From: Candidatus Omnitrophota bacterium
Lineage (GTDB): Bacteria; Omnitrophota; Gorgyraeia; Gygaellales; UBA12090
Assembly: GCA_030674475.1 (NCBI GenBank)
Contig: JAUSCZ010000012.1
Location: 319 to 64,318, forward strand
Length of the DNA stretch: 64,000 bases
Direction: 5' to 3'
Made by a program: the position numbers and the translations under genes. Below the pieces are notes generated by a model, which was not told the origin of the DNA, searched no databases, and worked only from the letters and a program-made list of their open reading frames with translations. The stretch's first letter is position 1; every line of letters starts with the position of its first letter. Positions 1-64,000 of this stretch are shown here, piece by piece.

Positions 1-953
1 TCCATAAATACAGAAACTGGAAGAATTATTTAAAGGGCGAATACGATAAATATAAGGATAAATTCAGCATAGTGGTAACCGGAAGCGCCCGGCTGGATAT
101 ATATAGAAAAGGCGGAGATTCTCTCTTGGGCCGGTATCGCTCTTATTGCCTTCATCCTCTCTCGCTGGCGGAATTGCTGGGGGAGAACGCGGATTTTTCT
201 CAACTGAAAGGGCTTGTTTTTTCAGATAAAAAAAAGGAGTGCGCGGAATTGTGCGCGTCCCTGTTTAAGTTTGGGGGTTTCCCCGAGGTTTTTAGCCGGC
301 AGGAGGAGAGGGCGCTAAGGCGTTGGCACAATGAGAGGCTGGATCGGTTGATAAAAGAGGATGTCCGGGATATTGAAAATCTAAGGGACATTTCGGCCCT
401 GCAGGTATTAGCCGAGCTCCTCCCGGAGAAGGCGGGTTCGCTCTTTTCTCTTAATTCCTTGCGCGAAGATTTAAAGGTTACCCATAAAACCGTTTCTTCT
501 TGGGTAGAGATATTGGAGAGGTTTTATTACCATTTTCGGGTGTATCCTTTCCAAAACAGCAGGATAAAATCATTAAGAAAAGAGCCGAAGCTGTATTTGT
601 GGGATTGGTCGGAGATCAAGGATGAGGGGGTAAGGTTTGAGAATATGATGGCTTCCCATCTCTTGAAATTCTGCGGCTTTCTTTCCGACGCGCAAGGATA
701 TAAAGCGAAACTTTATTATCTCAGGGATAAGGAACAGCGAGAAGTTGATTTCCTGGTCAGTATTGATAATAAACCCTGGTTTTGCGTGGAGGTAAAATTA
801 TCCTCTAAGGAGTTACCTTCTTCGTTAAGGTATTTCGCGGATAGGCTAAAAGACCTCCTGGCTTTTGAGGTAGTAAAGGAAGAAGGAGTTGATTTTATCC
901 GGGACAACATCCGGGTGATCAGCGCGAGCAAGTTTCTAAGCGCGCTGGTATGA
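1..953 (+). CDS. AAA-family ATPase (COG1373/DUF4143-type), 5'-truncated by the window edge
   Basis: The reading frame is open from nt 3; the translation '...FSIVVTGSARLDIYRKGGDSLLGRYRS...CVEVK' resembles the C-terminal part of DUF4143 ATPases. A paralogue of the 45861..47054 gene. Confidence 0.55.
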   Translation, partial: HKYRNWKNYLKGEYDKYKDKFSIVVTGSARLDIYRKGGDSLLGRYRSYCLHPLSLAELLGENADFSQLKGLVFSDKKKECAELCASLFKFGGFPEVFSRQEERALRRWHNERLDRLIKEDVRDIENLRDISALQVLAELLPEKAGSLFSLNSLREDLKVTHKTVSSWVEILERFYYHFRVYPFQNSRIKSLRKEPKLYLWDWSEIKDEGVRFENMMASHLLKFCGFLSDAQGYKAKLYYLRDKEQREVDFLVSIDNKPWFCVEVKLSSKELPSSLRYFADRLKDLLAFEVVKEEGVDFIRDNIRVISASKFLSALV

Positions 954-1053
954 TCTCGTATGTGTGCATAAACTTCAAGCCGCGAAGTTTTTATTTCTGA
1001 AGCTTGACAATGCGTACGCTATATGATACGCTTTAGGTAAGGAGGTGAGGCTA

Positions 1054-1296
1054 ATGACAACCTTAACTGCCACCCAGGCGCGCGGACGGCTATATAGATT
1101 GCTGGATTCTATCGCGCAATCCCATGAGCCGGTGCAGATTACCGGCAAGCGCCACAACGCGGTATTAATATCCGATGAAGACTGGCGTTCCATAAAAGAG
1201 ACGCTCTATTTACTTTCCGTTCCGGGAATGCGCGAGTCCATTCAGGAGGGCCTGAAAATCCCGATTTCAGAGTGCGGTAAGACGCCTAAATGGTAA
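1054..1296 (+). CDS. yefM: YefM/Phd-family antitoxin
   Basis: 'MTTLTATQARGRLYRLLDSIAQSHEPVQITGKRHNAVLISDEDWRSIKETLYL' is a typical Phd/YefM fold. AGGAGG lies 9 nt upstream of the ATG. The stop overlaps the start of the next gene. Confidence 0.8.
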   Translation: MTTLTATQARGRLYRLLDSIAQSHEPVQITGKRHNAVLISDEDWRSIKETLYLLSVPGMRESIQEGLKIPISECGKTPKW

Positions 1297-1556
1297 ACTG
1301 GCAGGTAGTTTACACAAGGCAGGCGCAAAAAGACGCGAAAAAACTTTCCGCTTCAGGATTGCGGCCCAAAGCGGAAAGCCTGTTGAAAACCCTGCAAGGA
1401 AATCCTCTCCAAAACCCTCCGCCTTTTGAAAAACTGGTTGGCGATTTAGCAGGCGCTTACTCGCGCAGAATAAATATCCAGCATCGCCTGGTGTATCAGG
1501 TTATTAAAGAATCGCGGACAATAAAAATTATCAGGATGTGGACGCATTATGAATAA
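1290..1556 (+). CDS. yoeB: YoeB/Txe-family mRNA interferase toxin
   Basis: 'VVYTRQAQKDAKKL...QHRLVYQV...IKIIRMWTHYE' matches the YoeB/Txe family. It overlaps yefM, the typical TA gene arrangement. Confidence 0.8.
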   Translation: MVNWQVVYTRQAQKDAKKLSASGLRPKAESLLKTLQGNPLQNPPPFEKLVGDLAGAYSRRINIQHRLVYQVIKESRTIKIIRMWTHYE

Positions 1557-1620
1557 TTTTAGCAGCGAAAACTAGTTGCGCGTCAGGGGAATGCAGGGTG
1601 TAAAATGACGGATAGATAAT

Positions 1621-2124
1621 ATGTATTACGAAAAGTTATTTAGCGCGCTTAATAAAAAAAAGGTTAAATACGCGGTAGTTGGCGGCGTCGCGGTCAATCT
1701 CTACGGGATAGAAAGGGCTACCCATGATTTAGATTTATTGCTGGCAATGGATGAGGAAAATCTGCTTAAAACCATTCTGGTTTTTAAAAAATTAGGCTAT
1801 AGGCCGAAAGTTCCGGTAAGGCCCGAAGATTTTGCCAATAAACAAATAAGAGAAAGATGGATAAAAGAAAAAAATATGATAGTATTTTCGTATATTGATT
1901 TTAAAAATCCTTATATTTTAATTGATATAGTTATAAGTTCTTTTTTGAAATTTGAAGACGCGGCAAAAAATATAAATATCCTAACCGCGCGGGATAAAAA
2001 AATAAAGGTGCCGGTCATCTCTATAGATGATTTGATAAAGATGAAAAAACAAGCCAGGAGGGCGCGGGATATATCCGATATAGAAATGCTTAAAAAAGCC
2101 AGGAAGATCATCGCGCAAAAATAG
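1621..2124 (+). CDS. Minimal nucleotidyltransferase-fold protein
   Basis: NTase signature 'VVGGVAVNLYGIERATHDLDLLL' (hG[GS]...DhDh). Confidence 0.5.
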   Translation: MYYEKLFSALNKKKVKYAVVGGVAVNLYGIERATHDLDLLLAMDEENLLKTILVFKKLGYRPKVPVRPEDFANKQIRERWIKEKNMIVFSYIDFKNPYILIDIVISSFLKFEDAAKNINILTARDKKIKVPVISIDDLIKMKKQARRARDISDIEMLKKARKIIAQK

Positions 2125-2125
2125 A

Positions 2126-2299
2126 TATGAAATCTAAGGGGATAAAGTATACGCGTTCAGACGAAGAAATCAGAGAATATATGAAGATGCCCTTAGAAAG
2201 TAAATTGGCCTGGCTGGAGAACTTTAATACCTTTACCCGTAAGATGCTCAGGGGTAAGAGGTTGAAGGTTTGGAAGAAGTTTATAAAAGGAGAGTTGTA
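2126..2299 (+). CDS. Small hypothetical protein (57 aa), possible partner of the upstream nucleotidyltransferase
   Basis: An ORF 'MKSKGIKYTRSDEEIREYMKMPLESKLAWLENFNTFTRKMLRGKRLKVWKKFIKGEL' begins 2 nt after the stop of the preceding gene. It is below the ORF-track cutoff. Confidence 0.25.
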
Positions 2300-2415
2300 A
2301 AAAATTAGAGCAATTATGGCAATTATGCAATTATGGGGACACGGTACTTAATTCATAAATGACTACGGATGGAAAAAGGTAATCTTCCCATTCCCAGCCA
2401 GACCGGAAAATTGCC

Positions 2416-2443
2416 TTGACTGAACAGTAAAAGATGGTATAAT
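2416..2443 (+). promoter_or_regulatory. Sigma70-like promoter of the pyr operon (TTGACT-16-TATAAT)
   Basis: -35 TTGACT at 2416-2421 and -10 TATAAT at 2438-2443. Confidence 0.55.
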
Positions 2444-2461
2444 AATTAAACCTTTAAACTC

Positions 2462-2486
2462 GGCCCTTGAGAGGCGGGAAAGGATT
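2462..2486 (+). promoter_or_regulatory. PyrR-binding RNA motif (pyr attenuator binding loop)
   Basis: 'GGCCCTTGAGAGGCGGGAAAGGATT' matches the Bacillus PyrR binding-loop consensus '..UCCAGAGAGGCUGAGAAGGAU'. It lies upstream of pyrR in the leader. Confidence 0.7.
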
Positions 2487-2526
2487 AAAATGAATTATTT
2501 TATCAGCCAAAGAAGATTAAATCTAA

Positions 2527-2560
2527 CCCTTGACGCGTAAAACGTGCCAGGGGTTTTTTA
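2527..2560 (+). terminator. Intrinsic attenuator terminator in the pyr leader
   Basis: Hairpin CCCTTGACGCG/CGTGCCAGGGG followed by TTTTTT, immediately before the pyrR start. Confidence 0.6.
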
Positions 2561-2566
2561 TTATCT

Positions 2567-3100
2567 ATGGAAAAAGCCAAAATCTTGGATTCAGAAGCTA
2601 TCGCCCGAACCCTGACCCGGGTTGCCCATCAGATTTTAGAACATAATAAAGGAAGCCAGGGCCTGGTTATTGTGGGCATCAGGAGCCGCGGGGTCTATCT
2701 GGCTCAGAGATTAGCTGAGTGCATCCGGAAAATAGACCATACTGAAATCCCGGTGGGCGCGCTGGATATTACCTTATACCGGGATGATTTGACCCTGGTG
2801 GCGAACCAGCCGGTAGTGCGTAAAACTGAAATAAATTTTGACCTCCAGGACAAGAAGATTATTCTGGTTGACGATGTTTTATATACCGGCAGAACGGTCC
2901 GCTGCGCGCTTTCCGAGTTGATTGACTTCGGCCGGCCTCAATGTATCCAGCTGGCGGTATTAGTTGACCGGGGGCATAGGGAACTGCCGATACGGGCGGA
3001 TTATGTAGGCAAAAATATCCCCACAGCCCAGGATGAAACGGTAGAGGTACGTCTGGTTGAGGTTGATGGTAGAGATGAAGTGGTGATTGTGGAAAAATAG
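2567..3100 (+). CDS. pyrR: Bifunctional pyr operon regulator / uracil phosphoribosyltransferase PyrR
   Basis: PRTase motif '[18 protein letters not shown]' and overall PyrR similarity. First gene of the pyr cluster. Confidence 0.9.
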
Positions 3101-3176
3101 AAAATAGTTTTGGCTTTCAGCTTTCAGCCGTCAGCTTTCAGCTGATAGCCGAAAACTGATAGCCAAAGCTGATAGA

Positions 3177-4124
3177 ATGATTTGGACTAAAAAAGATTTG
3201 TTGGGGTTGGAATATTTATCTCTGGAAGAAATTAGCCTTATTTTAGAGACTGCTGAGTCTTTTAAGGAGGTTTCCAGCCGGGACATCAAAAAGGTTCCGG
3301 CCCTGCGGGGTAAGACCGTGGTGAATTTATTCTATGAACCTTCCACCCGCACCCGGGTTTCTTTTGAAGTAGCCGCCAAGCGCCTTTCCGCGGATGTAAT
3401 CAATATCGCCAGCGAAACCTCCAGCGTCAGGAAAGGCGAAACCCTGATTGATACCGGGAAAAACATTGAGGCCCTGAAGGCGGATATCCTGGTTATCCGC
3501 CACAATTATTCCGGCGCGGCCAATATGCTGGCGGAGCATCTTAATATCAGCGTGGTCAATGCCGGAGACGGCTGGCACGAACATCCCACCCAGGCCCTTT
3601 TAGACATCTTTACCTTAAAAGAAAAATTAGGCCGGATAGACGGCCTGGAGGTGGTAATTGTCGGGGATATTTCCCATTCCCGGGTAGCCCGTTCAAATAT
3701 CTGGGGCCTGAATAAATTGGGGGCCAAGGTTACGGTCTGCGCCCCTAAGATGCTGATACCTCCCGGGATAGAGCGGATGGGGGCTAAGGTTTCCCATAAT
3801 ATTGACCAGGCCTTAGAAAACGCGGACGCGGTCAATGTGCTGCGGATGCAATTTGAGCGCGATAATGAAGAGGCCTTTCCTAAACAGCTGGAATATTTTA
3901 AGGATTTCGGGATTACCCGGGAAAGATTAAAAAGAGCGAAAAAGAACATTCTGGTAATGCATCCCGGGCCGATAAACCGGGGGATAGAGCTGTCCAGCGA
4001 AGTTGCCGACGGGTCGAATTCGGTGATTCTGGAGCAGGTAACTAACGGCATCGCGGTCCGGATGGCGGTATTATTTCTGACCGCCCAGGCCAATGAGAGA
4101 AAGAATGAACCCCGCCCTTCCTAA
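3177..4124 (+). CDS. pyrB: Aspartate carbamoyltransferase catalytic subunit
   Basis: 'STRTRVSFE' carbamoyl-phosphate binding motif and 'HPGP' motif. Confidence 0.9.
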   Translation: MIWTKKDLLGLEYLSLEEISLILETAESFKEVSSRDIKKVPALRGKTVVNLFYEPSTRTRVSFEVAAKRLSADVINIASETSSVRKGETLIDTGKNIEALKADILVIRHNYSGAANMLAEHLNISVVNAGDGWHEHPTQALLDIFTLKEKLGRIDGLEVVIVGDISHSRVARSNIWGLNKLGAKVTVCAPKMLIPPGIERMGAKVSHNIDQALENADAVNVLRMQFERDNEEAFPKQLEYFKDFGITRERLKRAKKNILVMHPGPINRGIELSSEVADGSNSVILEQVTNGIAVRMAVLFLTAQANERKNEPRPS

Positions 4125-4154
4125 AGGCGGGAATAATTTGAAAGGAAGGGCGGG

Positions 4155-5429
4155 GTGAAACTTCTAATTAGGGGCGGACGGGTGGTTGACCCGGCAAATA
4201 ACCTGGATGAAGTATTGGATGTTTTGATTGAGGATGACCGGATAGCCAAAATAGCTAAAAATATCAAAGCCGAAGTTGATAAAATAATTGATGCCGCCGG
4301 AAAAATAGTAATGCCAGGGGCGGTGGATATGCATACGCATTTGAGAGAACCGGGCCGGGAAGATAAGGAAACGGTTTTAAGCGCCACCCGGGCCGCTTTA
4401 GCCGGCGGGGTAACTTCTCTTTTGGCGATGCCCAATACCTCCCCGGCAATGGATTGCGTGGATAATGTCCGGCGGCTAAAAGAAATTATCAGGAATACTT
4501 CAGCCGCCAATGTCTTTATTTGCGGGGCGATTACCCATGCCCGTCAGGGTAAGGATTTGACTGATATCGCCGGCCTAAAAAGAGAAGGAGTTTTGGCTAT
4601 TTCCGATGACGGCTGTTCCGTGGACAATGAAGAGCTTTTTTTACAGGCGTTAAAAGAAGCCCAAGAAAATAACCTTCTGGTTATTTCTCATTGCGAGGAT
4701 AAAAAGCTCTCCAATGGCGGGGTGGTGAATTTAGGATGGACCTCTACTCGCCTCGGACTAAGAGGCATCTCCAAGGAATCGGAATATAAACGGGTGGAAA
4801 GGGATATTCAGCTCACCCAGAGCTCGGGCGCGCCTATTCACATTGCCCATGTCAGCTGTAAAGAGTCAGTTGAAATTATTGCCCAAGCCAAAAAAAAAGG
4901 CCTTAAGGTAACTGCCGAAACCGCGCCGCATTATTTTTCCTTGACTGAAGAGGCGGTTTTGAATTACGATACTAATAAGAAAATGAATCCTCCCCTGCGC
5001 ACCCGGGAGGATGTCTTGGCCCTGAAGCAGGCCTTAAAAGACGGCACCATAGACGCGATTGCCTCAGACCATGCCCCGCATACCGAAAACGAAAAAGAGA
5101 TTGAATTTGAGCGGGCCGAATTTGGGGTAATTGGTTTAGAGACGGAATTGGCGGTAAGCATCAGCGAACTGATTTCTCCGGGTTTATTGGATTGGAGCGG
5201 GTTGGTGAGAAAAATATCCCTTAATCCGGCCAGGATACTGGGACTGGGTAAAGGCACTTTAAGTATAGGCACCGACGCGGATCTTGCGGTGATTGACCCG
5301 GACAAAGAATGGGTGGTGGAAAAAAATGGCCTGGTTTCTAAGTCTAAGAACTCTGCCTTTTTGGTCCGGAGGTTAAAAGGGGTTGTGGAATATACGATTT
5401 GTAATGGCAAGATAGGATATCCTTTTTAG
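4155..5429 (+). CDS. pyrC: Dihydroorotase
   Basis: Amidohydrolase motifs 'DMHTHLREPG' and 'DHAPH'. It sits in the pyr context. Confidence 0.85.
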   Translation: MKLLIRGGRVVDPANNLDEVLDVLIEDDRIAKIAKNIKAEVDKIIDAAGKIVMPGAVDMHTHLREPGREDKETVLSATRAALAGGVTSLLAMPNTSPAMDCVDNVRRLKEIIRNTSAANVFICGAITHARQGKDLTDIAGLKREGVLAISDDGCSVDNEELFLQALKEAQENNLLVISHCEDKKLSNGGVVNLGWTSTRLGLRGISKESEYKRVERDIQLTQSSGAPIHIAHVSCKESVEIIAQAKKKGLKVTAETAPHYFSLTEEAVLNYDTNKKMNPPLRTREDVLALKQALKDGTIDAIASDHAPHTENEKEIEFERAEFGVIGLETELAVSISELISPGLLDWSGLVRKISLNPARILGLGKGTLSIGTDADLAVIDPDKEWVVEKNGLVSKSKNSAFLVRRLKGVVEYTICNGKIGYPF

Positions 5430-5447
5430 AAATCGCGGTATTTAAAG

Positions 5448-6686
5448 ATGGAATTTGTCGCCGATTTTCATATACATTCTAAGTATTCAAGAGCCACCAG
5501 TAAGGATATGGATGTGGAGCATTTGGCTTACTGGGCCAAGCTCAAAGGCATCCAGCTCATCGGCACCGGGGATTTCACCCACCACTTATGGCTGGAGGAG
5601 CTCCGGAGCAAATTAGAGGATAAGGGAAACGGTTTATATGAGTATAAAGGTATTAATTTTATCTTATCCAGCGAGATAAGCAGTATCTATTCTAAAAATA
5701 ACCGGGGCCATCGTATCCATAACATCATCTTTGCCCCTTCATTTAAAACCGTGGATAAGATCAACGCCCACTTGGCCGGCATAGGCAACCTGGCTTCGGA
5801 CGGACGGCCGATTCTGGGCCTGGACGCCGCGGAATTAGCCCGGATAATTTTTGATATTGATGAGAACTGCGTATTGGTGCCCGGGCATATCTGGACTCCC
5901 TGGTTTAGTTTGTTTGGCTCAATGTCCGGGTTTAATAAAATTGAGGATTGCTTTGAGGAGCAGACCCCTAAAATATTCGCCTTAGAAACCGGACTTTCCA
6001 GCGACCCGGCAATGAACTGGCGCTTGAGCGCCCTGGATAGGTATTCCCTGATTTCTAATTCCGATTCCCACTCGCCGCAGAAAATCGGCCGGGAGGCCAA
6101 TGTTTTTAATTGTGAGCTTTCTTATCCGGCAATAATGGAGGCCTTAAGGACCAAAGATAAAAGCAAGTTTTTATACACTATAGAGTTTTATCCCGAGGAA
6201 GGCAAATACCATTACGACGGCCACCGCCTCTGCGAGGTGCGCTTTTCGCCCCAGGAAAGCAGGGCCCATAAAAACCTCTGCCCAAAATGCGGTAAGCCTT
6301 TAACCATTGGGGTGATGAACCGGGTAGACCAGCTTGCCGATCGGCCCGAGGGCTTTAAGCCGGATAACGCTATACCTTTTAAAAACCTGATTCCTTTGGA
6401 TGAGATTATTGCCGATGTTAAGGGAATGGGTAAGGCCTCTAAGGCCGTGGAACAGGAATACCGGGGTATTCTTTCCAAGTTCGGCACCGAATTTGAGGTT
6501 TTAGGCAAAGTCCCGGAAGAATATTTACGCAAAGGAATGGACTCGCGCATCGCCGAGGCAATTATCCGGGCTCGCCAGGGAAAGGTAACTATCGCCGCCG
6601 GCTATGACGGCGAATACGGCAAGGTTTCCATCTTTGGCGATGACGATAAGCCCAAAAAACACGAAGAACAGCTAAGTTTTTTCTAA
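5448..6686 (+). CDS. PHP-domain protein, endonuclease Q-like (TIGR00375 family)
   Basis: N-terminal PHP motif 'DFHIHSKYSRATS' plus a C-terminal zinc ribbon 'CEVRF...CPKCGKPL', as in EndoQ-type enzymes. Confidence 0.55.
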   Translation: MEFVADFHIHSKYSRATSKDMDVEHLAYWAKLKGIQLIGTGDFTHHLWLEELRSKLEDKGNGLYEYKGINFILSSEISSIYSKNNRGHRIHNIIFAPSFKTVDKINAHLAGIGNLASDGRPILGLDAAELARIIFDIDENCVLVPGHIWTPWFSLFGSMSGFNKIEDCFEEQTPKIFALETGLSSDPAMNWRLSALDRYSLISNSDSHSPQKIGREANVFNCELSYPAIMEALRTKDKSKFLYTIEFYPEEGKYHYDGHRLCEVRFSPQESRAHKNLCPKCGKPLTIGVMNRVDQLADRPEGFKPDNAIPFKNLIPLDEIIADVKGMGKASKAVEQEYRGILSKFGTEFEVLGKVPEEYLRKGMDSRIAEAIIRARQGKVTIAAGYDGEYGKVSIFGDDDKPKKHEEQLSFF

Positions 6687-6728
6687 TTGTGATATCAAGT
6701 TAAGCAGTAGAGATAAAGAGGAATAGTC

Positions 6729-7250
6729 ATGAGCTTAGTTCCAGTGGAAAGAATAGAGAGCAAGATTTTTTTGATTAGCGGCAAAAAGGTAATGTTGGAC
6801 AGGGATCTGGCAGAGCTTTATGGGGTAGAGACTAAGTATCTAAAGCGACAGGTGCGTAGAAATCTCAATAGATTCCCGCCCGATTTTATGTTTAAATTAT
6901 CAAAGCCGGAGTTTAAAAATTGGAGGTGCCAATTTGTTACCTCCAATTCTGCTGATAAAATGGGGTTGCGTTATCCGCCTTATGCCTTTAGTGAACCTGG
7001 AGTGGCTATGCTTTCTTCAGTTCTCAATAGCAACAGAGCTATTCATGTTAATATCCAGATTATCAGAACATTCATAAAATTACGACAGCTGCTTTTAACG
7101 CACGTAGAGCTTAAGCGAAAAATTGAGGATATGGAAGGGAAATACGACCAGCAGTTTAAGATTGTTTTTGAGGCGATAAGAAAGTTGTTGGAATCACCAA
7201 AGCCAGAACCGATGAAAAGGATAACGGGTTTTAGTACCAAAAGAGTTTGA
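6729..7250 (+). CDS. ORF6N-domain (KilA-N/antirepressor-like) DNA-binding protein
   Basis: 'IFLISGKKVMLDRDLAELYGVETKYLKRQVRRNLNRFPPDFMFKL' matches the ORF6N domain. Confidence 0.6.
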   Translation: MSLVPVERIESKIFLISGKKVMLDRDLAELYGVETKYLKRQVRRNLNRFPPDFMFKLSKPEFKNWRCQFVTSNSADKMGLRYPPYAFSEPGVAMLSSVLNSNRAIHVNIQIIRTFIKLRQLLLTHVELKRKIEDMEGKYDQQFKIVFEAIRKLLESPKPEPMKRITGFSTKRV

Positions 7251-7379
7251 GTTGGTCGCAAAATAGCTGTATTAAAACATTGAGGTCGGTATTATGTGGG
7301 CGTGTTTCCGGAAGATTTAGAGGAAACGGCAGAGATGCTGGCGCAGAAGCAACTTAATCTTTACAAGGAAAAACAACTT

Positions 7380-8594
7380 ATGAGAAAACATTTTTTGATC
7401 GTAAAAATCGCCTCTTTATTTATTATTTTTTTCTCATTTATGCGTTTTGCGGGAGCAGATACAATTTATTTGAAAAACGGCAAGAAATACAACTGCAGAA
7501 TAATTGATAAAACAGACAAATATATAAAAATAGATTTTTTAGGTGTGGTTTTGACCTATCAGATAGATGAGTTAGAACGAATTGAGTCTGCGAAAGAAGA
7601 GATTTCAGACTCAAAACAAGCTATGATAAAAAACCCTGTTTTTCAAAAAAATAGCATAGAAGCGAATTTTAAAAAAGGAACAGATTATTTAAAAGAGGGA
7701 AAATGGCAAGAGGCAGTAAAAGAATTTGAAAGAGTGATTTCTGTGGATACGTATCATGTTGGCGCGCATTTTAATTTGGGTTGTGCGTTTGCGTTGATGG
7801 AAGAGTATGAGAAGGCAAAAGAGGAATTTGAAAAAGTTTTGCCATTGGAAATGTTCCCTTTCAACGCCTTTTGTTATTTTAATATGGGGGGTCTTTATGC
7901 AAAAAAAGGAATTCTAAACAAAAGTTCAGGATATTTAAAAGAAGCGGCAGAATATTTTAAAAAAGCTGCTCAAGTGTTTCCGGGTTTTAACTTGGCAAGA
8001 GATTATGCCGCGCATTCGCAATTAATAATGGCTGTATTTGATACGGGCGGAGATATCGAACATATAGCGTTTAGCGTAGCAGAAACAGGAACTCCTCCAG
8101 ATTCAGCAATATTTCTATCAAAAGCTGATAGTATGGGAGACAAGGAAAATTTGGTATATCTTTTTGGTGCGGATAGCCCTCCGATGGTGTATTTCCATAG
8201 AAGTCCATCTTGTTATTACTTGACCTGTTCTTCAAAAATAGATGTTCAGAATCTTGCAAACATTGCTCAAGAAGAATTTACTTGTTTAGAAAATATAATA
8301 GATTTGGTAGAAAAAGAGGATAGATTTAACAAAATGATTAAGTGGAATTCATTTATAATATTATCTGCTTCTTATCGCGACAAAAATGATTTTAACAAAG
8401 CTGTTGAATTTGGAGAAAAAGCGATAGCGTTGGGCTTGCGCCTTTCTTCAGAATACATACATTTAGCAAACCTCTATTTTTACAAAAAAGATTATATAAA
8501 GGCTAAACAATTAGCAGAAGAGGCATTAAAGATTAATCCTGATAACACACAATTACGTAAAACAGCCGAGGAAATTATACAGGCAGTTTCTTAA
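7380..8594 (+). CDS. Membrane-anchored TPR-repeat protein
   Basis: N-terminal hydrophobic segment 'IVKIASLFIIFFSF', then TPR-like repeats (WQEAVKEFERVI..., YIKAKQLAEEALKINPDN). The start was chosen at the Met preceding the TM segment. Confidence 0.5.
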   Translation: MRKHFLIVKIASLFIIFFSFMRFAGADTIYLKNGKKYNCRIIDKTDKYIKIDFLGVVLTYQIDELERIESAKEEISDSKQAMIKNPVFQKNSIEANFKKGTDYLKEGKWQEAVKEFERVISVDTYHVGAHFNLGCAFALMEEYEKAKEEFEKVLPLEMFPFNAFCYFNMGGLYAKKGILNKSSGYLKEAAEYFKKAAQVFPGFNLARDYAAHSQLIMAVFDTGGDIEHIAFSVAETGTPPDSAIFLSKADSMGDKENLVYLFGADSPPMVYFHRSPSCYYLTCSSKIDVQNLANIAQEEFTCLENIIDLVEKEDRFNKMIKWNSFIILSASYRDKNDFNKAVEFGEKAIALGLRLSSEYIHLANLYFYKKDYIKAKQLAEEALKINPDNTQLRKTAEEIIQAVS

Positions 8595-8623
8595 TGCCAA
8601 GAGTATTAATAATTTATTCTTAC

Positions 8624-8695
8624 GCGCCTGTGGCCCAACGGATAGGGCAGCAGCCTCCGAAGCTGCTGGTGCAGGTTCAATTCCTGCCAGGCGCA
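8624..8695 (+). tRNA. tRNA-Arg (anticodon CCG)
   Basis: Manual cloverleaf fold: acceptor GCGCCTG/CAGGCGC, anticodon loop CTCCGAA, T-arm GCAGG-TTCAATT-CCTGC. No CCA is encoded. Confidence 0.8.
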
Positions 8696-8708
8696 ATACT
8701 TATAAAAA

Positions 8709-8875
8709 GGAATTGAACAAAAGGGGAGTTTGAGGGGAAAAGGTGATTTTCACCTCAAGAATCGCTTCTTTGTTTACGCTGCGGGGTGACAGCGAACCGC
8801 CGTAGGCGGTGAGCGTCATTAGGGGCAGGAGGCCCATATGATAAGTTCAATTCCTGCCAGGCGCAGTAATACAGA
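8709..8875 (+). ncRNA. tRNA-linked structured element, copy 1 (T-arm complement ... conserved core ... duplicated tRNA-Arg 3' end)
   Basis: It begins GGAATTGAAC, the reverse complement of the tRNA-Arg T-loop region. A ~120-nt core is ~90% identical to 18091..18249. It ends with the 21-nt copy GTTCAATTCCTGCCAGGCGCA of the tRNA 3' end. Confidence 0.5.
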
Positions 8876-9011
8876 ACTAAGAGTTAAAAATTAAGAGCTA
8901 AGATCGGGCTTGGTAGCAGTTTTTGAAAAAAGTGGAGTGATTTACCCATATAATCGGTAAAATTAAGGTAAAAGTGGGGCTAACATTAGTTTTTTACGGT
9001 TTAGGGGAGCG

Positions 9012-10148
9012 ATGAAGGCATTTTTGGTTTTGGAAGACGGGACGGTTTTTGAAGGGGAGGGATTTGGTTGTCAGGGTGAAGCCTTTGGGGAGGTGGTTTT
9101 TAATACCTCAATCACCGGCTATCAGGAAATCATTACCGACCCCTCCTATAAGGGCCAGATTGTGATGATGACCTATCCTTTGATTGGCAACTATGGAGTT
9201 AATGAAGAGGATGTGGAATCGGCTAAACCTTGGTTAGAGGGCTTTGTGGTGAAAGAGTTAAGTTTTATTCGCTCCAACTGGCGCTCAACAATGAGTTTGG
9301 ATGAGTATCTGAAAAAACATAAGGTTCTCGGGATTCAGGGCATAGATACCCGGGCCTTAACCCGGCTTTTACGGGCCAAAGGGGCGATGAAAGGAGTTAT
9401 TTCTACCAATGATAGTGACATAAAAAGCCTGTTAGAAAAGCTCAAGAAAGCCCCTTCATTAGTGGGAGTGGATTTGGTCAAAGAGGTTACTTGTAAGGAG
9501 CCTTATGGATGGAGTGAGAAGTTAGGAGTTGTACATCATAAGTTAAAACATAAGGTAGTGGTCTTAGACTGTGGGGTGAAATTCAATATTTTGCGTAATC
9601 TAGTAAGCGCCGGATGTAAGGTAAAAGTAGTTCCGGCCCAAACCTCTGCCGAACAGATACTAAAACTCAAGCCTGACGGCCTCTTGTTTTCCAACGGTCC
9701 CGGAGACCCGGAGGCGGTTACCTACGTGATTGAAACCGCGCGGAAGCTTTTAGGTCAGCTTCCTATATTCGGGATTTGTCTGGGGCATCAGATGTTGGGC
9801 CTGGCCTTGGGAGGAAAAACCTATAAACTTAAATTCGGCCACCACGGCGGAAACCATCCGGTTAAGGATTTAAAGACCGGCAAAATCTCCATCACCAGCC
9901 AAAACCACGGTTTTAATGTGGATATGCAGTCAATTCCCGACAAAAAAGCAGTGATGACCCACATCAATTTATACGATAATACCGCTGAAGGCCTAGAGCA
10001 TAAGAAGCTGAAACTATTCAGCGTGCAATATCATCCCGAGGCCGGCCCCGGTCCGCACGACGCGCAGTATTTGTTTGAGAGATTTGTAAGATTAATGCAA
10101 AAGTCAAAAGGAAAAAGTCAAAATCTCAATTCAAAAGCCAAAATTTAA
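9012..10148 (+). CDS. carA: Carbamoyl-phosphate synthase small (glutaminase) subunit
   Basis: GATase catalytic motifs 'GICLGHQ' and 'QYHPE'. Confidence 0.9.
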   Translation: MKAFLVLEDGTVFEGEGFGCQGEAFGEVVFNTSITGYQEIITDPSYKGQIVMMTYPLIGNYGVNEEDVESAKPWLEGFVVKELSFIRSNWRSTMSLDEYLKKHKVLGIQGIDTRALTRLLRAKGAMKGVISTNDSDIKSLLEKLKKAPSLVGVDLVKEVTCKEPYGWSEKLGVVHHKLKHKVVVLDCGVKFNILRNLVSAGCKVKVVPAQTSAEQILKLKPDGLLFSNGPGDPEAVTYVIETARKLLGQLPIFGICLGHQMLGLALGGKTYKLKFGHHGGNHPVKDLKTGKISITSQNHGFNVDMQSIPDKKAVMTHINLYDNTAEGLEHKKLKLFSVQYHPEAGPGPHDAQYLFERFVRLMQKSKGKSQNLNSKAKI

Positions 10149-10234
10149 GGTATTAAAAGAATTATATGGTTTTTAACGGTTTTAACTTTTTAGTTGTAGT
10201 TTTGCGTTTTTATTTTTTACTTTTGAGTTAAAAA

Positions 10235-13200
10235 ATGCCAAAAAGAACTGACATCAAGAAGATTCTGATCATCGGTTCCGGGCCGATTATTATCGGCCAG
10301 GCTTGCGAGTTTGATTATTCCGGGACCCAGGCCTGTAAGGCCTTGAGAGAAGAGGGTTTTAAGGTTATTCTGGTAAACTCTAACCCGGCAACCATTATGA
10401 CTGATCCGGAAACCGCGGACAGGACCTATATTGAGCCGATAACCGTGGAGATGTTAGAGAAGATTATCCAGAAAGAAAAACCCGATGCCCTGCTTCCTAC
10501 TTTAGGCGGGCAGACCGGTTTAAATATCAGCATTCAATTGGCGGATAAGGGAATTTTGGATAAATATAAGGTTCAGATGATCGGCGCCGACCGCAAGGCG
10601 ATCAAAAAAGCTGAAGATCGCCAGCTCTTTAAGCAGGCAATGCAAAAAATCGGTTTAGATCTGCCCCGCAGCGGACAGGCCGGCAATATAAAAGAAGCCC
10701 GGAAGATTGCCGCCAAAATCGGCTTTCCTCTGATTATCCGGCCTTCTTTTACCCTGGGAGGCACCGGAGGCGGAATTGCCACTACCCAGGAGCAGTTTGA
10801 GGAAATCGCCAGGCGGGGCCTGGAATCTAGCATGATTTCCGAGATCCTGGTTGAGGAATCTATCATCGGCTGGAAGGAATATGAGCTGGAGGTAATGCGG
10901 GATAAAAAGGATAATGTGGTGATTATCTGTTCTATTGAGAACTTTGACCCGATGGGGGTGCATACCGGAGATTCTATCACTGTGGCTCCTGCCCAGACCT
11001 TAAGCGACCGGGAATACCAGAAGATGCGCGACGCGGCAATTGCCTGTATCCGGGAAATCGGGGTGGAGACCGGCGGCTCCAACATTCAGTTCGCGGTCAA
11101 TCCGGATAACGGCCGGATGGTGGTGATTGAGATGAATCCCCGGGTTTCCCGCTCCTCGGCCCTGGCCTCCAAGGCCACCGGCTTTCCTATTGCCAAGATT
11201 GCCGCCAAATTAGCCATCGGGTATACCTTAGATGAAATCCCTAACGATATTACCAAAAATACCCCGGCCTCTTTTGAGCCGACTATAGACTATTGCGTGG
11301 TTAAGATCCCCCGCTTTGCCTTTGAGAAATTCCCCGCGGCTGACTCGACGCTTACTATCCAGATGAAGTCCGTGGGCGAGGTAATGGCTATCGGCCGGAC
11401 TTTTAAAGAGGCCTTGCAAAAGGGAATCCGCGGCCTGGAGATTAAGCGCGACGGCTTAAGTGGAATAAAATATAAGAATAAAATCGAACTGGAAGAACAG
11501 CTAAAAAGGCCGAACGCGGAAAGATTATTTTATCTCTATGAGGCGCTTAAAGAAAATTATTCCTTGGATAGGCTTTATGAACTGACCAAAATAGACCGTT
11601 GGTTTTTACAGAATTTAAAAGAAATCGTAGAGTTTGAGGCAAACATCAGCGCTGATAATCTTCTCGCGGCCAAGCAATTAGGTTTTAGCGACCAACAGAT
11701 TGCCCGGGCGCTGAACAGTGATGAAGATAAAGTTCGAGCTTTAAGAAAGGCCCAAGGCATTGAGCCGGTATATAAATTAGTAGATACCTGCTCCGCGGAA
11801 TTTGAGGCTTTTACCCCGTATTATTATTCTACATATGAGACGCCGTTTTCATCAGGTGTTAGTCATCAGGTGTTTCCGTCGCAAGCGGGTATGTATATGG
11901 CGCAAGCCGTCAGCACCGAGGATGAAACCAGAAAAAGCAAAAAGAAAAAGATTATGATTTTGGGTGGCGGGCCGAACCGGATTGGCCAGGGGATAGAGTT
12001 TGATTACTGCTGTGTGCATGCCGCTTTTGCCCTTAAGGAATTAGGTTATGAGACTATTATGGTTAATTCCAATCCCGAGACTGTCTCTACTGATTACGAC
12101 ACCTCGGATAAATTATATTTTGAGCCTTTAACCAAAGAAGATGTTTTAAATATCATTGATAAAGAAAGGCCGGAAGGGGTAATAGTGCAGTTAGGCGGCC
12201 AGACCCCTTTGAATTTGGCGGTGCCGCTTAAAGAGGCTGGGGTAAAGATTTTAGGCACTTCGGCTGATGCTATTGACCGGGCTGAGGACCGCAAACGTTT
12301 TTCCCAGCTGGTGGAAAAATTAGGCCTGGTTCAGCCGGCTAACGGCAACGCGGTTACCTTTGCTGAGGCCAAAGTCATCGCTCGAAAAATCGGCTATCCG
12401 GTTTTAGTCCGGCCTTCGTATGTGCTTGGCGGCCGGGCCATGGAGATCATCTATGATGACCAGGCCCTGGAATATTATATTCAGCGCGCGGTCTGGGCCT
12501 CACCAGAGCGGCCGATTTTGGTGGATAAATTTATTGAGGATGCTATTGAAGTGGATGTGGATATGGTTGGCGACGGCGAAACCTTCTGCATCGGCGGAAT
12601 TATGGAACATATTGAAGAGGCCGGGGTGCATTCGGGAGACGCGGCCATGGTTTTGCCGGCGCATACCTTAACCCCGGAGACTTTAGCTAAGGTCCGTGAT
12701 TACACTTATCGGCTGGCCAAGGAGCTCAATATTATCGGCTTGATGAATGTGCAATACGCGGTCAAAAATGGCACCGTTTACATTTTAGAGGTCAACCCCC
12801 GGGCCAGCCGCACCGCGCCTTTTGTTTCCAAGGCCATTGGTGTGCCATTGGCCAAGTTAGCGGCCAAGGTAATGGCGGGTAAAACTCTCAAAGAGCTTGG
12901 TTTTACTCAAGAAATTATTCCAAAACACATTTCAGTCAAGGAATCAGTGTTGCCTTTTGTGAAATTCCCCGGAGTGGACATAACTTTAGGCCCGGAGATG
13001 AAATCAACCGGCGAGGTGATGGGGATTGATACCGATTTTGGCCGGGCTTACGCCAAAAGCCAGCTGGCCGCTTATCAGAATTTGCCCGCGGTCAAAGGCA
13101 CGGTTTTCATCAGCATCAAAGACAAAGACAAAAAAGCACAGATGGCCAAGGTTGCCAAGAAGCTAAAGGACTTGAAATTTGAAATTATCTCTACCCTGGG

Positions 13201-13525
13201 AACGGCTAAGTTCTTGGAGGAAAACGGAATTATTGCCCGGACCATCCAGAGGGTTAGCGACGGAAAACCCAATGTCTTGGATTTAATGAAAGAGGGCAAA
13301 ATCAAACTGATAATTAACACCGTTTCCGGAAAAATCCCCCGTCAGGATGAGCTAAAAATCCGCACCAGCGCGATTGCCTTAGGCATTCCGGTGATTACTA
13401 CCTTGCCCGGGGCAGAGGCCTGCGCTCGGGGAATCGAGGCCTTGATGAAACATAAACTAGGAGTCAAGCCGATACAGGAATACCATAAAAAGTTAAAAGT
13501 AAAAAGTCAAAAGGCAAAAAGATAA
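10235..13525 (+). CDS. carB: Carbamoyl-phosphate synthase large subunit
   Basis: Duplicated ATP-grasp halves and a C-terminal MGS-like domain; 1096 aa. Confidence 0.95.
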
Positions 13526-13606
13526 AGTAAAGTGTAAAATTTAAAGAAACACTTTTGACTTTTGCGTTTTTATTTTTGAATTCCGAGCGACGAAAGGAGC
13601 GAGGAG

Positions 13607-14407
13607 ATGCCGGAACTGCCGGAAGTAGAGACCATAAAAAGGGATTTAGAGAAAGTGCTCTTAGGTAAGCAGATAGTGGATATCTGTATCCATAATCCTA
13701 AGGTTATTCGTCAGCCCTCAGCTGATAAATTCAAAAAGGGCCTTATGGGCGCGGTTATTAAAAGTATCCTGCGCAAGGCCAAGGTTTTGATAATAGAATT
13801 TTCCAATGGAAAATTTCTGGCAGTGCATTTGAAAATGACCGGCCAATTAGTTTATCCGGGAGACGGCACCCGAAGCCGGGTAAGTTTTCATCTCTCTGAC
13901 GGGAAGAATCTGGATTTTAACGACCAGCGGCTGTTTGGGGAACTGCATTTGCTTGATGATTGGCGCCATTTAAAATTTATCCAGAGCTTGGGTCCGGAGC
14001 CGCTGGAGGTAAATTCAGGGCAGTTTAAAGAAATGTTTTCTTCCAAGAAAACCAAAATCAAGCCGCTGTTGATGGATCAGACTTTTATTTCCGGTATTGG
14101 CAACATTTATGCCGCGGAAATTCTGTTCCGGGCCCGGATTCATCCGGAAAGGCCGGCCAACCGGCTTTCGGATCAAGAAAAAGAACTGCTTTTAAAGGAA
14201 ATTAAAGACACTCTAAAAGAAGCCATCCACTGCGGCGGCTCATCCATTGACGATTATATCCGGCTCTCGGGTGAACCGGGAAGCTATGTTAAACACCATA
14301 AGGTTTACGGACGAGGAGGCAAGCCTTGTCTGATCTGCAAAACTCTAATTAAGCGGATCGCCTTAGGCGGTCGAGGCACCTTTTTCTGCCCCAAATGCCA
14401 AAAATAA
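13607..14407 (+). CDS. mutM: Formamidopyrimidine-DNA glycosylase (Fpg/MutM)
   Basis: N-terminal 'MPELPEVETI' and a C-terminal zinc finger 'CLICKTLIKRIALGGRGTFFCPKCQ'. Confidence 0.85.
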   Translation: MPELPEVETIKRDLEKVLLGKQIVDICIHNPKVIRQPSADKFKKGLMGAVIKSILRKAKVLIIEFSNGKFLAVHLKMTGQLVYPGDGTRSRVSFHLSDGKNLDFNDQRLFGELHLLDDWRHLKFIQSLGPEPLEVNSGQFKEMFSSKKTKIKPLLMDQTFISGIGNIYAAEILFRARIHPERPANRLSDQEKELLLKEIKDTLKEAIHCGGSSIDDYIRLSGEPGSYVKHHKVYGRGGKPCLICKTLIKRIALGGRGTFFCPKCQK

Positions 14408-15324
14408 AGTCAAAAGTCAAAAGTCAAAAGTCAAAAGTTATTTCTAATAGAAATATTAAGGATAACTATTTTGAAATTATTATTGAAGCTCCGGAAATCG
14501 CCAAATCCGCCCAGCCGGGGCAGTTTGTGAATATTAAGGTGAGCGATGGCATTGAGCCGCTTTTAAGAAGGCCGTTGAGTATACATAGAATTAGCTATCA
14601 GCCGCCAGCTATCAGCCGCCAGCAAAGAATAAAAAACAGCATAGTGCTGTTGTATGAAGCGGTGGGGAAAGGGACAGAAATTTTATCACAAAGACGGCCG
14701 GGTGAGTTTTTGGATGTTATTGGTCCCTCAGGCAATGGCTTTAATATAGACCGTAGACCGTTGACCGTTGACTATCGACCGATATTGATTGCCGGCGGAA
14801 TGGGCACGGCGCCCTTAGTTTTTCTTGCCGAAAAACTAAGGGAAGTAAAAAGTAAAAAGGCTCCCGCAAAAGCGGGATCCCGCCAAATATTAAGCAATGG
14901 GCGGGAAAAAGGCAAAATGTTGGTTTTAATCGGCGCGAGAACCAGGAAAGATATTCTTTGCGAAGAAGAATTCAAAAATCTCGGCTGCGAAGTAAAGATT
15001 TCCACCGATGACGGAAGCCGCGGCTTTAAAGGTTACGTCAGCGATTTATTAGCCAAAGAGCTCTCAGCTTTCAGTTATCAGCCTTCAGCTATTTATGCGT
15101 GCGGGCCAAAACTTCTGCTCAAAGAAATCAGCCGTATATCTTGCGAGCGGAATATTCCAGCTCAGCTTTCTTTAGAGTCGCATATGGCCTGCGGCATCGG
15201 GGTGTGTATGGGGTGCGTGATAAAAGTCAAAAGTAAAAACGCAAAAGGTAAAACGGACGACAAATATAGCCGGGTTTGCAAGGAAGGGCCGGTGTTTGTG
15301 GCGAATCAGATTCTATGGGAATAA
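14395..15324 (+). CDS. pyrK: Dihydroorotate dehydrogenase electron-transfer (FAD/2Fe-2S) subunit
   Basis: 'CGIGVCMGCV' 2Fe-2S motif; overlaps both fpg and pyrD. It contains Lys-rich insertions encoded by AAAGTCAAAAG-type repeats. Confidence 0.8.
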   Translation: MPKIKSKVKSQKSKVISNRNIKDNYFEIIIEAPEIAKSAQPGQFVNIKVSDGIEPLLRRPLSIHRISYQPPAISRQQRIKNSIVLLYEAVGKGTEILSQRRPGEFLDVIGPSGNGFNIDRRPLTVDYRPILIAGGMGTAPLVFLAEKLREVKSKKAPAKAGSRQILSNGREKGKMLVLIGARTRKDILCEEEFKNLGCEVKISTDDGSRGFKGYVSDLLAKELSAFSYQPSAIYACGPKLLLKEISRISCERNIPAQLSLESHMACGIGVCMGCVIKVKSKNAKGKTDDKYSRVCKEGPVFVANQILWE

Positions 15325-16259
15325 ATCTAAAAGTTAAAATCGGTAAACTTCAGTTAAATAATCCGGTCATGGTTGCCTCGGGAACTTTTGGCTATGCCGA
15401 GGAGTTTAAGGATTTTATAGATTTAAAGAAGTTAGGGGCGATAGTTACCAAGACTATTACCTTAAAGCCCCGGATGGGCAATCCTCCCCCGCGCACCTGC
15501 GAGACTCCGGCCGGTCTGCTTAATTCCATCGGTTTAGAAAATCCCGGGATAGATAAGTTTATTCAGGAAAAACTACCCTTTTTAAGAAAGATTGGCGTGC
15601 CGCTCATTGTCAGCATTGCCTCGGAAGGAGATAGTGAAGAATTTGTCAGTTTGGCCCGGCGCTTAGATAAAATCCCGGAGGTTTCGGCGATAGAATTGAA
15701 CATTTCCTGTCCAAATATTAAAAGTAACCAGAAACCAGAAACCAGTAACCAGAGTTATAAACTAATTTCCCAAGATCCCAATTCAACCTACGAGGTTGTT
15801 AAGGCAGTGCGCGGGGTTACCAAAAAGGCCTTGATTACCAAGCTCTCGCCCAATGTTACGGATATTACAGAAATTGCTCAAGCCGCCGAAGCCGCGGGAA
15901 CAGATGCCGTAGCATTGATAAATACACTTATGGGAATGAGTATTGAGGTAAAGGCGGGAAGGCCTAAGATAGCGATGGGAACAGCCGGCCTCAGCGGCCC
16001 GGCAATCCGGCCGGTGGCGGTCAGGATGGTCTGGGAGGTTTACAAAAAAGTGAAAATTCCCATAATCGGAATGGGGGGAATTATGGATACTTCAAGCGCT
16101 CTGGAATTTTTTATTGCCGGCTCAAGCGCGATTGCCGTGGGCACGGCTAATTTTATTAATCCCCGGACGACGATTGAAATCATTTCCGGTTTAGAGAAAT
16201 ATTTAGCCCGGAATAAAATCAAGGACATCAAAGAGTTGATAGGAAGTCTAAAGATATGA
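15315..16259 (+). CDS. pyrD: Dihydroorotate dehydrogenase catalytic subunit (class 1B)
   Basis: 'MGINLKVKIGKLQLNNPVMVASGTFGY'. The start ATG overlaps the pyrK stop (ATGGGAATAA). Confidence 0.85.
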   Translation: MGINLKVKIGKLQLNNPVMVASGTFGYAEEFKDFIDLKKLGAIVTKTITLKPRMGNPPPRTCETPAGLLNSIGLENPGIDKFIQEKLPFLRKIGVPLIVSIASEGDSEEFVSLARRLDKIPEVSAIELNISCPNIKSNQKPETSNQSYKLISQDPNSTYEVVKAVRGVTKKALITKLSPNVTDITEIAQAAEAAGTDAVALINTLMGMSIEVKAGRPKIAMGTAGLSGPAIRPVAVRMVWEVYKKVKIPIIGMGGIMDTSSALEFFIAGSSAIAVGTANFINPRTTIEIISGLEKYLARNKIKDIKELIGSLKI

Positions 16260-16912
16260 ACGAACGAAAATTAATCTTGGCTTTAGATGTGGATAGCCCG
16301 GAAAAAGCCAGGAATTTTGTGAATCTCCTGTATCCTAAAGTAAGGGTTTTTAAGATAGGCTCCCAGCTTTTTACCGGATGCGGGCCGAAGATTATAGAGT
16401 TTATCCATAAAAAAGGAGGAGAAGTCTTCTTGGACCTTAAGTTTCACGATATCCCTAATACCGTGGCCAATGCCGTGGCCCAGGCCGCGCGGCTTAAGGT
16501 GAAGATGCTGACTTTGCATATTTCCGGCGGGAAGGAGATGCTGGAGGCGGCTGTTAAAGCGGCTAAAACCATTAAACATAACCATCCTCTTTTAATTGGG
16601 GTTACAGTCTTGACCAGTCAGGAGTCAGGCCGAGATGAGGTCTTGCGTTTAGCCAGGATAGGTTTAGAGTGCGGCTTAGACGGGGTGGTCTGTTCTGTCC
16701 AGGAAGTGAGGTTCTTGCGGGGTGAACTGGGCAAAGATTTTGTAATAGTAACCCCGGGGATTAGGCCCAAGAAGACAGGAGTTGATGATCAAAAAAGGAT
16801 AGCCACGGCCAGCCAGGCTATTGCCGCCGGAAGCGATTTTCTGGTGGTGGGCCGGCCGATTTTAGAGGCCAAAGACCCGGTAGAGGCATTAACCGGCATA
16901 TTGAATGAATAA
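16256..16912 (+). CDS. pyrF: Orotidine-5'-phosphate decarboxylase
   Basis: 'LILALDV' and 'FLDLKFHDIPNTV' motifs. ATGA start/stop overlap with pyrD. Confidence 0.85.
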   Translation: MNERKLILALDVDSPEKARNFVNLLYPKVRVFKIGSQLFTGCGPKIIEFIHKKGGEVFLDLKFHDIPNTVANAVAQAARLKVKMLTLHISGGKEMLEAAVKAAKTIKHNHPLLIGVTVLTSQESGRDEVLRLARIGLECGLDGVVCSVQEVRFLRGELGKDFVIVTPGIRPKKTGVDDQKRIATASQAIAAGSDFLVVGRPILEAKDPVEALTGILNE

Positions 16913-17303
16913 ACAGCCTAAGGATCAGACGCTTTTACATCTTCAAAAAAAGGTGCGGGAGTTTGTCCGGGAGCGGGATTGGCTGAAATTTCACTCCCCA
17001 AAAAACATCAGTATGTCTATCGCCATTGAGTCCGCCGAATTAATGGAGCATTTTCAGTGGCTGAGTGAGAATGAATCTAAGGAATTGCTCCGGGATAAAA
17101 ATAAGCGTGGGGAAATCGAGGATGAATTAGCCGATATCGCCATCTATATCCTGGATTTCTGCGAGCATTTCGGAGTTGATCTGGAAAAAAGCATCCTGAG
17201 TAAGCTGGATAAAACCGCCAAAAAGTATCCGGTGCGCTTAGTGAAAGGCAAAGCTCATAAATATACCTATTATGCAAAGAAAGGGAGGATGAAGGCTTTA
17301 TAG
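16905..17303 (+). CDS. MazG-like nucleoside triphosphate pyrophosphohydrolase
   Basis: 'REFVRERDWLKFHSPKNISMSIAIESAELME' matches the MazG/NTP-PPase helix motif. Confidence 0.7.
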   Translation: MNKQPKDQTLLHLQKKVREFVRERDWLKFHSPKNISMSIAIESAELMEHFQWLSENESKELLRDKNKRGEIEDELADIAIYILDFCEHFGVDLEKSILSKLDKTAKKYPVRLVKGKAHKYTYYAKKGRMKAL

Positions 17304-17365
17304 TTGACAGATTGAGGATTGCAGGGTAGTATTTAACGGTATCAAAAGCATAGCCAGGAGGCGTT

Positions 17366-17776
17366 ATGAAAAAAGCAATCGCGGGAATTATCTTTTTAGG
17401 GTGTATGTTCGCGTTCGGTCAATCGCTTTCTTATTCCGAGGGTGAGGGCGCGAAAGCCAAGGAATGTAATTTCGAGAAGCATCAAAAAAAAGTCAAAGGA
17501 GCTAAGGCGGATAAAATTAAAGCCAGGCTTGATAAATGGACTAAGGTGTTAAGTCTAACCGCCGAACAGCAGGCCGGGACTAAAGAAATTCTCACCAAAG
17601 CCAAAGAAGACATCAAGGTTATCTGGAAAGACACCAAAGCCAAGGCCAAAGAAATCCGCGTCAGCGCGCATGACCAAATAGCCGGCATTTTGACAGATGA
17701 GCAAAAAGCCAAATTCCAAGACCTGCGCAACGAATGTGAAGAATCCCCCGATGCCCATAGCGAGGGCAAGGAATAA
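17366..17776 (+). CDS. Secreted Spy/CpxP-like (LTxxQ motif) periplasmic protein
   Basis: Signal peptide, 'LTAEQQAGTKEIL', Lys-rich. Confidence 0.5.
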   Translation: MKKAIAGIIFLGCMFAFGQSLSYSEGEGAKAKECNFEKHQKKVKGAKADKIKARLDKWTKVLSLTAEQQAGTKEILTKAKEDIKVIWKDTKAKAKEIRVSAHDQIAGILTDEQKAKFQDLRNECEESPDAHSEGKE

Positions 17777-17783
17777 GACATCC

Positions 17784-17857
17784 GGGCGGTTAGTTCAGCT
17801 GGTTAGAATGCATGATTTACATTCATGAGGTCACAGGTTCAAGTCCTGTACCGCCCA
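17784..17857 (+). tRNA. tRNA-Val (anticodon TAC)
   Basis: Manual fold: acceptor GGGCGGT/ACCGCCC, anticodon loop TTTACAT, T-arm ACAGG-TTCAAGT-CCTGT. Confidence 0.8.
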
Positions 17858-17999
17858 TTAATACAGAACTAAGATTTAAGAATTAAAAAGGCTGAACTGG
17901 CAGAAAAAAAAAGAAAACATTGAAGTTATTAAAATTTTGAGTACAATAATAACATCTCTTTCGCAGTTCTTAGCTCTAAATTCTTAGTTCTGCTTTATT

Positions 18000-18075
18000 G
18001 GGGTCGTGGTGTAGCCTGGTTTAACACATCGCCCTGTCACGGCGAAGACCGCGGGTTCAAATCCCGTCGACCCCG
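18000..18075 (+). tRNA. tRNA-Asp (anticodon GTC)
   Basis: Manual fold: acceptor GGGGTCG/CGACCCC, anticodon loop CTGTCAC, T-arm GCGGG-TTCAAAT-CCCGT. Confidence 0.8.
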
Positions 18076-18090
18076 TTAAACCTAAATTAA

Positions 18091-18249
18091 GGGATTTGAA
18101 CAAAAGGGGAGTTTGGGGGGAAAAGGTGATTTTCCCCCCAAGAATCGCTTCTTTGTTTACGCCACGGGGTGACAGCGAACCGCCGCAGGCGGTGAGCGTC
18201 ATTAGGGGCAAGGAGCCCCTATGAAAAGTTCAAATCCCGTCGACCCCAC
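18091..18249 (+). ncRNA. tRNA-linked structured element, copy 2 (T-arm complement ... conserved core ... duplicated tRNA-Asp 3' end)
   Basis: It begins GGGATTTGAAC, the reverse complement of the tRNA-Asp T-loop. The core is ~90% identical to copy 1, with a compensatory change in the GGGGGG/CCCCCC hairpin. It ends GTTCAAATCCCGTCGACCCC, a copy of the tRNA-Asp 3' end. Confidence 0.5.
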
Positions 18250-18336
18250 TATAAACAACATAACCGCGAATTCTCTCGCGGTTTTTTGTTTTGATAAAAC
18301 ATGAAAATGGTGTATAATAATTAAAATAGGCTAAAT

Positions 18337-18996
18337 ATGAAAAAACAAGAGAGAACGAAAATGAGTATTATTAAAAAAATCTTGAGTGTAAGTGCGGTGT
18401 CAGTGTTATTTTTTGTTTTTATGTTTTCCGCTTTTGCTCAAGGGACAGAGGAATTGGTTTTAGATGATTTTGAGGGGGTGATTTCCGGCGGCGAGCACGG
18501 GACGGTGGATTTTGGCTCCGGCGGCGGCTCAACGGTTGAAGTAGCGGCATCCCAGGAAACAAAACAGCACGGTGAACAGTCTTTGGAGGCAAAATTTGAG
18601 GCGGTAGCCGGCGGATATATGTGGATTGCCCGCGGATATGATTTGACGGTCAAAGGCGCGGGCTGCTGGCAGGTTAAGCCAGAAGAAATTGATTTTAGCA
18701 AATATAACGCTTTTTCGGTGTATGTGCATGGCGCCAATACCGGAACACAAATAGCCATAGATTTGGTGGATGGCGGATTTGAATACTGGCGTTATTTTAT
18801 AAATGATGATTTTACCGGCTGGAAGGAAATTGTAATACCTTTTGGCGATTTCTTCGCCCGGGGCGATTGGCAGCCGGAGAAGGCGGATAAAAACGGAGCA
18901 ATGGATTTTCCGCTCAAAGTATTTCAGTTTGAGCCCCGCCCCGAGGCCAAAGGGACGTTGTATTTTGATTATGTTCGGTTGGTGAAGAAACAATAG
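18337..18996 (+). CDS. Secreted hypothetical protein
   Basis: Signal peptide 'ILSVSAVSVLFFVFMFSAFAQG'; no recognisable motif. Confidence 0.4.
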   Translation: MKKQERTKMSIIKKILSVSAVSVLFFVFMFSAFAQGTEELVLDDFEGVISGGEHGTVDFGSGGGSTVEVAASQETKQHGEQSLEAKFEAVAGGYMWIARGYDLTVKGAGCWQVKPEEIDFSKYNAFSVYVHGANTGTQIAIDLVDGGFEYWRYFINDDFTGWKEIVIPFGDFFARGDWQPEKADKNGAMDFPLKVFQFEPRPEAKGTLYFDYVRLVKKQ

Positions 18997-19177
18997 ATGG
19001 TCTTACGCCCTAATACACGGCGGTTTTTCAGAAATAGTGTATGGTGACCCCGCCTCGTAAGCTGAGGTAAAATTCTCTGCGACAATTTTACCTCACTCGG
19101 TGGGGTTAATTCGCACTTATAACTTACTCTCCGCCTACGGCGGATCGTAAGTTATGTGCTCATTAAGGAGGTGCAGT

Positions 19178-19258
19178 ATGGGTTGTGGAACCTGTGCCCC
19201 AAAAAAGAAAAAGTCAACGGCAAAGCCAAAGGCAAAAGCAAAGGCCAAGAAGAGATAG
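19178..19258 (+). CDS. Putative 26-aa Cys/Lys-rich peptide (MGCGTCAPKKKKSTAKPKAKAKAKKR)
   Basis: AGGAGG lies 7 nt upstream of the ATG, and a structured leader precedes it. The Lys-rich part is encoded by the AAAGTCAA-type motif seen elsewhere, so it may not be a genuine gene. Confidence 0.25.
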   Translation: MGCGTCAPKKKKSTAKPKAKAKAKKR

Positions 19259-19332
19259 CCGCTTTTTCTGGAATTTGTAAAAGAGATACCTGCATAATAA
19301 TGTGCAGGTATCTCTTTTAGTGGAGATAAAAT

Positions 19333-20052
19333 ATGCTGGAGATTGCTTTTAGAAGAGTTGAATCGGTCGCGGTTTTGGACTTGACCGGTAATATTAATAT
19401 AGATTCAGCCAATCTTATTGAGAAGATCGGCTGGTGTTTAGAAAACGGCTATCCGGACATCCTCTGCAATTTTGAAAACATCAATCTGGTGGATTACGCC
19501 GGATTGTCGGTGCTGGCGATTGCCTTTAAAAATGTGGAAAACCATAAAGGCAGGATAAAGCTGTCGGGTGTGGCCGGACATATTAAAAATATTTTCTCTT
19601 TGATGTGCTTAGACCGGATTGTTGAGATGTGCGATGAGGAAAAACAGGCGGTCAGCAGTTTTAAAGAAGACCAGATTATTTCTGAGATTAAAAAGAAGAA
19701 GTTAAGAAGAAGATTCCGGCGCCTGCCTTTAGATATTAAGGTGGAATTTAAAGCTAAGGATAAGAATGAGGAATTCAGCCGCGGGAAAGTGGCGAATCTC
19801 AGCGGGGTGGGCTTATTGGTTGTGGCTGATAAACTGTATCCGCTTAATGAAATGCTGGAGGTTAAGCTGCTACTCTCGCAGAAAACCGGGGTATTGGAAA
19901 TTCAGGCCAAGGTAGCCTGGTTGGTGCGGATGGAATTACAGCCGCAGTTTTATCCCGGGATGGGTTTGGAGTTTTATCAGCTTGAACCCAGCCTGCAGAA
20001 AAAGATTGTGGAGTTTGTGGAAAGGAATCTGCCTTCTGGTTGTAATATATAA
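19333..20052 (+). CDS. STAS-domain (anti-sigma-factor antagonist-like) - PilZ-domain fusion protein
   Basis: N-terminal STAS ('VLDLTGNIN...YAGLSVL'). C-terminal PilZ motifs 'RRFRRLPL' (RxxxR) and 'ANLSGVGLLV' (D/NxSxGG). Confidence 0.65.
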   Translation: MLEIAFRRVESVAVLDLTGNINIDSANLIEKIGWCLENGYPDILCNFENINLVDYAGLSVLAIAFKNVENHKGRIKLSGVAGHIKNIFSLMCLDRIVEMCDEEKQAVSSFKEDQIISEIKKKKLRRRFRRLPLDIKVEFKAKDKNEEFSRGKVANLSGVGLLVVADKLYPLNEMLEVKLLLSQKTGVLEIQAKVAWLVRMELQPQFYPGMGLEFYQLEPSLQKKIVEFVERNLPSGCNI

Positions 20053-20054
20053 AA

Positions 20055-21983
20055 TTACCCCGCGCGCAGCTGCCTTTCGGCATCCACAATGTCCCGGTTG
20101 ATTTTGGGGATAAGAGAGGTAATTTTTTCTTTAAGGGTGTCCGAACTGAGGCGGTTAGAAAGCATTTCCCTTAAAAGCTGGTTAGACATCCTCAAATATC
20201 TGACTAATTCCCCCTCGTCAGTTGAGGTATTCAGGATAGCCTTATGAAAGGGTTCTCCCCGGACCCAGGCTTCAACGGTATTGGCCAGATGGTAATGGGG
20301 AATTTTACTGGCCGGGTGTATCTTAAACCTGTCCTCCTGCCTTAAGATCTGGCGCATTATGTTCTCGGTAAGATTTTTGAGGTTTTTCCCCTGGTGGGAT
20401 AATTTGGGTAACTCATCGTGCCGGCGCGGCTCAAAGACCACCGCGGCCATCAGTATCGCCAGCTCCATTTCATTGAAATTTTCTAAGTATCCCTCCATAA
20501 ACAGTTCGGATAAAATAATTTCATAGCCGTATATCCCGGAGGCGAATTTGCCCTTGGTGGTGAGCTCGTTATTCTTGATGTAACCGGCTGACTTCAGGAA
20601 ATTTATTTTCTGGCGCATGAGGCCTAAGGCTTCTTCCTTTTTGCGCGCGCCCGCTTGATAGAAGTGATAGGAGAGGGGATATATTTCCAGAAACCGCTCT
20701 TTATATTTTTCATACAAATGCAGCAAGGTGGCGTAAGAGCTGTTAAACTGGGAATTGACCTTTTCCGGCTGGCCGTAGATTATCCGTTTGAGCTCATCGG
20801 GGGTTATTTTACTCGGGTTGATTCGGGAATAGACAAAGCCCTCGGTATCAATTCCCCGCCTTCCGGCGCGTCCGGCCATCTGGTAGAAGTCCCGCGTTTT
20901 TAAACTGCATACATAATTTCCGTAGAATTTTCTTAAATCATCAAAGGCCACCGAGCGCGCCGGCATATTTATCCCTAAGGCAAAGGTTTCAGTGGTAAAG
21001 ATTACCTTTAAGAGGCGCGAGGTAAAAAGCTGTTCTACTACTTCTTTTAAGGTAGGCAGCATCCCGGCGTGATGATAGGCAATTCCCCGGCTGACCAAAG
21101 GATACATCCGGGAGGTGCTGGGTTCGCGCTCAAGGTCATAGCGCTTGATCAGTTCGTTGAATAATTTAAGTATGTCTTCGCGCTCGTCTTCCTTCAGAAA
21201 GTCAAAGTTGTATAATTCCTCAGCCAGTTCCTCGCATCTGCGGCGGGAGAAACAGAAATAGATGCAGGGTAGTTCCTCATTCTGGCGGATATGCCCAATG
21301 AGCGCGGAAAGGCGGTTGGGATGGGCTTCTTTATGGAATTCAGAGCGCCGCCCGCGATAAGCATAGCTGATAGTTTTAAGACTTATCTCTCTGAGTTTCT
21401 TAAAATCATCTAAGATTTTATTCTGGCACTGAAAGCGAAAATGCAGCGGCACCGGGCGGGTTTCTTCAATAATAATTTTAAGCGGCATATTGTGCACGGA
21501 TTCCAGCCACAGGCTAAATTCCTCGATATTGGGGACGGTCGCGCTGAGCCCCAGGATACGGATATGGCTGGGCAAAAGCATTAAGGACTCTTCCCAGACC
21601 GTGCCCCGTTCATAGTTGTCAATGTAGTGGATTTCATCGTAAATCACCCAGGAGAATTTCTTCAGTGAACGCGGCTCATCCAGGATCTTATTGCGGAAGA
21701 TTTCAGTAGTCATTATCAGGACCGGGGCATCCGGATTGATCGAGACATCGCCGGTGAGGATGCCGATTTTATCCCGGTAGGCCTTACTGAAGTCGCGAAA
21801 TTTCTGATTGGAGAGGGCTTTGATCGGGGCGGTATAGATTACCCCTTGATTAGATTCTATGCACCTTTCAATCACATACTCGGCGATAGCGGTTTTTCCC
21901 GCGCCGGTAGGGGCGGAAACTATCACCGAATGGCCTTTTTTAATATAATCTATGGCCTCCTGCTGGAAACGGTCATATTGCAT
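20055..21983 (-). CDS. Ski2-like DEAD/DEAH-box SF2 helicase
   Basis: Walker A 'APTGAGKTAIAEY' and 'VIYDEIHYI' (DEIH). The start is placed at 'MQYDRFQQEAIDYI' rather than the upstream in-frame Met. Confidence 0.75.
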   Translation of the reverse strand: MQYDRFQQEAIDYIKKGHSVIVSAPTGAGKTAIAEYVIERCIESNQGVIYTAPIKALSNQKFRDFSKAYRDKIGILTGDVSINPDAPVLIMTTEIFRNKILDEPRSLKKFSWVIYDEIHYIDNYERGTVWEESLMLLPSHIRILGLSATVPNIEEFSLWLESVHNMPLKIIIEETRPVPLHFRFQCQNKILDDFKKLREISLKTISYAYRGRRSEFHKEAHPNRLSALIGHIRQNEELPCIYFCFSRRRCEELAEELYNFDFLKEDEREDILKLFNELIKRYDLEREPSTSRMYPLVSRGIAYHHAGMLPTLKEVVEQLFTSRLLKVIFTTETFALGINMPARSVAFDDLRKFYGNYVCSLKTRDFYQMAGRAGRRGIDTEGFVYSRINPSKITPDELKRIIYGQPEKVNSQFNSSYATLLHLYEKYKERFLEIYPLSYHFYQAGARKKEEALGLMRQKINFLKSAGYIKNNELTTKGKFASGIYGYEIILSELFMEGYLENFNEMELAILMAAVVFEPRRHDELPKLSHQGKNLKNLTENIMRQILRQEDRFKIHPASKIPHYHLANTVEAWVRGEPFHKAILNTSTDEGELVRYLRMSNQLLREMLSNRLSSDTLKEKITSLIPKINRDIVDAERQLRAG

Positions 21984-22118
21984 AGATTTATTATAACACA
22001 AATTTGTTTTGGCGCATTTGATTAATACAATATCGCTTACAGGAGGCCCAAAAAGTGGTATAATATTTTGTTTTCTTATGTTGATTACCAAATTTATTAA
22101 CTGAAGGAGGTTTTCAGA

Positions 22119-24299
22119 ATGGATATCAAGAACAATCAGGTAGAGGCATATTTATCTCAACTCCAGCAGGAAAAGTTTAATGAACAGCTAAACAGCGCTT
22201 ACGGGATTTCTAAGGATGCCGCCAACCCTAAGATAGCCCGGATAGGCTTTGACGCCCAGGAGAACCGCTTAGGTTGGACTTTGGCCAACCTGAATTGGAT
22301 TTTGGGGAATTACCGGGTTGTGGAAGGCCTGCTTGAGGATGCTCAAAAGATCCGCGATAATTTTAAATACGCGGTTTTCTGCGGCATGGGGGGTTCGGGA
22401 TTAACCGTGCAGTTAGTCAAAGATACCTTTGGTGAGGGCGGGGTAATTATATACAGCTTAAGGACTACCGACCCTAAGGCAATCAAGGATATCCTGGATG
22501 AGATAACCGCGATAGAAGGCTCCTTGGAGAAAGTGCTGGAGAAGACATTAGTGATCGCGGTAAGTAAATCCGGGACTACCATAGAGACGGTTTCTCATAA
22601 AAAATATTTTGAAGAGCTTTACCATAAATTCGAAATAGACATTAAAAGGCATCTCTGGGTAATTACCGATAAAGGCTCGCCAATGGATACCGGGGACTAC
22701 CAGCAGAAAGAAATCCAGCTTAACGGTAAAGGCGATATCGGAGGCAGGTTTACCGCCCCGGCCACCAATATCTTTTTACTGCCTCTGGCCATAGCCGCTG
22801 CGGAAAAAGTTCGGACAGTTTTAGAGACGGCTAAAGCTATGAATGATACCGGGGATGTCCAGCAAGACACATTCTTAAGGTTGGGGGCTTATTTATATTA
22901 TATGGCCTTTAATGAGAGAAAAGATAAGCTTACTATGCTGATGCCGGATGAATTAAAAGATATACCGATGTGGGCGGAGCAGTTGATTGAGGAGTCTTTG
23001 GGTAAAGACGGCAAAGGCATAAGCCTTTTTTACGCGGAGAAACTCTCGCCCCGGGAATTAAGGCCTGTTCCACAGAATGACCGGGTATTCTTTCGGATAA
23101 ATATAGGCGGCAAGAAGACCAGCCCGGAGCTTTGGAACTACCTGGCGGTAAATAAATATCCGGTGTTTGAGATAGATATAAAAGATATTTACTCCGTCGG
23201 CGGGATTATGCTGGGATTGCAAAGGGCGGTGGCCGCTATCGGTTATCTCTGGGATATTTGTTTTGTGGATCAGCCGGCAGTGGAAGGTTATAAGAAGGCA
23301 ACCAAAGAGGTGATGCAGACGCCAGGGGAAGTTAAGGTCCCCGCGCAATGGCGTTTTGCCGCCTATAAAGGGCTGAAACTATATTATAGCCCTTTGCTTG
23401 AGGCTGGAGCCTTTAGCGACAGCCAATTGCGAGAAGAAGTAAAAGAGATGATAAAAAATCCTCCCCTTACCAAGGGGAGGTGGGGAGGGGTAAGAAATCC
23501 AGATGACCCGGCCGAGATATACGCGGCAATAATCAGACTGCTTGTTCAAAAGACAAAATTAGAGGCGATTGAATTTACCTCTTACGGCAAGATGTCCCCG
23601 GCTTTTAAAAATATTCTGGATGAGGCCAGGTATAATCTGTTTACCCAAGGATTAAAACTGCCGGCGAAATTAGGAGAAGGCCCGGATAAGAATCATTCTT
23701 ACCACCAGAATATTGAGGCCGGAAAAGATATGTGGTTTTCCACTTATTTCCTGGCCGATAAAATTGAACAGCCTGGATCTTTAGCATTTGACCCCAATCT
23801 GCTTAAGGCCCAGGCCATCGGAACAGTCCAATCGCTCATCAACAATAAGCGCAAGGTGGTCCTGATTACCTTTTCCGGCACCGCTCAAGACGCCCAGGGG
23901 GAGCTGAAGGAATTCTGGGATAAGGTTTTAGGGATTCTTATTGCCGCGAAGATAATAAAGAGTCCCGAGGCAAGTCAGATGGTTACTTATGATGAATTCC
24001 GGAAATTAGAGATAAAAATAGCGCGGATACAAGAGGTTAGCCCGCATCCCAATGCCGATAGGCTTTATGTGCTCAAGATTGATTTAGGCGATTCCCAGCG
24101 CCAGATTGTAGCCGGAATCCGCAATTCCTATAAACCCGAGGAATTAACCGGGAAACAGATCGCGGTGATAGTCAATTTAGAGCCGGCAGTTATCCGGGGG
24201 GTGGAGAGCCAGGGGATGTTGTTAGCCGCTTCCGATGAGAACGGAATCGCGATACTCACTCCGCAAAGGGAAGTCAAGCCGGGGAGCGTGGTAAAGTAG
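22119..24299 (+). CDS. Glucose-6-phosphate isomerase-like (SIS) domain fused to a C-terminal Myf/EMAP-type tRNA-binding domain
   Basis: PGI signature 'GDIGGRFTAPATNIF' and SIS 'FCGMGGSG'. The C-terminal ~110 aa 'EVSPHPNADRLYVLKIDLG...QIVAGIRN...GVESQGMLLA' match the tRNA_bind (CsaA/MetRS C-term) fold. Confidence 0.6.
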   Translation: MDIKNNQVEAYLSQLQQEKFNEQLNSAYGISKDAANPKIARIGFDAQENRLGWTLANLNWILGNYRVVEGLLEDAQKIRDNFKYAVFCGMGGSGLTVQLVKDTFGEGGVIIYSLRTTDPKAIKDILDEITAIEGSLEKVLEKTLVIAVSKSGTTIETVSHKKYFEELYHKFEIDIKRHLWVITDKGSPMDTGDYQQKEIQLNGKGDIGGRFTAPATNIFLLPLAIAAAEKVRTVLETAKAMNDTGDVQQDTFLRLGAYLYYMAFNERKDKLTMLMPDELKDIPMWAEQLIEESLGKDGKGISLFYAEKLSPRELRPVPQNDRVFFRINIGGKKTSPELWNYLAVNKYPVFEIDIKDIYSVGGIMLGLQRAVAAIGYLWDICFVDQPAVEGYKKATKEVMQTPGEVKVPAQWRFAAYKGLKLYYSPLLEAGAFSDSQLREEVKEMIKNPPLTKGRWGGVRNPDDPAEIYAAIIRLLVQKTKLEAIEFTSYGKMSPAFKNILDEARYNLFTQGLKLPAKLGEGPDKNHSYHQNIEAGKDMWFSTYFLADKIEQPGSLAFDPNLLKAQAIGTVQSLINNKRKVVLITFSGTAQDAQGELKEFWDKVLGILIAAKIIKSPEASQMVTYDEFRKLEIKIARIQEVSPHPNADRLYVLKIDLGDSQRQIVAGIRNSYKPEELTGKQIAVIVNLEPAVIRGVESQGMLLAASDENGIAILTPQREVKPGSVVK
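23457..23500. repeat. REP-like palindromic repeat (CCTCCCCTTACCAAGGGGAGG + G-rich tail), copy inside a CDS
   Basis: Near-identical to the 25777, 27410 and 24332 copies. It encodes the in-frame segment 'KNPPLTKGRWGGVRNPDD'. Confidence 0.6.
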
Positions 24300-24331
24300 C
24301 GTTCCATGACAGTAGTTATTATTAACTACTT

Positions 24332-24369
24332 CCTTCTCCCCTCGTGGGAGAAGGTTAGGATGAGGGGGA
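24332..24369. repeat. REP-like palindromic repeat variant (CTCCCCTCGTGGGAGAAGG...)
   Basis: Intergenic, after the 22119..24299 gene. Related to the CCTCCCCTT..AAGGGGAGG family. Confidence 0.45.
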
Positions 24370-24387
24370 ATTGATTGACAATAATTA

Positions 24388-25761
24388 ATGTCACAGAGTA
24401 ATGATATGTTAAAACAGTTTATTCCTTCTGAGTTTTGCCTGAGGTGTTTTGGCTGTTGTAGATTTAACCAGAACCCCAGCATTTGGGCTCCGGCAGGATT
24501 TAAATTAGTTAAAGATAACGACGGCTATGCCTGTGAAAAGCTCGATGTCAAAAATAACACCTGCCGGATTTATGAAAAACGTCCCTTAGACTGCCGGTTG
24601 TATCCTTTTTTATTAGTCAAAAACGACAGCCACCTTCAATTAGGCCTGCATAAAAGCTGTTGTTTTATTGAAGAGAAACAGCCTGCCCCGGCCGATATTC
24701 AAACTTACGCCCAATATCTCAAGAATAGACTCAATACCGCTTCATGTATTTCCGCAATCCGTAAAAATCCGGAAGTCTCTGCCGATTATCAGGAAAATGT
24801 AGAATTAATCACAGATTTAAAAGATGTATTTGCCAAAGCCTATCTTCCTAAACTCAATATACTTACCCTCAAAGATAAACCCCGGATAGAGGGTTACCTT
24901 TTAAAATCTAAAACTAGCCTTTCGGCGCGCCATTTTGTGGATATCTTTATTTGGAAAGACCTGTTTCAGATTTTTTGGGTAATCATCGAAGATGAGCTTG
25001 GTATCTTTTATCAGGATAAAATCGGGATGTTTATGATGTTACCGCCATTAGGAAAGTTTAAGCCAACGGTGGTTAAAAAGTGTTTTGAGATTATGAATGT
25101 TTATAACCAGAATAGCGCGGTGAGCCGGATTGAGAATGTAGCTCAGGAAGATATTGCTAAATATTCACGCTTAGGATTAAGCTCCAAGCTTAAAGATATC
25201 GAATACCTTTGCCTAAGAAAGGATTTGATTGAATTAGCCGGCAAAGGCTTTAAGTCTAAGCGCTCAAGTTGTAATTATTTTGTTAAAAATTATCGCGCCG
25301 ATTTTTTAGAATATAAAGACAGCTATTACCGGGATTGCCTTAAGCTTTATCAGTCCTGGAGCCGTCAACGTAAAGGTAGACACCAGGATATTATCTATCA
25401 GCAGATGCTGGAGGACAGTTTCTTAAGTTTCCAAACCGCTTTGCGGTATTATAAAAAGTTAGGCTTAAGCGGTTATGTGGTTCGACTACGCTCACCACAG
25501 GTGGTGAAGATTGCTGAAAGAATAAAATCCTGCACGTTCGGCTATCCTTTAAACAAAGAGACCTTTTGCGTTTTGTTTGAAATCTGCGATTTAAATTTTA
25601 AAGGAATAGCCCAATATGTCTTCCGGGAGTTTTGCAAAAAATTATCCGGGTATAAGTATATAAATATTATGGGCGCCTCAGATTTAGAGAACCTAAAAAC
25701 AGTAAAACTTTCCTACCGGCCGAAGAGAGAAATCGGAGTTTACAATATCTATCAAAAATAA
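24388..25761 (+). CDS. YkgJ-type (CxxCxxCC) Fe/Zn-binding domain fused to a DUF2156/MprF-C-terminal-like (FemAB/GNAT fold) domain
   Basis: N-term 'CLRCFGCCRF...CRIYEKRPLDCRLYPF'. The C-terminal domain assignment is by sequence recollection only. Confidence 0.4.
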   Translation: MSQSNDMLKQFIPSEFCLRCFGCCRFNQNPSIWAPAGFKLVKDNDGYACEKLDVKNNTCRIYEKRPLDCRLYPFLLVKNDSHLQLGLHKSCCFIEEKQPAPADIQTYAQYLKNRLNTASCISAIRKNPEVSADYQENVELITDLKDVFAKAYLPKLNILTLKDKPRIEGYLLKSKTSLSARHFVDIFIWKDLFQIFWVIIEDELGIFYQDKIGMFMMLPPLGKFKPTVVKKCFEIMNVYNQNSAVSRIENVAQEDIAKYSRLGLSSKLKDIEYLCLRKDLIELAGKGFKSKRSSCNYFVKNYRADFLEYKDSYYRDCLKLYQSWSRQRKGRHQDIIYQQMLEDSFLSFQTALRYYKKLGLSGYVVRLRSPQVVKIAERIKSCTFGYPLNKETFCVLFEICDLNFKGIAQYVFREFCKKLSGYKYINIMGASDLENLKTVKLSYRPKREIGVYNIYQK

Positions 25762-25776
25762 ATTATGGTTATATTA

Positions 25777-25818
25777 GAAATCCTCCCCTTACCAAGGGGA
25801 GGCGGGGTGGGGTTAAAA
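25777..25818. repeat. REP-like palindromic repeat
   Basis: 'AATCCTCCCCTTACCAAGGGGAGGCGGGGTGGGGTTAAA', immediately upstream of pabB. Confidence 0.6.
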
Positions 25819-27302
25819 TGCCATACTTGACCTGGAAATCGTTTGACTGGAAGCAGGACGCCTGGGGAATTTTTGAGGCAATTAAGGATAAGCAAAATGT
25901 CTTTTTTTTGGACAGTTCTCTGCGCCGTCCGGACTTAGGCCGGTATTCCTTTTTAGGCTTTGAGCCGTTTTGTATCTTTAAAGCCAAAGGCCAAAAAGAT
26001 TCGCTTAATCAGTTAAGAACTCTGCTTGGGCGCTACAGGTTAACAAATACGAAATTTCCTTTTTTAGGCGGGGCAGTCGGCTATCTGGCGTATGATTTCG
26101 GCTTAAGCTTAGAGAACATTGAGGAAAAAACCAAGGATGATATTGGCCTTCCGGATGTATTCTTTGGCTTTTACGATGTGGTAATCGCCATTGACCATTG
26201 GCAGAAAAAGCTGACTATTTTTTCCACCGGTTTTCCCGAAAAAAGCTCTTTCTTAGCCAAAAAACGCTCAGAGCAGAGATTAAAACAGTTTATTCAGGAG
26301 TTGTCTAAGCAGGGCCGTCATTCAGGTTGTGTCACGATGTCATTGCGAGCCCCGTTAGAAAACTTTAGCAATGTTAAAAGAGTTTTTCTAACGGGGCGAG
26401 GAGCCGCAGGCGACGCGGCAATCTCAAAAACGAGTTTGCTTCACCCCTTCGGGGTTCGCAATGACAAATTAGCAATTAAGCCTGTATCTAATTTCACCAA
26501 AGAGAAATATTTAAAAGCAGTTACCAAAGCCAAGGATTACATTAAAAAAGGCGACATCTATCAGGTTAATCTCTCCCAAAGATTCAGCGCGCAAACCTCT
26601 TTAAGCAGTTTTGACTTATATCAGAAACTACGCCAGGTTTCACCCAGCGACTTCTCGGCTTACCTTGCCTGCGGAGATTTTCAGATTATCAGCTCTTCTC
26701 CGGAGAGATTCCTTAGTTTTGACGGGAAAAAGGTTTCCACCCGGCCGATGAAGGGGACCCGGCCGCGAGGAACAAATCCCCGGGCGGACGCGCGCCATAA
26801 GCGGGATTTACTGCAAAGCCCCAAAGATAAGGCCGAATTGCTGATGATTGTGGATTTACTGCGTAATGACCTGGGCCGGGTCTGTAAATATGGCTCAATC
26901 AAAGTCAGCTCAATGCGCGCCCTGGAGGCCTATTCCACGGTTTATCAGACCACCGCCTCTATTGAAGGAGTTTTGCATCCGGAAAAAGACCGCCTTGACC
27001 TGCTCAAAGCCTGCTTTCCCGGCGGCTCAATAACCGGATGCCCCAAAATCCGCTCAATGGAGATAATTGAAGAACTTGAGCCGACTAAGCGGGCAATTTA
27101 TACCGGTTCGCTGGGCTATTTTGGATTCAATAATACCATGGACCTGAATATCTTAATCCGCACAATTTTGAAAAAAAGTGATAAAATATACTTTCAGACC
27201 GGCGGCGGAATCGTATCCGATTCCCAAGCCGAAAACGAATACCAGGAAACCCTCACCAAAGCCCAGGGTATCTTTAAGACGTTAAAGCGCGGTTGCCTGT
27301 AG
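25818..27302 (+). CDS. pabB: Aminodeoxychorismate synthase component I (chorismate-binding enzyme family)
   Basis: 'SSSPERFL', 'PKIRSMEIIEELE', 'RAIYTGSLGY', 'GGGIVSDSQAENEYQET' motifs. A PabC-like gene lies 11 kb downstream. Confidence 0.75.
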   Translation: MPYLTWKSFDWKQDAWGIFEAIKDKQNVFFLDSSLRRPDLGRYSFLGFEPFCIFKAKGQKDSLNQLRTLLGRYRLTNTKFPFLGGAVGYLAYDFGLSLENIEEKTKDDIGLPDVFFGFYDVVIAIDHWQKKLTIFSTGFPEKSSFLAKKRSEQRLKQFIQELSKQGRHSGCVTMSLRAPLENFSNVKRVFLTGRGAAGDAAISKTSLLHPFGVRNDKLAIKPVSNFTKEKYLKAVTKAKDYIKKGDIYQVNLSQRFSAQTSLSSFDLYQKLRQVSPSDFSAYLACGDFQIISSSPERFLSFDGKKVSTRPMKGTRPRGTNPRADARHKRDLLQSPKDKAELLMIVDLLRNDLGRVCKYGSIKVSSMRALEAYSTVYQTTASIEGVLHPEKDRLDLLKACFPGGSITGCPKIRSMEIIEELEPTKRAIYTGSLGYFGFNNTMDLNILIRTILKKSDKIYFQTGGGIVSDSQAENEYQETLTKAQGIFKTLKRGCL

Positions 27303-27385
27303 ATAGATAAATGTGCAGGGGGAGAATGAGGGGGTTTTCCTGATTGTAATCGGTCAGAATGGAGACAAAATATTTTCCCTCTATT

Positions 27386-27457
27386 CCTCTCCCCTTGTGG
27401 GAGAGGTAAGAAATCCTCCCCTTACCAAGGGGAGGCGGGGAGGGGTTAGGTGAGGGG
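27386..27457. repeat. Tandem pair of REP-like palindromic repeats at the island boundary
   Basis: CCTCTCCCCTTGTGGGAGAGG followed by CCTCCCCTTACCAAGGGGAGGCGGGGAGGGG. Confidence 0.55.
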
Positions 27458-27515
27458 TACAAACTGTGAGTTTTCCCCTGAGAACTTACCGATTACTTAT
27501 AACAGAAAAAATGGC

Positions 27516-27554
27516 TTGACAATATGTCGCAAAAAGCATATACTTTTTGCGACA
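27516..27554 (+). promoter_or_regulatory. abiE promoter (TTGACA-17-TATACT) with an overlapping perfect 30-bp palindrome (putative AbiEi operator)
   Basis: TGTCGCAAAAAGCATATACTTTTTGCGACA spans the -10. AbiEi proteins are known to autoregulate via inverted repeats. Confidence 0.55.
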
Positions 27555-27571
27555 AGCGATAGGTTATAGAA

Positions 27572-28171
27572 ATGACACAAAGTATTTATAATAAAGTAGT
27601 TAGCATGATATACGGAATGAAGAGGGGTTGGGTATTTACTACAACTAATTTTCTTGATCTTGGAAGTCGCACGGCCGTGGCTAAAACCCTAGAGCGTTTA
27701 GCGGACTCCGGTACTATTCGCCGACTCGCGCGTGGCCTGTATGATTACCCGGAGAAACATCCTGTGTTGGGAGAGTTACCCGCGAATTATGAGCGCATCG
27801 CTCAAGCATTGGCAGGAAGGGATAGTTTGAAAATTCAACCTTCCGGGGCATATGCCGCTAATCTGCTTGGTTTAACCGAACAGGTGCCGGCAAGAATTGT
27901 TTTTTTGACAGATGGCTCCAATAGAAAAGTGCAGGTCAAAAATCAGCAGATCATTTTGAAAAGAACAACCCCCAAGAATATGGCAACCGCCGGGAATGTG
28001 AGCGGTTTGGTCATTCAGGCTTTGCGGTATTTAGGTAAAGATCACGTAGATGCTAAAACAGTAGGAATACTTAATAAGAGATTAACGGGAGATGATAAGC
28101 GCCAGCTTATGCGCGATCTTCGCTATGCCCCCGCGTGGATAGGATCAATATTTAGACAACTACAGAGATAA
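27572..28171 (+). CDS. abiEi: AbiEi-family type IV toxin-antitoxin antitoxin / transcriptional regulator
   Basis: 'TAVAKTLERLADSGTIRRLARGLYDY' matches the AbiEi N-terminal wHTH. Paired with a downstream AbiEii gene. Confidence 0.7.
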   Translation: MTQSIYNKVVSMIYGMKRGWVFTTTNFLDLGSRTAVAKTLERLADSGTIRRLARGLYDYPEKHPVLGELPANYERIAQALAGRDSLKIQPSGAYAANLLGLTEQVPARIVFLTDGSNRKVQVKNQQIILKRTTPKNMATAGNVSGLVIQALRYLGKDHVDAKTVGILNKRLTGDDKRQLMRDLRYAPAWIGSIFRQLQR

Positions 28172-28178
28172 GAAGATT

Positions 28179-29204
28179 ATGGATAAATTCGTATTGTTGA
28201 CGCGTAAAGATAAACGCGCGTACTTTGAAGTGGCCGCGGCTAACTTGAACATAATGCCGCAACTGATTGAAAAGGATTTTTGGGTATGCTGGATACTAAA
28301 AATTATTTTTTCATTACCGAAGGTCGGCGCGCATTTAACCTTTAAAGGGGGAACATCCCTCTCAAAATGTTATAACGTTATTAAACGCTTTTCGGAAGAT
28401 ATCGATATTTCAATAGAAAGGCCTTTTTTATCAAAGACCCATGCTATCGAACCGGATAAAGAAAAAAGCAATAAGGAAAATCAGAAAAGACTCAAGGAAT
28501 TGCAATTGGTTTGTAAAACAAAAATTGATGAAATGATCATCCCCAGCTTAAAACAATCAATCGCGGCAGTTCTTTCCGATACCGGGGAATGGAAAATTGA
28601 ACCGGATTCCGGGGATGAGGACGGACAAACTGTTTTATTTATCTTTCCTCATGCTATGACGAGTACCGCGGAAAGTTACGTAAGATCCTCAGTCAAAATT
28701 GAATTTGGCGCTCGATCTGATCATTGGCCGGTTGAAACCGCGACAATTGTCCCCTATGTCGCGAATGTTTCCGGGGAGCGGGTTATTGAAGGGGCTTCCG
28801 CGCGCGTTTTAGCCGCGGAACGGACTTTTTGGGAGAAAGCGACGATCCTGCATATGATATATCATTATCCGTCTGAAAAAAACATACCGCCGCGAATGTC
28901 GCGGCATTATTACGATATATACGCGATGGCAGATTCGCCCATATATAAAAAAGCATTAAAGAGTATTTCGTTGTTAAAACATGTATCTGACCATAAATCT
29001 CTATTTTTTAAAGCGAATTGGGCGCATTATGATACAGCCAAGTCGGGTACCTTGCGGTTAGTGCCTCGTGATAATCTGGTGAGCCAACTGAAAAATGATT
29101 ACCGTCAAATGCAGCAAATGTTTTTTGAAGAGCCTCCGTCATTTGAGCAAATTATAGAAAAACTCCGGGCCATAGAAGAACAGATTAATAGGATCTCCTT
29201 ATGA
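28179..29204 (+). CDS. abiEii: AbiEii/AbiGii-family nucleotidyltransferase toxin (DUF1814)
   Basis: 'FKGGTSLSKCY...SEDIDIS' NTase motif typical of AbiEii. Confidence 0.75.
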   Translation: MDKFVLLTRKDKRAYFEVAAANLNIMPQLIEKDFWVCWILKIIFSLPKVGAHLTFKGGTSLSKCYNVIKRFSEDIDISIERPFLSKTHAIEPDKEKSNKENQKRLKELQLVCKTKIDEMIIPSLKQSIAAVLSDTGEWKIEPDSGDEDGQTVLFIFPHAMTSTAESYVRSSVKIEFGARSDHWPVETATIVPYVANVSGERVIEGASARVLAAERTFWEKATILHMIYHYPSEKNIPPRMSRHYYDIYAMADSPIYKKALKSISLLKHVSDHKSLFFKANWAHYDTAKSGTLRLVPRDNLVSQLKNDYRQMQQMFFEEPPSFEQIIEKLRAIEEQINRISL

Positions 29205-29349
29205 ATTACTACTGCACCTCAGATTATCACTTTTCGCGTTGCGTAAAAAAGAAGGCCCTGGCCTTATCCAATCCCGAACTGCATCGCCTTGCGCGAAAAC
29301 TATTAGAAGTTTAAAGGGAAAAAAGGAAAAATGGGGTCAGGGAATAATA

Positions 29350-29453
29350 GGGTCAGCGACCATTTTATTGAAAGATGGAGGAAATTTTGGGAAGCGTTAA
29401 CTATAATGAAAAAGGACAGACCACGAAAATGACAATAAATGGTCGCTGTCCTT
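29350..29453. repeat. Small TIR element (GGGTCAGCGACCAT ... ATGGTCGCTGTCC), GGGGTCAG-family relative
   Basis: A 12-nt inverted repeat with one mismatch flanks ~76 nt. It is preceded by a partial GGGGTCAG at 29333. Confidence 0.4.
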
Positions 29454-29530
29454 ATTTTCCGATTGTTCGCCTGGGCAAGGATTTTTGCAAAAAGACTAAA
29501 CCAAGGTGTGAAATATGCCCGATAAAGTAA
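29452..29530 (+). pseudogene. Fragment homologous to the 3' end of the endonuclease III-like gene at 45146..45787
   Basis: It translates to '..PIVRLGKDFCKKTKPRCEICPIK*', versus 'ALIVRLGKDFCKKTNPKCEICPIK*' at 45723..45787. The helicase start codon (29515) lies inside it. Confidence 0.6.
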
Positions 29531-32500
29531 AGAAACAATCCGAAGTGCAAAACAAAGCAATCAGGCTTTTTACTTATCTCGAAAAAGCCCTTTCTCTCGA
29601 TGACACTATCGTGAGAGATTTTCGGTCTACTATCACTGCACCTTCTCCTTGGTGGCTGGCAGATTTACCTGATGATGTTGAAAATCTTCAAGTTAGGCAG
29701 TTTGAAACTAATCAGACTGGGGATGAGGAGAATGCGACTCAAGATGAGGTTTGGCTTCGTGTGGAGAAAAAGAGTATCAAATCTGCTCCGCCGATGCCGG
29801 ATGCTCTGAACGAATGGATTGATGAAGTGAATCCCATTGAGACCCCAAAAGCAAAGGAAAAAATTGACCGGAAGATAAAGTTTGATCAAGACGAAACTCG
29901 CGCTCGGGAATTCAAAAAATTCAGAAAAGAATTTGCTCAAGGAAACAAGCCGCCGAAACTTCTTGAGGAATGGGTTGTTTTGAGCCCAAATAAATTTCCC
30001 GAGGTTATAGAAGAAAGATATATTGAGGAATACTTTAACGATCACCCCGAACTCCAAAGTCTTCTTAATGACTACATTGAGAACGAATGGAAGCCGTGGG
30101 CGCAAAAAGTGGTAAAAATCTACAAGGCAAATTTGCTTTATGACCAACTCTATGCCTTACGCTTTCTTTTGAAAAACGAGGGGGATAGTTATGAGTTGTT
30201 ATGGGGACACGGTTTACTCACATGGAAGCACGGTGGCATAGGGACAATTTATGCACCGATCTTTTTAACTCCTTTAACGCTGGGTTTTGACGCTTCAAAG
30301 AGAGTAATTGAGATTTATCCCGATCCAATGTTTCGGGGTTTTGCGGAAATTTCATCCCTGTACGAAATGGATAATCCCGCAGAAATGGACTTGATAACAT
30401 GGTCGGACAAAATCAATTCAAATCCATTCAACTTTTGGCATTTTGAAACACTCAAAACGCAGACGCGGTTTATGATAAACACACTCTCAACCTCAAGTGA
30501 AGACTATTTTGACGAAAAACTTGTTTCTGCTCCCAATTCTACCGTAACGCCGAGTATTTGGAACGCGCCAGTGATATTTGCGCGGAAACGGACAAATGAC
30601 CTTTGGTCAAAATACGCGGGTATTATTCGGCGCGATATCGAGCAGAACAACATAGAACCGACAGAGTTTATTGCCGATCTTGTTGGCAACTATCAAGAGA
30701 CGGAGCAAATAGAAAGCGAGAATGGCGGCGAAAAAGAAGGCGAAACGATACTAAAAGAATCAGAATTGTTTTTCCCGTTGCCATGGAATGATGAGCAAAA
30801 AAGAATCGCGGAACGGCTTGATGCGCATTATGGGGTCGTAGTAAAAGGTCCGCCGGGCACCGGAAAAACTCACACTATCGCCAATCTTATTTCTCGCTTT
30901 CTGTCACAAGGAAAGACTGTTTTGGTTACATCACAAACGAGTAAGGCATTGGAAGTTTTAAGAGATAAATTACCAGAAAATATTCGAAGCCTTGCCGTCT
31001 CGCAACTCCATCAAACCGCGAGACAGGACGATGTATTACAACAATCAATTACTGAGATTAGCTCTAACCTGGGAGAGCGGCATACAAAATTCAGCGAGCA
31101 AAAAGCGGAAATTAAAAGAAAGGAACTTCAGGGCGTCAGGGAAGAGAGAGCACCTCTCGCAAATCAAATAAGGAAGTACATTCTTACGGACTCAAGCGTA
31201 AAAATTGAAATAGACGGAGAGGAAATCAATCCTATTGACGCGGCGAAGTTGGTTAGCAGGTACAAAGATGATCCAACGCTTGAATGGTTTACGGATAAAA
31301 TTCACTTTGAGACAAAACTCAATTTCAAAGACGAAGATTTAGAAGAAATCTACATGTTACTTACAGAACTTAATTCCGAAGAGCGGCAACTACATAAATT
31401 TGAGTTACCAATGACCTTCAGTCTACCAAGCGAAGATGCGGCAACGGGAGTTTTTTCCTCATACCGAGATCTAAGTGATAGGGTGAAAACATCAAATAAA
31501 GTTTTTGGCGACTCCAATCCAAACCTCCAGCAGGAGAAACTCACAACCCTATGGGAACAACTATCAAGCGCTAAAAAGGTTTTATTTTCCATAAACAAGG
31601 ATTATGAAAAAGAGATTTTTGGATTGTGTATAGTCAGCCAAAGCGAGCGAGAAAAATGGCGCGTCGTCCTTTCAAAAATTGGCGAGAAAATCTATTTGAT
31701 CGGCAAAAGTAGTACAAGCATTCTCGGCCACGAAATTATCGGTAACCAAAACATCCCGCTCACTGATCTTTTGGAGGCAATATCTGTTCTGAAGGAAAAG
31801 GCGAGAGGTAGAACAAAGATAGGGACTTTTGCGAAGTTGCTTTTGTCGTCTCATGGGAAAAAGGTTTTGGAGAGCTACAAAGTAGACGGCCGCGTTCCCG
31901 AAGATGCAGAACGCTTGGAAATTCTGCACCAAAGCGTTCTTATCAAGCAAGCACAGAAAGAAATTAAAACTTTATTGGGACAAAGTTTTTCTCACCTGAA
32001 GTCGCCTTTTGATTCGCAGGATCAAGAGGTTGATGTGGTACAACTTGAGGTATTGATCTCAAGTCTTGAAAGGATAATCAATTACTACGAAAACTTTGTT
32101 ACCATAGACAAATTTTGCAAAGCAATAAGACAACTTTCCGATTTTGCGTTTACTAAAATCGAGGATATCGAAAAACTTACTGAAATCATTTCGTCCCATG
32201 TAGCGAAATTTGAGATCGTGAATTTAGAAACTTTATTGTCCGGCTGGACTCAATCAATTGAGACATCTATAAACGGCGAAAGACACTCAATCATAGAAAA
32301 ATTACTATCGGCGATAAACAAACGGAATACAACCGCATGGAGAAACGCCCTTGATGAACTCGGGTTGCTTCTTGATAAAAAGCAAAGGGCGATCCGCTTG
32401 AATGAATTATCTCAAAAAGTTAAAGAACTCTCTCCGAATCTCTATCAGGATATTGGTGGACTTGCCGATCAGAAAAAAAAGCTTTTGTGCCCTAAAAATC

Positions 32501-34113
32501 TCGGTCTTGCATGGAAAATAGCGCGACTCGAATCGTGGCTCGATCATATCCATAATCATATTGATATTGATAGTTTGCAAAATCAATTAGAGCGGCTAAC
32601 CAAAAAAGAATATCAACTGAATTCCGATCTCGTAACTATTCTCGCTTGGCAGAGACAGATTGATAAGGTTACGAAAAAACAACGTGATGCGCTGATGGCG
32701 TGGTCGCACGAGATGAAAAAGTATGGAAAGGGTACCGGCAAGTGGGCGATTACGCATCTCCGTGCGGCACAAGAGGCATTGAAAGAGGCGAAAAATGCCG
32801 TGCCTGTTTGGATTATGCCGCTCCATCGTGCCGCTCAAATGTTTTCGGATCCGAAGGCGGGAATGTTCGATATTGTTATTTTTGACGAAGCGAGCCAGTG
32901 CGATATACGAGGAATTACAATAGGATATCTCGGTAAAAAACTTCTCGTTGTCGGCGACCCAGAACAGATTAGCCCCGCCGGTATATTCCAAGATCAAGAG
33001 AAAATATTTGAACTCATTTCTCGATTTCTGTTTGATATTCCTTTCAAAGAAAGTTTCTCAATAACATCGAGCTTGTTTGATCTCGCAAAAATAAGATTAT
33101 CCAATATAATTCAGTTAAACGAACATTTTAGGTGCGTGCCGGAAATCATCGCATTCAGCAATCACCATATATACGAAGGAAAACTTAAACCTCTACGGTA
33201 TCCTCACCCTAAAGGATTATTGAAGCCCGCACTTGTTCCGATTTTTATAGAAACGGGCTATCAAAATACAAACAACAAAGTCAACGTGCCAGAAGCAGAA
33301 GCGATTGTTGAAAAGTTAGTTGAATGCCTAAATGACCCAAATTATCAAAAACGCCCGGATAATGTAGGTAGCCACATATGTACATTCGGGATCGTGTCTC
33401 TGCTTGCCGAAGATCAAGCGAAATATATCAAAGAGTTAATTTTAAGACGTATTGACGAGAGAACAATAGAGGAAAGGCGTATTGTTTGTGGAGATGCGTA
33501 TGCGTTTCAAGGAGATGAAAGGGATGTGATGTTTCTTTCTGTGGTGAAAGCACTCGATTCAAATGATCCGGAAGATGTAGTTAGATCTCTGACGGACGAG
33601 GGTACGAAACGAAGGTTTAACGTTGCCGCGTCTCGTGCCCGCGATCAGATGTTTTTATTTCATTCAATCCCCCTTGAAGAATTTAGAAACCCTAACGATT
33701 GGAGATATAAACTTCTCAACTGGTTTTACAATCCAAGGACCGAGGAATTGAATGCTGGGCGAGATGCCCTAAAGCGAGAGTTTAATTCTGGCAGGGCATC
33801 GCAGTTCTCTTTTGATGTTGGAAATATCCTGATCGATCGTGGCTATCAGGTTTTGCCGGAATATCCAGTCATTGGGTATCGAATTGACCTTGTTGTGCAG
33901 GGTGCAGAGGCTCGTCTTGCTGTGGAGTGCGATGGAGATCAATATCATACACTAGAAAATTGGGAAGAGGATCAAGTGCGAGAGAGACAGCTGAGAAGGG
34001 CTGGATGGGAATTTTGGAGAGTTACCGGAAGTGCGTTTTATCGAAACAAAGAAAAAGCTCTCGAAAGTTTATGGAAGAAACTAAACGAATTAGGCGTTAA
34101 ACCGATTATTTAA
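29515..34113 (+). CDS. 1532-aa SF1 (Upf1/DNA2-like) helicase with a DUF4011-like N-terminal region and a C-terminal Vsr/DUF559-type PD-(D/E)xK nuclease domain
   Basis: Walker A 'GPPGTGKTHTIANL', Walker B 'VIFDEASQ', 'VVGDPEQISP', 'CGDAYAFQGDERDVMFLSVV' and 'RRFNVAASRARDQMFLF' motifs. C-term 'YRIDLVVQGAEARLAVECDGDQYHTLENWEEDQVRERQLRRAGWEFWRV' matches DUF559. Confidence 0.8.
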   Translation: MPDKVKKQSEVQNKAIRLFTYLEKALSLDDTIVRDFRSTITAPSPWWLADLPDDVENLQVRQFETNQTGDEENATQDEVWLRVEKKSIKSAPPMPDALNEWIDEVNPIETPKAKEKIDRKIKFDQDETRAREFKKFRKEFAQGNKPPKLLEEWVVLSPNKFPEVIEERYIEEYFNDHPELQSLLNDYIENEWKPWAQKVVKIYKANLLYDQLYALRFLLKNEGDSYELLWGHGLLTWKHGGIGTIYAPIFLTPLTLGFDASKRVIEIYPDPMFRGFAEISSLYEMDNPAEMDLITWSDKINSNPFNFWHFETLKTQTRFMINTLSTSSEDYFDEKLVSAPNSTVTPSIWNAPVIFARKRTNDLWSKYAGIIRRDIEQNNIEPTEFIADLVGNYQETEQIESENGGEKEGETILKESELFFPLPWNDEQKRIAERLDAHYGVVVKGPPGTGKTHTIANLISRFLSQGKTVLVTSQTSKALEVLRDKLPENIRSLAVSQLHQTARQDDVLQQSITEISSNLGERHTKFSEQKAEIKRKELQGVREERAPLANQIRKYILTDSSVKIEIDGEEINPIDAAKLVSRYKDDPTLEWFTDKIHFETKLNFKDEDLEEIYMLLTELNSEERQLHKFELPMTFSLPSEDAATGVFSSYRDLSDRVKTSNKVFGDSNPNLQQEKLTTLWEQLSSAKKVLFSINKDYEKEIFGLCIVSQSEREKWRVVLSKIGEKIYLIGKSSTSILGHEIIGNQNIPLTDLLEAISVLKEKARGRTKIGTFAKLLLSSHGKKVLESYKVDGRVPEDAERLEILHQSVLIKQAQKEIKTLLGQSFSHLKSPFDSQDQEVDVVQLEVLISSLERIINYYENFVTIDKFCKAIRQLSDFAFTKIEDIEKLTEIISSHVAKFEIVNLETLLSGWTQSIETSINGERHSIIEKLLSAINKRNTTAWRNALDELGLLLDKKQRAIRLNELSQKVKELSPNLYQDIGGLADQKKKLLCPKNLGLAWKIARLESWLDHIHNHIDIDSLQNQLERLTKKEYQLNSDLVTILAWQRQIDKVTKKQRDALMAWSHEMKKYGKGTGKWAITHLRAAQEALKEAKNAVPVWIMPLHRAAQMFSDPKAGMFDIVIFDEASQCDIRGITIGYLGKKLLVVGDPEQISPAGIFQDQEKIFELISRFLFDIPFKESFSITSSLFDLAKIRLSNIIQLNEHFRCVPEIIAFSNHHIYEGKLKPLRYPHPKGLLKPALVPIFIETGYQNTNNKVNVPEAEAIVEKLVECLNDPNYQKRPDNVGSHICTFGIVSLLAEDQAKYIKELILRRIDERTIEERRIVCGDAYAFQGDERDVMFLSVVKALDSNDPEDVVRSLTDEGTKRRFNVAASRARDQMFLFHSIPLEEFRNPNDWRYKLLNWFYNPRTEELNAGRDALKREFNSGRASQFSFDVGNILIDRGYQVLPEYPVIGYRIDLVVQGAEARLAVECDGDQYHTLENWEEDQVRERQLRRAGWEFWRVTGSAFYRNKEKALESLWKKLNELGVKPII

Positions 34114-34155
34114 AAAACCATTAGAGTAAGCCAAAGTTGAAGAATACAGAAAAAT

Positions 34156-34229
34156 GGGGTCAGAGTGAATTTATGATGGCAGAATCGTGAGGGGAATAGA
34201 GAGAATGCTTAAAAAATAGACCTGACCCC
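34156..34229. mobile_element. 74-nt MITE, GGGGTCAG...CTGACCCC family, copy A
   Basis: Terminal inverted repeats GGGGTCAG/CTGACCCC. Identical, including short flanks, to copy C at 35536. Confidence 0.7.
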
Positions 34230-34249
34230 TATATTTGGCTGAAAATAAA

Positions 34250-34322
34250 GGGGTCAGAGCGGATTTAGGATGGTAGAATCGTGAGGGGATGGAGGGAATA
34301 CTTTAAAAGTAGACCTGACCCC
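34250..34322. mobile_element. 73-nt MITE, same family, copy B (diverged)
   Basis: GGGGTCAGAGCGGATTTAGGATGGTAGAATCGTGAGGGG...AGACCTGACCCC. Confidence 0.65.
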
Positions 34323-34431
34323 GACTCCTATGTGCGTTGAAGTAGCGAAAGCAAAATTTGCAATGAAACAGGCATGTAAGAGGTTAGTTTTCGCTATGAG
34401 CTTTATTACGGCTTAAATCTATGATTCTAAT

Positions 34432-35379
34432 ATGAAGAAATATGCAGATTCAATAACACAATATTTACAAAATGAATTAAAGAATTCTGCAGTTAGTTAT
34501 TTAAAGGCAGGGTTGGAGATTTTTCATAAGACAAATAAAGCAGGAAGTTGGAGCAGTCAACCTGCTTTGGGAAATTTGGGGATAGCGGTAGAATTGATGT
34601 TAAAGGCGTTTATCGTAAAAAATAATCCCCTTCTCCTTTTTAAAGGGTTGCCTATAGAACTTCAGGTGTTATTTACTTGCCCTGATTCTTTGCCCCGAGA
34701 TTTTAATTGGAGACTATTTGATATCGATTTACGATCATTTAAGTATGAAACCAAAGAATTAAATGAGTGTATCTCAGCATTTTATGTATTATTACCAGAG
34801 CATAAACAAGAGCTTAATCCGTACATGCAATTATTATCACGGTATAGAAATGCTAGTGTTCATTCTGCTTTGCCTTCATTTCAGGCCTATGAGATTCAAA
34901 GAGTGGCGTTTCTATCGTTGCGTTTGTTATCAATTCTCCAGTCTCGAAAAATAATCTCTGAGTATGCGCACATCACTACAAAAGATGACAAGTATTTCCT
35001 TTCTGCATTTAAACTTGACCGAATCGACCGTGTTAAGAAGAAAATCGATGATGCTAAGGAAAAGTCAAAACGTATTCCAGCGGGGCAAGCTTCATTGAGC
35101 GTAGATGGTTGGGAGAACTATGTGACACAATGTCCAATATGCGAATCTGACGGGATGCTTTCTGGCTATACAGATATACATGTTGAAGGGTCAGCAGAAG
35201 ATGTTGATCTATCGCTAGACTTTCTCGCAGATGGATTCATATGTGAAGAGTGTGGATTAGAGTTAAATGATACTGAAGAACTCAGGTTGGCAGGGATAGA
35301 GTTGTATTATGATCGTTCTAGTGAATTAGATGCATGGCATAGGGATCAGTATGAGCCTGATCCAAGTGAATATCTATAA
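34432..35379 (+). CDS. Hypothetical 315-aa protein with an Rx4H (HEPN-like) motif and a C-terminal zinc ribbon
   Basis: 'LLSRYRNASVHSALP' (R-x4-H) at aa ~139-144; 'CPICESDGM...CEECGLEL' Cys pairs. No other recognisable motif. Confidence 0.4.
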   Translation: MKKYADSITQYLQNELKNSAVSYLKAGLEIFHKTNKAGSWSSQPALGNLGIAVELMLKAFIVKNNPLLLFKGLPIELQVLFTCPDSLPRDFNWRLFDIDLRSFKYETKELNECISAFYVLLPEHKQELNPYMQLLSRYRNASVHSALPSFQAYEIQRVAFLSLRLLSILQSRKIISEYAHITTKDDKYFLSAFKLDRIDRVKKKIDDAKEKSKRIPAGQASLSVDGWENYVTQCPICESDGMLSGYTDIHVEGSAEDVDLSLDFLADGFICEECGLELNDTEELRLAGIELYYDRSSELDAWHRDQYEPDPSEYL

Positions 35380-35535
35380 CTATTTGCTTTTATGAACGAA
35401 GCCTATCCCCTTAAAATTCCGTCAGTTTTTTTGAAAAAAGAGGGAGAAGGATAGCGGGGTAAATAGGGTTAGCTTAGGTTGTCCCTATTTTTTCAAAGAG
35501 GAGCAATTTGGAAAAATTATTGCAGAGGGAATAAT

Positions 35536-35609
35536 GGGGTCAGAGTGAATTTATGATGGCAGAATCGTGAGGGGAATAGAGAGAATGCTTAAAAAATAGA
35601 CCTGACCCC
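35536..35609. mobile_element. 74-nt MITE, same family, copy C
   Basis: Identical to copy A. Confidence 0.7.
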
Positions 35610-35639
35610 TATATTTCCTATATTTACGCGGAACATCTG

Positions 35640-36412
35640 GAAGTATGGTATGGGCAGAAAAAAACAGAGACTATCAGCCGGCTAAGAGGAGAATACAAAC
35701 ACAGGATAAATTACCGGCATATCATAGATTGGCTGGTAAGGAAGCCCGGCGCATTCCAACAATACCGGTATCGGCAGGATATGTTCCCCACGACAATATT
35801 CCGCCTGGCATATGACAATTTAATAGCGCATAGCCCTGCCAAAGGGCATAAGGATTATCTGGAGATATTATATTTAGCTTCAAAAGAGAGCGAAACAGGG
35901 GTTGGACAGGCATTGGAGAGCCTTTTAGAGAATCAGCAGGCTATAAATATGGACGCGGTCAGGAAAATCTTAGAAGTGGATACAGAAAAAACATCAGTTG
36001 CGGATATACGAATCGACAGTATTAACTTATATGATTACGATGAATTCCTGACGGTTAAGGAGGCAGCCTGATGATAAAGACAGCAATCAATATTAAGTCG
36101 CGCCTCAAGGAAATGTTAAAAGAACTGCATTTATCAGCAATCAGGGAATCGTATGAAGAGCTGGCAAAAGACGCGCAAGCGAATTCGTTATCTCCTGAAG
36201 AATTTTTATTAGGATTGACTGAGCGGGAATGTGAATACCGGCGGTTAAGACGAACAGATCGGTTATTACGGGAATCGCGGCTGCCGCTGGAGAAAACGAT
36301 GGAGTTATTTAATTTAAAACGGCTGCCGGCGATAGTAATCCAGAAGGTAAAAAGCCTGCTTGATGGTGAATTCCTTAACCCCTCCGAAAATGGGGTCAGC
36401 CCCGGACAGTAG
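35640..36412 (+). mobile_element. IS21-family remnant: istA C-terminal fragment and 3'-truncated istB (N-terminal 113 aa only)
   Basis: 'MLKELHLSAIRESYEELAKDAQANSLSPEEFLLGLTERECEYRRLRRTDRLLRESRLPLEKTMELFNLKRLP' matches the IstB N-terminal domain. It stops before the Walker A box, exactly where repeat E1 begins. The upstream ORF 'DMFPTTIFRLAYDNLIAHSPAKGHKDYLEIL...' abuts it as istA does. Confidence 0.65.
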
Positions 36413-36470
36413 ACATTAATTGATAAAAGATTAATTGAATGACTATAATCGCGTTTTGTCCACACAACGC
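36392..36470 (+). repeat. Repeat E1: GGGGTCAG-initiated ~78-nt element end carrying an inward sigma70 promoter (TTGATA-18-TATAAT)
   Basis: ~90% identical to E2 (37480..37548). It truncates istB and sits 170 nt upstream of the DUF3800 gene. Confidence 0.6.
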
Positions 36471-36642
36471 TTAATTCATCGAATTCGATGGGGAGATAAA
36501 AAATGGACATCCTTTGTAACATGTTGAAATCTTTAACAGGATAGATAAATATTGTGACAAAGTTAATCTTGTTAAAAAGATTGGGCTAATCGTTTTTATC
36601 CGCGAAGTAGAGTAAAACGTGGCTGTGCAGAAGGCAGGGTAA

Positions 36643-37295
36643 GGTGTTTTATTTATATCTAGACGAAAGCGGTGATTTGGGGGTTTGATTTTGTTACTAA
36701 GAAACCCTCAAAATTCTTCACTATCATGGTGCTCGTGCTGAAAGGACAGGATAAGAACCGCGCGCTTATTAATGCGGTAAAGCATACATTAAGGCGCAAG
36801 TTAGGGAAAAGGAAGCTGTTCAAGAGCATTGGCTGCGAATTAAAGGCAAGCAGGGTGTCTATTGAAATTAAAAAGTATTTCTACGACCAGGTCAAGGGGT
36901 TGGATTTCAAATTGTATACGTTGACTCTCAACAAGAAAAGGGTGTATCAAAGCTTAATGCAAGAAAAGGAGAGAATTTATAATTACCTCGCCCGCTTAGT
37001 GTTGGATAAGATAAGTTTTGATAATGCTGAAGTCAGGGTTACGCTGATAGTGGACAAAAGCAAGGGTAAGCCTGAAATTTCCGAATTCAATTCATATATC
37101 TTTAGGCAGATTCAGGCAAAAATTGATCCCAAGATACCATTAGATATTGAGCATGCGTTATCGCATGAGAACTTGGGTTTGCAAGCAGTGGATATGTTTA
37201 CTTGGGGGATATTCAGAAAATATGAGAGGAAAGACTTTGGGTGGTTCAGGGTATTTGAGAGCAAGATGGCTTACGATGATGTTTATCTACCATAA
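36643..37295 (+). pseudogene. DUF3800-family gene with a +/-1 frameshift in a G5 tract
   Basis: GTG-initiated 'VFYLYLDESGDLGV*' (the N-terminal DUF3800 DESGD motif) stops at 36686. The rest continues in another frame as 'GFDFVTKKPSKFFTIMVLVLKG...GLQAVDMFTWGIFR'. A single-base change in GGGGG would fuse them. Confidence 0.6.
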
Positions 37296-37626
37296 AATAA
37301 AAATGAGCGCGCCTTACAGGTTCGTTAAGTTTAGGCTTTTGCCCACCATACGGAGGGGAACACCTAAACAACCCGTAACGGTCTTACCGCTCACTTATAA
37401 GTATACCCTATGAGAAGGTTTTGTCAAGATGAAAATTTGGATAAATAGTCGTTTCTGTGCAAAACGACGGGAAAACGACGGGGTCAGACCCGGACAGTAG
37501 ACATTAATTGGTAAAAGATTAATCGAATGACTATAATCGCGTTATGTCCAACTATGGGATAGTAGAAACATATTGACAATGTAACTACATTGTAGTATTA
37601 TTGTAATAGAATAAGAAAATGAACCA

Positions 37627-37902
37627 TTGATGCATATTCATAGTTTTGACTGGGATGAGAAAAATGAAAACCATATAGCCGAACATGGAGTCGCGATCTT
37701 TGAGGTTGAGGAGGCAGTTCTATTTAGTAGGCCTTTCTATCAGAGAAGCAGGGAGGGTAAATATATTGCTTATTCTCTCACCGAGGAAGAGAGGTATCTC
37801 TTTATAGTTTTTGTGATCAAAGATAGTGGCCGGATAAGGGTGATTAGCGCCAGAGATATGAATGAGAAAGAGAAGCGTTATTATAAAAAGAAGAAGAGGT
37901 AA
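37627..37902 (+). CDS. brnT: BrnT-family ribonuclease toxin (DUF497)
   Basis: 'FDWDEKNENHIAEHGVAIFEVEEAV...RVISARDMNEKEKRYY' matches BrnT. Confidence 0.75.
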   Translation: MMHIHSFDWDEKNENHIAEHGVAIFEVEEAVLFSRPFYQRSREGKYIAYSLTEEERYLFIVFVIKDSGRIRVISARDMNEKEKRYYKKKKR

Positions 37903-37909
37903 AATAAAC

Positions 37910-38239
37910 ATGAAGAAACTGCCCAAATTCAAAACGGAAAAAGAAGAGGCCAGTTTTTGGGATACGCACAGCCCATTGGATTATCCAGGTGAGTTCAGTG
38001 AGGTAAAGAATCCGTTTGAATTCGCTCCCGGTCTTTTAAAAAAAGCCGCCCGAAGCCGCGAAGAAAGAAAACGCCAGCTTACCTTAAGGATGGGGCAGCG
38101 TCAAATTGATCTCGCCAAGGTTATTGCTAAATATAAAGGATTGGGCTATCAAACTCTAATGAGAATATGGGTTATTGAAGGAATCCGTCAAGAGATTAAG
38201 ACGCATCCAGAGATAGAAAAACTCCTTACCAAAATATAG
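37910..38239 (+). CDS. brnA: BrnA-family antitoxin
   Basis: 'KKLPKFKTEKEEASFWDTHSPLDY' matches the BrnA N-terminus. C-terminal RHH-like region. It overlaps brnT. Confidence 0.7.
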   Translation: MKKLPKFKTEKEEASFWDTHSPLDYPGEFSEVKNPFEFAPGLLKKAARSREERKRQLTLRMGQRQIDLAKVIAKYKGLGYQTLMRIWVIEGIRQEIKTHPEIEKLLTKI

Positions 38240-38337
38240 CTAAATAAAAAGCTGGAGAGAATGGGTTAAGCTCAAGCAATAGAAATTAACTTCTAAAGTT
38301 GAGGTCTGACCCCAGAAAGTGCAGCGGTACCATTTAG

Positions 38338-39150
38338 ATGAAAATTTGGCTTAATGGGAAATTTGTAAAAGAGGAAGAAGCGAAGGTTGACATTACCTCA
38401 AGCGGTTTTTTATACGGCCAGGGGGTTTTTGAGACGATGCGGGCTTATAATGAGCGGGTTTTTCGTTTGGACAGCCATCTGGAGCGCCTGTTTAAGGCCC
38501 TGCCTATTCTTAACCTGGAATTATCCGTAGGACCTGAGGTTTTGAAAAAGGCGCTTAAGCAGGCTTTAAAAGAAAATAATCTTAAAGACGCCTATTTACG
38601 GATAACGGTCTGGCAGGGGAAAGATAAGGTTGAGGCCGCGGTTTTTGCCCGGGCGTATAATTTTTTAACCAAAGAGGATTACCATAAAGGCTTTAAGGCG
38701 ATAGTTTCCAGTTTTCGCCAGAATGAATTTTCCATCTTTTCCGGAATTAAGTCCGCTAACTATTTGCCTTTACTCCTGGCTTATCAGGAGGCAAAAAAGA
38801 AAAATGCCGATGAGGCCATACTTTTAAATACCCGGGATTTTCTGGTTGAGGCCTCCCGGGCTAATCTCTTTTTAGTTAAAGATAATTGTTTATTGACCCC
38901 ATCGTTAGACTGCGGATGCCTTCCCGGAATTACCCGGGATACGGTTTTAGGCCTGGCGGCTAAGGAAAAGATAAAGGTAATTGAGACTAAGCTTAAACCG
39001 GAGGATGTCCAGAGAGCCGAGGAGGCCTTTTTGACTAATTCCTTGATTGAGGTGATGCCGCTGGTCGCGGTTGAAGGAAGGCCGATTAAAAAAGGAGTTC
39101 CCGGTAAGATTGCCGAGCGTATTTTAAAACGTTACAAGGGATTGACTTAA
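38338..39150 (+). CDS. pabC: Class IV aminotransferase-fold protein, probable aminodeoxychorismate lyase
   Basis: Fold-type IV PLP enzyme ('GQGVFETMRAY', 'EAFLTNSLIEVMPLV'). It is the only nearby partner for pabB. Confidence 0.6.
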   Translation: MKIWLNGKFVKEEEAKVDITSSGFLYGQGVFETMRAYNERVFRLDSHLERLFKALPILNLELSVGPEVLKKALKQALKENNLKDAYLRITVWQGKDKVEAAVFARAYNFLTKEDYHKGFKAIVSSFRQNEFSIFSGIKSANYLPLLLAYQEAKKKNADEAILLNTRDFLVEASRANLFLVKDNCLLTPSLDCGCLPGITRDTVLGLAAKEKIKVIETKLKPEDVQRAEEAFLTNSLIEVMPLVAVEGRPIKKGVPGKIAERILKRYKGLT

Positions 39151-39160
39151 GAAGTTATAA

Positions 39161-39370
39161 ATGATAAAACATATATTTAGAATAAGTTTTGGGGTGGTTT
39201 TGATACTCTTAGGCGTTGTTGGGATATTCCTGCCGATTATGCCCGGGCTGTTATTGATTCTTCTGGGTAGCGCGGTGATAGTAGAGAAAAACCCTAAGGT
39301 TTTATTCGGTGAAATCGCCGAAAAAGTAAAAAGAAAGATGAGGACTAAACAAAATGAAAAAGCCGGTTAA
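39161..39370 (+). CDS. DUF454/YbaN-like small inner-membrane protein
   Basis: 'LGVVGIFLPIMPGLLLILLGS' with two TM helices. Confidence 0.5.
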   Translation: MIKHIFRISFGVVLILLGVVGIFLPIMPGLLLILLGSAVIVEKNPKVLFGEIAEKVKRKMRTKQNEKAG

Positions 39371-41702
39371 GCTGTTTTTTATTGTTTTAATTTTTCTTTC
39401 CGGCTGTTCCGCGGATTTGGAGAACGCCAAATATTTGGTGGGAAAATCCCAGGCCGCGTATACCCGGGCGGTGGCAAGTTATCAAAGGCTCTTAACTAAA
39501 AATAAGAAAAACGATGCCTTGCGTCTGGAATTGGCCAGACTTTATTCTGGCCGCGGGGACTACGACAGCGCCATAGCTACCCTTAAAGACTCTGAAAGCC
39601 CAAAATCCAAAATGTTTTTGGCTATTGCTCTGTATAAATCCGGGGACTATACCCAGGCCTTAGGCATTTTCGAGAAATTGGGCAAGATTCAGGACGGCGA
39701 GTATTTGTATTATTACGCCCTGACCTGCAAAAAACACAATCTCTACGAGCAGGCCTTAGAGAGCTTGACCCGGATAAAAGATAAAGAATACGCCCCCAAA
39801 GCCCAAGAGCTGATTAAGTCCATCCAGGGCTCAACCCAGGAATATTTGCAAAATACCGCCCCCGAGTTTAAAGAGGCGATGCTTAACGCTACCCAGGAGA
39901 AATATCCTCTGGCCGGAGCGGTAATAATTTTGGCGGACGAGGATATCCGGCTTTTAAAAGATGATACCGTGGTTTCGGAGTCGCGTTTTATTATTAAGAT
40001 ACTAAACGAGCGGGGAAAAAATGATTTCTCCGAGATAGTTATCGGTTACGATTCTACTTATGAAAAGGTGGAAATTGAATATGCCCGGACTATTCTGCCG
40101 GACGGCCAGGTGATTACGGTGGGGGAAAAAGATACGCGGGACGTTTCTCTATATCTGAATTTTCCGCTCTATTCCAATGCCCGGGCCAGGATAATTTCTA
40201 TGCCGGGGATTGTCGAGGGCTCAATTGTGGAATATAAGATAAGACATCTGGAGAACCTGGGTTTGAGCAAAAAAGGCTTTAATTTAGCTTATAGCCTGAA
40301 GGAAGGCCAGCCAATAGCTTACGCCAACTTTAAATTAACTGTCCCCAAGAATAAAAATCTAAAAACCAAGATATTAAATCCTGAATACAATACAGAGAAA
40401 TTTGATTTATCTCCCCTGATTACTCAAGCCCGGGATGAAAAAACTTATACCTGGGCTTTTAGAAATATTTCCCAGATAGAAGTAGAACCGAATATGCCGC
40501 CGGAGGCCGAAATAAATCCGATAATTCTTGTTTCAACTTATCAATCCTGGGATGAGATTTATAAATGGTGGCAGGAATTAGCCAAAGACCGGATGTTCGC
40601 GGATAAGGCTATCAGTGAAAAGGTTACCCAGCTTATCCAGGGTAAAAACAATAAAGAGGAAATTATCCGGGCTATCTATAACTACTGCGCCCAAGACATC
40701 CGTTATGTGGGCATAGAATACGGCCAGGCCGGATACCAGCCGCATTATGCCGGGGAGATATTCAAAAACAAATACGGCGACTGCAAGGATAAGGCCATAC
40801 TTTTTATTGCTATGCTCAAATCCGCCGGATTGAGCGCTTATCCGGTTTTAATCGGCACCCGGGGCAATCCAGCACTACAGGAGGATGTTCCCGCGGATAT
40901 CTTTAATCATTGTATTGCCGCGGTAGAGTTAGACGGCAGATTGATTTTCTTAGACATAACTGCTGAGGTTTGTTCTTTTGGAGATCTGCCGGCAGGGGAT
41001 CAACAAAGGCGGACTTTGGTCTTTCGGGAGGATAGATATGAAATAGTCGAAACTCCTTTATTAAATACTCAGCAGAATAGAATTAAATATATTACCCGGA
41101 TGAATATTGCCAAAGATGAGTCTGTTTCTGCCCAAAGGCAGGTTGACGGCCGGGGGGAGTTTGACCAGGCCCAGCGCTATTGGCTTAGATATACCCAGCC
41201 GGATTTGATTGAGCAGGGTTTAAAAGAAAGGGTTCAGTCTATGGTGGTTTCCGGGGATTTAATTAAGTATAATTATGAAAACGCCGATGACTTGAACACT
41301 CCCATCAGGCTGACCTATGAATTCCAGGGAAAGAATTTTCTCTGGCGCTCTGGACGGGCCAGGATAATTCCGCCTCTGGCCGCGATGGATGCCTCTATAG
41401 CGGCTAAAGGCGCGCGGGCGTATCCTTTGGAATTGGGCCAGCCGCACAGTAAGGAATCTGTTTTTGAGATTAAGTTAGAGAAGAATTTTATTCTCAAGTA
41501 TCTTCCGGAAAAAGTGGATGCTCAGAGTCCCTGGTTAGATTATTTAGTCAATTATGAGTTTAAGGGTCAGGTTTTAAAAGTCTCTCAAAAGGAAACCTTA
41601 AAATTAAGGGAGGTCAGCCGGCAAGAGTATCCGGAGTTTAAAAGGTTTTTAGAGGATTTGGCCGGTAAATTAAAAGAGTATATAATTTTAGAGAAAAAAT
41701 AA
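39354..41702 (+). CDS. Lipoprotein with N-terminal TPR repeats and a DUF3857/transglutaminase-like cysteine protease core
   Basis: Lipobox 'FLSGCSA'. Transglutaminase motif 'KYGDCKDKAILFIAMLKSAG'. Confidence 0.65.
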   Translation: MKKPVKLFFIVLIFLSGCSADLENAKYLVGKSQAAYTRAVASYQRLLTKNKKNDALRLELARLYSGRGDYDSAIATLKDSESPKSKMFLAIALYKSGDYTQALGIFEKLGKIQDGEYLYYYALTCKKHNLYEQALESLTRIKDKEYAPKAQELIKSIQGSTQEYLQNTAPEFKEAMLNATQEKYPLAGAVIILADEDIRLLKDDTVVSESRFIIKILNERGKNDFSEIVIGYDSTYEKVEIEYARTILPDGQVITVGEKDTRDVSLYLNFPLYSNARARIISMPGIVEGSIVEYKIRHLENLGLSKKGFNLAYSLKEGQPIAYANFKLTVPKNKNLKTKILNPEYNTEKFDLSPLITQARDEKTYTWAFRNISQIEVEPNMPPEAEINPIILVSTYQSWDEIYKWWQELAKDRMFADKAISEKVTQLIQGKNNKEEIIRAIYNYCAQDIRYVGIEYGQAGYQPHYAGEIFKNKYGDCKDKAILFIAMLKSAGLSAYPVLIGTRGNPALQEDVPADIFNHCIAAVELDGRLIFLDITAEVCSFGDLPAGDQQRRTLVFREDRYEIVETPLLNTQQNRIKYITRMNIAKDESVSAQRQVDGRGEFDQAQRYWLRYTQPDLIEQGLKERVQSMVVSGDLIKYNYENADDLNTPIRLTYEFQGKNFLWRSGRARIIPPLAAMDASIAAKGARAYPLELGQPHSKESVFEIKLEKNFILKYLPEKVDAQSPWLDYLVNYEFKGQVLKVSQKETLKLREVSRQEYPEFKRFLEDLAGKLKEYIILEKK

Positions 41703-42100
41703 TGCCCAGAAAAAAAGAAGACAAGGAAAAAAAGGATTTGGATTTTGAGATTGATTTTTTTGAGCAACTGCTTAAGAAGAAGCCGGATTTTATCCTGGCC
41801 TTAACCGCCTTGGGAAATGCCTATACCCAGCGGGGAGATTATAAGAAAGGCTTGGAAATTGACCTGCATTTGAGCCGCTTGCGTCAGGATGATTCCACGG
41901 TGCATTATAATCTGGCCTGTAGTTATTCCCTCCTGGGCGAGCTGGATTTGGCCTTTTCTACCCTAAAAAAGGCCTTTGACTTAGGTTATGAGGATTTTGA
42001 ACATCTTAAGTATGACCCGGACTTAGAGAACTTAAGAAAAGATGAGCGTTTTCAACTTATCTTAAAAAATAGGCCAGCCCCTTATGCGGACAAGCCCTGA
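41702..42100 (+). CDS. TPR-repeat protein
   Basis: 'ALTALGNAYTQRGDYKKGLE...YNLACSYSLLGELDLAF'. Confidence 0.5.
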   Translation: MPRKKEDKEKKDLDFEIDFFEQLLKKKPDFILALTALGNAYTQRGDYKKGLEIDLHLSRLRQDDSTVHYNLACSYSLLGELDLAFSTLKKAFDLGYEDFEHLKYDPDLENLRKDERFQLILKNRPAPYADKP

Positions 42101-43193
42101 AGCAAAAAATTATCACCGGATAAAAAATAGCTTATTCGTAATTAACCTGTTATTTTCTTTGGCAGTGCTTCTGGCAGTTATTTTCAGCGGTTTTTCAATC
42201 CGGCTTAAAGTGGTTGTTGAGAACTACGCCCACAATCTTCTTTTTTTAAACGGCTTATACATAGCCGCGTTTTCGGTATTTCTCTATGTGTTAGGCCTCC
42301 CCCTGGAACTCTATGAAGGCTACTTCTTAGAGCACCGCTTTAAGCTTTCCAATCAAAGTTTAGTTGGATATCTTAAAGATAACCTGAAGAAATCCCTCCT
42401 CTCATTAGTTATTGCCCTGATTGCTGTCGAGGTTCTCTATTTATTTTTGGGAAGGTTTGCTCAAATCTGGTGGATTTTGGCGGCGCTGGCCTGGTTTTTC
42501 CTGACCATAATTCTGGCCAAGATAACCCCGAATATTTTTGTCCCGCTTTTTTATAAATACCTGCCCTTGAAAGATATTGAGTTGAGAAATAAGATTATGG
42601 AGATGTTTAAGAATTCCGGCACCAAACTTAAAGATGTGTATATGATTGATTTTTCCTCCAAGACCAAGAAATTAAACGCCGCCGTGGCCGGATTTGGGAA
42701 TAACCGCCGGGTGATTTTGACCGATAACCTCTTAAACGAATTATCCCATGATGAAATATTGGCTATTGTTGCCCATGAACTCGGCCACTATAAAAATAAA
42801 GATACTATTAAGATAATCGCCTTTAGCTCAGCGGTTACCCTGGCCCTTTTTTTCTTAAGCGACCTAGCCTTAAGAAAAAGCTTTTCCCTCTTTGGCTACT
42901 CTTCAATAGCGGATATAGCCGGTTTTCCTTTATTCGCCCTGGTTATGCTTATCCTGGGCCTTTTCAGCCTGCCTCTACAGAATGGTTTTATCCGCTTTTT
43001 GGAGACCCGGGCCGACCTTTATAGCCTTAAGTCAAGTAAGGCGGATGTTTTTATTTCTATGATGGAGAAATTAGCCGCTAAGAATCTGGCGGAGTTGAAT
43101 CCTTCTAAATTTATTGAGCTTATGCTTTATGACCATCCGCCGGTAGGTAAACGGATTGAATTTGCCCAGAGCTTTAAAAAAAATGAAAACTAA
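42084..43193 (+). CDS. M48-family (Ste24/HtpX-like) zinc metallopeptidase
   Basis: Multiple TM segments followed by 'HELGHYKNKD' (HExxH). Confidence 0.7.
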   Translation: MRTSPEAKNYHRIKNSLFVINLLFSLAVLLAVIFSGFSIRLKVVVENYAHNLLFLNGLYIAAFSVFLYVLGLPLELYEGYFLEHRFKLSNQSLVGYLKDNLKKSLLSLVIALIAVEVLYLFLGRFAQIWWILAALAWFFLTIILAKITPNIFVPLFYKYLPLKDIELRNKIMEMFKNSGTKLKDVYMIDFSSKTKKLNAAVAGFGNNRRVILTDNLLNELSHDEILAIVAHELGHYKNKDTIKIIAFSSAVTLALFFLSDLALRKSFSLFGYSSIADIAGFPLFALVMLILGLFSLPLQNGFIRFLETRADLYSLKSSKADVFISMMEKLAAKNLAELNPSKFIELMLYDHPPVGKRIEFAQSFKKNEN

Positions 43194-45141
43194 ATCCGCG
43201 GAAAAAAGAGGATACCTGCGTCTTAATTCGGTGTTTCCGGTAAAATACCAGCTGATCAAAGCCCCCCACAGCGAGAGCGTATGGCATCAGGGTTTTACCG
43301 GCAATGTCAGCGATGGCGGGATATGCCTGGAATTCTCCGATGTGGATAAAGAGATCTTGGTTCTTTTGAACAGTCCTCAAGAGGTCCGGCTGAATTTAAG
43401 AATCAACATCCCGGCCTTTGGCCATCCGGTTTCCGCCAGCGCTAAGGTAAGCTGGTTTAAAAAAGAGCAGGATAGGTTTGGCCACTACGCGGTGGGCCTC
43501 AGATACGACCATATAGCTGAGAAAGACCGTCGAAAGATTATGCGCTTTGCTTACGGCAAGGTAATTTTGCCGCGGCTGGCCTTAGGGGCTATTATTATCT
43601 TGTCTTTGGCCGCCGGGATCACCCTGTATAATAATTTTCGCCTTTCTTCGGATAATAAAAAATTAGTTAAGGATATGGTAAATATCGTCGAGGATTCCCG
43701 CGTAAACAAGGACGAGCTGGAAAACATTCAGCAAGAAAAGGCCCAATTAGACGCGAAACTCCGGGAGTCTGAATCTAAGATTAAGGCCTTTGACGCCCAG
43801 CTGAAAAATAAAGAAGAGGAATTTAAGATGATAGAAGAGGATAACACTGAGATGCTCAGCGAAAAGGAATCCGAAATCCAGAAATTGAAATTAAGGATTA
43901 TTGAACAGGCCAGAGAAAAGACCGGAATTTTGGAAAAGATAGGAGATTTAGGCAAAAGGGAAGAGACGGTGAGTATTAAGTTGAACGAAATCAGGGATAA
44001 AAAAAGTATCCTGGAGAAGGCCAGTTTTGAGCAGATGTATCAATGGATTAAACTTCATCAAAATCCGCGCACCGGTTTAATTATCAGCTTTGAGGGCGAC
44101 GGCGGGCTAAGCGATCAGGCCTTTACTTATGACCAGGCGCTTTCGGTGATTGTGTTTAGTTATTTTAAGGACTATGAACCGGCTAAGAAAATCCTGGATT
44201 TTTATGTAAGCCGGCCGGAGCAAAAAAGCGGTTTTTACAACGGTTATTATGTCTCAACCGGCGAAGCCTCCGAATTTACCGTGCATAGCGGGCCGAACCT
44301 TTGGCTGGGGATAGCGGTTTTGCAGTATACCAGGCTTTCCCAGGACAGTAGTTATCTTTCTATCGCCAGAAATATTGCCAGGTGGATTACCAAGATGCAG
44401 AATGAGGATTCAGGAAAAGGCCTGCGCGGCGGCCCAAACACCCTGTGGTATTCTACCGAACACAACCTGGACGGATTCGCCTTTTTCAATATGCTTTATA
44501 AAATCACCCAGGATAATTCCTATCACGATGCCGGGTTAAATATCTTATCCTGGCTTAAGACTAATGCCTACGATAACCTGGATATTCCGATTAAGCGGGG
44601 AAAAGGCGATGCCACTATTGCCACCGATACCTATGCCTGGTCAATTGCCAGCTTAGGCCCCCAAAGGCTGATTGACCTGGGGATGGACCCGGAGGCGATA
44701 ATGCAATTTGCCCAGGATAATTGCGGTGTCGAGGTAGAGTTTCAGCGTCCGGATAACGGTAGTGTTTTGGTCAAAGGCTTTGATTTTGCCCGGGCCCGGC
44801 ATATTGCCCGAGGCGGGGTAATATCTACGGAATGGACTGCCCAGATGGCGCTTTCCTACAAGCTTTTAAGCCGCTATTTTGCCTTAAAAGAAGATATCGA
44901 AAAAGAATTGATTTATAAAAACAAAGCCGAGGAATATCTGGAGGAATTAAGCAAGATGATTATTTCTAGTCCCTCCCGCACCGGCCAGGGCCAGGGCTGT
45001 CTGCCTTATGCCTCCAGCGACTCGGTAGATACCGGACACGGCTGGACTACCCCCAAGGGTAAAAACACCGGTTCACTTTCAGCTACGATTTACGCCATCC
45101 TGGCCTACTACGGCTTTAACCCCTTAGAATTATCTAAGTAG
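43156..45141 (+). CDS. PilZ-domain membrane protein with a coiled-coil segment and a large C-terminal domain of unknown function
   Basis: N-terminal PilZ motifs 'EKRGYLRL' (RxxxR) and 'GNVSDGGICLEF' (DxSxGG). TM helix 'LALGAIIILSLAAGITLY'. Coiled-coil (EKAQLDAKLRESESKIK...). Confidence 0.6.
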   Translation: MNLPRALKKMKTKSAEKRGYLRLNSVFPVKYQLIKAPHSESVWHQGFTGNVSDGGICLEFSDVDKEILVLLNSPQEVRLNLRINIPAFGHPVSASAKVSWFKKEQDRFGHYAVGLRYDHIAEKDRRKIMRFAYGKVILPRLALGAIIILSLAAGITLYNNFRLSSDNKKLVKDMVNIVEDSRVNKDELENIQQEKAQLDAKLRESESKIKAFDAQLKNKEEEFKMIEEDNTEMLSEKESEIQKLKLRIIEQAREKTGILEKIGDLGKREETVSIKLNEIRDKKSILEKASFEQMYQWIKLHQNPRTGLIISFEGDGGLSDQAFTYDQALSVIVFSYFKDYEPAKKILDFYVSRPEQKSGFYNGYYVSTGEASEFTVHSGPNLWLGIAVLQYTRLSQDSSYLSIARNIARWITKMQNEDSGKGLRGGPNTLWYSTEHNLDGFAFFNMLYKITQDNSYHDAGLNILSWLKTNAYDNLDIPIKRGKGDATIATDTYAWSIASLGPQRLIDLGMDPEAIMQFAQDNCGVEVEFQRPDNGSVLVKGFDFARARHIARGGVISTEWTAQMALSYKLLSRYFALKEDIEKELIYKNKAEEYLEELSKMIISSPSRTGQGQGCLPYASSDSVDTGHGWTTPKGKNTGSLSATIYAILAYYGFNPLELSK

Positions 45142-45145
45142 GAAG

Positions 45146-45787
45146 ATGAGTTCAAAAGTTTACCAACTGGAAGCTATCTATGATAAACTCTACCGCCATT
45201 TTGGCCCCCAGTCCTGGTGGCCGGGAGAGACTCCTTTTGAGGTTATCGTAGGGGCTATTCTCACCCAGAGCACCAATTGGCAGAATGTTTCCAAGGCGAT
45301 AGATAATCTAAAAAAGTCCAAGGTGTTGACTCCTAAGAAACTTCATGCCTTGCCCCAACCGCGCCTGGCTGAACTTATCCGGCCTTCGGGTTATTTTAAC
45401 GTTAAGGCCAAACGGTTGAAGGAATTCCTGAATTTCTTATTTAAGAATTACGGTGGAAGCCTGAAAAAAATGTTCAGCCGCCCCTTAGAAGACCTAAGAA
45501 AGGAAATCTTAGCTGTCCGCGGAATCGGCCCGGAAACCGCCGACTCCATCCTGCTTTATGCCGGAGGCCTTCCGGTATTTGTGGTGGATGCCTATACCAA
45601 GAGGATTTTTTCCCGTCAGAAGCTTTTAAGCGAGGACGCGGAGTATTATCAAGTCCAGGAATTATTTACCCGAAGCCTTAAAAAAGATGTCCAATTATAC
45701 AACGAATACCACGCCCTGATCGTGCGCCTGGGAAAAGACTTTTGCAAGAAAACCAACCCCAAATGCGAAATCTGCCCGATAAAATAA
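45146..45787 (+). CDS. Endonuclease III-like HhH-GPD DNA glycosylase family protein
   Basis: HhH-GPD region 'VGAILTQSTNWQNV...RGIGPETADSILLY'. C-terminal Cys cluster 'CKKTNPKCEICP' (three Cys only). Confidence 0.6.
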   Translation: MSSKVYQLEAIYDKLYRHFGPQSWWPGETPFEVIVGAILTQSTNWQNVSKAIDNLKKSKVLTPKKLHALPQPRLAELIRPSGYFNVKAKRLKEFLNFLFKNYGGSLKKMFSRPLEDLRKEILAVRGIGPETADSILLYAGGLPVFVVDAYTKRIFSRQKLLSEDAEYYQVQELFTRSLKKDVQLYNEYHALIVRLGKDFCKKTNPKCEICPIK

Positions 45788-45860
45788 AAGCAAAAGGCTT
45801 GACAATCTCCGAATTCTCTAGTAAGATTATGGAGTTACTTATTCCAAAAAAGGACTTATT

Positions 45861-47054
45861 GTGGAAACAATAATACCAAGATTATTTACGCCGCCTAAAC
45901 AAAGTTTTTTTCTTTTCGGGCCCCGCGGAACGGGGAAATCAACATGGCTCAAAGCACATATGCCGGATGCCATCTGGATTGATTTATTGGAAGCTGACCA
46001 GTTTCGCTCATACAGCGCCAGGCCGGAACGGCTTAAAGAGCTTGTGCTTGCTGAAACCGGGAAGAAAATCGTAGTCATTGATGAAATTCAAAAAGTTCCC
46101 GATTTATTAAGCGTAGTGCATTCTCTTATTGAAAAAAAACTTGGGTTTAGGTTTATCCTTACAGGTTCAAGCCCGCGAAAATTGAAGAAAACGGGAGCGG
46201 ATTTGCTCGCGGGAAGAGTGATTAAGCAGGCGTTTCATCCTTTTATGGCGGTTGAGCTTGGCAGGAAATTTAATCTTAATTCAGCGTTAAAACAAGGGCT
46301 TCTGCCGCTGGTGTTTTCTGCTGCCGCTCCTGAGGCGGTATTAAGGACTTACGCTTCGTTATATGTCAGAGAAGAAGTTCAAGCGGAAGGGCTGACGCGT
46401 AACATCGGCAATTTTTCAAGATTTCTTGAAGCGGTCAGTTTTTCTCACGGTTCATTGCTTAATACGAGTAATGTTGCCAGAGATTGTGAAGTTGAAAGGA
46501 AAACAGTAGAAACATATATAACAATTCTTGAGGATTTTCTTTTGGCTTATCGTATACCTGTTTTTTCAAAGAAAGCTAAAAGGGCAACGATAACTCATCC
46601 TAAGTTCTACTATTTTGACGCGGGGGTTTACCGCTCGCTTAGGCCTTGCGGGCCTTTGGATAGGCCTGAGGAAATAGAAGGAGCGGCGCTTGAAGGGCTG
46701 GTTGCCCAGCATTTGACGGCCTGGAGTTCTTATCGAGGCGAAAAAAATAAAGTTTATTTTTGGAGGACCGCGGCCGGGTCCGAAGTGGATTTTGTGGTAT
46801 ATGGAGAAGAGGTGTTTTGGGCTATAGAAGTTAAAAATACTTCAAAGATAAGGCCGGAAGATCTTCGCTCCCTAAGAAGTTTTAAATCCGAGTATCCGCA
46901 AAGCAGCGCGTTTTTATTGTATCGCGGTAAAGAACGCTTGAAAAAAGACAATGTGCTCTGTATCCCTTGCGATGAATTCCTGTTAAACTTGAACCCTGAA
47001 AAAATACAAATAAACTACGGGCCGGACCCGGACGGGAAAGTGAGGTCAGAATGA
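45861..47054 (+). CDS. AAA-family ATPase (COG1373, DUF4143)
   Basis: Walker A 'GPRGTGKST'; 'IDEIQKVPDL'; the C-terminal DUF4143 region parallels the 1..953 gene. Confidence 0.65.
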   Translation: METIIPRLFTPPKQSFFLFGPRGTGKSTWLKAHMPDAIWIDLLEADQFRSYSARPERLKELVLAETGKKIVVIDEIQKVPDLLSVVHSLIEKKLGFRFILTGSSPRKLKKTGADLLAGRVIKQAFHPFMAVELGRKFNLNSALKQGLLPLVFSAAAPEAVLRTYASLYVREEVQAEGLTRNIGNFSRFLEAVSFSHGSLLNTSNVARDCEVERKTVETYITILEDFLLAYRIPVFSKKAKRATITHPKFYYFDAGVYRSLRPCGPLDRPEEIEGAALEGLVAQHLTAWSSYRGEKNKVYFWRTAAGSEVDFVVYGEEVFWAIEVKNTSKIRPEDLRSLRSFKSEYPQSSAFLLYRGKERLKKDNVLCIPCDEFLLNLNPEKIQINYGPDPDGKVRSE

Positions 47055-47117
47055 ATTTAGGATGACAGAATTATAAGGGGAATAGAGAGAATGCTTAAAA
47101 AATAGACCTGACCCTGT
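47042..47117. mobile_element. MITE, GGGGTCAG-family, copy D (5' end degenerate), overlapping the ATPase stop codon
   Basis: 'GAGGTCAGAATGAATTTAGGATGACAGAATTATAAGGGGAATAGAGAGAATGCTTAAAAAATAGACCTGACCC', followed by a duplicated CTGACCCTGTAAAC. Confidence 0.6.
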
Positions 47118-47143
47118 AAACTGACCCTGTAAACCCCGTTTCT

Positions 47144-47569
47144 GTGATAAAAAAGCAGGATCATAAGGAAAAATATGGTATATTCGCGGAGAATCCTTAC
47201 GATTTAGCAATGATGTTTTGTATGGAGAGACTCTTGCCATTACTCGAGGAGAAGAATCAAGGCGGAGTGCAACTTATCGCGGAGAGTCGTGGAAAGAAAG
47301 AAGACGATGAGTTGATGTTAAGTTTTTTACGGATTGCTAATCAGGGTACCAGCTACATACCTGCTGTTCGATTTAAAAAGATAAATTTCAAGCTGAAATT
47401 TGTTCCTAAAATGATGAATGTGGTAGGCACGCAGTTAGCGGATTTGGCAGCTTATCCGGTTGCTCGGTATATACATAATCCTAATAAGCAAAATTCAGCA
47501 TACGATATTGTTAAGACAAAATTTTACAAGGGCGAAGGATGGATACAGGGATTGAAAATATTTCCATAA
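47144..47569 (+). pseudogene. 5'-truncated DUF3800-family gene (C-terminal ~140 aa only)
   Basis: 'VVGTQLADLAAYPVARYI' parallels 'GLQAVDMFTWGIFR' of the 36643 copy. The N-terminal DESGD part is absent, and a MITE lies immediately upstream. Confidence 0.5.
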
Positions 47570-47751
47570 AAACAAAAAGCCCCGATTCGCATCAGAGCTT
47601 TTTGCCGACCGGGAATCCCCAGTCCCTTAATTCAATTTCTATATAAAATATACCTCGGAAATAGTTGTTTGTCAAGATATTTCATAGTATAGTAAGATTT
47701 TGGAATTGCTGATTCCAAAAATGGACTTAAAATGGAAATGCGGAAAAAGCT

Positions 47752-50568
47752 ATGAGAGGACATAATAAAGTATATAGTACATTATTTTTTCTGATGAGCC
47801 TCACTTATTTGGCTTCTGGGGGTGTTTGCGCTTACCAGAATTCCAAATACGAGATAGAGGCCAGGGTGGATAATGCCGGCCACTTTATCCGGGCCAAGCA
47901 AAAAGTAACTTTGGTGAATAATTCGGATAGGGCCGTAAAGGAAGCTTATTTTCATATTTATCCTAACCGTAACTACACTGAAAAGGAAAAAAGGTTTATT
48001 TCCCGCTATGCCGCCTACTTTAAGGTGAATCTGTTCCCCGAGGGTTTTCAATCGGGAAGCCTAAAAATAAATTCGGTTTCTTCTTCAGGCCAAAGCCTTA
48101 AATACCAAATTGAAGGAGAAGACCAGACCATATTGAAGGTTGAGTTGGAAAAAGAGGTTGCCGCCGGCTCCTCCGAGGTAGTAGAGTTAGAGTATCAGGT
48201 AGAGATACCTCATGGTTATGGAAGATTCGGCTGGAATAAAAGTATCACCAGTTTACTGCGCTGGTATCCGATGCTTTCGGTATTAGATAAAGAGGGTTGG
48301 CATAATTATCCTTTTTATCCTTATCATCAGCCTTATTTTTCTGAGGCTGCCGATTATTCGGTTAAACTTACTGTGGCTAAGGAGGAGACCGCTATCCATA
48401 GCGGGATATTAAAAGAGGAAAAACAAAACCCGGATGGCAGTAAAACCCTTTTTATTGAGTCCGAGCTTCCTTTGCGGGATTTCGGCCTGGCCTTAAGCCC
48501 GGATTATAAAGTCCAATCCCTGGATGCCGGAGGAATAAAGATAAATTCTTATTATTTGGAAGGCGATGATTTCTACGCTCAAAAAGCGGCGGAATTTGCC
48601 CGGGATTTAATGGAATATTATTCTCAAAAATTAGGCCCCTATCCTTATAAGGAATTTAACATCGCCCCGGTGTATCTGGCCTACGGAGGGACCCAATCCT
48701 CTAATCTTATCCTTATTGATACCCGGGCCTACCGCCTGCCGAAATTTTTAATCCGCTATTTTGACTTTTTGGTTGCCCATGAAACCGGCCACCAGTGGTT
48801 TTACAACTTAGCCGGATCGGATGAATACCAGGAGATGGTGATTGACGAGGGCCTTAATTCCTATTTTATCCTTAAACATCTGGAGAATAAATACGCCCCT
48901 GACGCCCAGGTGATGGTTTTGCCCAAAACTCTAAGCTGGCTTATTCCTAATTTTTCCTTTCACCGGGCCCAGACCGACCGCTACAGCTTCACCGCTGAAA
49001 ACGGCTTGGATTCACCAGCCTTAAATAAGCTTTCCAGCTTCCAGGAGCCCAGCTCTATATTTTCCATCACCTACGGCAAAGGTTCTAAAATATGGGATAT
49101 GCTCAACTATGTGGTCGGCGATGAAATATTTAATAAGATTACGCGGAGGATTTTCGCGGAATACAAATTCAGGAATATTTCCATGCGGGATATTCAAGCC
49201 TTGGCTCAAGAAGAATCCGGACAGGATTTAGACTGGTTTTTCCAGGAGTGGTTTAAGACCTCTAAAAAGTGCGATTATGCCGTCAAAGAGGTTCGAAAAA
49301 ATAAAGTTATTCTGGAAAATCGGGGCGAAATCCGGATGCCGGTTGAACTCTTAGTAGAATTTGAAGATGGGACAAAGCAAAAATTATCCTGGGATGGCCT
49401 GGGAAAAGAAAAAGAATTCTTGCTTGAATATCCGCGAAAAATAAAATCCGTCCAACTGGATCCGGAAAAAAGGCTTTTGGATTTAGACCGGATTAATAAT
49501 AATTGGAAACGCAAAATCGTCCTCAAGCCGGTTCCTTTATATTATCCGATATACGAAATTCCGGTCTTTCTTAAAGACGATGCCTACAGTTTGGTTTTTG
49601 GGCCGCAGATAGGCAGTGATTTAGGGATAAGGGCATCCTTACAAAAGCCCCAGGATAATATCTTATATCTTTCCAGCGGTTATAATTTCGGTGAGCAAAG
49701 GATAAAAAATGTTTTGGGTTTTGAACAGCGCCATTTGGGCGGCCGGCTGCTTAAATGGGGAATCGAGGCCTTTGATTATAATGATACCCACGGCAAAGAC
49801 GACCAGGATGGCTTTAAGCTGTATTTACGTAAAGAACTTTGGCCGGCCAGCTACGGCCTTGCGGACGAGAACGACCACATCAGTCTGTATCTTTTAAAGA
49901 ACCGGGATTTTAAAAGCGCTTTGACCTCCGGGGGATTAGAAGACATCCGCAATTTATATTACCGCAAAGAGGATGAGACCATAGCCGGCCTGAATCTGAA
50001 ATTAGGCCGCTACGGCACTTATCCTGACCCCCGGGAAGGCTGGAAATTTATCTCTACCTTAGAAAACGCCGGGCATTTCCTGGGCGGGGATAATTACTTT
50101 TGGCGCTTAAGCCCGGAGCTAACCCGCTATTTTTCTCTCAATCAAAATCAGATTATAGCCGCCAGGGCCAAGCTGGGCCTGGGTTATCCGGATGACAAAG
50201 GCTTGTTTCAATTAGGCGGAGAAAAAGCCTTAAGAGGCTTTGCGTATAAAACCATCAACGGCTCCCAGGCCGCGATGTTAAATTTGGAATACCGCCGGGA
50301 TATAATTGATAACCTGGATTTGAGGTTTTTTGACAATATTATTTCTTTAGAAAAAATTCAGGGAGTGGGTTTTTTTGATATCGGCAAAAGCTGGTTTAAT
50401 AGTTTTAATCAGCGCGGTTTCAAAAAGGATGTTGGGTTAGGGTTGCGCCTGCATTTTACCTTAGGCTCATTTCTGGAGAAGTTTATCCTGCGCTTAGACG
50501 CCGCCCAACCCCTGAATCAGCCCAAATCCCCGCGCCGCTATTGGTTTGGCCTGGGTCATTCATTTTAG
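47752..50568 (+). CDS. Secreted M1-family (gluzincin) peptidase-like domain fused to a C-terminal Omp85/surface-antigen-like beta-barrel region
   Basis: Signal peptide. 'LVAHETGHQWFYNLAGSDEYQEMVIDEGLNSYF' (HExxH-x18-E). The C-terminal 'LRGFAYKTINGSQAAMLNLEYRR...GVGFFDIGKSW...GLGLRLHFTLG' resembles a D15/Omp85 barrel. Confidence 0.5.
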   Translation: MRGHNKVYSTLFFLMSLTYLASGGVCAYQNSKYEIEARVDNAGHFIRAKQKVTLVNNSDRAVKEAYFHIYPNRNYTEKEKRFISRYAAYFKVNLFPEGFQSGSLKINSVSSSGQSLKYQIEGEDQTILKVELEKEVAAGSSEVVELEYQVEIPHGYGRFGWNKSITSLLRWYPMLSVLDKEGWHNYPFYPYHQPYFSEAADYSVKLTVAKEETAIHSGILKEEKQNPDGSKTLFIESELPLRDFGLALSPDYKVQSLDAGGIKINSYYLEGDDFYAQKAAEFARDLMEYYSQKLGPYPYKEFNIAPVYLAYGGTQSSNLILIDTRAYRLPKFLIRYFDFLVAHETGHQWFYNLAGSDEYQEMVIDEGLNSYFILKHLENKYAPDAQVMVLPKTLSWLIPNFSFHRAQTDRYSFTAENGLDSPALNKLSSFQEPSSIFSITYGKGSKIWDMLNYVVGDEIFNKITRRIFAEYKFRNISMRDIQALAQEESGQDLDWFFQEWFKTSKKCDYAVKEVRKNKVILENRGEIRMPVELLVEFEDGTKQKLSWDGLGKEKEFLLEYPRKIKSVQLDPEKRLLDLDRINNNWKRKIVLKPVPLYYPIYEIPVFLKDDAYSLVFGPQIGSDLGIRASLQKPQDNILYLSSGYNFGEQRIKNVLGFEQRHLGGRLLKWGIEAFDYNDTHGKDDQDGFKLYLRKELWPASYGLADENDHISLYLLKNRDFKSALTSGGLEDIRNLYYRKEDETIAGLNLKLGRYGTYPDPREGWKFISTLENAGHFLGGDNYFWRLSPELTRYFSLNQNQIIAARAKLGLGYPDDKGLFQLGGEKALRGFAYKTINGSQAAMLNLEYRRDIIDNLDLRFFDNIISLEKIQGVGFFDIGKSWFNSFNQRGFKKDVGLGLRLHFTLGSFLEKFILRLDAAQPLNQPKSPRRYWFGLGHSF

Positions 50569-50571
50569 CTT

Positions 50572-51564
50572 ATGATGGATAAAAGGTTATCCAAAGTTTT
50601 TATTTCTTTTCTGGCGGCTGCCTCTTTTTTGTTTCTGAGTGAGATGGGCTTGAGGTTGTTTTGGGAAATGGCTCCTTCGGTGCGCCGGCCGTTTTATCAA
50701 AGAAGCAAGAATCCCTTTATCCGCTACGAGCTTATTCCTAATGCCGAATCCGGAAGTGTCAAAATAAATTCCGCCGGTTTCCGCGGCCCGGAAATAAAAA
50801 TTAAAAAACCCAAGGATACAATACGTATCCTGATGTTGGGCGATTCAGAGTTGTTTTCAATATTACTGCCTGAAAATGACAACCTTAGCCGTCAGCTGGA
50901 GAGGCTCTTAAATGAAAAATCCAGCGGATTAAAATTTGAGGTGATTAATACCGGGGTGGAAGGCTATAATACTTATCAGGAGTTTGAGGTTTTAAAGGAT
51001 AATGGCCTCAAATATACTCCGGATTTGGTAGTCTTGAATTATGTCTTGAATGACCCGGAGCCTGGTGAGTATTATTTCGGGAATAATTTTCTTTCCCGAA
51101 ACAGCGCCTTATACCGTTATAGTATTTACCGGGTTAAAAAAGGCCTGATAAAAAGAGAGCGCAAAAGGCTCAAGATCAAGACCGAACCGGATCATTTTAA
51201 TTATCTGCACAGCGGTGAATCTTTCCTCCATTTAAAAAATACAATCCTGGAAATGGCTTCTAGGCTTGAGGAACGCCGGATAAGGCTGGTGGTCCATATT
51301 TTTCCCGTCTCCAGCCTGGCAGTCAAGGATTTTAAGGAGAATTATCCTTATGGCCATCTACATCAGATGATAAAAGACATAACGCATAAGAATATTATCT
51401 GTGTGGACGCGATAGAGGAGTTTAACCGTTTAGGAATGACGCCGCAAGAGGTTTCCATTAATTACCAATATAACGAGTCCCACAAGAACGCCTTGGCCCT
51501 GGGGGTCATGGCTGAGCTTTTATGCCGGGTATTCAGGGAGAATAAGCTCATTTCCGGCATCTAA
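50572..51564 (+). CDS. SGNH/GDSL-family hydrolase with an N-terminal membrane anchor
   Basis: 'IRILMLGDSELFS' (GDS block). N-terminal TM. Confidence 0.55.
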   Translation: MMDKRLSKVFISFLAAASFLFLSEMGLRLFWEMAPSVRRPFYQRSKNPFIRYELIPNAESGSVKINSAGFRGPEIKIKKPKDTIRILMLGDSELFSILLPENDNLSRQLERLLNEKSSGLKFEVINTGVEGYNTYQEFEVLKDNGLKYTPDLVVLNYVLNDPEPGEYYFGNNFLSRNSALYRYSIYRVKKGLIKRERKRLKIKTEPDHFNYLHSGESFLHLKNTILEMASRLEERRIRLVVHIFPVSSLAVKDFKENYPYGHLHQMIKDITHKNIICVDAIEEFNRLGMTPQEVSINYQYNESHKNALALGVMAELLCRVFRENKLISGI

Positions 51565-51753
51565 AAGCAACAAGAAAAGGAGAAAAAATGATAGAAAAGA
51601 GCGAATACAAAGGAAACCCGATTATCGTGATTAAAAGAACCGAGGATGATAAATATCCTTTTTCTTTCGGGGTAAGTAAGGCCAAGCTGATTCTGGAAAA
51701 TATTGAGGAGATTAAGAAATTCGTGGAAGAAAATCCAGGGAAATAGCCCAAAT

Positions 51754-52191
51754 ATGAAATATACCAAAGGAAAAATCAAGCAGGTATTCTTAGTTAAATT
51801 TGAGAATGAGGATATACTCGCCAAAGAGCTGGAAAAGTTAATCCGTAAGGAGCGTATCCGGTGCGCGGTTTTTGTTTTCTTAGGCGCGCTTAAGCAGGGG
51901 AATCTGGTAACCGGCCCCAAAAAAGCAGTCATTCCGCCTGAACCTAACTGGGTGGCTTTTAAAGACGGCTGGGAGGTTTTGGGTCTGGGCACGGTCTTTA
52001 GCAATAAGTCCGGGCCGCAGATACATATCCATAGCGCGATGGGCAAGAAAAACAAGACCTTAACCGGATGTGTGCGTAAGGATTCTAAGGTATTCATAGT
52101 TATTGAGGCGGTTATCTTTGAGCTGGAGGGCATAAGAGCCCAAAAAGATATTGACCCCCAGACTGGATTAAATATGTTAAAGATATTATAG
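51754..52191 (+). CDS. PPC-domain (DUF296) protein
   Basis: '...GPQIHIHSAMGKKNKTLTGCVRKDSKVFIVIEAVIFEL' fits the PPC fold. The start is placed at MKYTKGK. Confidence 0.5.
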   Translation: MKYTKGKIKQVFLVKFENEDILAKELEKLIRKERIRCAVFVFLGALKQGNLVTGPKKAVIPPEPNWVAFKDGWEVLGLGTVFSNKSGPQIHIHSAMGKKNKTLTGCVRKDSKVFIVIEAVIFELEGIRAQKDIDPQTGLNMLKIL

Positions 52192-52198
52192 GAGAATA

Positions 52199-52855
52199 AT
52201 GAGTACTTATAAGACTAAATCCCTGGATGATCTTGAGCAAAGGATGCGGGAAACTGACCCGGATTCTTTTCGTCAGCATGTCTTAAAGAGCGCCAAGGAT
52301 TTTAAGACTTCTTGGATAGAATTAGGCCGGGCCTTATATACGGTATGGAAGGACAAGTTGTATAAAGAATGGGGTTACAGCACCATAGATACCTACGCGG
52401 CCAAGGAAATCGGTATCCGTAAACAAACGGCAATGAAGCTCTTAAGGAGCTATTCTTTTCTGGAAAAGGAGGAGCCGCAGTATTTAAAAAGCGATTATGC
52501 TGATTCCCAGGACGCGGCTTTGGTGCCCGGATATGAGTCCATTGATGTCTTGCGCCAGGCCAAGAATAAAAAAGATTTGGATAGCCAAGACTATGCGGGC
52601 CTGAAGAAAGCGGTATTTGAAAAAGGCAAAGACGTTCAGGAAGTCAAAAAGGATTTAACCAATTTTATCCGCCAGCGCAGAGAGCTGGAGCCCGAGGAGG
52701 CGCGTCAGGAAAAGCGGCTTTCGGTATTAAAAAGATTTTTGGGTAGTCTAAAAGCCATAACCCGGGAATTAGAAACCGCGAAGCTGGGTTCAGCTTCCTT
52801 GGTTAAGGAAGCGGACAGCTTAATCAAGAAAATAGAAGCTGAGATAAATTTATGA
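52199..52855 (+). CDS. Hypothetical protein
   Basis: ORF with a good start context; no recognisable motif. Confidence 0.35.
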   Translation: MSTYKTKSLDDLEQRMRETDPDSFRQHVLKSAKDFKTSWIELGRALYTVWKDKLYKEWGYSTIDTYAAKEIGIRKQTAMKLLRSYSFLEKEEPQYLKSDYADSQDAALVPGYESIDVLRQAKNKKDLDSQDYAGLKKAVFEKGKDVQEVKKDLTNFIRQRRELEPEEARQEKRLSVLKRFLGSLKAITRELETAKLGSASLVKEADSLIKKIEAEINL

Positions 52856-53142
52856 TGAAGTGTCTAAAGATTAAAATAGGCGGGAAATATATAGAAGCGT
52901 TTTTAATAAGTTTGCAGAGTAAAAATCTTATTCTCTTAAGAGGAGCCCGCGGCTATGTAATGTGCGGATATTTAAATATGAAGGCCGCGGAAAAATTTAA
53001 GGATGTCGCGATAAAAATTACCGGAATATCTACTATTGAAGAGGCATTAAAAACCTCGGTTCATTCCTGCACCAGTTACGCCAAGAAATTAGGCATCACC
53101 AAAGGCCAGCCTATACAAAATGTTTTAAAGATTATTGCGTAA
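52852..53142 (+). CDS. DUF1805 (YunC-like) protein
   Basis: 'IEAFLISLQSKNLILLRGARGYVMCGYLNMKAAEKF' matches DUF1805. Confidence 0.5.
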   Translation: MMKCLKIKIGGKYIEAFLISLQSKNLILLRGARGYVMCGYLNMKAAEKFKDVAIKITGISTIEEALKTSVHSCTSYAKKLGITKGQPIQNVLKIIA

Positions 53143-54266
53143 TGGCGCCATCTCTTTATATCCACATCCCTTTCTGTGAAAAGAAATGTCTGTATTGCGA
53201 TTTTTACAGCCTAGCCTCTCAGGAAAAGCTGGCCGCGGATTATGTCCGGGTGCTGATTAAGCAGATCAGGCGGATAGACGCGCCGGTTTCCAGCATTTAT
53301 ATCGGGGGAGGGACGCCTTCGGTGCTGGGAATAAATTTGTTGGGTCAATTACTCAAAAGCCTCAAGAAAATCATTACTCCGGGAATTGAATTTACTATTG
53401 AGGTTAATCCGGAAAGCTTTAGTAAAAAATCAGCGGAGTTGTTTTTAGAAAATGGGGTAAATCGTTTAAGCATAGGCCTGCAATCTTTTGACGATCAAAA
53501 GCTAAGAAAGTTAGGCCGGATTCATGATTGCCGCAAAGCCCAAGAGGCAGTGGACCTGGCCCAAAAAAGCGGATTTAAGAATATAAGCATTGATTTGATT
53601 TTTGGAGTCTGGGATGAAAAATTTCCGGATTGGAAAAATGAATTACAGAAAGCAGTCAGTCTGCCGGTTAAGCATATATCAGTCTATTCTTTAACCTATG
53701 AGAAAAGCACGCCTTTATCTAAAATGCTCAAGAATGGTTTGATTAAACCTTTAGAAGACGAGGCGGTGGCCGGGATGTATGAATACGCGGTTGATTTTCT
53801 GGAAGGCCGCGGATTTAAACGTTATGAGGTATCCAATTTTGCCCGGGACGGTTATATCTGCCGGCATAATTGCGGTTATTGGCAAAATGAGTCTTATGCC
53901 GGTATAGGCCCTTCGGCGGTTTCCTATCTTGACGGCGTAAGAAAGAAGAATATTCCCGATGTCAAAGAGTATATCGCGAGAATTAAAAAGGGAAGCAGTG
54001 TTATTAAGTCTCAGGAAAAACTTTCTGTTGTCCAGAAAGCCAAAGAAACAGCCGCGCTTAAAATCAGGACTAAGGAAGGGATAAGCCTTGAGTGGTTTAA
54101 AGAGAAGACAGGATTTGATTTCTTAAGGTTAGAAAAATCTTCAATAACCGGCTTGCGGGAAAAGGAACTCATTGACTACGAGAAAAAAGACGGTAAAATA
54201 AAAAGAGTTTCACTTACTAAGAAGGGATTTCTGTTCTGCGATATTGTTTCGAGTGAATTGCTATAA
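53142..54266 (+). CDS. hemW: Radical SAM heme chaperone HemW (HemN-like)
   Basis: 'LYIHIPFCEKKCLYCDF' CxxxCxxC radical SAM motif plus the HemW architecture. Confidence 0.8.
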   Translation: MAPSLYIHIPFCEKKCLYCDFYSLASQEKLAADYVRVLIKQIRRIDAPVSSIYIGGGTPSVLGINLLGQLLKSLKKIITPGIEFTIEVNPESFSKKSAELFLENGVNRLSIGLQSFDDQKLRKLGRIHDCRKAQEAVDLAQKSGFKNISIDLIFGVWDEKFPDWKNELQKAVSLPVKHISVYSLTYEKSTPLSKMLKNGLIKPLEDEAVAGMYEYAVDFLEGRGFKRYEVSNFARDGYICRHNCGYWQNESYAGIGPSAVSYLDGVRKKNIPDVKEYIARIKKGSSVIKSQEKLSVVQKAKETAALKIRTKEGISLEWFKEKTGFDFLRLEKSSITGLREKELIDYEKKDGKIKRVSLTKKGFLFCDIVSSELL

Positions 54267-54284
54267 AAGAGGGAGCTTAGAAGA

Positions 54285-56906
54285 ATGATTTACCGCTTTA
54301 TTGACAACCAGGGGACGTTTAGAGTTAAAGACCCCCACAAATATAATCTTTATTTTCCGCTGACTAACCGGGATGGCAGCCTTTTGAGTTCAATCAGCCC
54401 GAATCTGTCCGGGGATATCAAGAAAGATAACGAACATTTTTTAATGGCTCCGGTAAGTATTGAAGACTTAAGGAGCAATCTCCTCTGCCGGCGGGAATTT
54501 TTTCTTAAAACCGGAGGCCGCTCCCTAAGGCTGTCTTGCGCTTACCAGGATACTTTAGAGGCCGGGCTTCTGTATCATAAAATTATCAAGAGGATAGGTG
54601 CCTTAGAAATAGAAATCCTTACCTTTATCCCTTATGATTGCGCGACGGAGATTACCCGAATCAGCGTCAGGAATAAGGGGAATAAAGAGATAAAGATTAC
54701 GCCGACTTCTTTTATTCCGCTGTATGGCCGTTCGGAAAAATGCCTGCGGGACCACCGCCATGTCAGCTCTTTATTGAACCGGGTCTATCTGGATACCTAC
54801 GGCATCCTGCTGAAGCCGACCATGGTTTTTGATGAAAAAGGGCATAAGGTCAATGAGGTTATTTATTATGCCTTGGGCTTTGAAGGCCAAAAAATAGCGC
54901 CCGTCGGGCAATTTCCCACTCTGGATTATTTTTTCGGAGAGTCGGATGTAACCGCTCCGGACGCCATAGAAAAAAAGGTTAAGCCTGCCTCTAAAAAGCT
55001 TCCCGAATTTGACGGTAAAGAATCCTGCGCGGCCTTTCGCTTTAAGGAAAAAACCTTAAGAAAGAATGATACCGCGGAATATTTTCTCTTTATCGGCATA
55101 GATACCGCTCAGGAAAATATCCAAAATACCTTTAGTAGATTTGATAGCCCTGAGAAAATTCAAAAAAGCCTGGAGGAGACTAAAAAGTATTGGTTGAAGC
55201 ATCTTTCGGCTTTAGAGTTTGATTTTAAGGATAAAAATTACAATAACTGGCTGTTCTGGGTAAAACTCCAACCTACCTTAAGAAAGCTGTTCGGCTGTTC
55301 CTTCCTGCCTCATTTTGATTACGGTAAAGGCGGCCGGGGCTGGCGCGACCTCTGGCAGGACGCCTTAACCTTGCTTCTGACTGAAGCCGGACCAGGGGCC
55401 AGAAGTTTTATCCTGAATAATTTTAAAGGAGTGCGCGTTGACGGCTCTAACGCCACTATTATCACCAAAGACGGAGAATTCATCTCGGACCGCAACCGCA
55501 TCAGCCGGGTGTGGATGGATCACGGAATCTGGCCCTATCTGACCTTACGGCTGTATCTGAATAAGACCGCGGATATAGATATCCTTTTGGAAGAGGATGT
55601 CTATTTCCAGGACCATCAGCTAAGGAGGGCCCGGGAGGTAAACCGGGATTTTCATCACCAGAGCTATATCTTACATACCAAAGATGGCGAGGTTTACCGC
55701 GGGAGCATCTTAGAACATATTCTGGTCCAGAACTTAGTGCAGTTTTTTAACGTGGGCCGGCACAATATTATCCGCTTAGAGAATGCCGACTGGAATGACG
55801 GTTTGGATATGGCCCCGGACCACGGGGAGAGCGTAACCTTTAGCTTTATGTATGCCCATAACTTAGCTGATCTTTGCGGATTCCTGGAAAGGCTGAAGGA
55901 AAAGGTTGAAAAAGTAAATATTTTAGCGGAGTTGACTTTTCTTCTGGATGCCGCGGGAAACTCAACCCAATATAACGATTATTCCTATAAGCACAAAAGA
56001 TTAGATGAGTATCTGAGCCGGGTAAAAAACGTAAGTGGAGATAAAAAAGAAATCATCCTGGAAGATTTGATCGCGGATTTAAAGGCAAAATCAGGGCATT
56101 TATTTAAATGGCTGAGAGAAAAAGAATGGCTTAAGGAGGGTTTTTTTAACGGTTATTATGATAATAAGGGAAACCGGGTAGAGGGAAAGACCGCCGGGCA
56201 GAATATCCGGATGCTTCTTCCTTCCCAGGTCTTTGCCATAATGAGCGGGGGAGCGGATAGCCGGCAGATTAAGCAGGCCTGGACCTCAATAAAAAAATAT
56301 CTCCAAGATAAACAACTAGGAGGATTTCGCCTGAATACCAATTTTAACTCTCACCATAATCTGGATTTAGGAAGGGCCTTTGGTTTTTCTTATGGCGACA
56401 AAGAAAATGGGGCTTTTTTTAGTCATATGGTAGTAATGTTAGCTAATGCTTTATATAGTAGAGGCTTTATTAGTGAAGGCTTTGAGGCCTTTGATTCCAT
56501 TTACAAGATGGCACTAAACGATAGAGGAAAGATTTATCCGCTTATCCCGGAATATTTTAATAATGAGGGAAGAGGACTTTATCTGTATCTTACCGGCTCA
56601 GCCAGTTGGTATATCTATACCTTATTAGAGGAGGTTTTGGGGATAAAGTTCAATTTCGGTAATATCTGTTTAGAGCCCAAGCTTACCCGGAGTAGTTTCA
56701 TTAGTAAGGAAATCAGGGTAAAATTAAGCCTGCGGGATAATCCGGTAGAGGTTGTCTTTACCAGAGAAGTTTCTAAAGATGTTTACCGCGTCCAAGATGT
56801 CTATGTGGGAGATAAAAAACAAATTCTCTCTAAGAATAACCGCTATATCCTTAAAAGAGAAGATTTGAATAATAAAGAAAATCTGATCAAGGTGCGTTTA
56901 GGCTAA
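54285..56906 (+). CDS. Glycoside hydrolase family 94-like (cellobiose/chitobiose phosphorylase-like) protein
   Basis: 'ENADWNDGLDMA' is the catalytic-region hallmark of GH94 (GT36) phosphorylases; ~870 aa. Confidence 0.5.
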   Translation: MIYRFIDNQGTFRVKDPHKYNLYFPLTNRDGSLLSSISPNLSGDIKKDNEHFLMAPVSIEDLRSNLLCRREFFLKTGGRSLRLSCAYQDTLEAGLLYHKIIKRIGALEIEILTFIPYDCATEITRISVRNKGNKEIKITPTSFIPLYGRSEKCLRDHRHVSSLLNRVYLDTYGILLKPTMVFDEKGHKVNEVIYYALGFEGQKIAPVGQFPTLDYFFGESDVTAPDAIEKKVKPASKKLPEFDGKESCAAFRFKEKTLRKNDTAEYFLFIGIDTAQENIQNTFSRFDSPEKIQKSLEETKKYWLKHLSALEFDFKDKNYNNWLFWVKLQPTLRKLFGCSFLPHFDYGKGGRGWRDLWQDALTLLLTEAGPGARSFILNNFKGVRVDGSNATIITKDGEFISDRNRISRVWMDHGIWPYLTLRLYLNKTADIDILLEEDVYFQDHQLRRAREVNRDFHHQSYILHTKDGEVYRGSILEHILVQNLVQFFNVGRHNIIRLENADWNDGLDMAPDHGESVTFSFMYAHNLADLCGFLERLKEKVEKVNILAELTFLLDAAGNSTQYNDYSYKHKRLDEYLSRVKNVSGDKKEIILEDLIADLKAKSGHLFKWLREKEWLKEGFFNGYYDNKGNRVEGKTAGQNIRMLLPSQVFAIMSGGADSRQIKQAWTSIKKYLQDKQLGGFRLNTNFNSHHNLDLGRAFGFSYGDKENGAFFSHMVVMLANALYSRGFISEGFEAFDSIYKMALNDRGKIYPLIPEYFNNEGRGLYLYLTGSASWYIYTLLEEVLGIKFNFGNICLEPKLTRSSFISKEIRVKLSLRDNPVEVVFTREVSKDVYRVQDVYVGDKKQILSKNNRYILKREDLNNKENLIKVRLG

Positions 56907-59558
56907 GGCGTTAAGCTCCATAACCTTCTCTCTTAATCCAACCGCGATTGCCTCGTATTCATCCCCATCCGTTTTTTTCGCCCCTGTTTCTTTTAGCTCT
57001 TCCCGGGCGCAAGGCTTTCCAAAGATAATTTTAATGGGATATGGTCTGGGAAAGGTTTTTCCCCTGGGCCAGCTATGGTGTGAACCCTGGATATAGCAGG
57101 GAACTACCAGGGCGGAAGTTTCTTTGATCAATATGCCGGCGCCTTTTTTGAAAGGTTTAACCTGGTCGTCTATGGAGCGCTCGCCCTCAGGAAATACGCA
57201 CAGGGATTTGTTGTTACGCAAGACATAAGAAGACGCCTGCATTGCCTCAGTAAGATTAACCGCCGGGTCAACGGCGATTAATCTGGCGATTTTTACCGCC
57301 CATCTCACCAAAGGGTGTTGGAAATACACGCTGTAGCCTAAAAAAAATAGATTCAATTCCCGCCTTATCCCCACACTGGCCGCCGCCACAAAGCCGTCTA
57401 AGTAGCTGGCGTGATTAGGACAGAGGATAAAGGGTTTATCCAGGGGTAAATTTTCCCGGCCCTTTATTTTTAGTTTCCAGAATATCTTTAAGGCTAAAAG
57501 CGTTAAATTGAGCAGGAGGAAGGAAATTATCTTATCCGCGATACCGGGATGAAGGACGATTTTATCTAAGATTTCCTGTTTCGGCTCCTTTTGGATAATC
57601 TGGCTCCAGACAGGCTGAAGATTAGGCTTAAGCTTTTCTTGGCCGGTATTTAAAAGAGAGCCTATTTTGGCGATCAATTCTTTCACGGTGAAGATTTCCG
57701 AGAAATCCGCGTCGGGTATATTGATATTGAATTTTTTCTCAAAGGCAATGGCTAATTCTACCCGGCTTAAGGAATCAATCCCTAAATCCAGCTCTAAATG
57801 GTCGTTGAGATTAACCTTAGCCTTTAACTGCTGAGAGACTAATTCTAAGATCTTTGCGGTCAGCGGTTCCCGGGGCGCGAAACCCTCATCAGAAACGGCA
57901 TCTTTTTTTACCTGCCCTATTTCGGTTCCAGGAGCTCTGCCGGCGGGTAAATATCCGGCCTTAATTTCGTATCTTTTCAGTTTTCCCAAACGGGTTTTAG
58001 GCAATTCTTCCTTGGCGACTGTAAAACCCATAATTCGTTTATAAGAAGGAAGCTCTTTAGAAAGGTTTTCTAAAATCCAGCGGATCTTACCCTGGATGTT
58101 TATCTCCCGGGTTTTACGAAAATAATCAACATTGGGAAATACTACCGCGTATAAGGAAGACAGCCCGGAGGAGGTTGTTTCTAAAACGCAAATCTCTTTG
58201 ATATAGGGGCTTTTCAGGTAATGGTTTTCGATTTCCTCAGGATAGATATTTTTACCGCTGGATAACACAATTATTTCTTTGGATCGTCCGGTAAGATGGA
58301 GGTATCCTTTTTTATCAATGAACCCTAAGTCTCCGGAATAAAACCATCCTTCTTTTAAAACCTCCAGCGTTTCTTTAGGTTTTTTATAATAGCCTTTCAT
58401 TACATTGGGGCCCTGGATGAGGACCTCACCGACATTTTCGCGGTTGGGGTTATTTATTTTTATCTTTACCTTAGGTATGGGTGGCCCTACTGAGCCAATT
58501 CGGACCCGCTTTAGGGGATTAAAGGTAACTACGGGTGAGGTTTCAGTCAGGCCGTAGCCCTCCAAAATAGTAAAGCCCAGCAGGGTTAATTCCTGGCCGA
58601 CCTTGGGGTCTAAGCGGGCCCCGCCTGAGGCAAAAAAGCGCAAGGAGGAACCGAATTTTTGATGTAGTTTTTTAAGCAGGATTTTGTTGAGGTTCAGACG
58701 CAGGGCCTTACGCGCCAGATTTCCGGCTTTAAGGATAGGCAGTAGAATTAAAGGGTTAGGGATTTTCTCAAAAATAGCCTTATGCAGGAGGTGATAGAGC
58801 TGGGGCACGCCCACTAAGATAGTGGCGTTGGTTTCTTCCAGACACTTAAGCAGGTCTTCGGACTTCAGACTGTTTAAAAAGGTGATTTTCGCGCCGGTAA
58901 AAAGCGGGGTGAGCAGGGTAACCATAAAGGGGTAAGAATGATGCAAAGGAAGGAGCGCGATAATATTGTCTTGGGGCAGGATTATTTTAAGCCCAAAGAT
59001 ACTCTCAAAATCAGAAGAGAAGTTTTTATGAGTAAGCATTACCCCTTTAGGAGAGGCGGTGGTGCCGGAGGTATAAAGGATAGAGGCGATGTCCCAGGGA
59101 TTATTTTCAAGCGATATTTCTTCAGGCCTTAGGGTGTCTATTTCCCTGAAGGGATAAAGGAGCGCTTTTTTAAAAGAAAGTATGTTTTTTAGCCTGGCTT
59201 CCAGCGGTTCATAAAGCTCAGCTGAGCTAAAGAGTATCCTGGCCCCGGAATCCCGGAGGACGTTATTGACTTCGTAAGGGGTGAGTTTGGGGTCTATGGG
59301 AACAGCGGTGGCGCCGCTGGCCATGATCCCAAAATATATTGCCGGCCATAGGTGCGAATTTTCCAGCAGTATGGCCGCGCGCTCGCCTTTGGCCAGGCCT
59401 TCTTGTTTTAGGAGATTAGCGAATTTTAAGCTTAATTCGTAAAGCCGGGCGTAGGTAAAGGTTTGGTAAACATTACCTTCTTTTGTCTGGCAGGCAATAG
59501 CATCAGGATGAGCTTTAGCCGATTCTCGAAACCGGCTAAACAAGCAACATTTCTCCAT
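56898..59558 (-). CDS. Tri-domain acyl-ACP synthetase (AMP-binding) - acyl carrier protein - lysophospholipid acyltransferase (PlsC) fusion, Aas-like
   Basis: AMP-binding 'YTSGTTASPKGV'; ACP 'LGIDSLSRVEL'; acyltransferase 'CPNHASYLDGF' (HxxxxD). Confidence 0.75.
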   Translation of the reverse strand: MEKCCLFSRFRESAKAHPDAIACQTKEGNVYQTFTYARLYELSLKFANLLKQEGLAKGERAAILLENSHLWPAIYFGIMASGATAVPIDPKLTPYEVNNVLRDSGARILFSSAELYEPLEARLKNILSFKKALLYPFREIDTLRPEEISLENNPWDIASILYTSGTTASPKGVMLTHKNFSSDFESIFGLKIILPQDNIIALLPLHHSYPFMVTLLTPLFTGAKITFLNSLKSEDLLKCLEETNATILVGVPQLYHLLHKAIFEKIPNPLILLPILKAGNLARKALRLNLNKILLKKLHQKFGSSLRFFASGGARLDPKVGQELTLLGFTILEGYGLTETSPVVTFNPLKRVRIGSVGPPIPKVKIKINNPNRENVGEVLIQGPNVMKGYYKKPKETLEVLKEGWFYSGDLGFIDKKGYLHLTGRSKEIIVLSSGKNIYPEEIENHYLKSPYIKEICVLETTSSGLSSLYAVVFPNVDYFRKTREINIQGKIRWILENLSKELPSYKRIMGFTVAKEELPKTRLGKLKRYEIKAGYLPAGRAPGTEIGQVKKDAVSDEGFAPREPLTAKILELVSQQLKAKVNLNDHLELDLGIDSLSRVELAIAFEKKFNINIPDADFSEIFTVKELIAKIGSLLNTGQEKLKPNLQPVWSQIIQKEPKQEILDKIVLHPGIADKIISFLLLNLTLLALKIFWKLKIKGRENLPLDKPFILCPNHASYLDGFVAAASVGIRRELNLFFLGYSVYFQHPLVRWAVKIARLIAVDPAVNLTEAMQASSYVLRNNKSLCVFPEGERSIDDQVKPFKKGAGILIKETSALVVPCYIQGSHHSWPRGKTFPRPYPIKIIFGKPCAREELKETGAKKTDGDEYEAIAVGLREKVMELNALA

Positions 59559-59659
59559 AAGGTGTATTATACTTAAGTTTTAGTGGTAAGCCAAGGGAAT
59601 TAAGATATAATAATAAAGCAGAATTAAGAATTAAGAGTTAAGAACTGAGAAAATAAATC

Positions 59660-60577
59660 ATGGATAATAAACATTGCGGCATCGCGGCGATTATCGGCCG
59701 GACTAATACGGGAAAGTCAACTCTGCTTAATGCTCTCTTGGGTCAAAAGGTCTCCATTGTCTCAAAAATTCCCCAAACTACCCGTAATATCATCCGCGGG
59801 ATCCTGACTGAAGAGAGGGGACAGATTATTTTTGTGGATACCCCGGGCCTGCATAAGCCCAAGCACCATTTGGGAAAGTATATGAATATCCTGGCTGAGG
59901 ACTCGGCTAAGGGCGCGGATGTAGTTTTACATTTGGTGGATTCATCGGAAAATGTGGGTGAGGAAGAGACGATGATTGTTGGTTTTTTAAGCCGGCAATT
60001 AGGAAAGCTTCCCATAATCCTGGTTTTAAACAAGATAGATTTAGGGGGGAAATTTATTCAGGAATACCTGAAGCTTTGGGAGGCCAAAAGCGGAAAACTC
60101 ATCAATGAGCTCAACGATAAGCTGATTGTAATTCCAGTTTCCGCTTTAAAGGGAACCAGCTTAGATAAGCTTTTAGAGGTTTTGTTTTCCTATATGCCTA
60201 AGGGCCCACAGCTATATCCTGAGGATATGGTTTCGGATTTTCCGGATAATTTGGCTTACGCTGATATAATCCGCCAAAAGCTTTTTGAACGGATGCGCCA
60301 GGAAATTCCTTATTCTATCGGAGTGTTGATTGATGAGGTTATTGAGCGCACCAAAGAGCTGACCTTTATAAAAGCCGTAATTCTGGTAGAAAGGGATTCC
60401 CAGAAGGCAATGGTAATCGGAGATAAAGGCAGGATTATAAAAGAAGTAGGCAGCGCCTCCCGTAAGGAATTGGAAGGAATGCTGGACAAAAATGTTTATC
60501 TGGAGCTGACCGTAAAAACTAATCCCGATTGGCGCGAAGATAAAGAAATCCTCCAGCGAATGGGGATAATCCTATAG
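59660..60577 (+). CDS. era: GTPase Era
   Basis: G1 'GRTNTGKST', G3 'DTPG', 'NKID', C-terminal KH domain. Confidence 0.9.
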   Translation: MDNKHCGIAAIIGRTNTGKSTLLNALLGQKVSIVSKIPQTTRNIIRGILTEERGQIIFVDTPGLHKPKHHLGKYMNILAEDSAKGADVVLHLVDSSENVGEEETMIVGFLSRQLGKLPIILVLNKIDLGGKFIQEYLKLWEAKSGKLINELNDKLIVIPVSALKGTSLDKLLEVLFSYMPKGPQLYPEDMVSDFPDNLAYADIIRQKLFERMRQEIPYSIGVLIDEVIERTKELTFIKAVILVERDSQKAMVIGDKGRIIKEVGSASRKELEGMLDKNVYLELTVKTNPDWREDKEILQRMGIIL

Positions 60578-60603
60578 TTCCAAAATTTTTTACCCTGCCC
60601 CCC

Positions 60604-60631
60604 TTGACAAATGAAAATTTTGTGTTATACT
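60604..60631 (+). promoter_or_regulatory. Sigma70-like promoter (TTGACA-16-TATACT) driving the riboswitch leader
   Basis: Consensus -35 and near-consensus -10 hexamers. Confidence 0.55.
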
Positions 60632-60720
60632 TTAATTAGAAATTTGCACTTTGACAATTAAACAAGAAATACCATTTGTCCCAATGAAATCGGGATCCCG
60701 CTAAAGTGTTAAAATACTAA

Positions 60721-60819
60721 GGCGGGAAAAAAAGGCAAACCATCCGTAAGGATGGGGCGCAAAGCTTCCGGTCCTAGAACGAATGAAGTGAATCGTAGGA
60801 TAGCGGAGCCGCCAAGGGG
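60721..60819 (+). promoter_or_regulatory. c-di-GMP-I (GEMM) riboswitch aptamer
   Basis: 'GGCAAACCAUCCGUAAGGAUGGGGCGCAAAGCUUCCGGUCCUAGAAC...UAGGAUAGCGGAGCCGCC' is near-identical in its conserved blocks to the Vibrio Vc2 aptamer ('GGCAAACCAUUCGAAAGAGUGGGACGCAAAGCCUCCGGCCUAAACC...UAGGUAGCGGGG'). P1 closes by GGCGG/CCGCC. Confidence 0.75.
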
Positions 60820-60835
60820 TAAAAGTAGTCCTTAA

Positions 60836-60869
60836 CCCTAAAGAAGATGCCTTTAGGGTTTTTTATTTT
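60836..60869 (+). terminator. Riboswitch expression-platform intrinsic terminator
   Basis: CCCTAAAG-loop-CTTTAGGG followed by TTTTTTATTTT. Confidence 0.65.
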
Positions 60870-60959
60870 CTATGGCGTCATTGCAACTCCGCCAAGGGCG
60901 GAGGAAGCCTGCCTACCCTGCCTGCCGGCAGGGTAGGCAGGCAATCTTAAAAAGGAAGA

Positions 60960-61946
60960 ATGAAAAACATAACCAATATTTTACTGATTTTGCTGGTAGT
61001 TCTGGTATTAGGATTTAGCGTTATAGTTATCTTAAATATCTTTACTCCCCCTCCCCCCAAACCGCAAATTTCGGCAGTCAGCCAACCAATAGAAGAGACT
61101 GCTATCCCAGAATCAGAAACAACAGCCCAGCCCAAAACCGAAACCCCAGAGGCATTACCTATTTCCGCGCCGCAACCCAAAGCTGAGGCTCCGCAAGCGG
61201 ATTTAGCCAAGCCCACAGAAGACCAAGCGCTTAAAGTTAAAATAGACTCCTTAATTGCTAAGATTAATTCTAATAATGCGGAGGAATCCTTAAAGGCCGA
61301 AGATGAGCTGGTCGAGTTGGGTAAGCCCGCGCTTAAGGAATTAGTCAACGTCTTAAATAATCTTGAGCCTTCAGAAGACATCTTGCGCCCGGAGATAGCC
61401 TTTATTTTAGGCAGGTTTGAGGATGCAGAGGCAGTTTCGGCATTGACACCTCTATTAGAGAATGAGAACTCCTATATCCGCAGAAATGCCATTAATTCTC
61501 TGAAAAGAATAAGAAGCCAGGAGGCAGTGTTTTCATTGACAGCGAGACTTTCCGATAAAGACGACTTAGTTCGAGAATCAGCCGTATCCGCCCTGGGAGA
61601 GATTAGCGGTTACGAAGCAACCGAGGACCTGATTAACCGGCTCAAGGATGAGAATGAAACTGAAGGGATAAAACTGGCGGCGGTGAAGGCCTTGGGTCAG
61701 ATTAAGGATGCCCGGGCTGTCAATGAGCTATCGGAACAGTTAAAAAACGAGTCCGATCCATTCTATAAAGATGAGGTAGTAGATTCTTTAGCTAATATAG
61801 GGGAGATGCGGGCGGTTTCAGGACTAAATGAATATCTTGACCAGCTTAAAAATAATAAACCAGAAAATGCCGGGGATTTATTCTTCTGGCAGAACAGCGT
61901 AGAGATAACTGAACAAGCTATCCAAAGATTGACCAGCGGCTCTTAA
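60960..61946 (+). CDS. Membrane-anchored HEAT-repeat (PBS-lyase HEAT-like) protein
   Basis: N-terminal TM, Pro/Glu-rich linker, then repeated 'EDILRPEIAFILGRFEDAEAVSALTPLLENENSYIRRNAINSL'-type HEAT units. Confidence 0.6.
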   Translation: MKNITNILLILLVVLVLGFSVIVILNIFTPPPPKPQISAVSQPIEETAIPESETTAQPKTETPEALPISAPQPKAEAPQADLAKPTEDQALKVKIDSLIAKINSNNAEESLKAEDELVELGKPALKELVNVLNNLEPSEDILRPEIAFILGRFEDAEAVSALTPLLENENSYIRRNAINSLKRIRSQEAVFSLTARLSDKDDLVRESAVSALGEISGYEATEDLINRLKDENETEGIKLAAVKALGQIKDARAVNELSEQLKNESDPFYKDEVVDSLANIGEMRAVSGLNEYLDQLKNNKPENAGDLFFWQNSVEITEQAIQRLTSGS

Positions 61947-62064
61947 AAGGAAGCGCTTTCTCAAAAACGCGGTTTTAGCCTTGAAAATGGGAAAAGATGT
62001 GGTAAGCTTTAAGCATAAGGGTCTTAAGCATAAGGGTCAGAAAATAAAAAACGGAGGTAGAGAA

Positions 62065-64000
62065 ATGAAAAAGACGCTTTACAATCTAATCAAAACCGGA
62101 ATAACAGTTGTAAGTTTGACCTTAGTCTTGACTGCCTCAGCCTGGGCGGGGTATGTGCAGATTTACCAATCCGATAAAGAAACAAAATCCGACGGCACAA
62201 CCCAAAGAGATAAGATCCTGGTGGTAGTGAATAAGGGCATCTATAGTTCCATTTCCGCCTCCATTACTACTTATAAAAATGATTTGGAATCCGAAGATTA
62301 CTATGTCATTGTAGCTACTGACGAGGAAACAGAGACCGAAACACCCGAGCAATTAAAGGATTTTATTAAAAAATATTACGACGGCACCTTAACCAGCGGG
62401 CTGACAGGAGTAGTTTTGATAGGTGATTTGCCGAAAGGAACTCCTATTTACCCTAGAAAGTATAAGAAGTTTCCTGATGATGTATTTTATAGGGATATTA
62501 ATGGCGACGGAATGACAAAACCTGATATCTGGCTCGGCCGTATTGATGCCTCTAAGCTTACCAAGACAGGAAAGAGCGAAAAAACATCTCTGGAGGATTA
62601 TTTTAGACGGAATCATAACTATCGTATTGGCAAGGCAGACTTACCTAGTCATCGAGGACTGGCTTATATTAGTACAGGAAGAGCTTCTTTTAATTCCCTT
62701 GAGAAAGCCGGGTATGATAGTGTTACTGAAGTATTACCGAAGGATTCCTCGACTAGTGATTTCAAAGCAAAGCTAAATGATACCAATGGTTATGAATGGA
62801 TTTATCTTGCTGGCACTCACCCAGGTTATTCTGGTCATAGTGGAGTTGCATCATCCCGGGTTACCTATTTCTATTTTCGCAAGAATAAAGATGACAAAGG
62901 AACAAAGCTATATAATACCTCTTTTTATGGTAGTGACAAGATTAATCCTAAAGCTCTGTTTTATTATCTTAGTGGCGTTTATAGCGGGATGTATACTTAC
63001 AATGACTATATAGCAGGATACTGTGTTATTGGTAACGACTACGGACTGGCAGCTATTGTCCCGACTGGCAATGCCGCATTCCTTGCAGAAGCATTTGCTC
63101 GTAGCAATAAATATTTTTATGATAAATTAGGCCGGGACAAAAACCGTAAAAACATTGGAGAGGCATTCTTATCCCAATCTCAGTATCTGTTTGAGCAAAA
63201 TGAAAATTCTCAAGCTGTTATGAGCAGTTTTACGACTATTTTAGGCGACCCCACTTTAACCATTGACCCTCCAATAGCCGATATCTCTGAACCGATAATA
63301 GGTGCCATAAACGGCTCGGAGCACCCTGTTACCCTTAGCGGCTCAGGCCATCTTAATAATGACACCTCCGCCACTATAACAGGATACGCCTGGCGCTCTA
63401 AAGACGACAAAGTAAGCTTTAGCGATTCCTCATCTTCTGGGCCAACAGCAAGCCTTTCTGCCGGAGAATATACGGTATATTTCAAGGTGAAAGACAGCTA
63501 CGGCAGATGGTCATCTGAAGCGGAAAAGACTTTTACCATAGGTAGCAACAACACCGAAGGACCCAGCGGCACAATCAACATCAACAGTGATGCCGCCTAT
63601 ACTGCTTCAACCGCGGTTACTCTTACTCTCACCGCCACCCATGACACCGGAGTAACCGGATATTATGTCTCAAACAGCGCAACTGCGCCTTTAGCTACAG
63701 ACTCAGGTTGGACCATCGTAACCTCAACCACCAGTTATAGCGGGAGTGTATCTCATACCTTATCTACAGGCGACGGTTCAAAGACCGTCTATGCCTGGTA
63801 TAAGACCGCCGCCAGCAATGTTTCAAGCGCGGCCAGCGCCACAATCACTCTGGATACTGCCGTACCCACAGTTACTATCACCAGCCCTACTTCAGACGCG
63901 ACTTCTTCCACCGATAAAAAGAAGCTGTCCATAGGAGGATCCGCCTCGGATAGCACATCAGGGATAAAAAGTGTAGCCTGGTCTAATAATAAAGGAGGAG
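62065..64000 (+). CDS. Large secreted/surface protein, 3'-truncated by the window edge; possible clan-CD (C25/C11-like) peptidase region followed by Ig-like repeats
   Basis: GGAGGT lies 7 nt upstream of the ATG. Signal peptide 'VVSLTLVLTASAWA'. The frame is open to the window end (absent from the ORF track because it lacks a stop). 'GTHPGYSGH' and 'AGYCVIG' may be His/Cys catalytic dyad candidates. The C-terminal region is Thr/Ser-rich. Confidence 0.5.
   Translation, partial: MKKTLYNLIKTGITVVSLTLVLTASAWAGYVQIYQSDKETKSDGTTQRDKILVVVNKGIYSSISASITTYKNDLESEDYYVIVATDEETETETPEQLKDFIKKYYDGTLTSGLTGVVLIGDLPKGTPIYPRKYKKFPDDVFYRDINGDGMTKPDIWLGRIDASKLTKTGKSEKTSLEDYFRRNHNYRIGKADLPSHRGLAYISTGRASFNSLEKAGYDSVTEVLPKDSSTSDFKAKLNDTNGYEWIYLAGTHPGYSGHSGVASSRVTYFYFRKNKDDKGTKLYNTSFYGSDKINPKALFYYLSGVYSGMYTYNDYIAGYCVIGNDYGLAAIVPTGNAAFLAEAFARSNKYFYDKLGRDKNRKNIGEAFLSQSQYLFEQNENSQAVMSSFTTILGDPTLTIDPPIADISEPIIGAINGSEHPVTLSGSGHLNNDTSATITGYAWRSKDDKVSFSDSSSSGPTASLSAGEYTVYFKVKDSYGRWSSEAEKTFTIGSNNTEGPSGTININSDAAYTASTAVTLTLTATHDTGVTGYYVSNSATAPLATDSGWTIVTSTTSYSGSVSHTLSTGDGSKTVYAWYKTAASNVSSAASATITLDTAVPTVTITSPTSDATSSTDKKKLSIGGSASDSTSGIKSVAWSNNKGG

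Follow-up and report, generated by a model that had tools for sequence, protein, structure and literature searches.

How did a toxin-antitoxin (TA) pair come to stand between the inverted ends of a short repeat, which enzyme could have acted on such ends, and did the pair travel with them? These questions are raised by a 64,000-nt stretch of DNA from Candidatus Omnitrophota bacterium (contig JAUSCZ010000012.1 of assembly GCA_030674475.1, positions 319-64,318, forward strand), hereafter the window, in which brnT and brnA belong to an anti-phage defence island flanked by pabB and pabC. In the related contig L017 (loci compared with the window are designated by L numbers), pabB and pabC overlap and the island is absent, i.e., the site is empty. 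In the window, each gene of the island is divided from its neighbor by end relics, and a 3′ fragment of an HhH-GPD gene is also found there. A first-pass annotation of the window had proposed a family of non-autonomous transposable elements that carries TA genes and supplies them with promoters.

A Repeat Family Confined to Two Variable Islands

The octamer GGGGTCAG occurs 11 times on the two strands of the window, against 1.27 ± 1.19 times in shuffled sequences (0 of 100 shuffles reached 11), which confirms the family of GGGGTCAG...CTGACCCC units that the annotation had described. Ten of the 11 sites fall at 29333-38313, and the remaining site, at 50024, falls within a peptidase gene and seems to be due to chance. 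Copies of the repeat are confined to two variable islands of the 64-kb window and are absent from its other 46 kb of housekeeping genes.

The leftmost copy, on the + strand like all features below, is a solo left-end tip at 29326..29348 (GAAAAAT-GGGGTCAG-GGAATAAT), of which 15 nt, GAAAAATGGGGTCAG, recur unchanged in the left tip of the unit at 34149. After 8 nt it is truncated by a miniature element of another subtype with terminal inverted repeats (TIRs) at 29339..29460 (AATAAT-AGGGTCAGCGACCATTT ... AAATGGTCGCTGTCCT-TATT), whose 20-nt inverted repeat (29346-29365 and 29437-29456, 90% complementary) would form a hairpin as single-stranded DNA (predicted fold -17.2 kcal/mol, z -3.7); partial copies had been noted in this interval, and they are confirmed at 29333-29456. 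In L018 a similar element, AATAGGGCCAGAC...CTGTCCCTATT, adjoins brnTA. Units of about 74 nt with 8-nt termini had been reported at four places, and three have exact termini: A1 (34149..34236, core 34156-34229, 74 nt), which starts 40 nt after a helicase-nuclease gene and has a 7-nt A-rich left extension and the 7-nt right extension TATATTT; A2 (34243..34329, core 34250-34322, 73 nt), a diverged copy 86% identical to A1; and A3 (35529..35616, core 35536-35609), which is identical to A1 over 84 nt (34153-34236 vs. 35533-35616). The fourth, A4 (47037..47133, core 47042-47115), overlaps the stop codon of an AAA_14/DUF4143 gene and is 92% identical to the 74-nt units, but its tips read GAGGTCAG/CTGACCCT instead of the exact octamer.

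Comparison of the copies places the boundaries of the units outside the GGGG and CCCC tips, as conservation extends 5-9 nt beyond GGGG on the left, in an A-rich stretch directly preceded by G in nearly all copies, and 7 nt beyond CCCC on the right, where the extension is conserved as AGAAATT or TATATTT. Sequences diverge exactly at these ends, and the copies truncate insertion sequences and one another. The right tip of A3 abuts an IS21 relic (35617..36386) made of the 3′ part of istA and the 5′ part of istB, whose right side is truncated by the left tip of the repeat E1, just as its left side is by A3. The annotation had rightly read E1 as truncating istB: the IstB_IS21 match covers profile positions 2-94 of 238 and breaks off at residue 107 of 113, corresponding to nt 36391, the last base before E1. 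A left tip also truncates an IS3 orfA fragment in L028/L029. Most copies sit just downstream of stop codons.

The units, which the annotation had called MITEs, are not MITEs of the classical kind. TIRs, small size and several copies are all present, but no direct repeat of 2-9 nt flanks the 7 window copies or the copies in related loci, and the implied mechanism is single-strand transposition by a Y1 enzyme. The A-type and E-type ends are not self-complementary, and a hairpin is found only in the collapsed H form. In a collection scan the A-type left end and the E core had no match in viral contigs and only 4 matches in species-representative genomes, about the number estimated by chance. A, E, and H had no match in Rfam, whether at gathering thresholds or with E-values as high as 10, and a reading of these repeats as RNA genes was dropped.

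The Ends Match Those of TIRtrons

As originally described, TIRtrons consist of a gene for a RAYT-like Y1/HUH transposase, the TIR-associated tyrosine transposase or TIRYT, lying between TIRs that carry the motif GGGGWSAS (Di Nocera, De Gregorio and Rocco, 2013; PMC3733652). TIRYT corresponds to subclass 2.1 of TnpA_REP, the C-terminal helix-turn-helix (HTH) of which is of the Bac_DnaA_C, HTH_23, or HTH_28 type (Quentin et al., 2018; PMC6006769). The octamer GGGGTCAG conforms to the TIRtron motif; GGGGWSAS itself is found 22 times in the window against 10.1 expected, and the excess stems wholly from GGGGTCAG at 29.3-38.3 kb.

As the annotation had stated, the 64-kb window contains no cognate transposase: no TIRYT gene was found in it, and no integrase or transposase elsewhere in it. 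A transposase flanked by like ends, which the annotation had suggested looking for, exists in related genomes and is of the Y1/HUH TIRYT type. The ends flank Y1 tyrosine transposase genes in five independent loci and never a Tn3-type TnpA; in L026-L031, L034, and L035 the tip stands 62-64 nt upstream of the ATG. The best preserved is L072, which encodes an intact TIRYT of 313 aa (Y1_Tnp, 52 bits; NCBIfam REP_Tyr_transpos, NF047646, 81.9 against a cut-off of 80); its TIR is at least 19 nt long, the stop codon lies inside the right end, and at the contig end a homopolymer artefact masks the left tip. A second, decayed TIRYT copy in L072 has a TIR of 24 nt, AAAAAAGGGGTCAGAGTGATTTTT, the same sequence as the A-type left end, and the left end of A1 matches it; the right end of A1 resembles the TIR of a Y1 element in L098. 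In L026-L031 an element of ~430 bp with a 27-nt TIR, GGGGTCAGACCTCGAAGTTAGAAGTTA, surrounds a decayed gene; the N-terminal part of its product matches Y1_Tnp/RayT proteins and the C-terminal part is possibly DnaA_C-like. In L034 and L035 (A/G)GGGTCAG stands 62-64 nt upstream of Y1 genes. The Bac_DnaA_C match on the TIRYT C-terminus is weak (E 1e-4 to 1e-3; 19-22 bits, below the Pfam cut-off of 31.5), and NCBIfam DnaA models match the same stretch, also weakly. Within single loci the TIRYT genes of relatives are multiple and decayed, and one intact gene was found; a word-based homolog search with the decayed transposase returned mostly fragments, and the L072 locus was retrieved through the TA operator.

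To judge from their sequences, the repeats of the window are the ends and the miniature non-autonomous derivatives of TIRtrons. Related contigs share with the published family a RAYT-like Y1/HUH gene between TIRs rather than REP hairpins, GGGGWSAS (here GGGGTCAG) at a fixed distance from the coding sequence, a possible DnaA_C-like C-terminal HTH (weakly matched here), and a right end that overlaps the 3′ end of the gene. TIRs that form repeat families and occur single, paired, and clustered are another shared trait, as far as the available part of that description goes (PMC3733652). On the other hand, the published TIRtrons are transposase genes and bare TIR repeats, whereas the shells described here enclose cargo, their left end would double as a portable promoter, the copies are restricted to defence islands where they mark cassette junctions, and the host phylum is Omnitrophota. 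A limited literature search found no description of TIRtron shells with cargo, of a portable promoter, of confinement to defence islands, or of an Omnitrophota host.

Two other groups with Y1 enzymes have features in common with the repeats. Like REP/REPIN sequences, the repeats are short, palindromic, and non-autonomous, lack target duplications, and would be mobilized in trans by the product of a Y1 gene that they flank inversely; the L072 protein passes the NCBIfam model for REP-associated tyrosine transposases. Unlike the tagged, self-folding palindromes of 20-40 nt that define REP/REPIN, hundreds of which are scattered through extragenic space alongside a vertically inherited transposase, the repeats have long TIRs that pair together and bear no GTAG or CGTC tag at either end, and the 46 kb of core genes in the window are free of them. 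The transposase genes of relatives are multi-copy and decaying, in the manner of insertion sequences, whereas RAYTs are single-copy and housekeeping-like (PMC5581495). With IS200/IS605 and their miniature PATEs, the repeats share a Y1 HUH enzyme, the lack of target duplications, and short conserved sequences outside the structured ends, which fits cleavage some bases away. These elements are excised and inserted as single strands through a circle, 3′ of a fixed short target, of which the G before nearly all left extensions and the pabC′-left end junction described below are at most indirect hints. Canonical IS200/IS605 members lack a TIR and have, at each end, a separate subterminal hairpin in direct orientation, as in L092, a canonical hairpin-ended IS200 that is clearly unlike the elements with 19-27-nt TIRs considered here; in addition, they have no C-terminal HTH, and their usual passenger is tnpB, not a TA pair.

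Organization of the brnTA Unit

The cargo was identified by the annotation as brnT-brnA, and both domains score above their cut-offs. The type II TA ribonuclease toxin gene brnT (37630..37902; PF04365, 50.8 bits, cut-off 34.5) is followed after 7 nt by brnA, which codes for a CopG-type antitoxin (37910..38239; PF12441, 34.6 bits, cut-off 28). With the toxin first and a palindromic operator in the promoter, the proteins are ordinary members of the BrnT/BrnA type, and their context alone is of interest. The pair has a promoter of its own, TTGACA-17-TATTAT at 37573..37601, which overlaps the palindrome ACAATGTAACTACATTGT, likely the BrnA operator. This promoter/operator is present in 83 metagenome loci and is the sole upstream sequence conserved with brnTA in unrelated contexts. 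Homologs of brnT with 81-91% identity are widespread in Omnitrophota contigs, and the idea that the E repeat is part of the brnTA module was discarded, as it is absent from these homologs elsewhere.

To the left of brnTA lies E2 (37472..37550, core 37480-37550; AAAACGAC + GGGGTCAGACCCGGACAGTAGACATTAATT...), a relic of a TIRtron left end, 94% identical over 71 nt to E1 (36387..36462, core 36392-36462; AAAAT + GGGGTCAGCCCC...), as had been reported. Both contain an inward promoter-like site, TTGATA-18-TATAAT at 36420-36449 in E1, which faces a DUF3800 gene, and TTGGTA-18-TATAAT at 37508-37537 in E2 (-35 at 37508-37513, -10 at 37532-37537). The annotation had found both sites but had missed the better promoter that belongs to the TA pair, and its proposal that the ends supply promoters to cargo agrees with E-type sequence directly upstream of DUF3800 in the window and of a Schlafen/AlbA_2 gene in L045; brnTA has a strong promoter and operator of its own. 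Transcription of brnTA would proceed mainly from this autoregulated promoter, with a possible contribution of read-through from the left end. An ATG at 37544 in E2 stands 64 nt from the GGGG tip, and the transposase ATG stands at 62-64 nt in L026, L034, and L035. The first 38 nt of E2 recur without a mismatch (100% identity) as a solo copy in L017, where the context is unrelated.

To the right lies H′ (38263..38320), a relic of a TIRtron right end made of a degenerate inner arm GGGTTAAGCTCAAGC, a loop AATAGAAATTAACTTCTAAA, a perfect outer arm GTTGAGGTCTGACCCC, and the 7-nt extension AGAAAGT. Alignment shows its homology to the final transposase codons together with the right end in L026/L027, and ~30 nt are common to E1/E2, the reverse complement of H′, and the left and right ends of the TIRYT elements described above. 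The full hairpin forms of H′, found in L007 and L045, have a predicted fold of -20.7 kcal/mol (z -6.7), and the inner stem of H reads CCTCAAC...GTTGAGG. The unit had been delimited as 37480-38310 with a perfect 11-nt TIR. Its outer 11 nt are indeed perfect, but the inverted repeat pairs 37480-37509 with 38284-38313 (30 nt, 77% complementary) and the right tip is therefore at 38313. The E/H′ ends have the form GGGGTCAGACC...TTAATT, with ...GAGGTCTGACCCCAGAAA in the right end and AAAACGACGGGGTCAGACC in the left end. Ends that flank transposase genes or their decayed copies match at 92-100%, against 77% over 30 nt for those at 37480 and 38313, which may thus derive from two different elements.

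Directly left of E2, at 37427..37471, lies a relic of a duplicated pabC 5′ region, in which AGATGAAAATTTGG is identical to the 14 nt at 38336-38349 and is followed by a stuttered left-end extension, CAAAACGACGG. At its place L012, L064, L108, and L045 keep ~95 nt of pabC 5′ sequence, and a pabC 5′ fragment joined to a left end occurs away from pabC. The ~95-nt duplication fits both a tandem duplication and an aberrant circle.

Recurrence Around Cargo in Relatives

The annotation had made its reading depend on the ends recurring together around other cargos. End relics do recur around a second type of cargo, since E-type and H-type relics bracket the Schlafen/AlbA_2 gene in L045/L119, and, with ends of another subtype, around another brnTA: in L022, a brnTA of 87% identity stands between an A-type left end and an A-type right end. 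The E-brnTA-H′ unit itself (831-882 bp) is found in the window, in the L007 clade (with AGGGTCAG as its left tip and an additional complete hairpin upstream), and in six other metagenome loci. Several different flanks occur among these loci: the right flank varies, with at least four different sequences following CTGACCCCAGAAATT, and the left flank, i.e., the pabC′ fragment, is mostly shared. All relatives with a pabC identity of at least 87% have an H-type relic directly upstream of pabC, whatever gene stands to its left, and H′ may thus be a resident feature of the site rather than the end of the unit. In other relatives, small TA or defence genes form arrays on one strand with a hairpin after each, the gene order differs between relatives, and decayed TIRtrons stand between the cassettes of these shuffled arrays. 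Most brnTA homologs (81-91% identity) lie between or beside elements, outside end pairs, as in L072, L026-L033, and L018.

Origin of the brnTA Unit

We lean toward the view that 37472-38320 is the shell of a TIRtron, with ends derived from TIRtron ends, in which the transposase gene has been replaced by brnTA. E2 would retain the left end, the transposase promoter, and the start codon, and H′ the last transposase codons and the right end. Since such a shell has no transposase, it could move only with TIRYT supplied in trans, which would cut both ends on one DNA strand and pass this strand through a circular single-strand intermediate; the cleavage sites and this mechanism are extrapolated from the biochemistry of IS200/IS605 and RAYT. 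In this genome the shell is probably a fossil. On this view the ends also act as break points where defence and TA cassettes come and go and are exchanged between two hot spots, one at pabB/pabC and the other downstream of the HhH-GPD gene. The TA-carrying transposable family of the annotation thus stands as a family of non-autonomous elements, but the ~850-bp unit as a whole is only a candidate for movement and most brnTA copies are found outside end pairs. A constant left flank at loci with a new right flank fits a change of the neighboring cassette as well as movement of the unit, and the deviating left tip and additional hairpin of the L007 clade also count against the replaced-transposase view.

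It is rather unlikely, yet deserving of weight, that E2 and H′ result from separate insertions and decays of TIRtrons, with brnTA acquired independently between them, and that the three never moved together. The arms are just 77% complementary, brnTA homologs lie between or beside elements in the loci listed above, the H-type relic abuts pabC in all close relatives with any neighboring gene, and the left flank is constant where right flanks differ. Moreover, with relics between all genes of the island, the order end-gene-end is expected by chance at some frequency. Against an incidental arrangement stands the tight packing of the unit, in which E ends 22 nt before the TA promoter and H′ begins 24 nt after the brnA stop codon. 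Also, E and H′ have kept exactly the transposase-proximal parts of a single element (promoter and ATG on one side, last codons on the other), and a like pairing of ends brackets the Schlafen gene and, with A-type ends, another brnTA. Finally, the pabC′-left end block looks, in its sequence, like a circular permutation of “unit + pabC start,” and a circular single-strand intermediate would explain the pabC′-left end junction.

The replaced-transposase reading can be extended, in a form that we consider improbable, to a system of cassette exchange through single-stranded DNA, in which TIRtron ends and TIRYT acting in trans would be an analog of integrons built on an HUH enzyme. Units made of a left end with its promoter, a defence or TA gene, and a right-end hairpin would be excised as circles, re-inserted at resident ends, and shuffled between at least two hot spots, and the circles would sometimes carry pieces of a neighboring core gene. 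Such exchange is compatible with the displaced 5′ fragment of pabC and 3′ fragment of the HhH-GPD gene, with the different cassettes that follow one right-end tip, and with the shuffled arrays separated by TIRtrons.

Alternatives to a Transposon Origin

Could the palindromes serve the host, as REP-like terminators, mRNA stabilizers, or regulatory sites kept by selection, with a likeness to transposons that is ancestral only? Such a role is very improbable. Copies located mostly just past stop codons, H and A folds that are better than those of shuffled sequences, and the orthologous positions of A4 and its partial counterpart after the AAA_14 gene of L017, although PabC is only 84% identical, all speak in its favor, and REPs are reported to lie for the most part downstream of genes and often to be transcribed (PMC3733652). 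However, the stems have no T-run, a terminator scan found none at the hairpin sites, and Rfam gave no match even at a permissive threshold. The stems show no compensatory change, the tips of A4 being simply degenerate. Moreover, the copies truncate insertion sequences and each other, and they occur in two variable islands and nowhere in 46 kb of housekeeping genes.

That the hairpins are attC-type sites for an integron integrase is extremely improbable. The attC core pair has the consensus RYYYAAC/GTTRRRY, to which the inner stem of H, CCTCAAC...GTTGAGG, comes near, and the same-strand small TA or defence genes, each followed by a hairpin and in variable order among relatives, do resemble a cassette array. 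However, an integrase was found neither in the window nor in the loci compared with it, the AAC/GTT motif stands at the inner end of the stem and not at a cassette boundary (the boundaries are at the GGGG/CCCC extensions), units of A and E type have no such motif, and the ends are tied to Y1 transposase genes.

That the units are TIME- or MIC-type derivatives of a Tn3-family transposon, with the ~38-bp GGGG-initiated repeats of its DDE enzyme, is scarcely credible: the tips do begin with GGGG, and GGGGTCAGAC may resemble the start of Tn3 repeats, GGGGTCTGAC, but a 5-bp target duplication is missing from all 7 window copies, only transposases of the Y1 type were found with these ends, and the motif is the published TIRYT GGGGWSAS. 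Many Tn3-family transposons include a TA pair as an integral part (Lima-Mendez et al., 2020; PMC7157771); they share with the present unit a type II TA inside ends beginning with GGGG and a likely role of the pair in stabilizing the element or its neighborhood, and they differ from it in their DDE enzyme, their 5-bp duplication, and their resolution module.

Significance

Among the Y1/HUH transposons, TIRtrons form a branch that has been described but hardly studied, and in the literature found no transposition has been shown and no cargo reported. The locus and its relatives provide left-end and right-end sequences tied to an intact transposase, natural shells with cargo in the place of the transposase, and junctions that mark the probable positions of cutting. 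With ends, shells, and junctions thus defined, biochemical tests are simple to design, and would reveal how an uncultivated phylum packages and reshuffles its TA and defence genes. If cassette exchange is mediated by the ends, they represent a second, mechanistically distinct route to integron-like gene arrays; if they do not, they are ordinary transposon debris in a defence island.

Some minor observations concern the surroundings of the repeats. A 43-residue ORF tail upstream of pabC in L015 had been considered IS110-like, a reading withdrawn as Pfam lent it no support. The right tip of A4 is present in tandem, with CTGACCCTGTAAA at 47108-47120 and again at 47121-47133, and a truncated DUF3800 gene lies downstream of A4. 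Lastly, the Logan contig L001 begins inside A3, as expected for a repeat, and, to judge from the break points of contigs L001 and L002, 38277-38313 has several contexts within the source sample.

The repeat family and its island setting

Eleven copies of the octamer GGGGTCAG were counted across the window, whereas shuffles predict 1.27 and none of 100 reached 11; 10 of the copies lie within 29333-38313. Repeat finding delineated ~74-nt units at 34156-34229, 34250-34322, 35536-35609 and 47042-47115 (the last degenerate), the two left-end relics E1 (36387-36462) and E2 (37472-37550), which are 94% identical over 71 nt, an inverted repeat around the brnTA toxin-antitoxin (TA) pair (37480-37509 and 38284-38313; 30 nt, 77% complementary, outer 11 bases perfect) and an additional inverted-repeat element at 29346-29456. 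The repeat family reported by the first-pass annotation, together with the ends of its unit at 37480, was thus recovered and is real; a search of the repeats against Rfam matched no family.

All repeat copies are held by two variable spots. The larger is an insertion island (27303-38337) that separates pabB (25818-27302, Chorismate_bind) from pabC (38338-39150, Aminotran_4) and contains AbiEi/AbiEii, a 1532-aa helicase-nuclease (PADLOC PDC-S37-like), an IS21 relic, a DUF3800 gene with its RNA, brnTA, and one ORF that matched nothing in Pfam or PADLOC. The smaller, after an HhH-GPD gene, comprises an AAA_14/DUF4143 gene (PDC-S01), the miniature element A4 (47037-47133) and a truncated DUF3800 gene. 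Elsewhere the window consists of housekeeping genes, among which neither a transposase nor an integrase was found. The nearest named PabC homologues come from Omnitrophica WOR_2 MAGs, in keeping with a Candidatus Omnitrophota host. In the related contig L017 (PabC 84% identical), pabB and pabC share 17 nt and nothing separates them, which is the empty site of the island. In L007-L013 (90% identity) the interval contains nothing beyond a hairpin, E, brnTA and H', the right-end relic. In L015 (360-395) and L016 (20-45), where PabC identity is 87%, pabC is preceded by AATGGG and TGACCCCAGAAATTTAAGATG, which looks like an H element reduced to its two tips; the ORF upstream of pabC there differs from the window's neighbour.

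The miniature elements A1 (34149-34236) and A3 (35529-35616) include two 84-nt direct repeats, 100% identical (34153-34236 and 35533-35616), that flank A2 (34243-34329) and a 315-aa ORF without a Pfam or PADLOC match. This arrangement could reflect a recent recombination-mediated cassette insertion, with the segment order resting on the given assembly, as short-read assembly could be ambiguous across 84 identical nt. Short-read contigs from the source sample end at A3 and H', which indicates that both sequences are repeated in that sample.

Relationship to TIRtrons

Other Omnitrophota arrays, reached through BrnT homologues, contain a ~430-bp element with 27-nt terminal inverted repeats (TIRs; left end AATAAC followed by GGGGTCAGACCTCGAAGTTAGAAGTTA, right end TAACTTCTAACTTCGAGGTCTGAACCC followed by TTG). 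Between these TIRs lies a decayed gene whose N-terminal part matched Y1_Tnp proteins in a homologue search, one of them bearing the JGI name 'REP element-mobilizing transposase RayT', and whose C-terminal part is weakly DnaA_C-like. Longer Y1 genes in L034 and L035 are preceded by (A/G)GGGTCAG, 62-64 nt 5' of their start codons. The Hainich groundwater contig L072 carries an intact gene for a 313-aa protein matching Y1_Tnp (52 bits), the NCBIfam REP-associated tyrosine transposase (81.9 bits, cut-off 80) and, weakly, Bac_DnaA_C; the stop codon lies within the right end GAGACCTGACCC, and the TIR is at least 19 nt long, its left tip being masked by a homopolymer artefact. The same contig harbours a decayed Y1 gene within a 24-nt TIR, AAAAAAGGGGTCAGAGTGATTTTT, which equals the window's A-type left end, and a Y1 element in L098 has the TIR GGGGACGTTTCTATTTTT, a near-match to the A-type right end.

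TIRtrons are reported to encode TIRYTs, which are RAYT-like tyrosine transposases, between TIRs whose common motif, GGGGWSAS, keeps a constant spacing to the gene, and some of these TIRs constitute repeat families (PMC3733652). Most TIRYTs fall into TnpA_REP subclass 2.1, with Bac_DnaA_C/HTH C-termini (PMC6006769). The octamer GGGGTCAG conforms to GGGGWSAS. The possible transposable element family of the first-pass annotation stands as a family but, by its matching ends and GGGGWSAS, is already known in kind as TIRtron/TIRYT. What is new are variants that merit modest follow-up: putative cargo-bearing shells, a left end as candidate promoter, and, within defence islands of Omnitrophota, ends that serve as junctions between cassettes.

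The unit carrying brnTA

As claimed from the first reading, the arms enclose brnT and brnA (BrnA is of the CopG type), and promoter-like sites in E1 and E2 were recovered by scanning. The same scan found a better promoter than these, the TA pair's own (TTGACA-17-TATTAT, 37573-37601), which overlaps a palindrome.

In alignment, the first ~30 nt of E1 and E2, the reverse complement of H' (38263-38320), and both the left and right ends of transposase-bearing elements are homologous. Counted from the tip of E2, positions 29-34 form the -35, 53-58 the -10 and +64 an ATG. This GGGG-to-ATG spacing agrees with that of L026, L034 and L035, where the transposase starts 62-64 nt from the tip; the counterpart of H' in the alignment is the final stretch of transposase codons plus the right end. 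From this spacing and alignment, 37472-38320 has the appearance of a single TIRtron in which brnTA and the TA pair's own promoter took the place of the transposase gene. In complete collapsed versions (L007, L045), the left and right arms form a 16-bp stem (-20.7 kcal/mol, z -6.7), whereas the inner arm of H' in the window is degenerate.

Conservation among copies extends outside GGGG and CCCC, on the left into 5-9 A-rich nt (AAAACGAY, AAAAAT, AATAAC), which follow a G in nearly every case, and on the right into 7 nt (AGAAATT or TATATTT). No target-site duplication was found at any copy compared. IS200/IS605 elements are cleaved a few bases outside the recognised structure, and the conserved extensions would fit cleavage of that kind.

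Several occurrences speak for mobility of the unit. Searching metagenome contigs with the TA operator gave 83 loci, six of which carry E-brnTA-H' (831-882 bp), and the sequence following CTGACCCCAGAAATT differs by locus (pabC, an IS630 element with DDE_3, other cassettes, a further promoter region). In L045 and L119, an E-type relic with a ribosome-binding site lies immediately 5' of a Schlafen/AlbA_2 gene that has an H-type relic on its 3' side, and in L022, brnTA (87% identity) lies between A-type left and right ends. Left- and right-end relics thus recur together around cargo, including cargo other than the one for which the first-pass annotation had proposed them. On the other hand, several findings count against mobility: the arms match by only 77%, loci with new right flanks invariably keep the same left flank, the H-type relic stands immediately 5' of pabC in all close relatives whatever its left neighbour, and most brnTA homologues lie outside end pairs (e.g., right end-brnTA-next left end in L072 and L026-L033). 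Weighing both sides, we lean slightly towards a TIRtron shell with cargo in place of its transposase, movable only in trans and probably fossil here; every step of such movement would proceed as extrapolated from related enzymes. Two unrelated relics flanking the TA cassette by accident are, in our view, the less likely but still a serious alternative.

The E repeat is interrupted in the metagenome contigs L043 (98-205) and L045 (2453-2560) by another miniature element of ~100 nt, whose inverted repeat reads TTGAGCTTTGC...GCAAAGCTCAA. In L043, an IS630-type element (DDE_3 and HTH_32) directly follows the H' tip.

Junctions at the element tips

In L012 (62-160), L064, L108 and L045, ~95 nt of the pabC 5' end, beginning exactly at TTAAGATG, are joined to the left-end extension, the junction reading CCAGGG, CAAAACGAT and GGGGTCAG in succession. 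The right-hand neighbour is not pabC in several of these contigs, and in some the fragment copy lies far from pabC. The window retains a relic of the fragment at 37427-37471, left of the E repeat, with a 14-nt copy (37427-37440) of 38336-38349. The block appears to be a circular permutation of the unit followed by the pabC start, and could derive from a head-to-tail junction, in a circle or tandem duplication, extending ~100 nt past the right end.

A mirror image of this displaced fragment is found in the pabB/pabC island, where the 3' end of HhH-GPD (endonuclease III-like) has left a 71-nt relic (29461-29531, 79% identical to 45718-45788). The relic, reading IVRLGKDFCKKTKPRCEICPIK and a stop, stands immediately after the right end of a TIR element and before the helicase gene, whose annotated start codon it contains. 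This suggests that the helicase cassette at one time followed HhH-GPD and took part of its flank along when it moved. At either side the IS21 relic (35617-36386; istA end and first 107 istB codons) breaks off precisely at an element tip; the IstB fragment ends at nt 36391, immediately 5' of E1, where its truncation had been noticed at first reading. An IS3 orfA fragment is likewise cut exactly at the left tip in L028 (427) and L029 (2400). Tandem duplications of 9-26 nt occur at left and right tips of independent copies (window 37460-37479 and 47108-47133; L011 3018-3046; L007 832-850; L045 940-990), perhaps because cutting and joining stuttered or because replication slipped at hairpins. Together, the pabC block, the HhH-GPD relic, the IS truncations and the tip duplications point to the tips as sites of breakage and joining.

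Other features of the spots and their surroundings

The DUF3800 gene placed downstream of E1 by the first-pass annotation is present (36672-37295) and convergent with a DUF3800-V RNA on the minus strand (37300-37398; Rfam RF02964, 76.5 bits, gathering threshold 37.4). This RNA has its own promoter-like site, TTGACA-16-TATACT (37400-37427, minus strand), which stops 2 nt short of the RNA match. The second DUF3800 gene (47144-47569), 5'-truncated, follows A4. Copies of a 49-nt leader, 84% identical, lie upstream of AAA_14/DUF4143 (45819-45867) and of an M1-peptidase/Omp85 gene (47690-47738). As L017 has three tandem AAA_14 genes with the leader on each, the copy at 47690-47738 may mark a lost AAA_14 paralogue. 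In the shuffled defence-gene arrays of L026-L033, several intergenic stretches (e.g., L026 788-830 and 1566-1700) contain the purine-rich tandem repeats GTGGTCAGAGAA, GAGGTCAGATGTCGGATGTCAG and GGATGAATGGATGA. A gene for a HEAT-repeat protein is preceded by a c-di-GMP-I-GGC riboswitch aptamer (60725-60817, plus strand; Rfam RF03167, 59.7 bits, gathering threshold 59).
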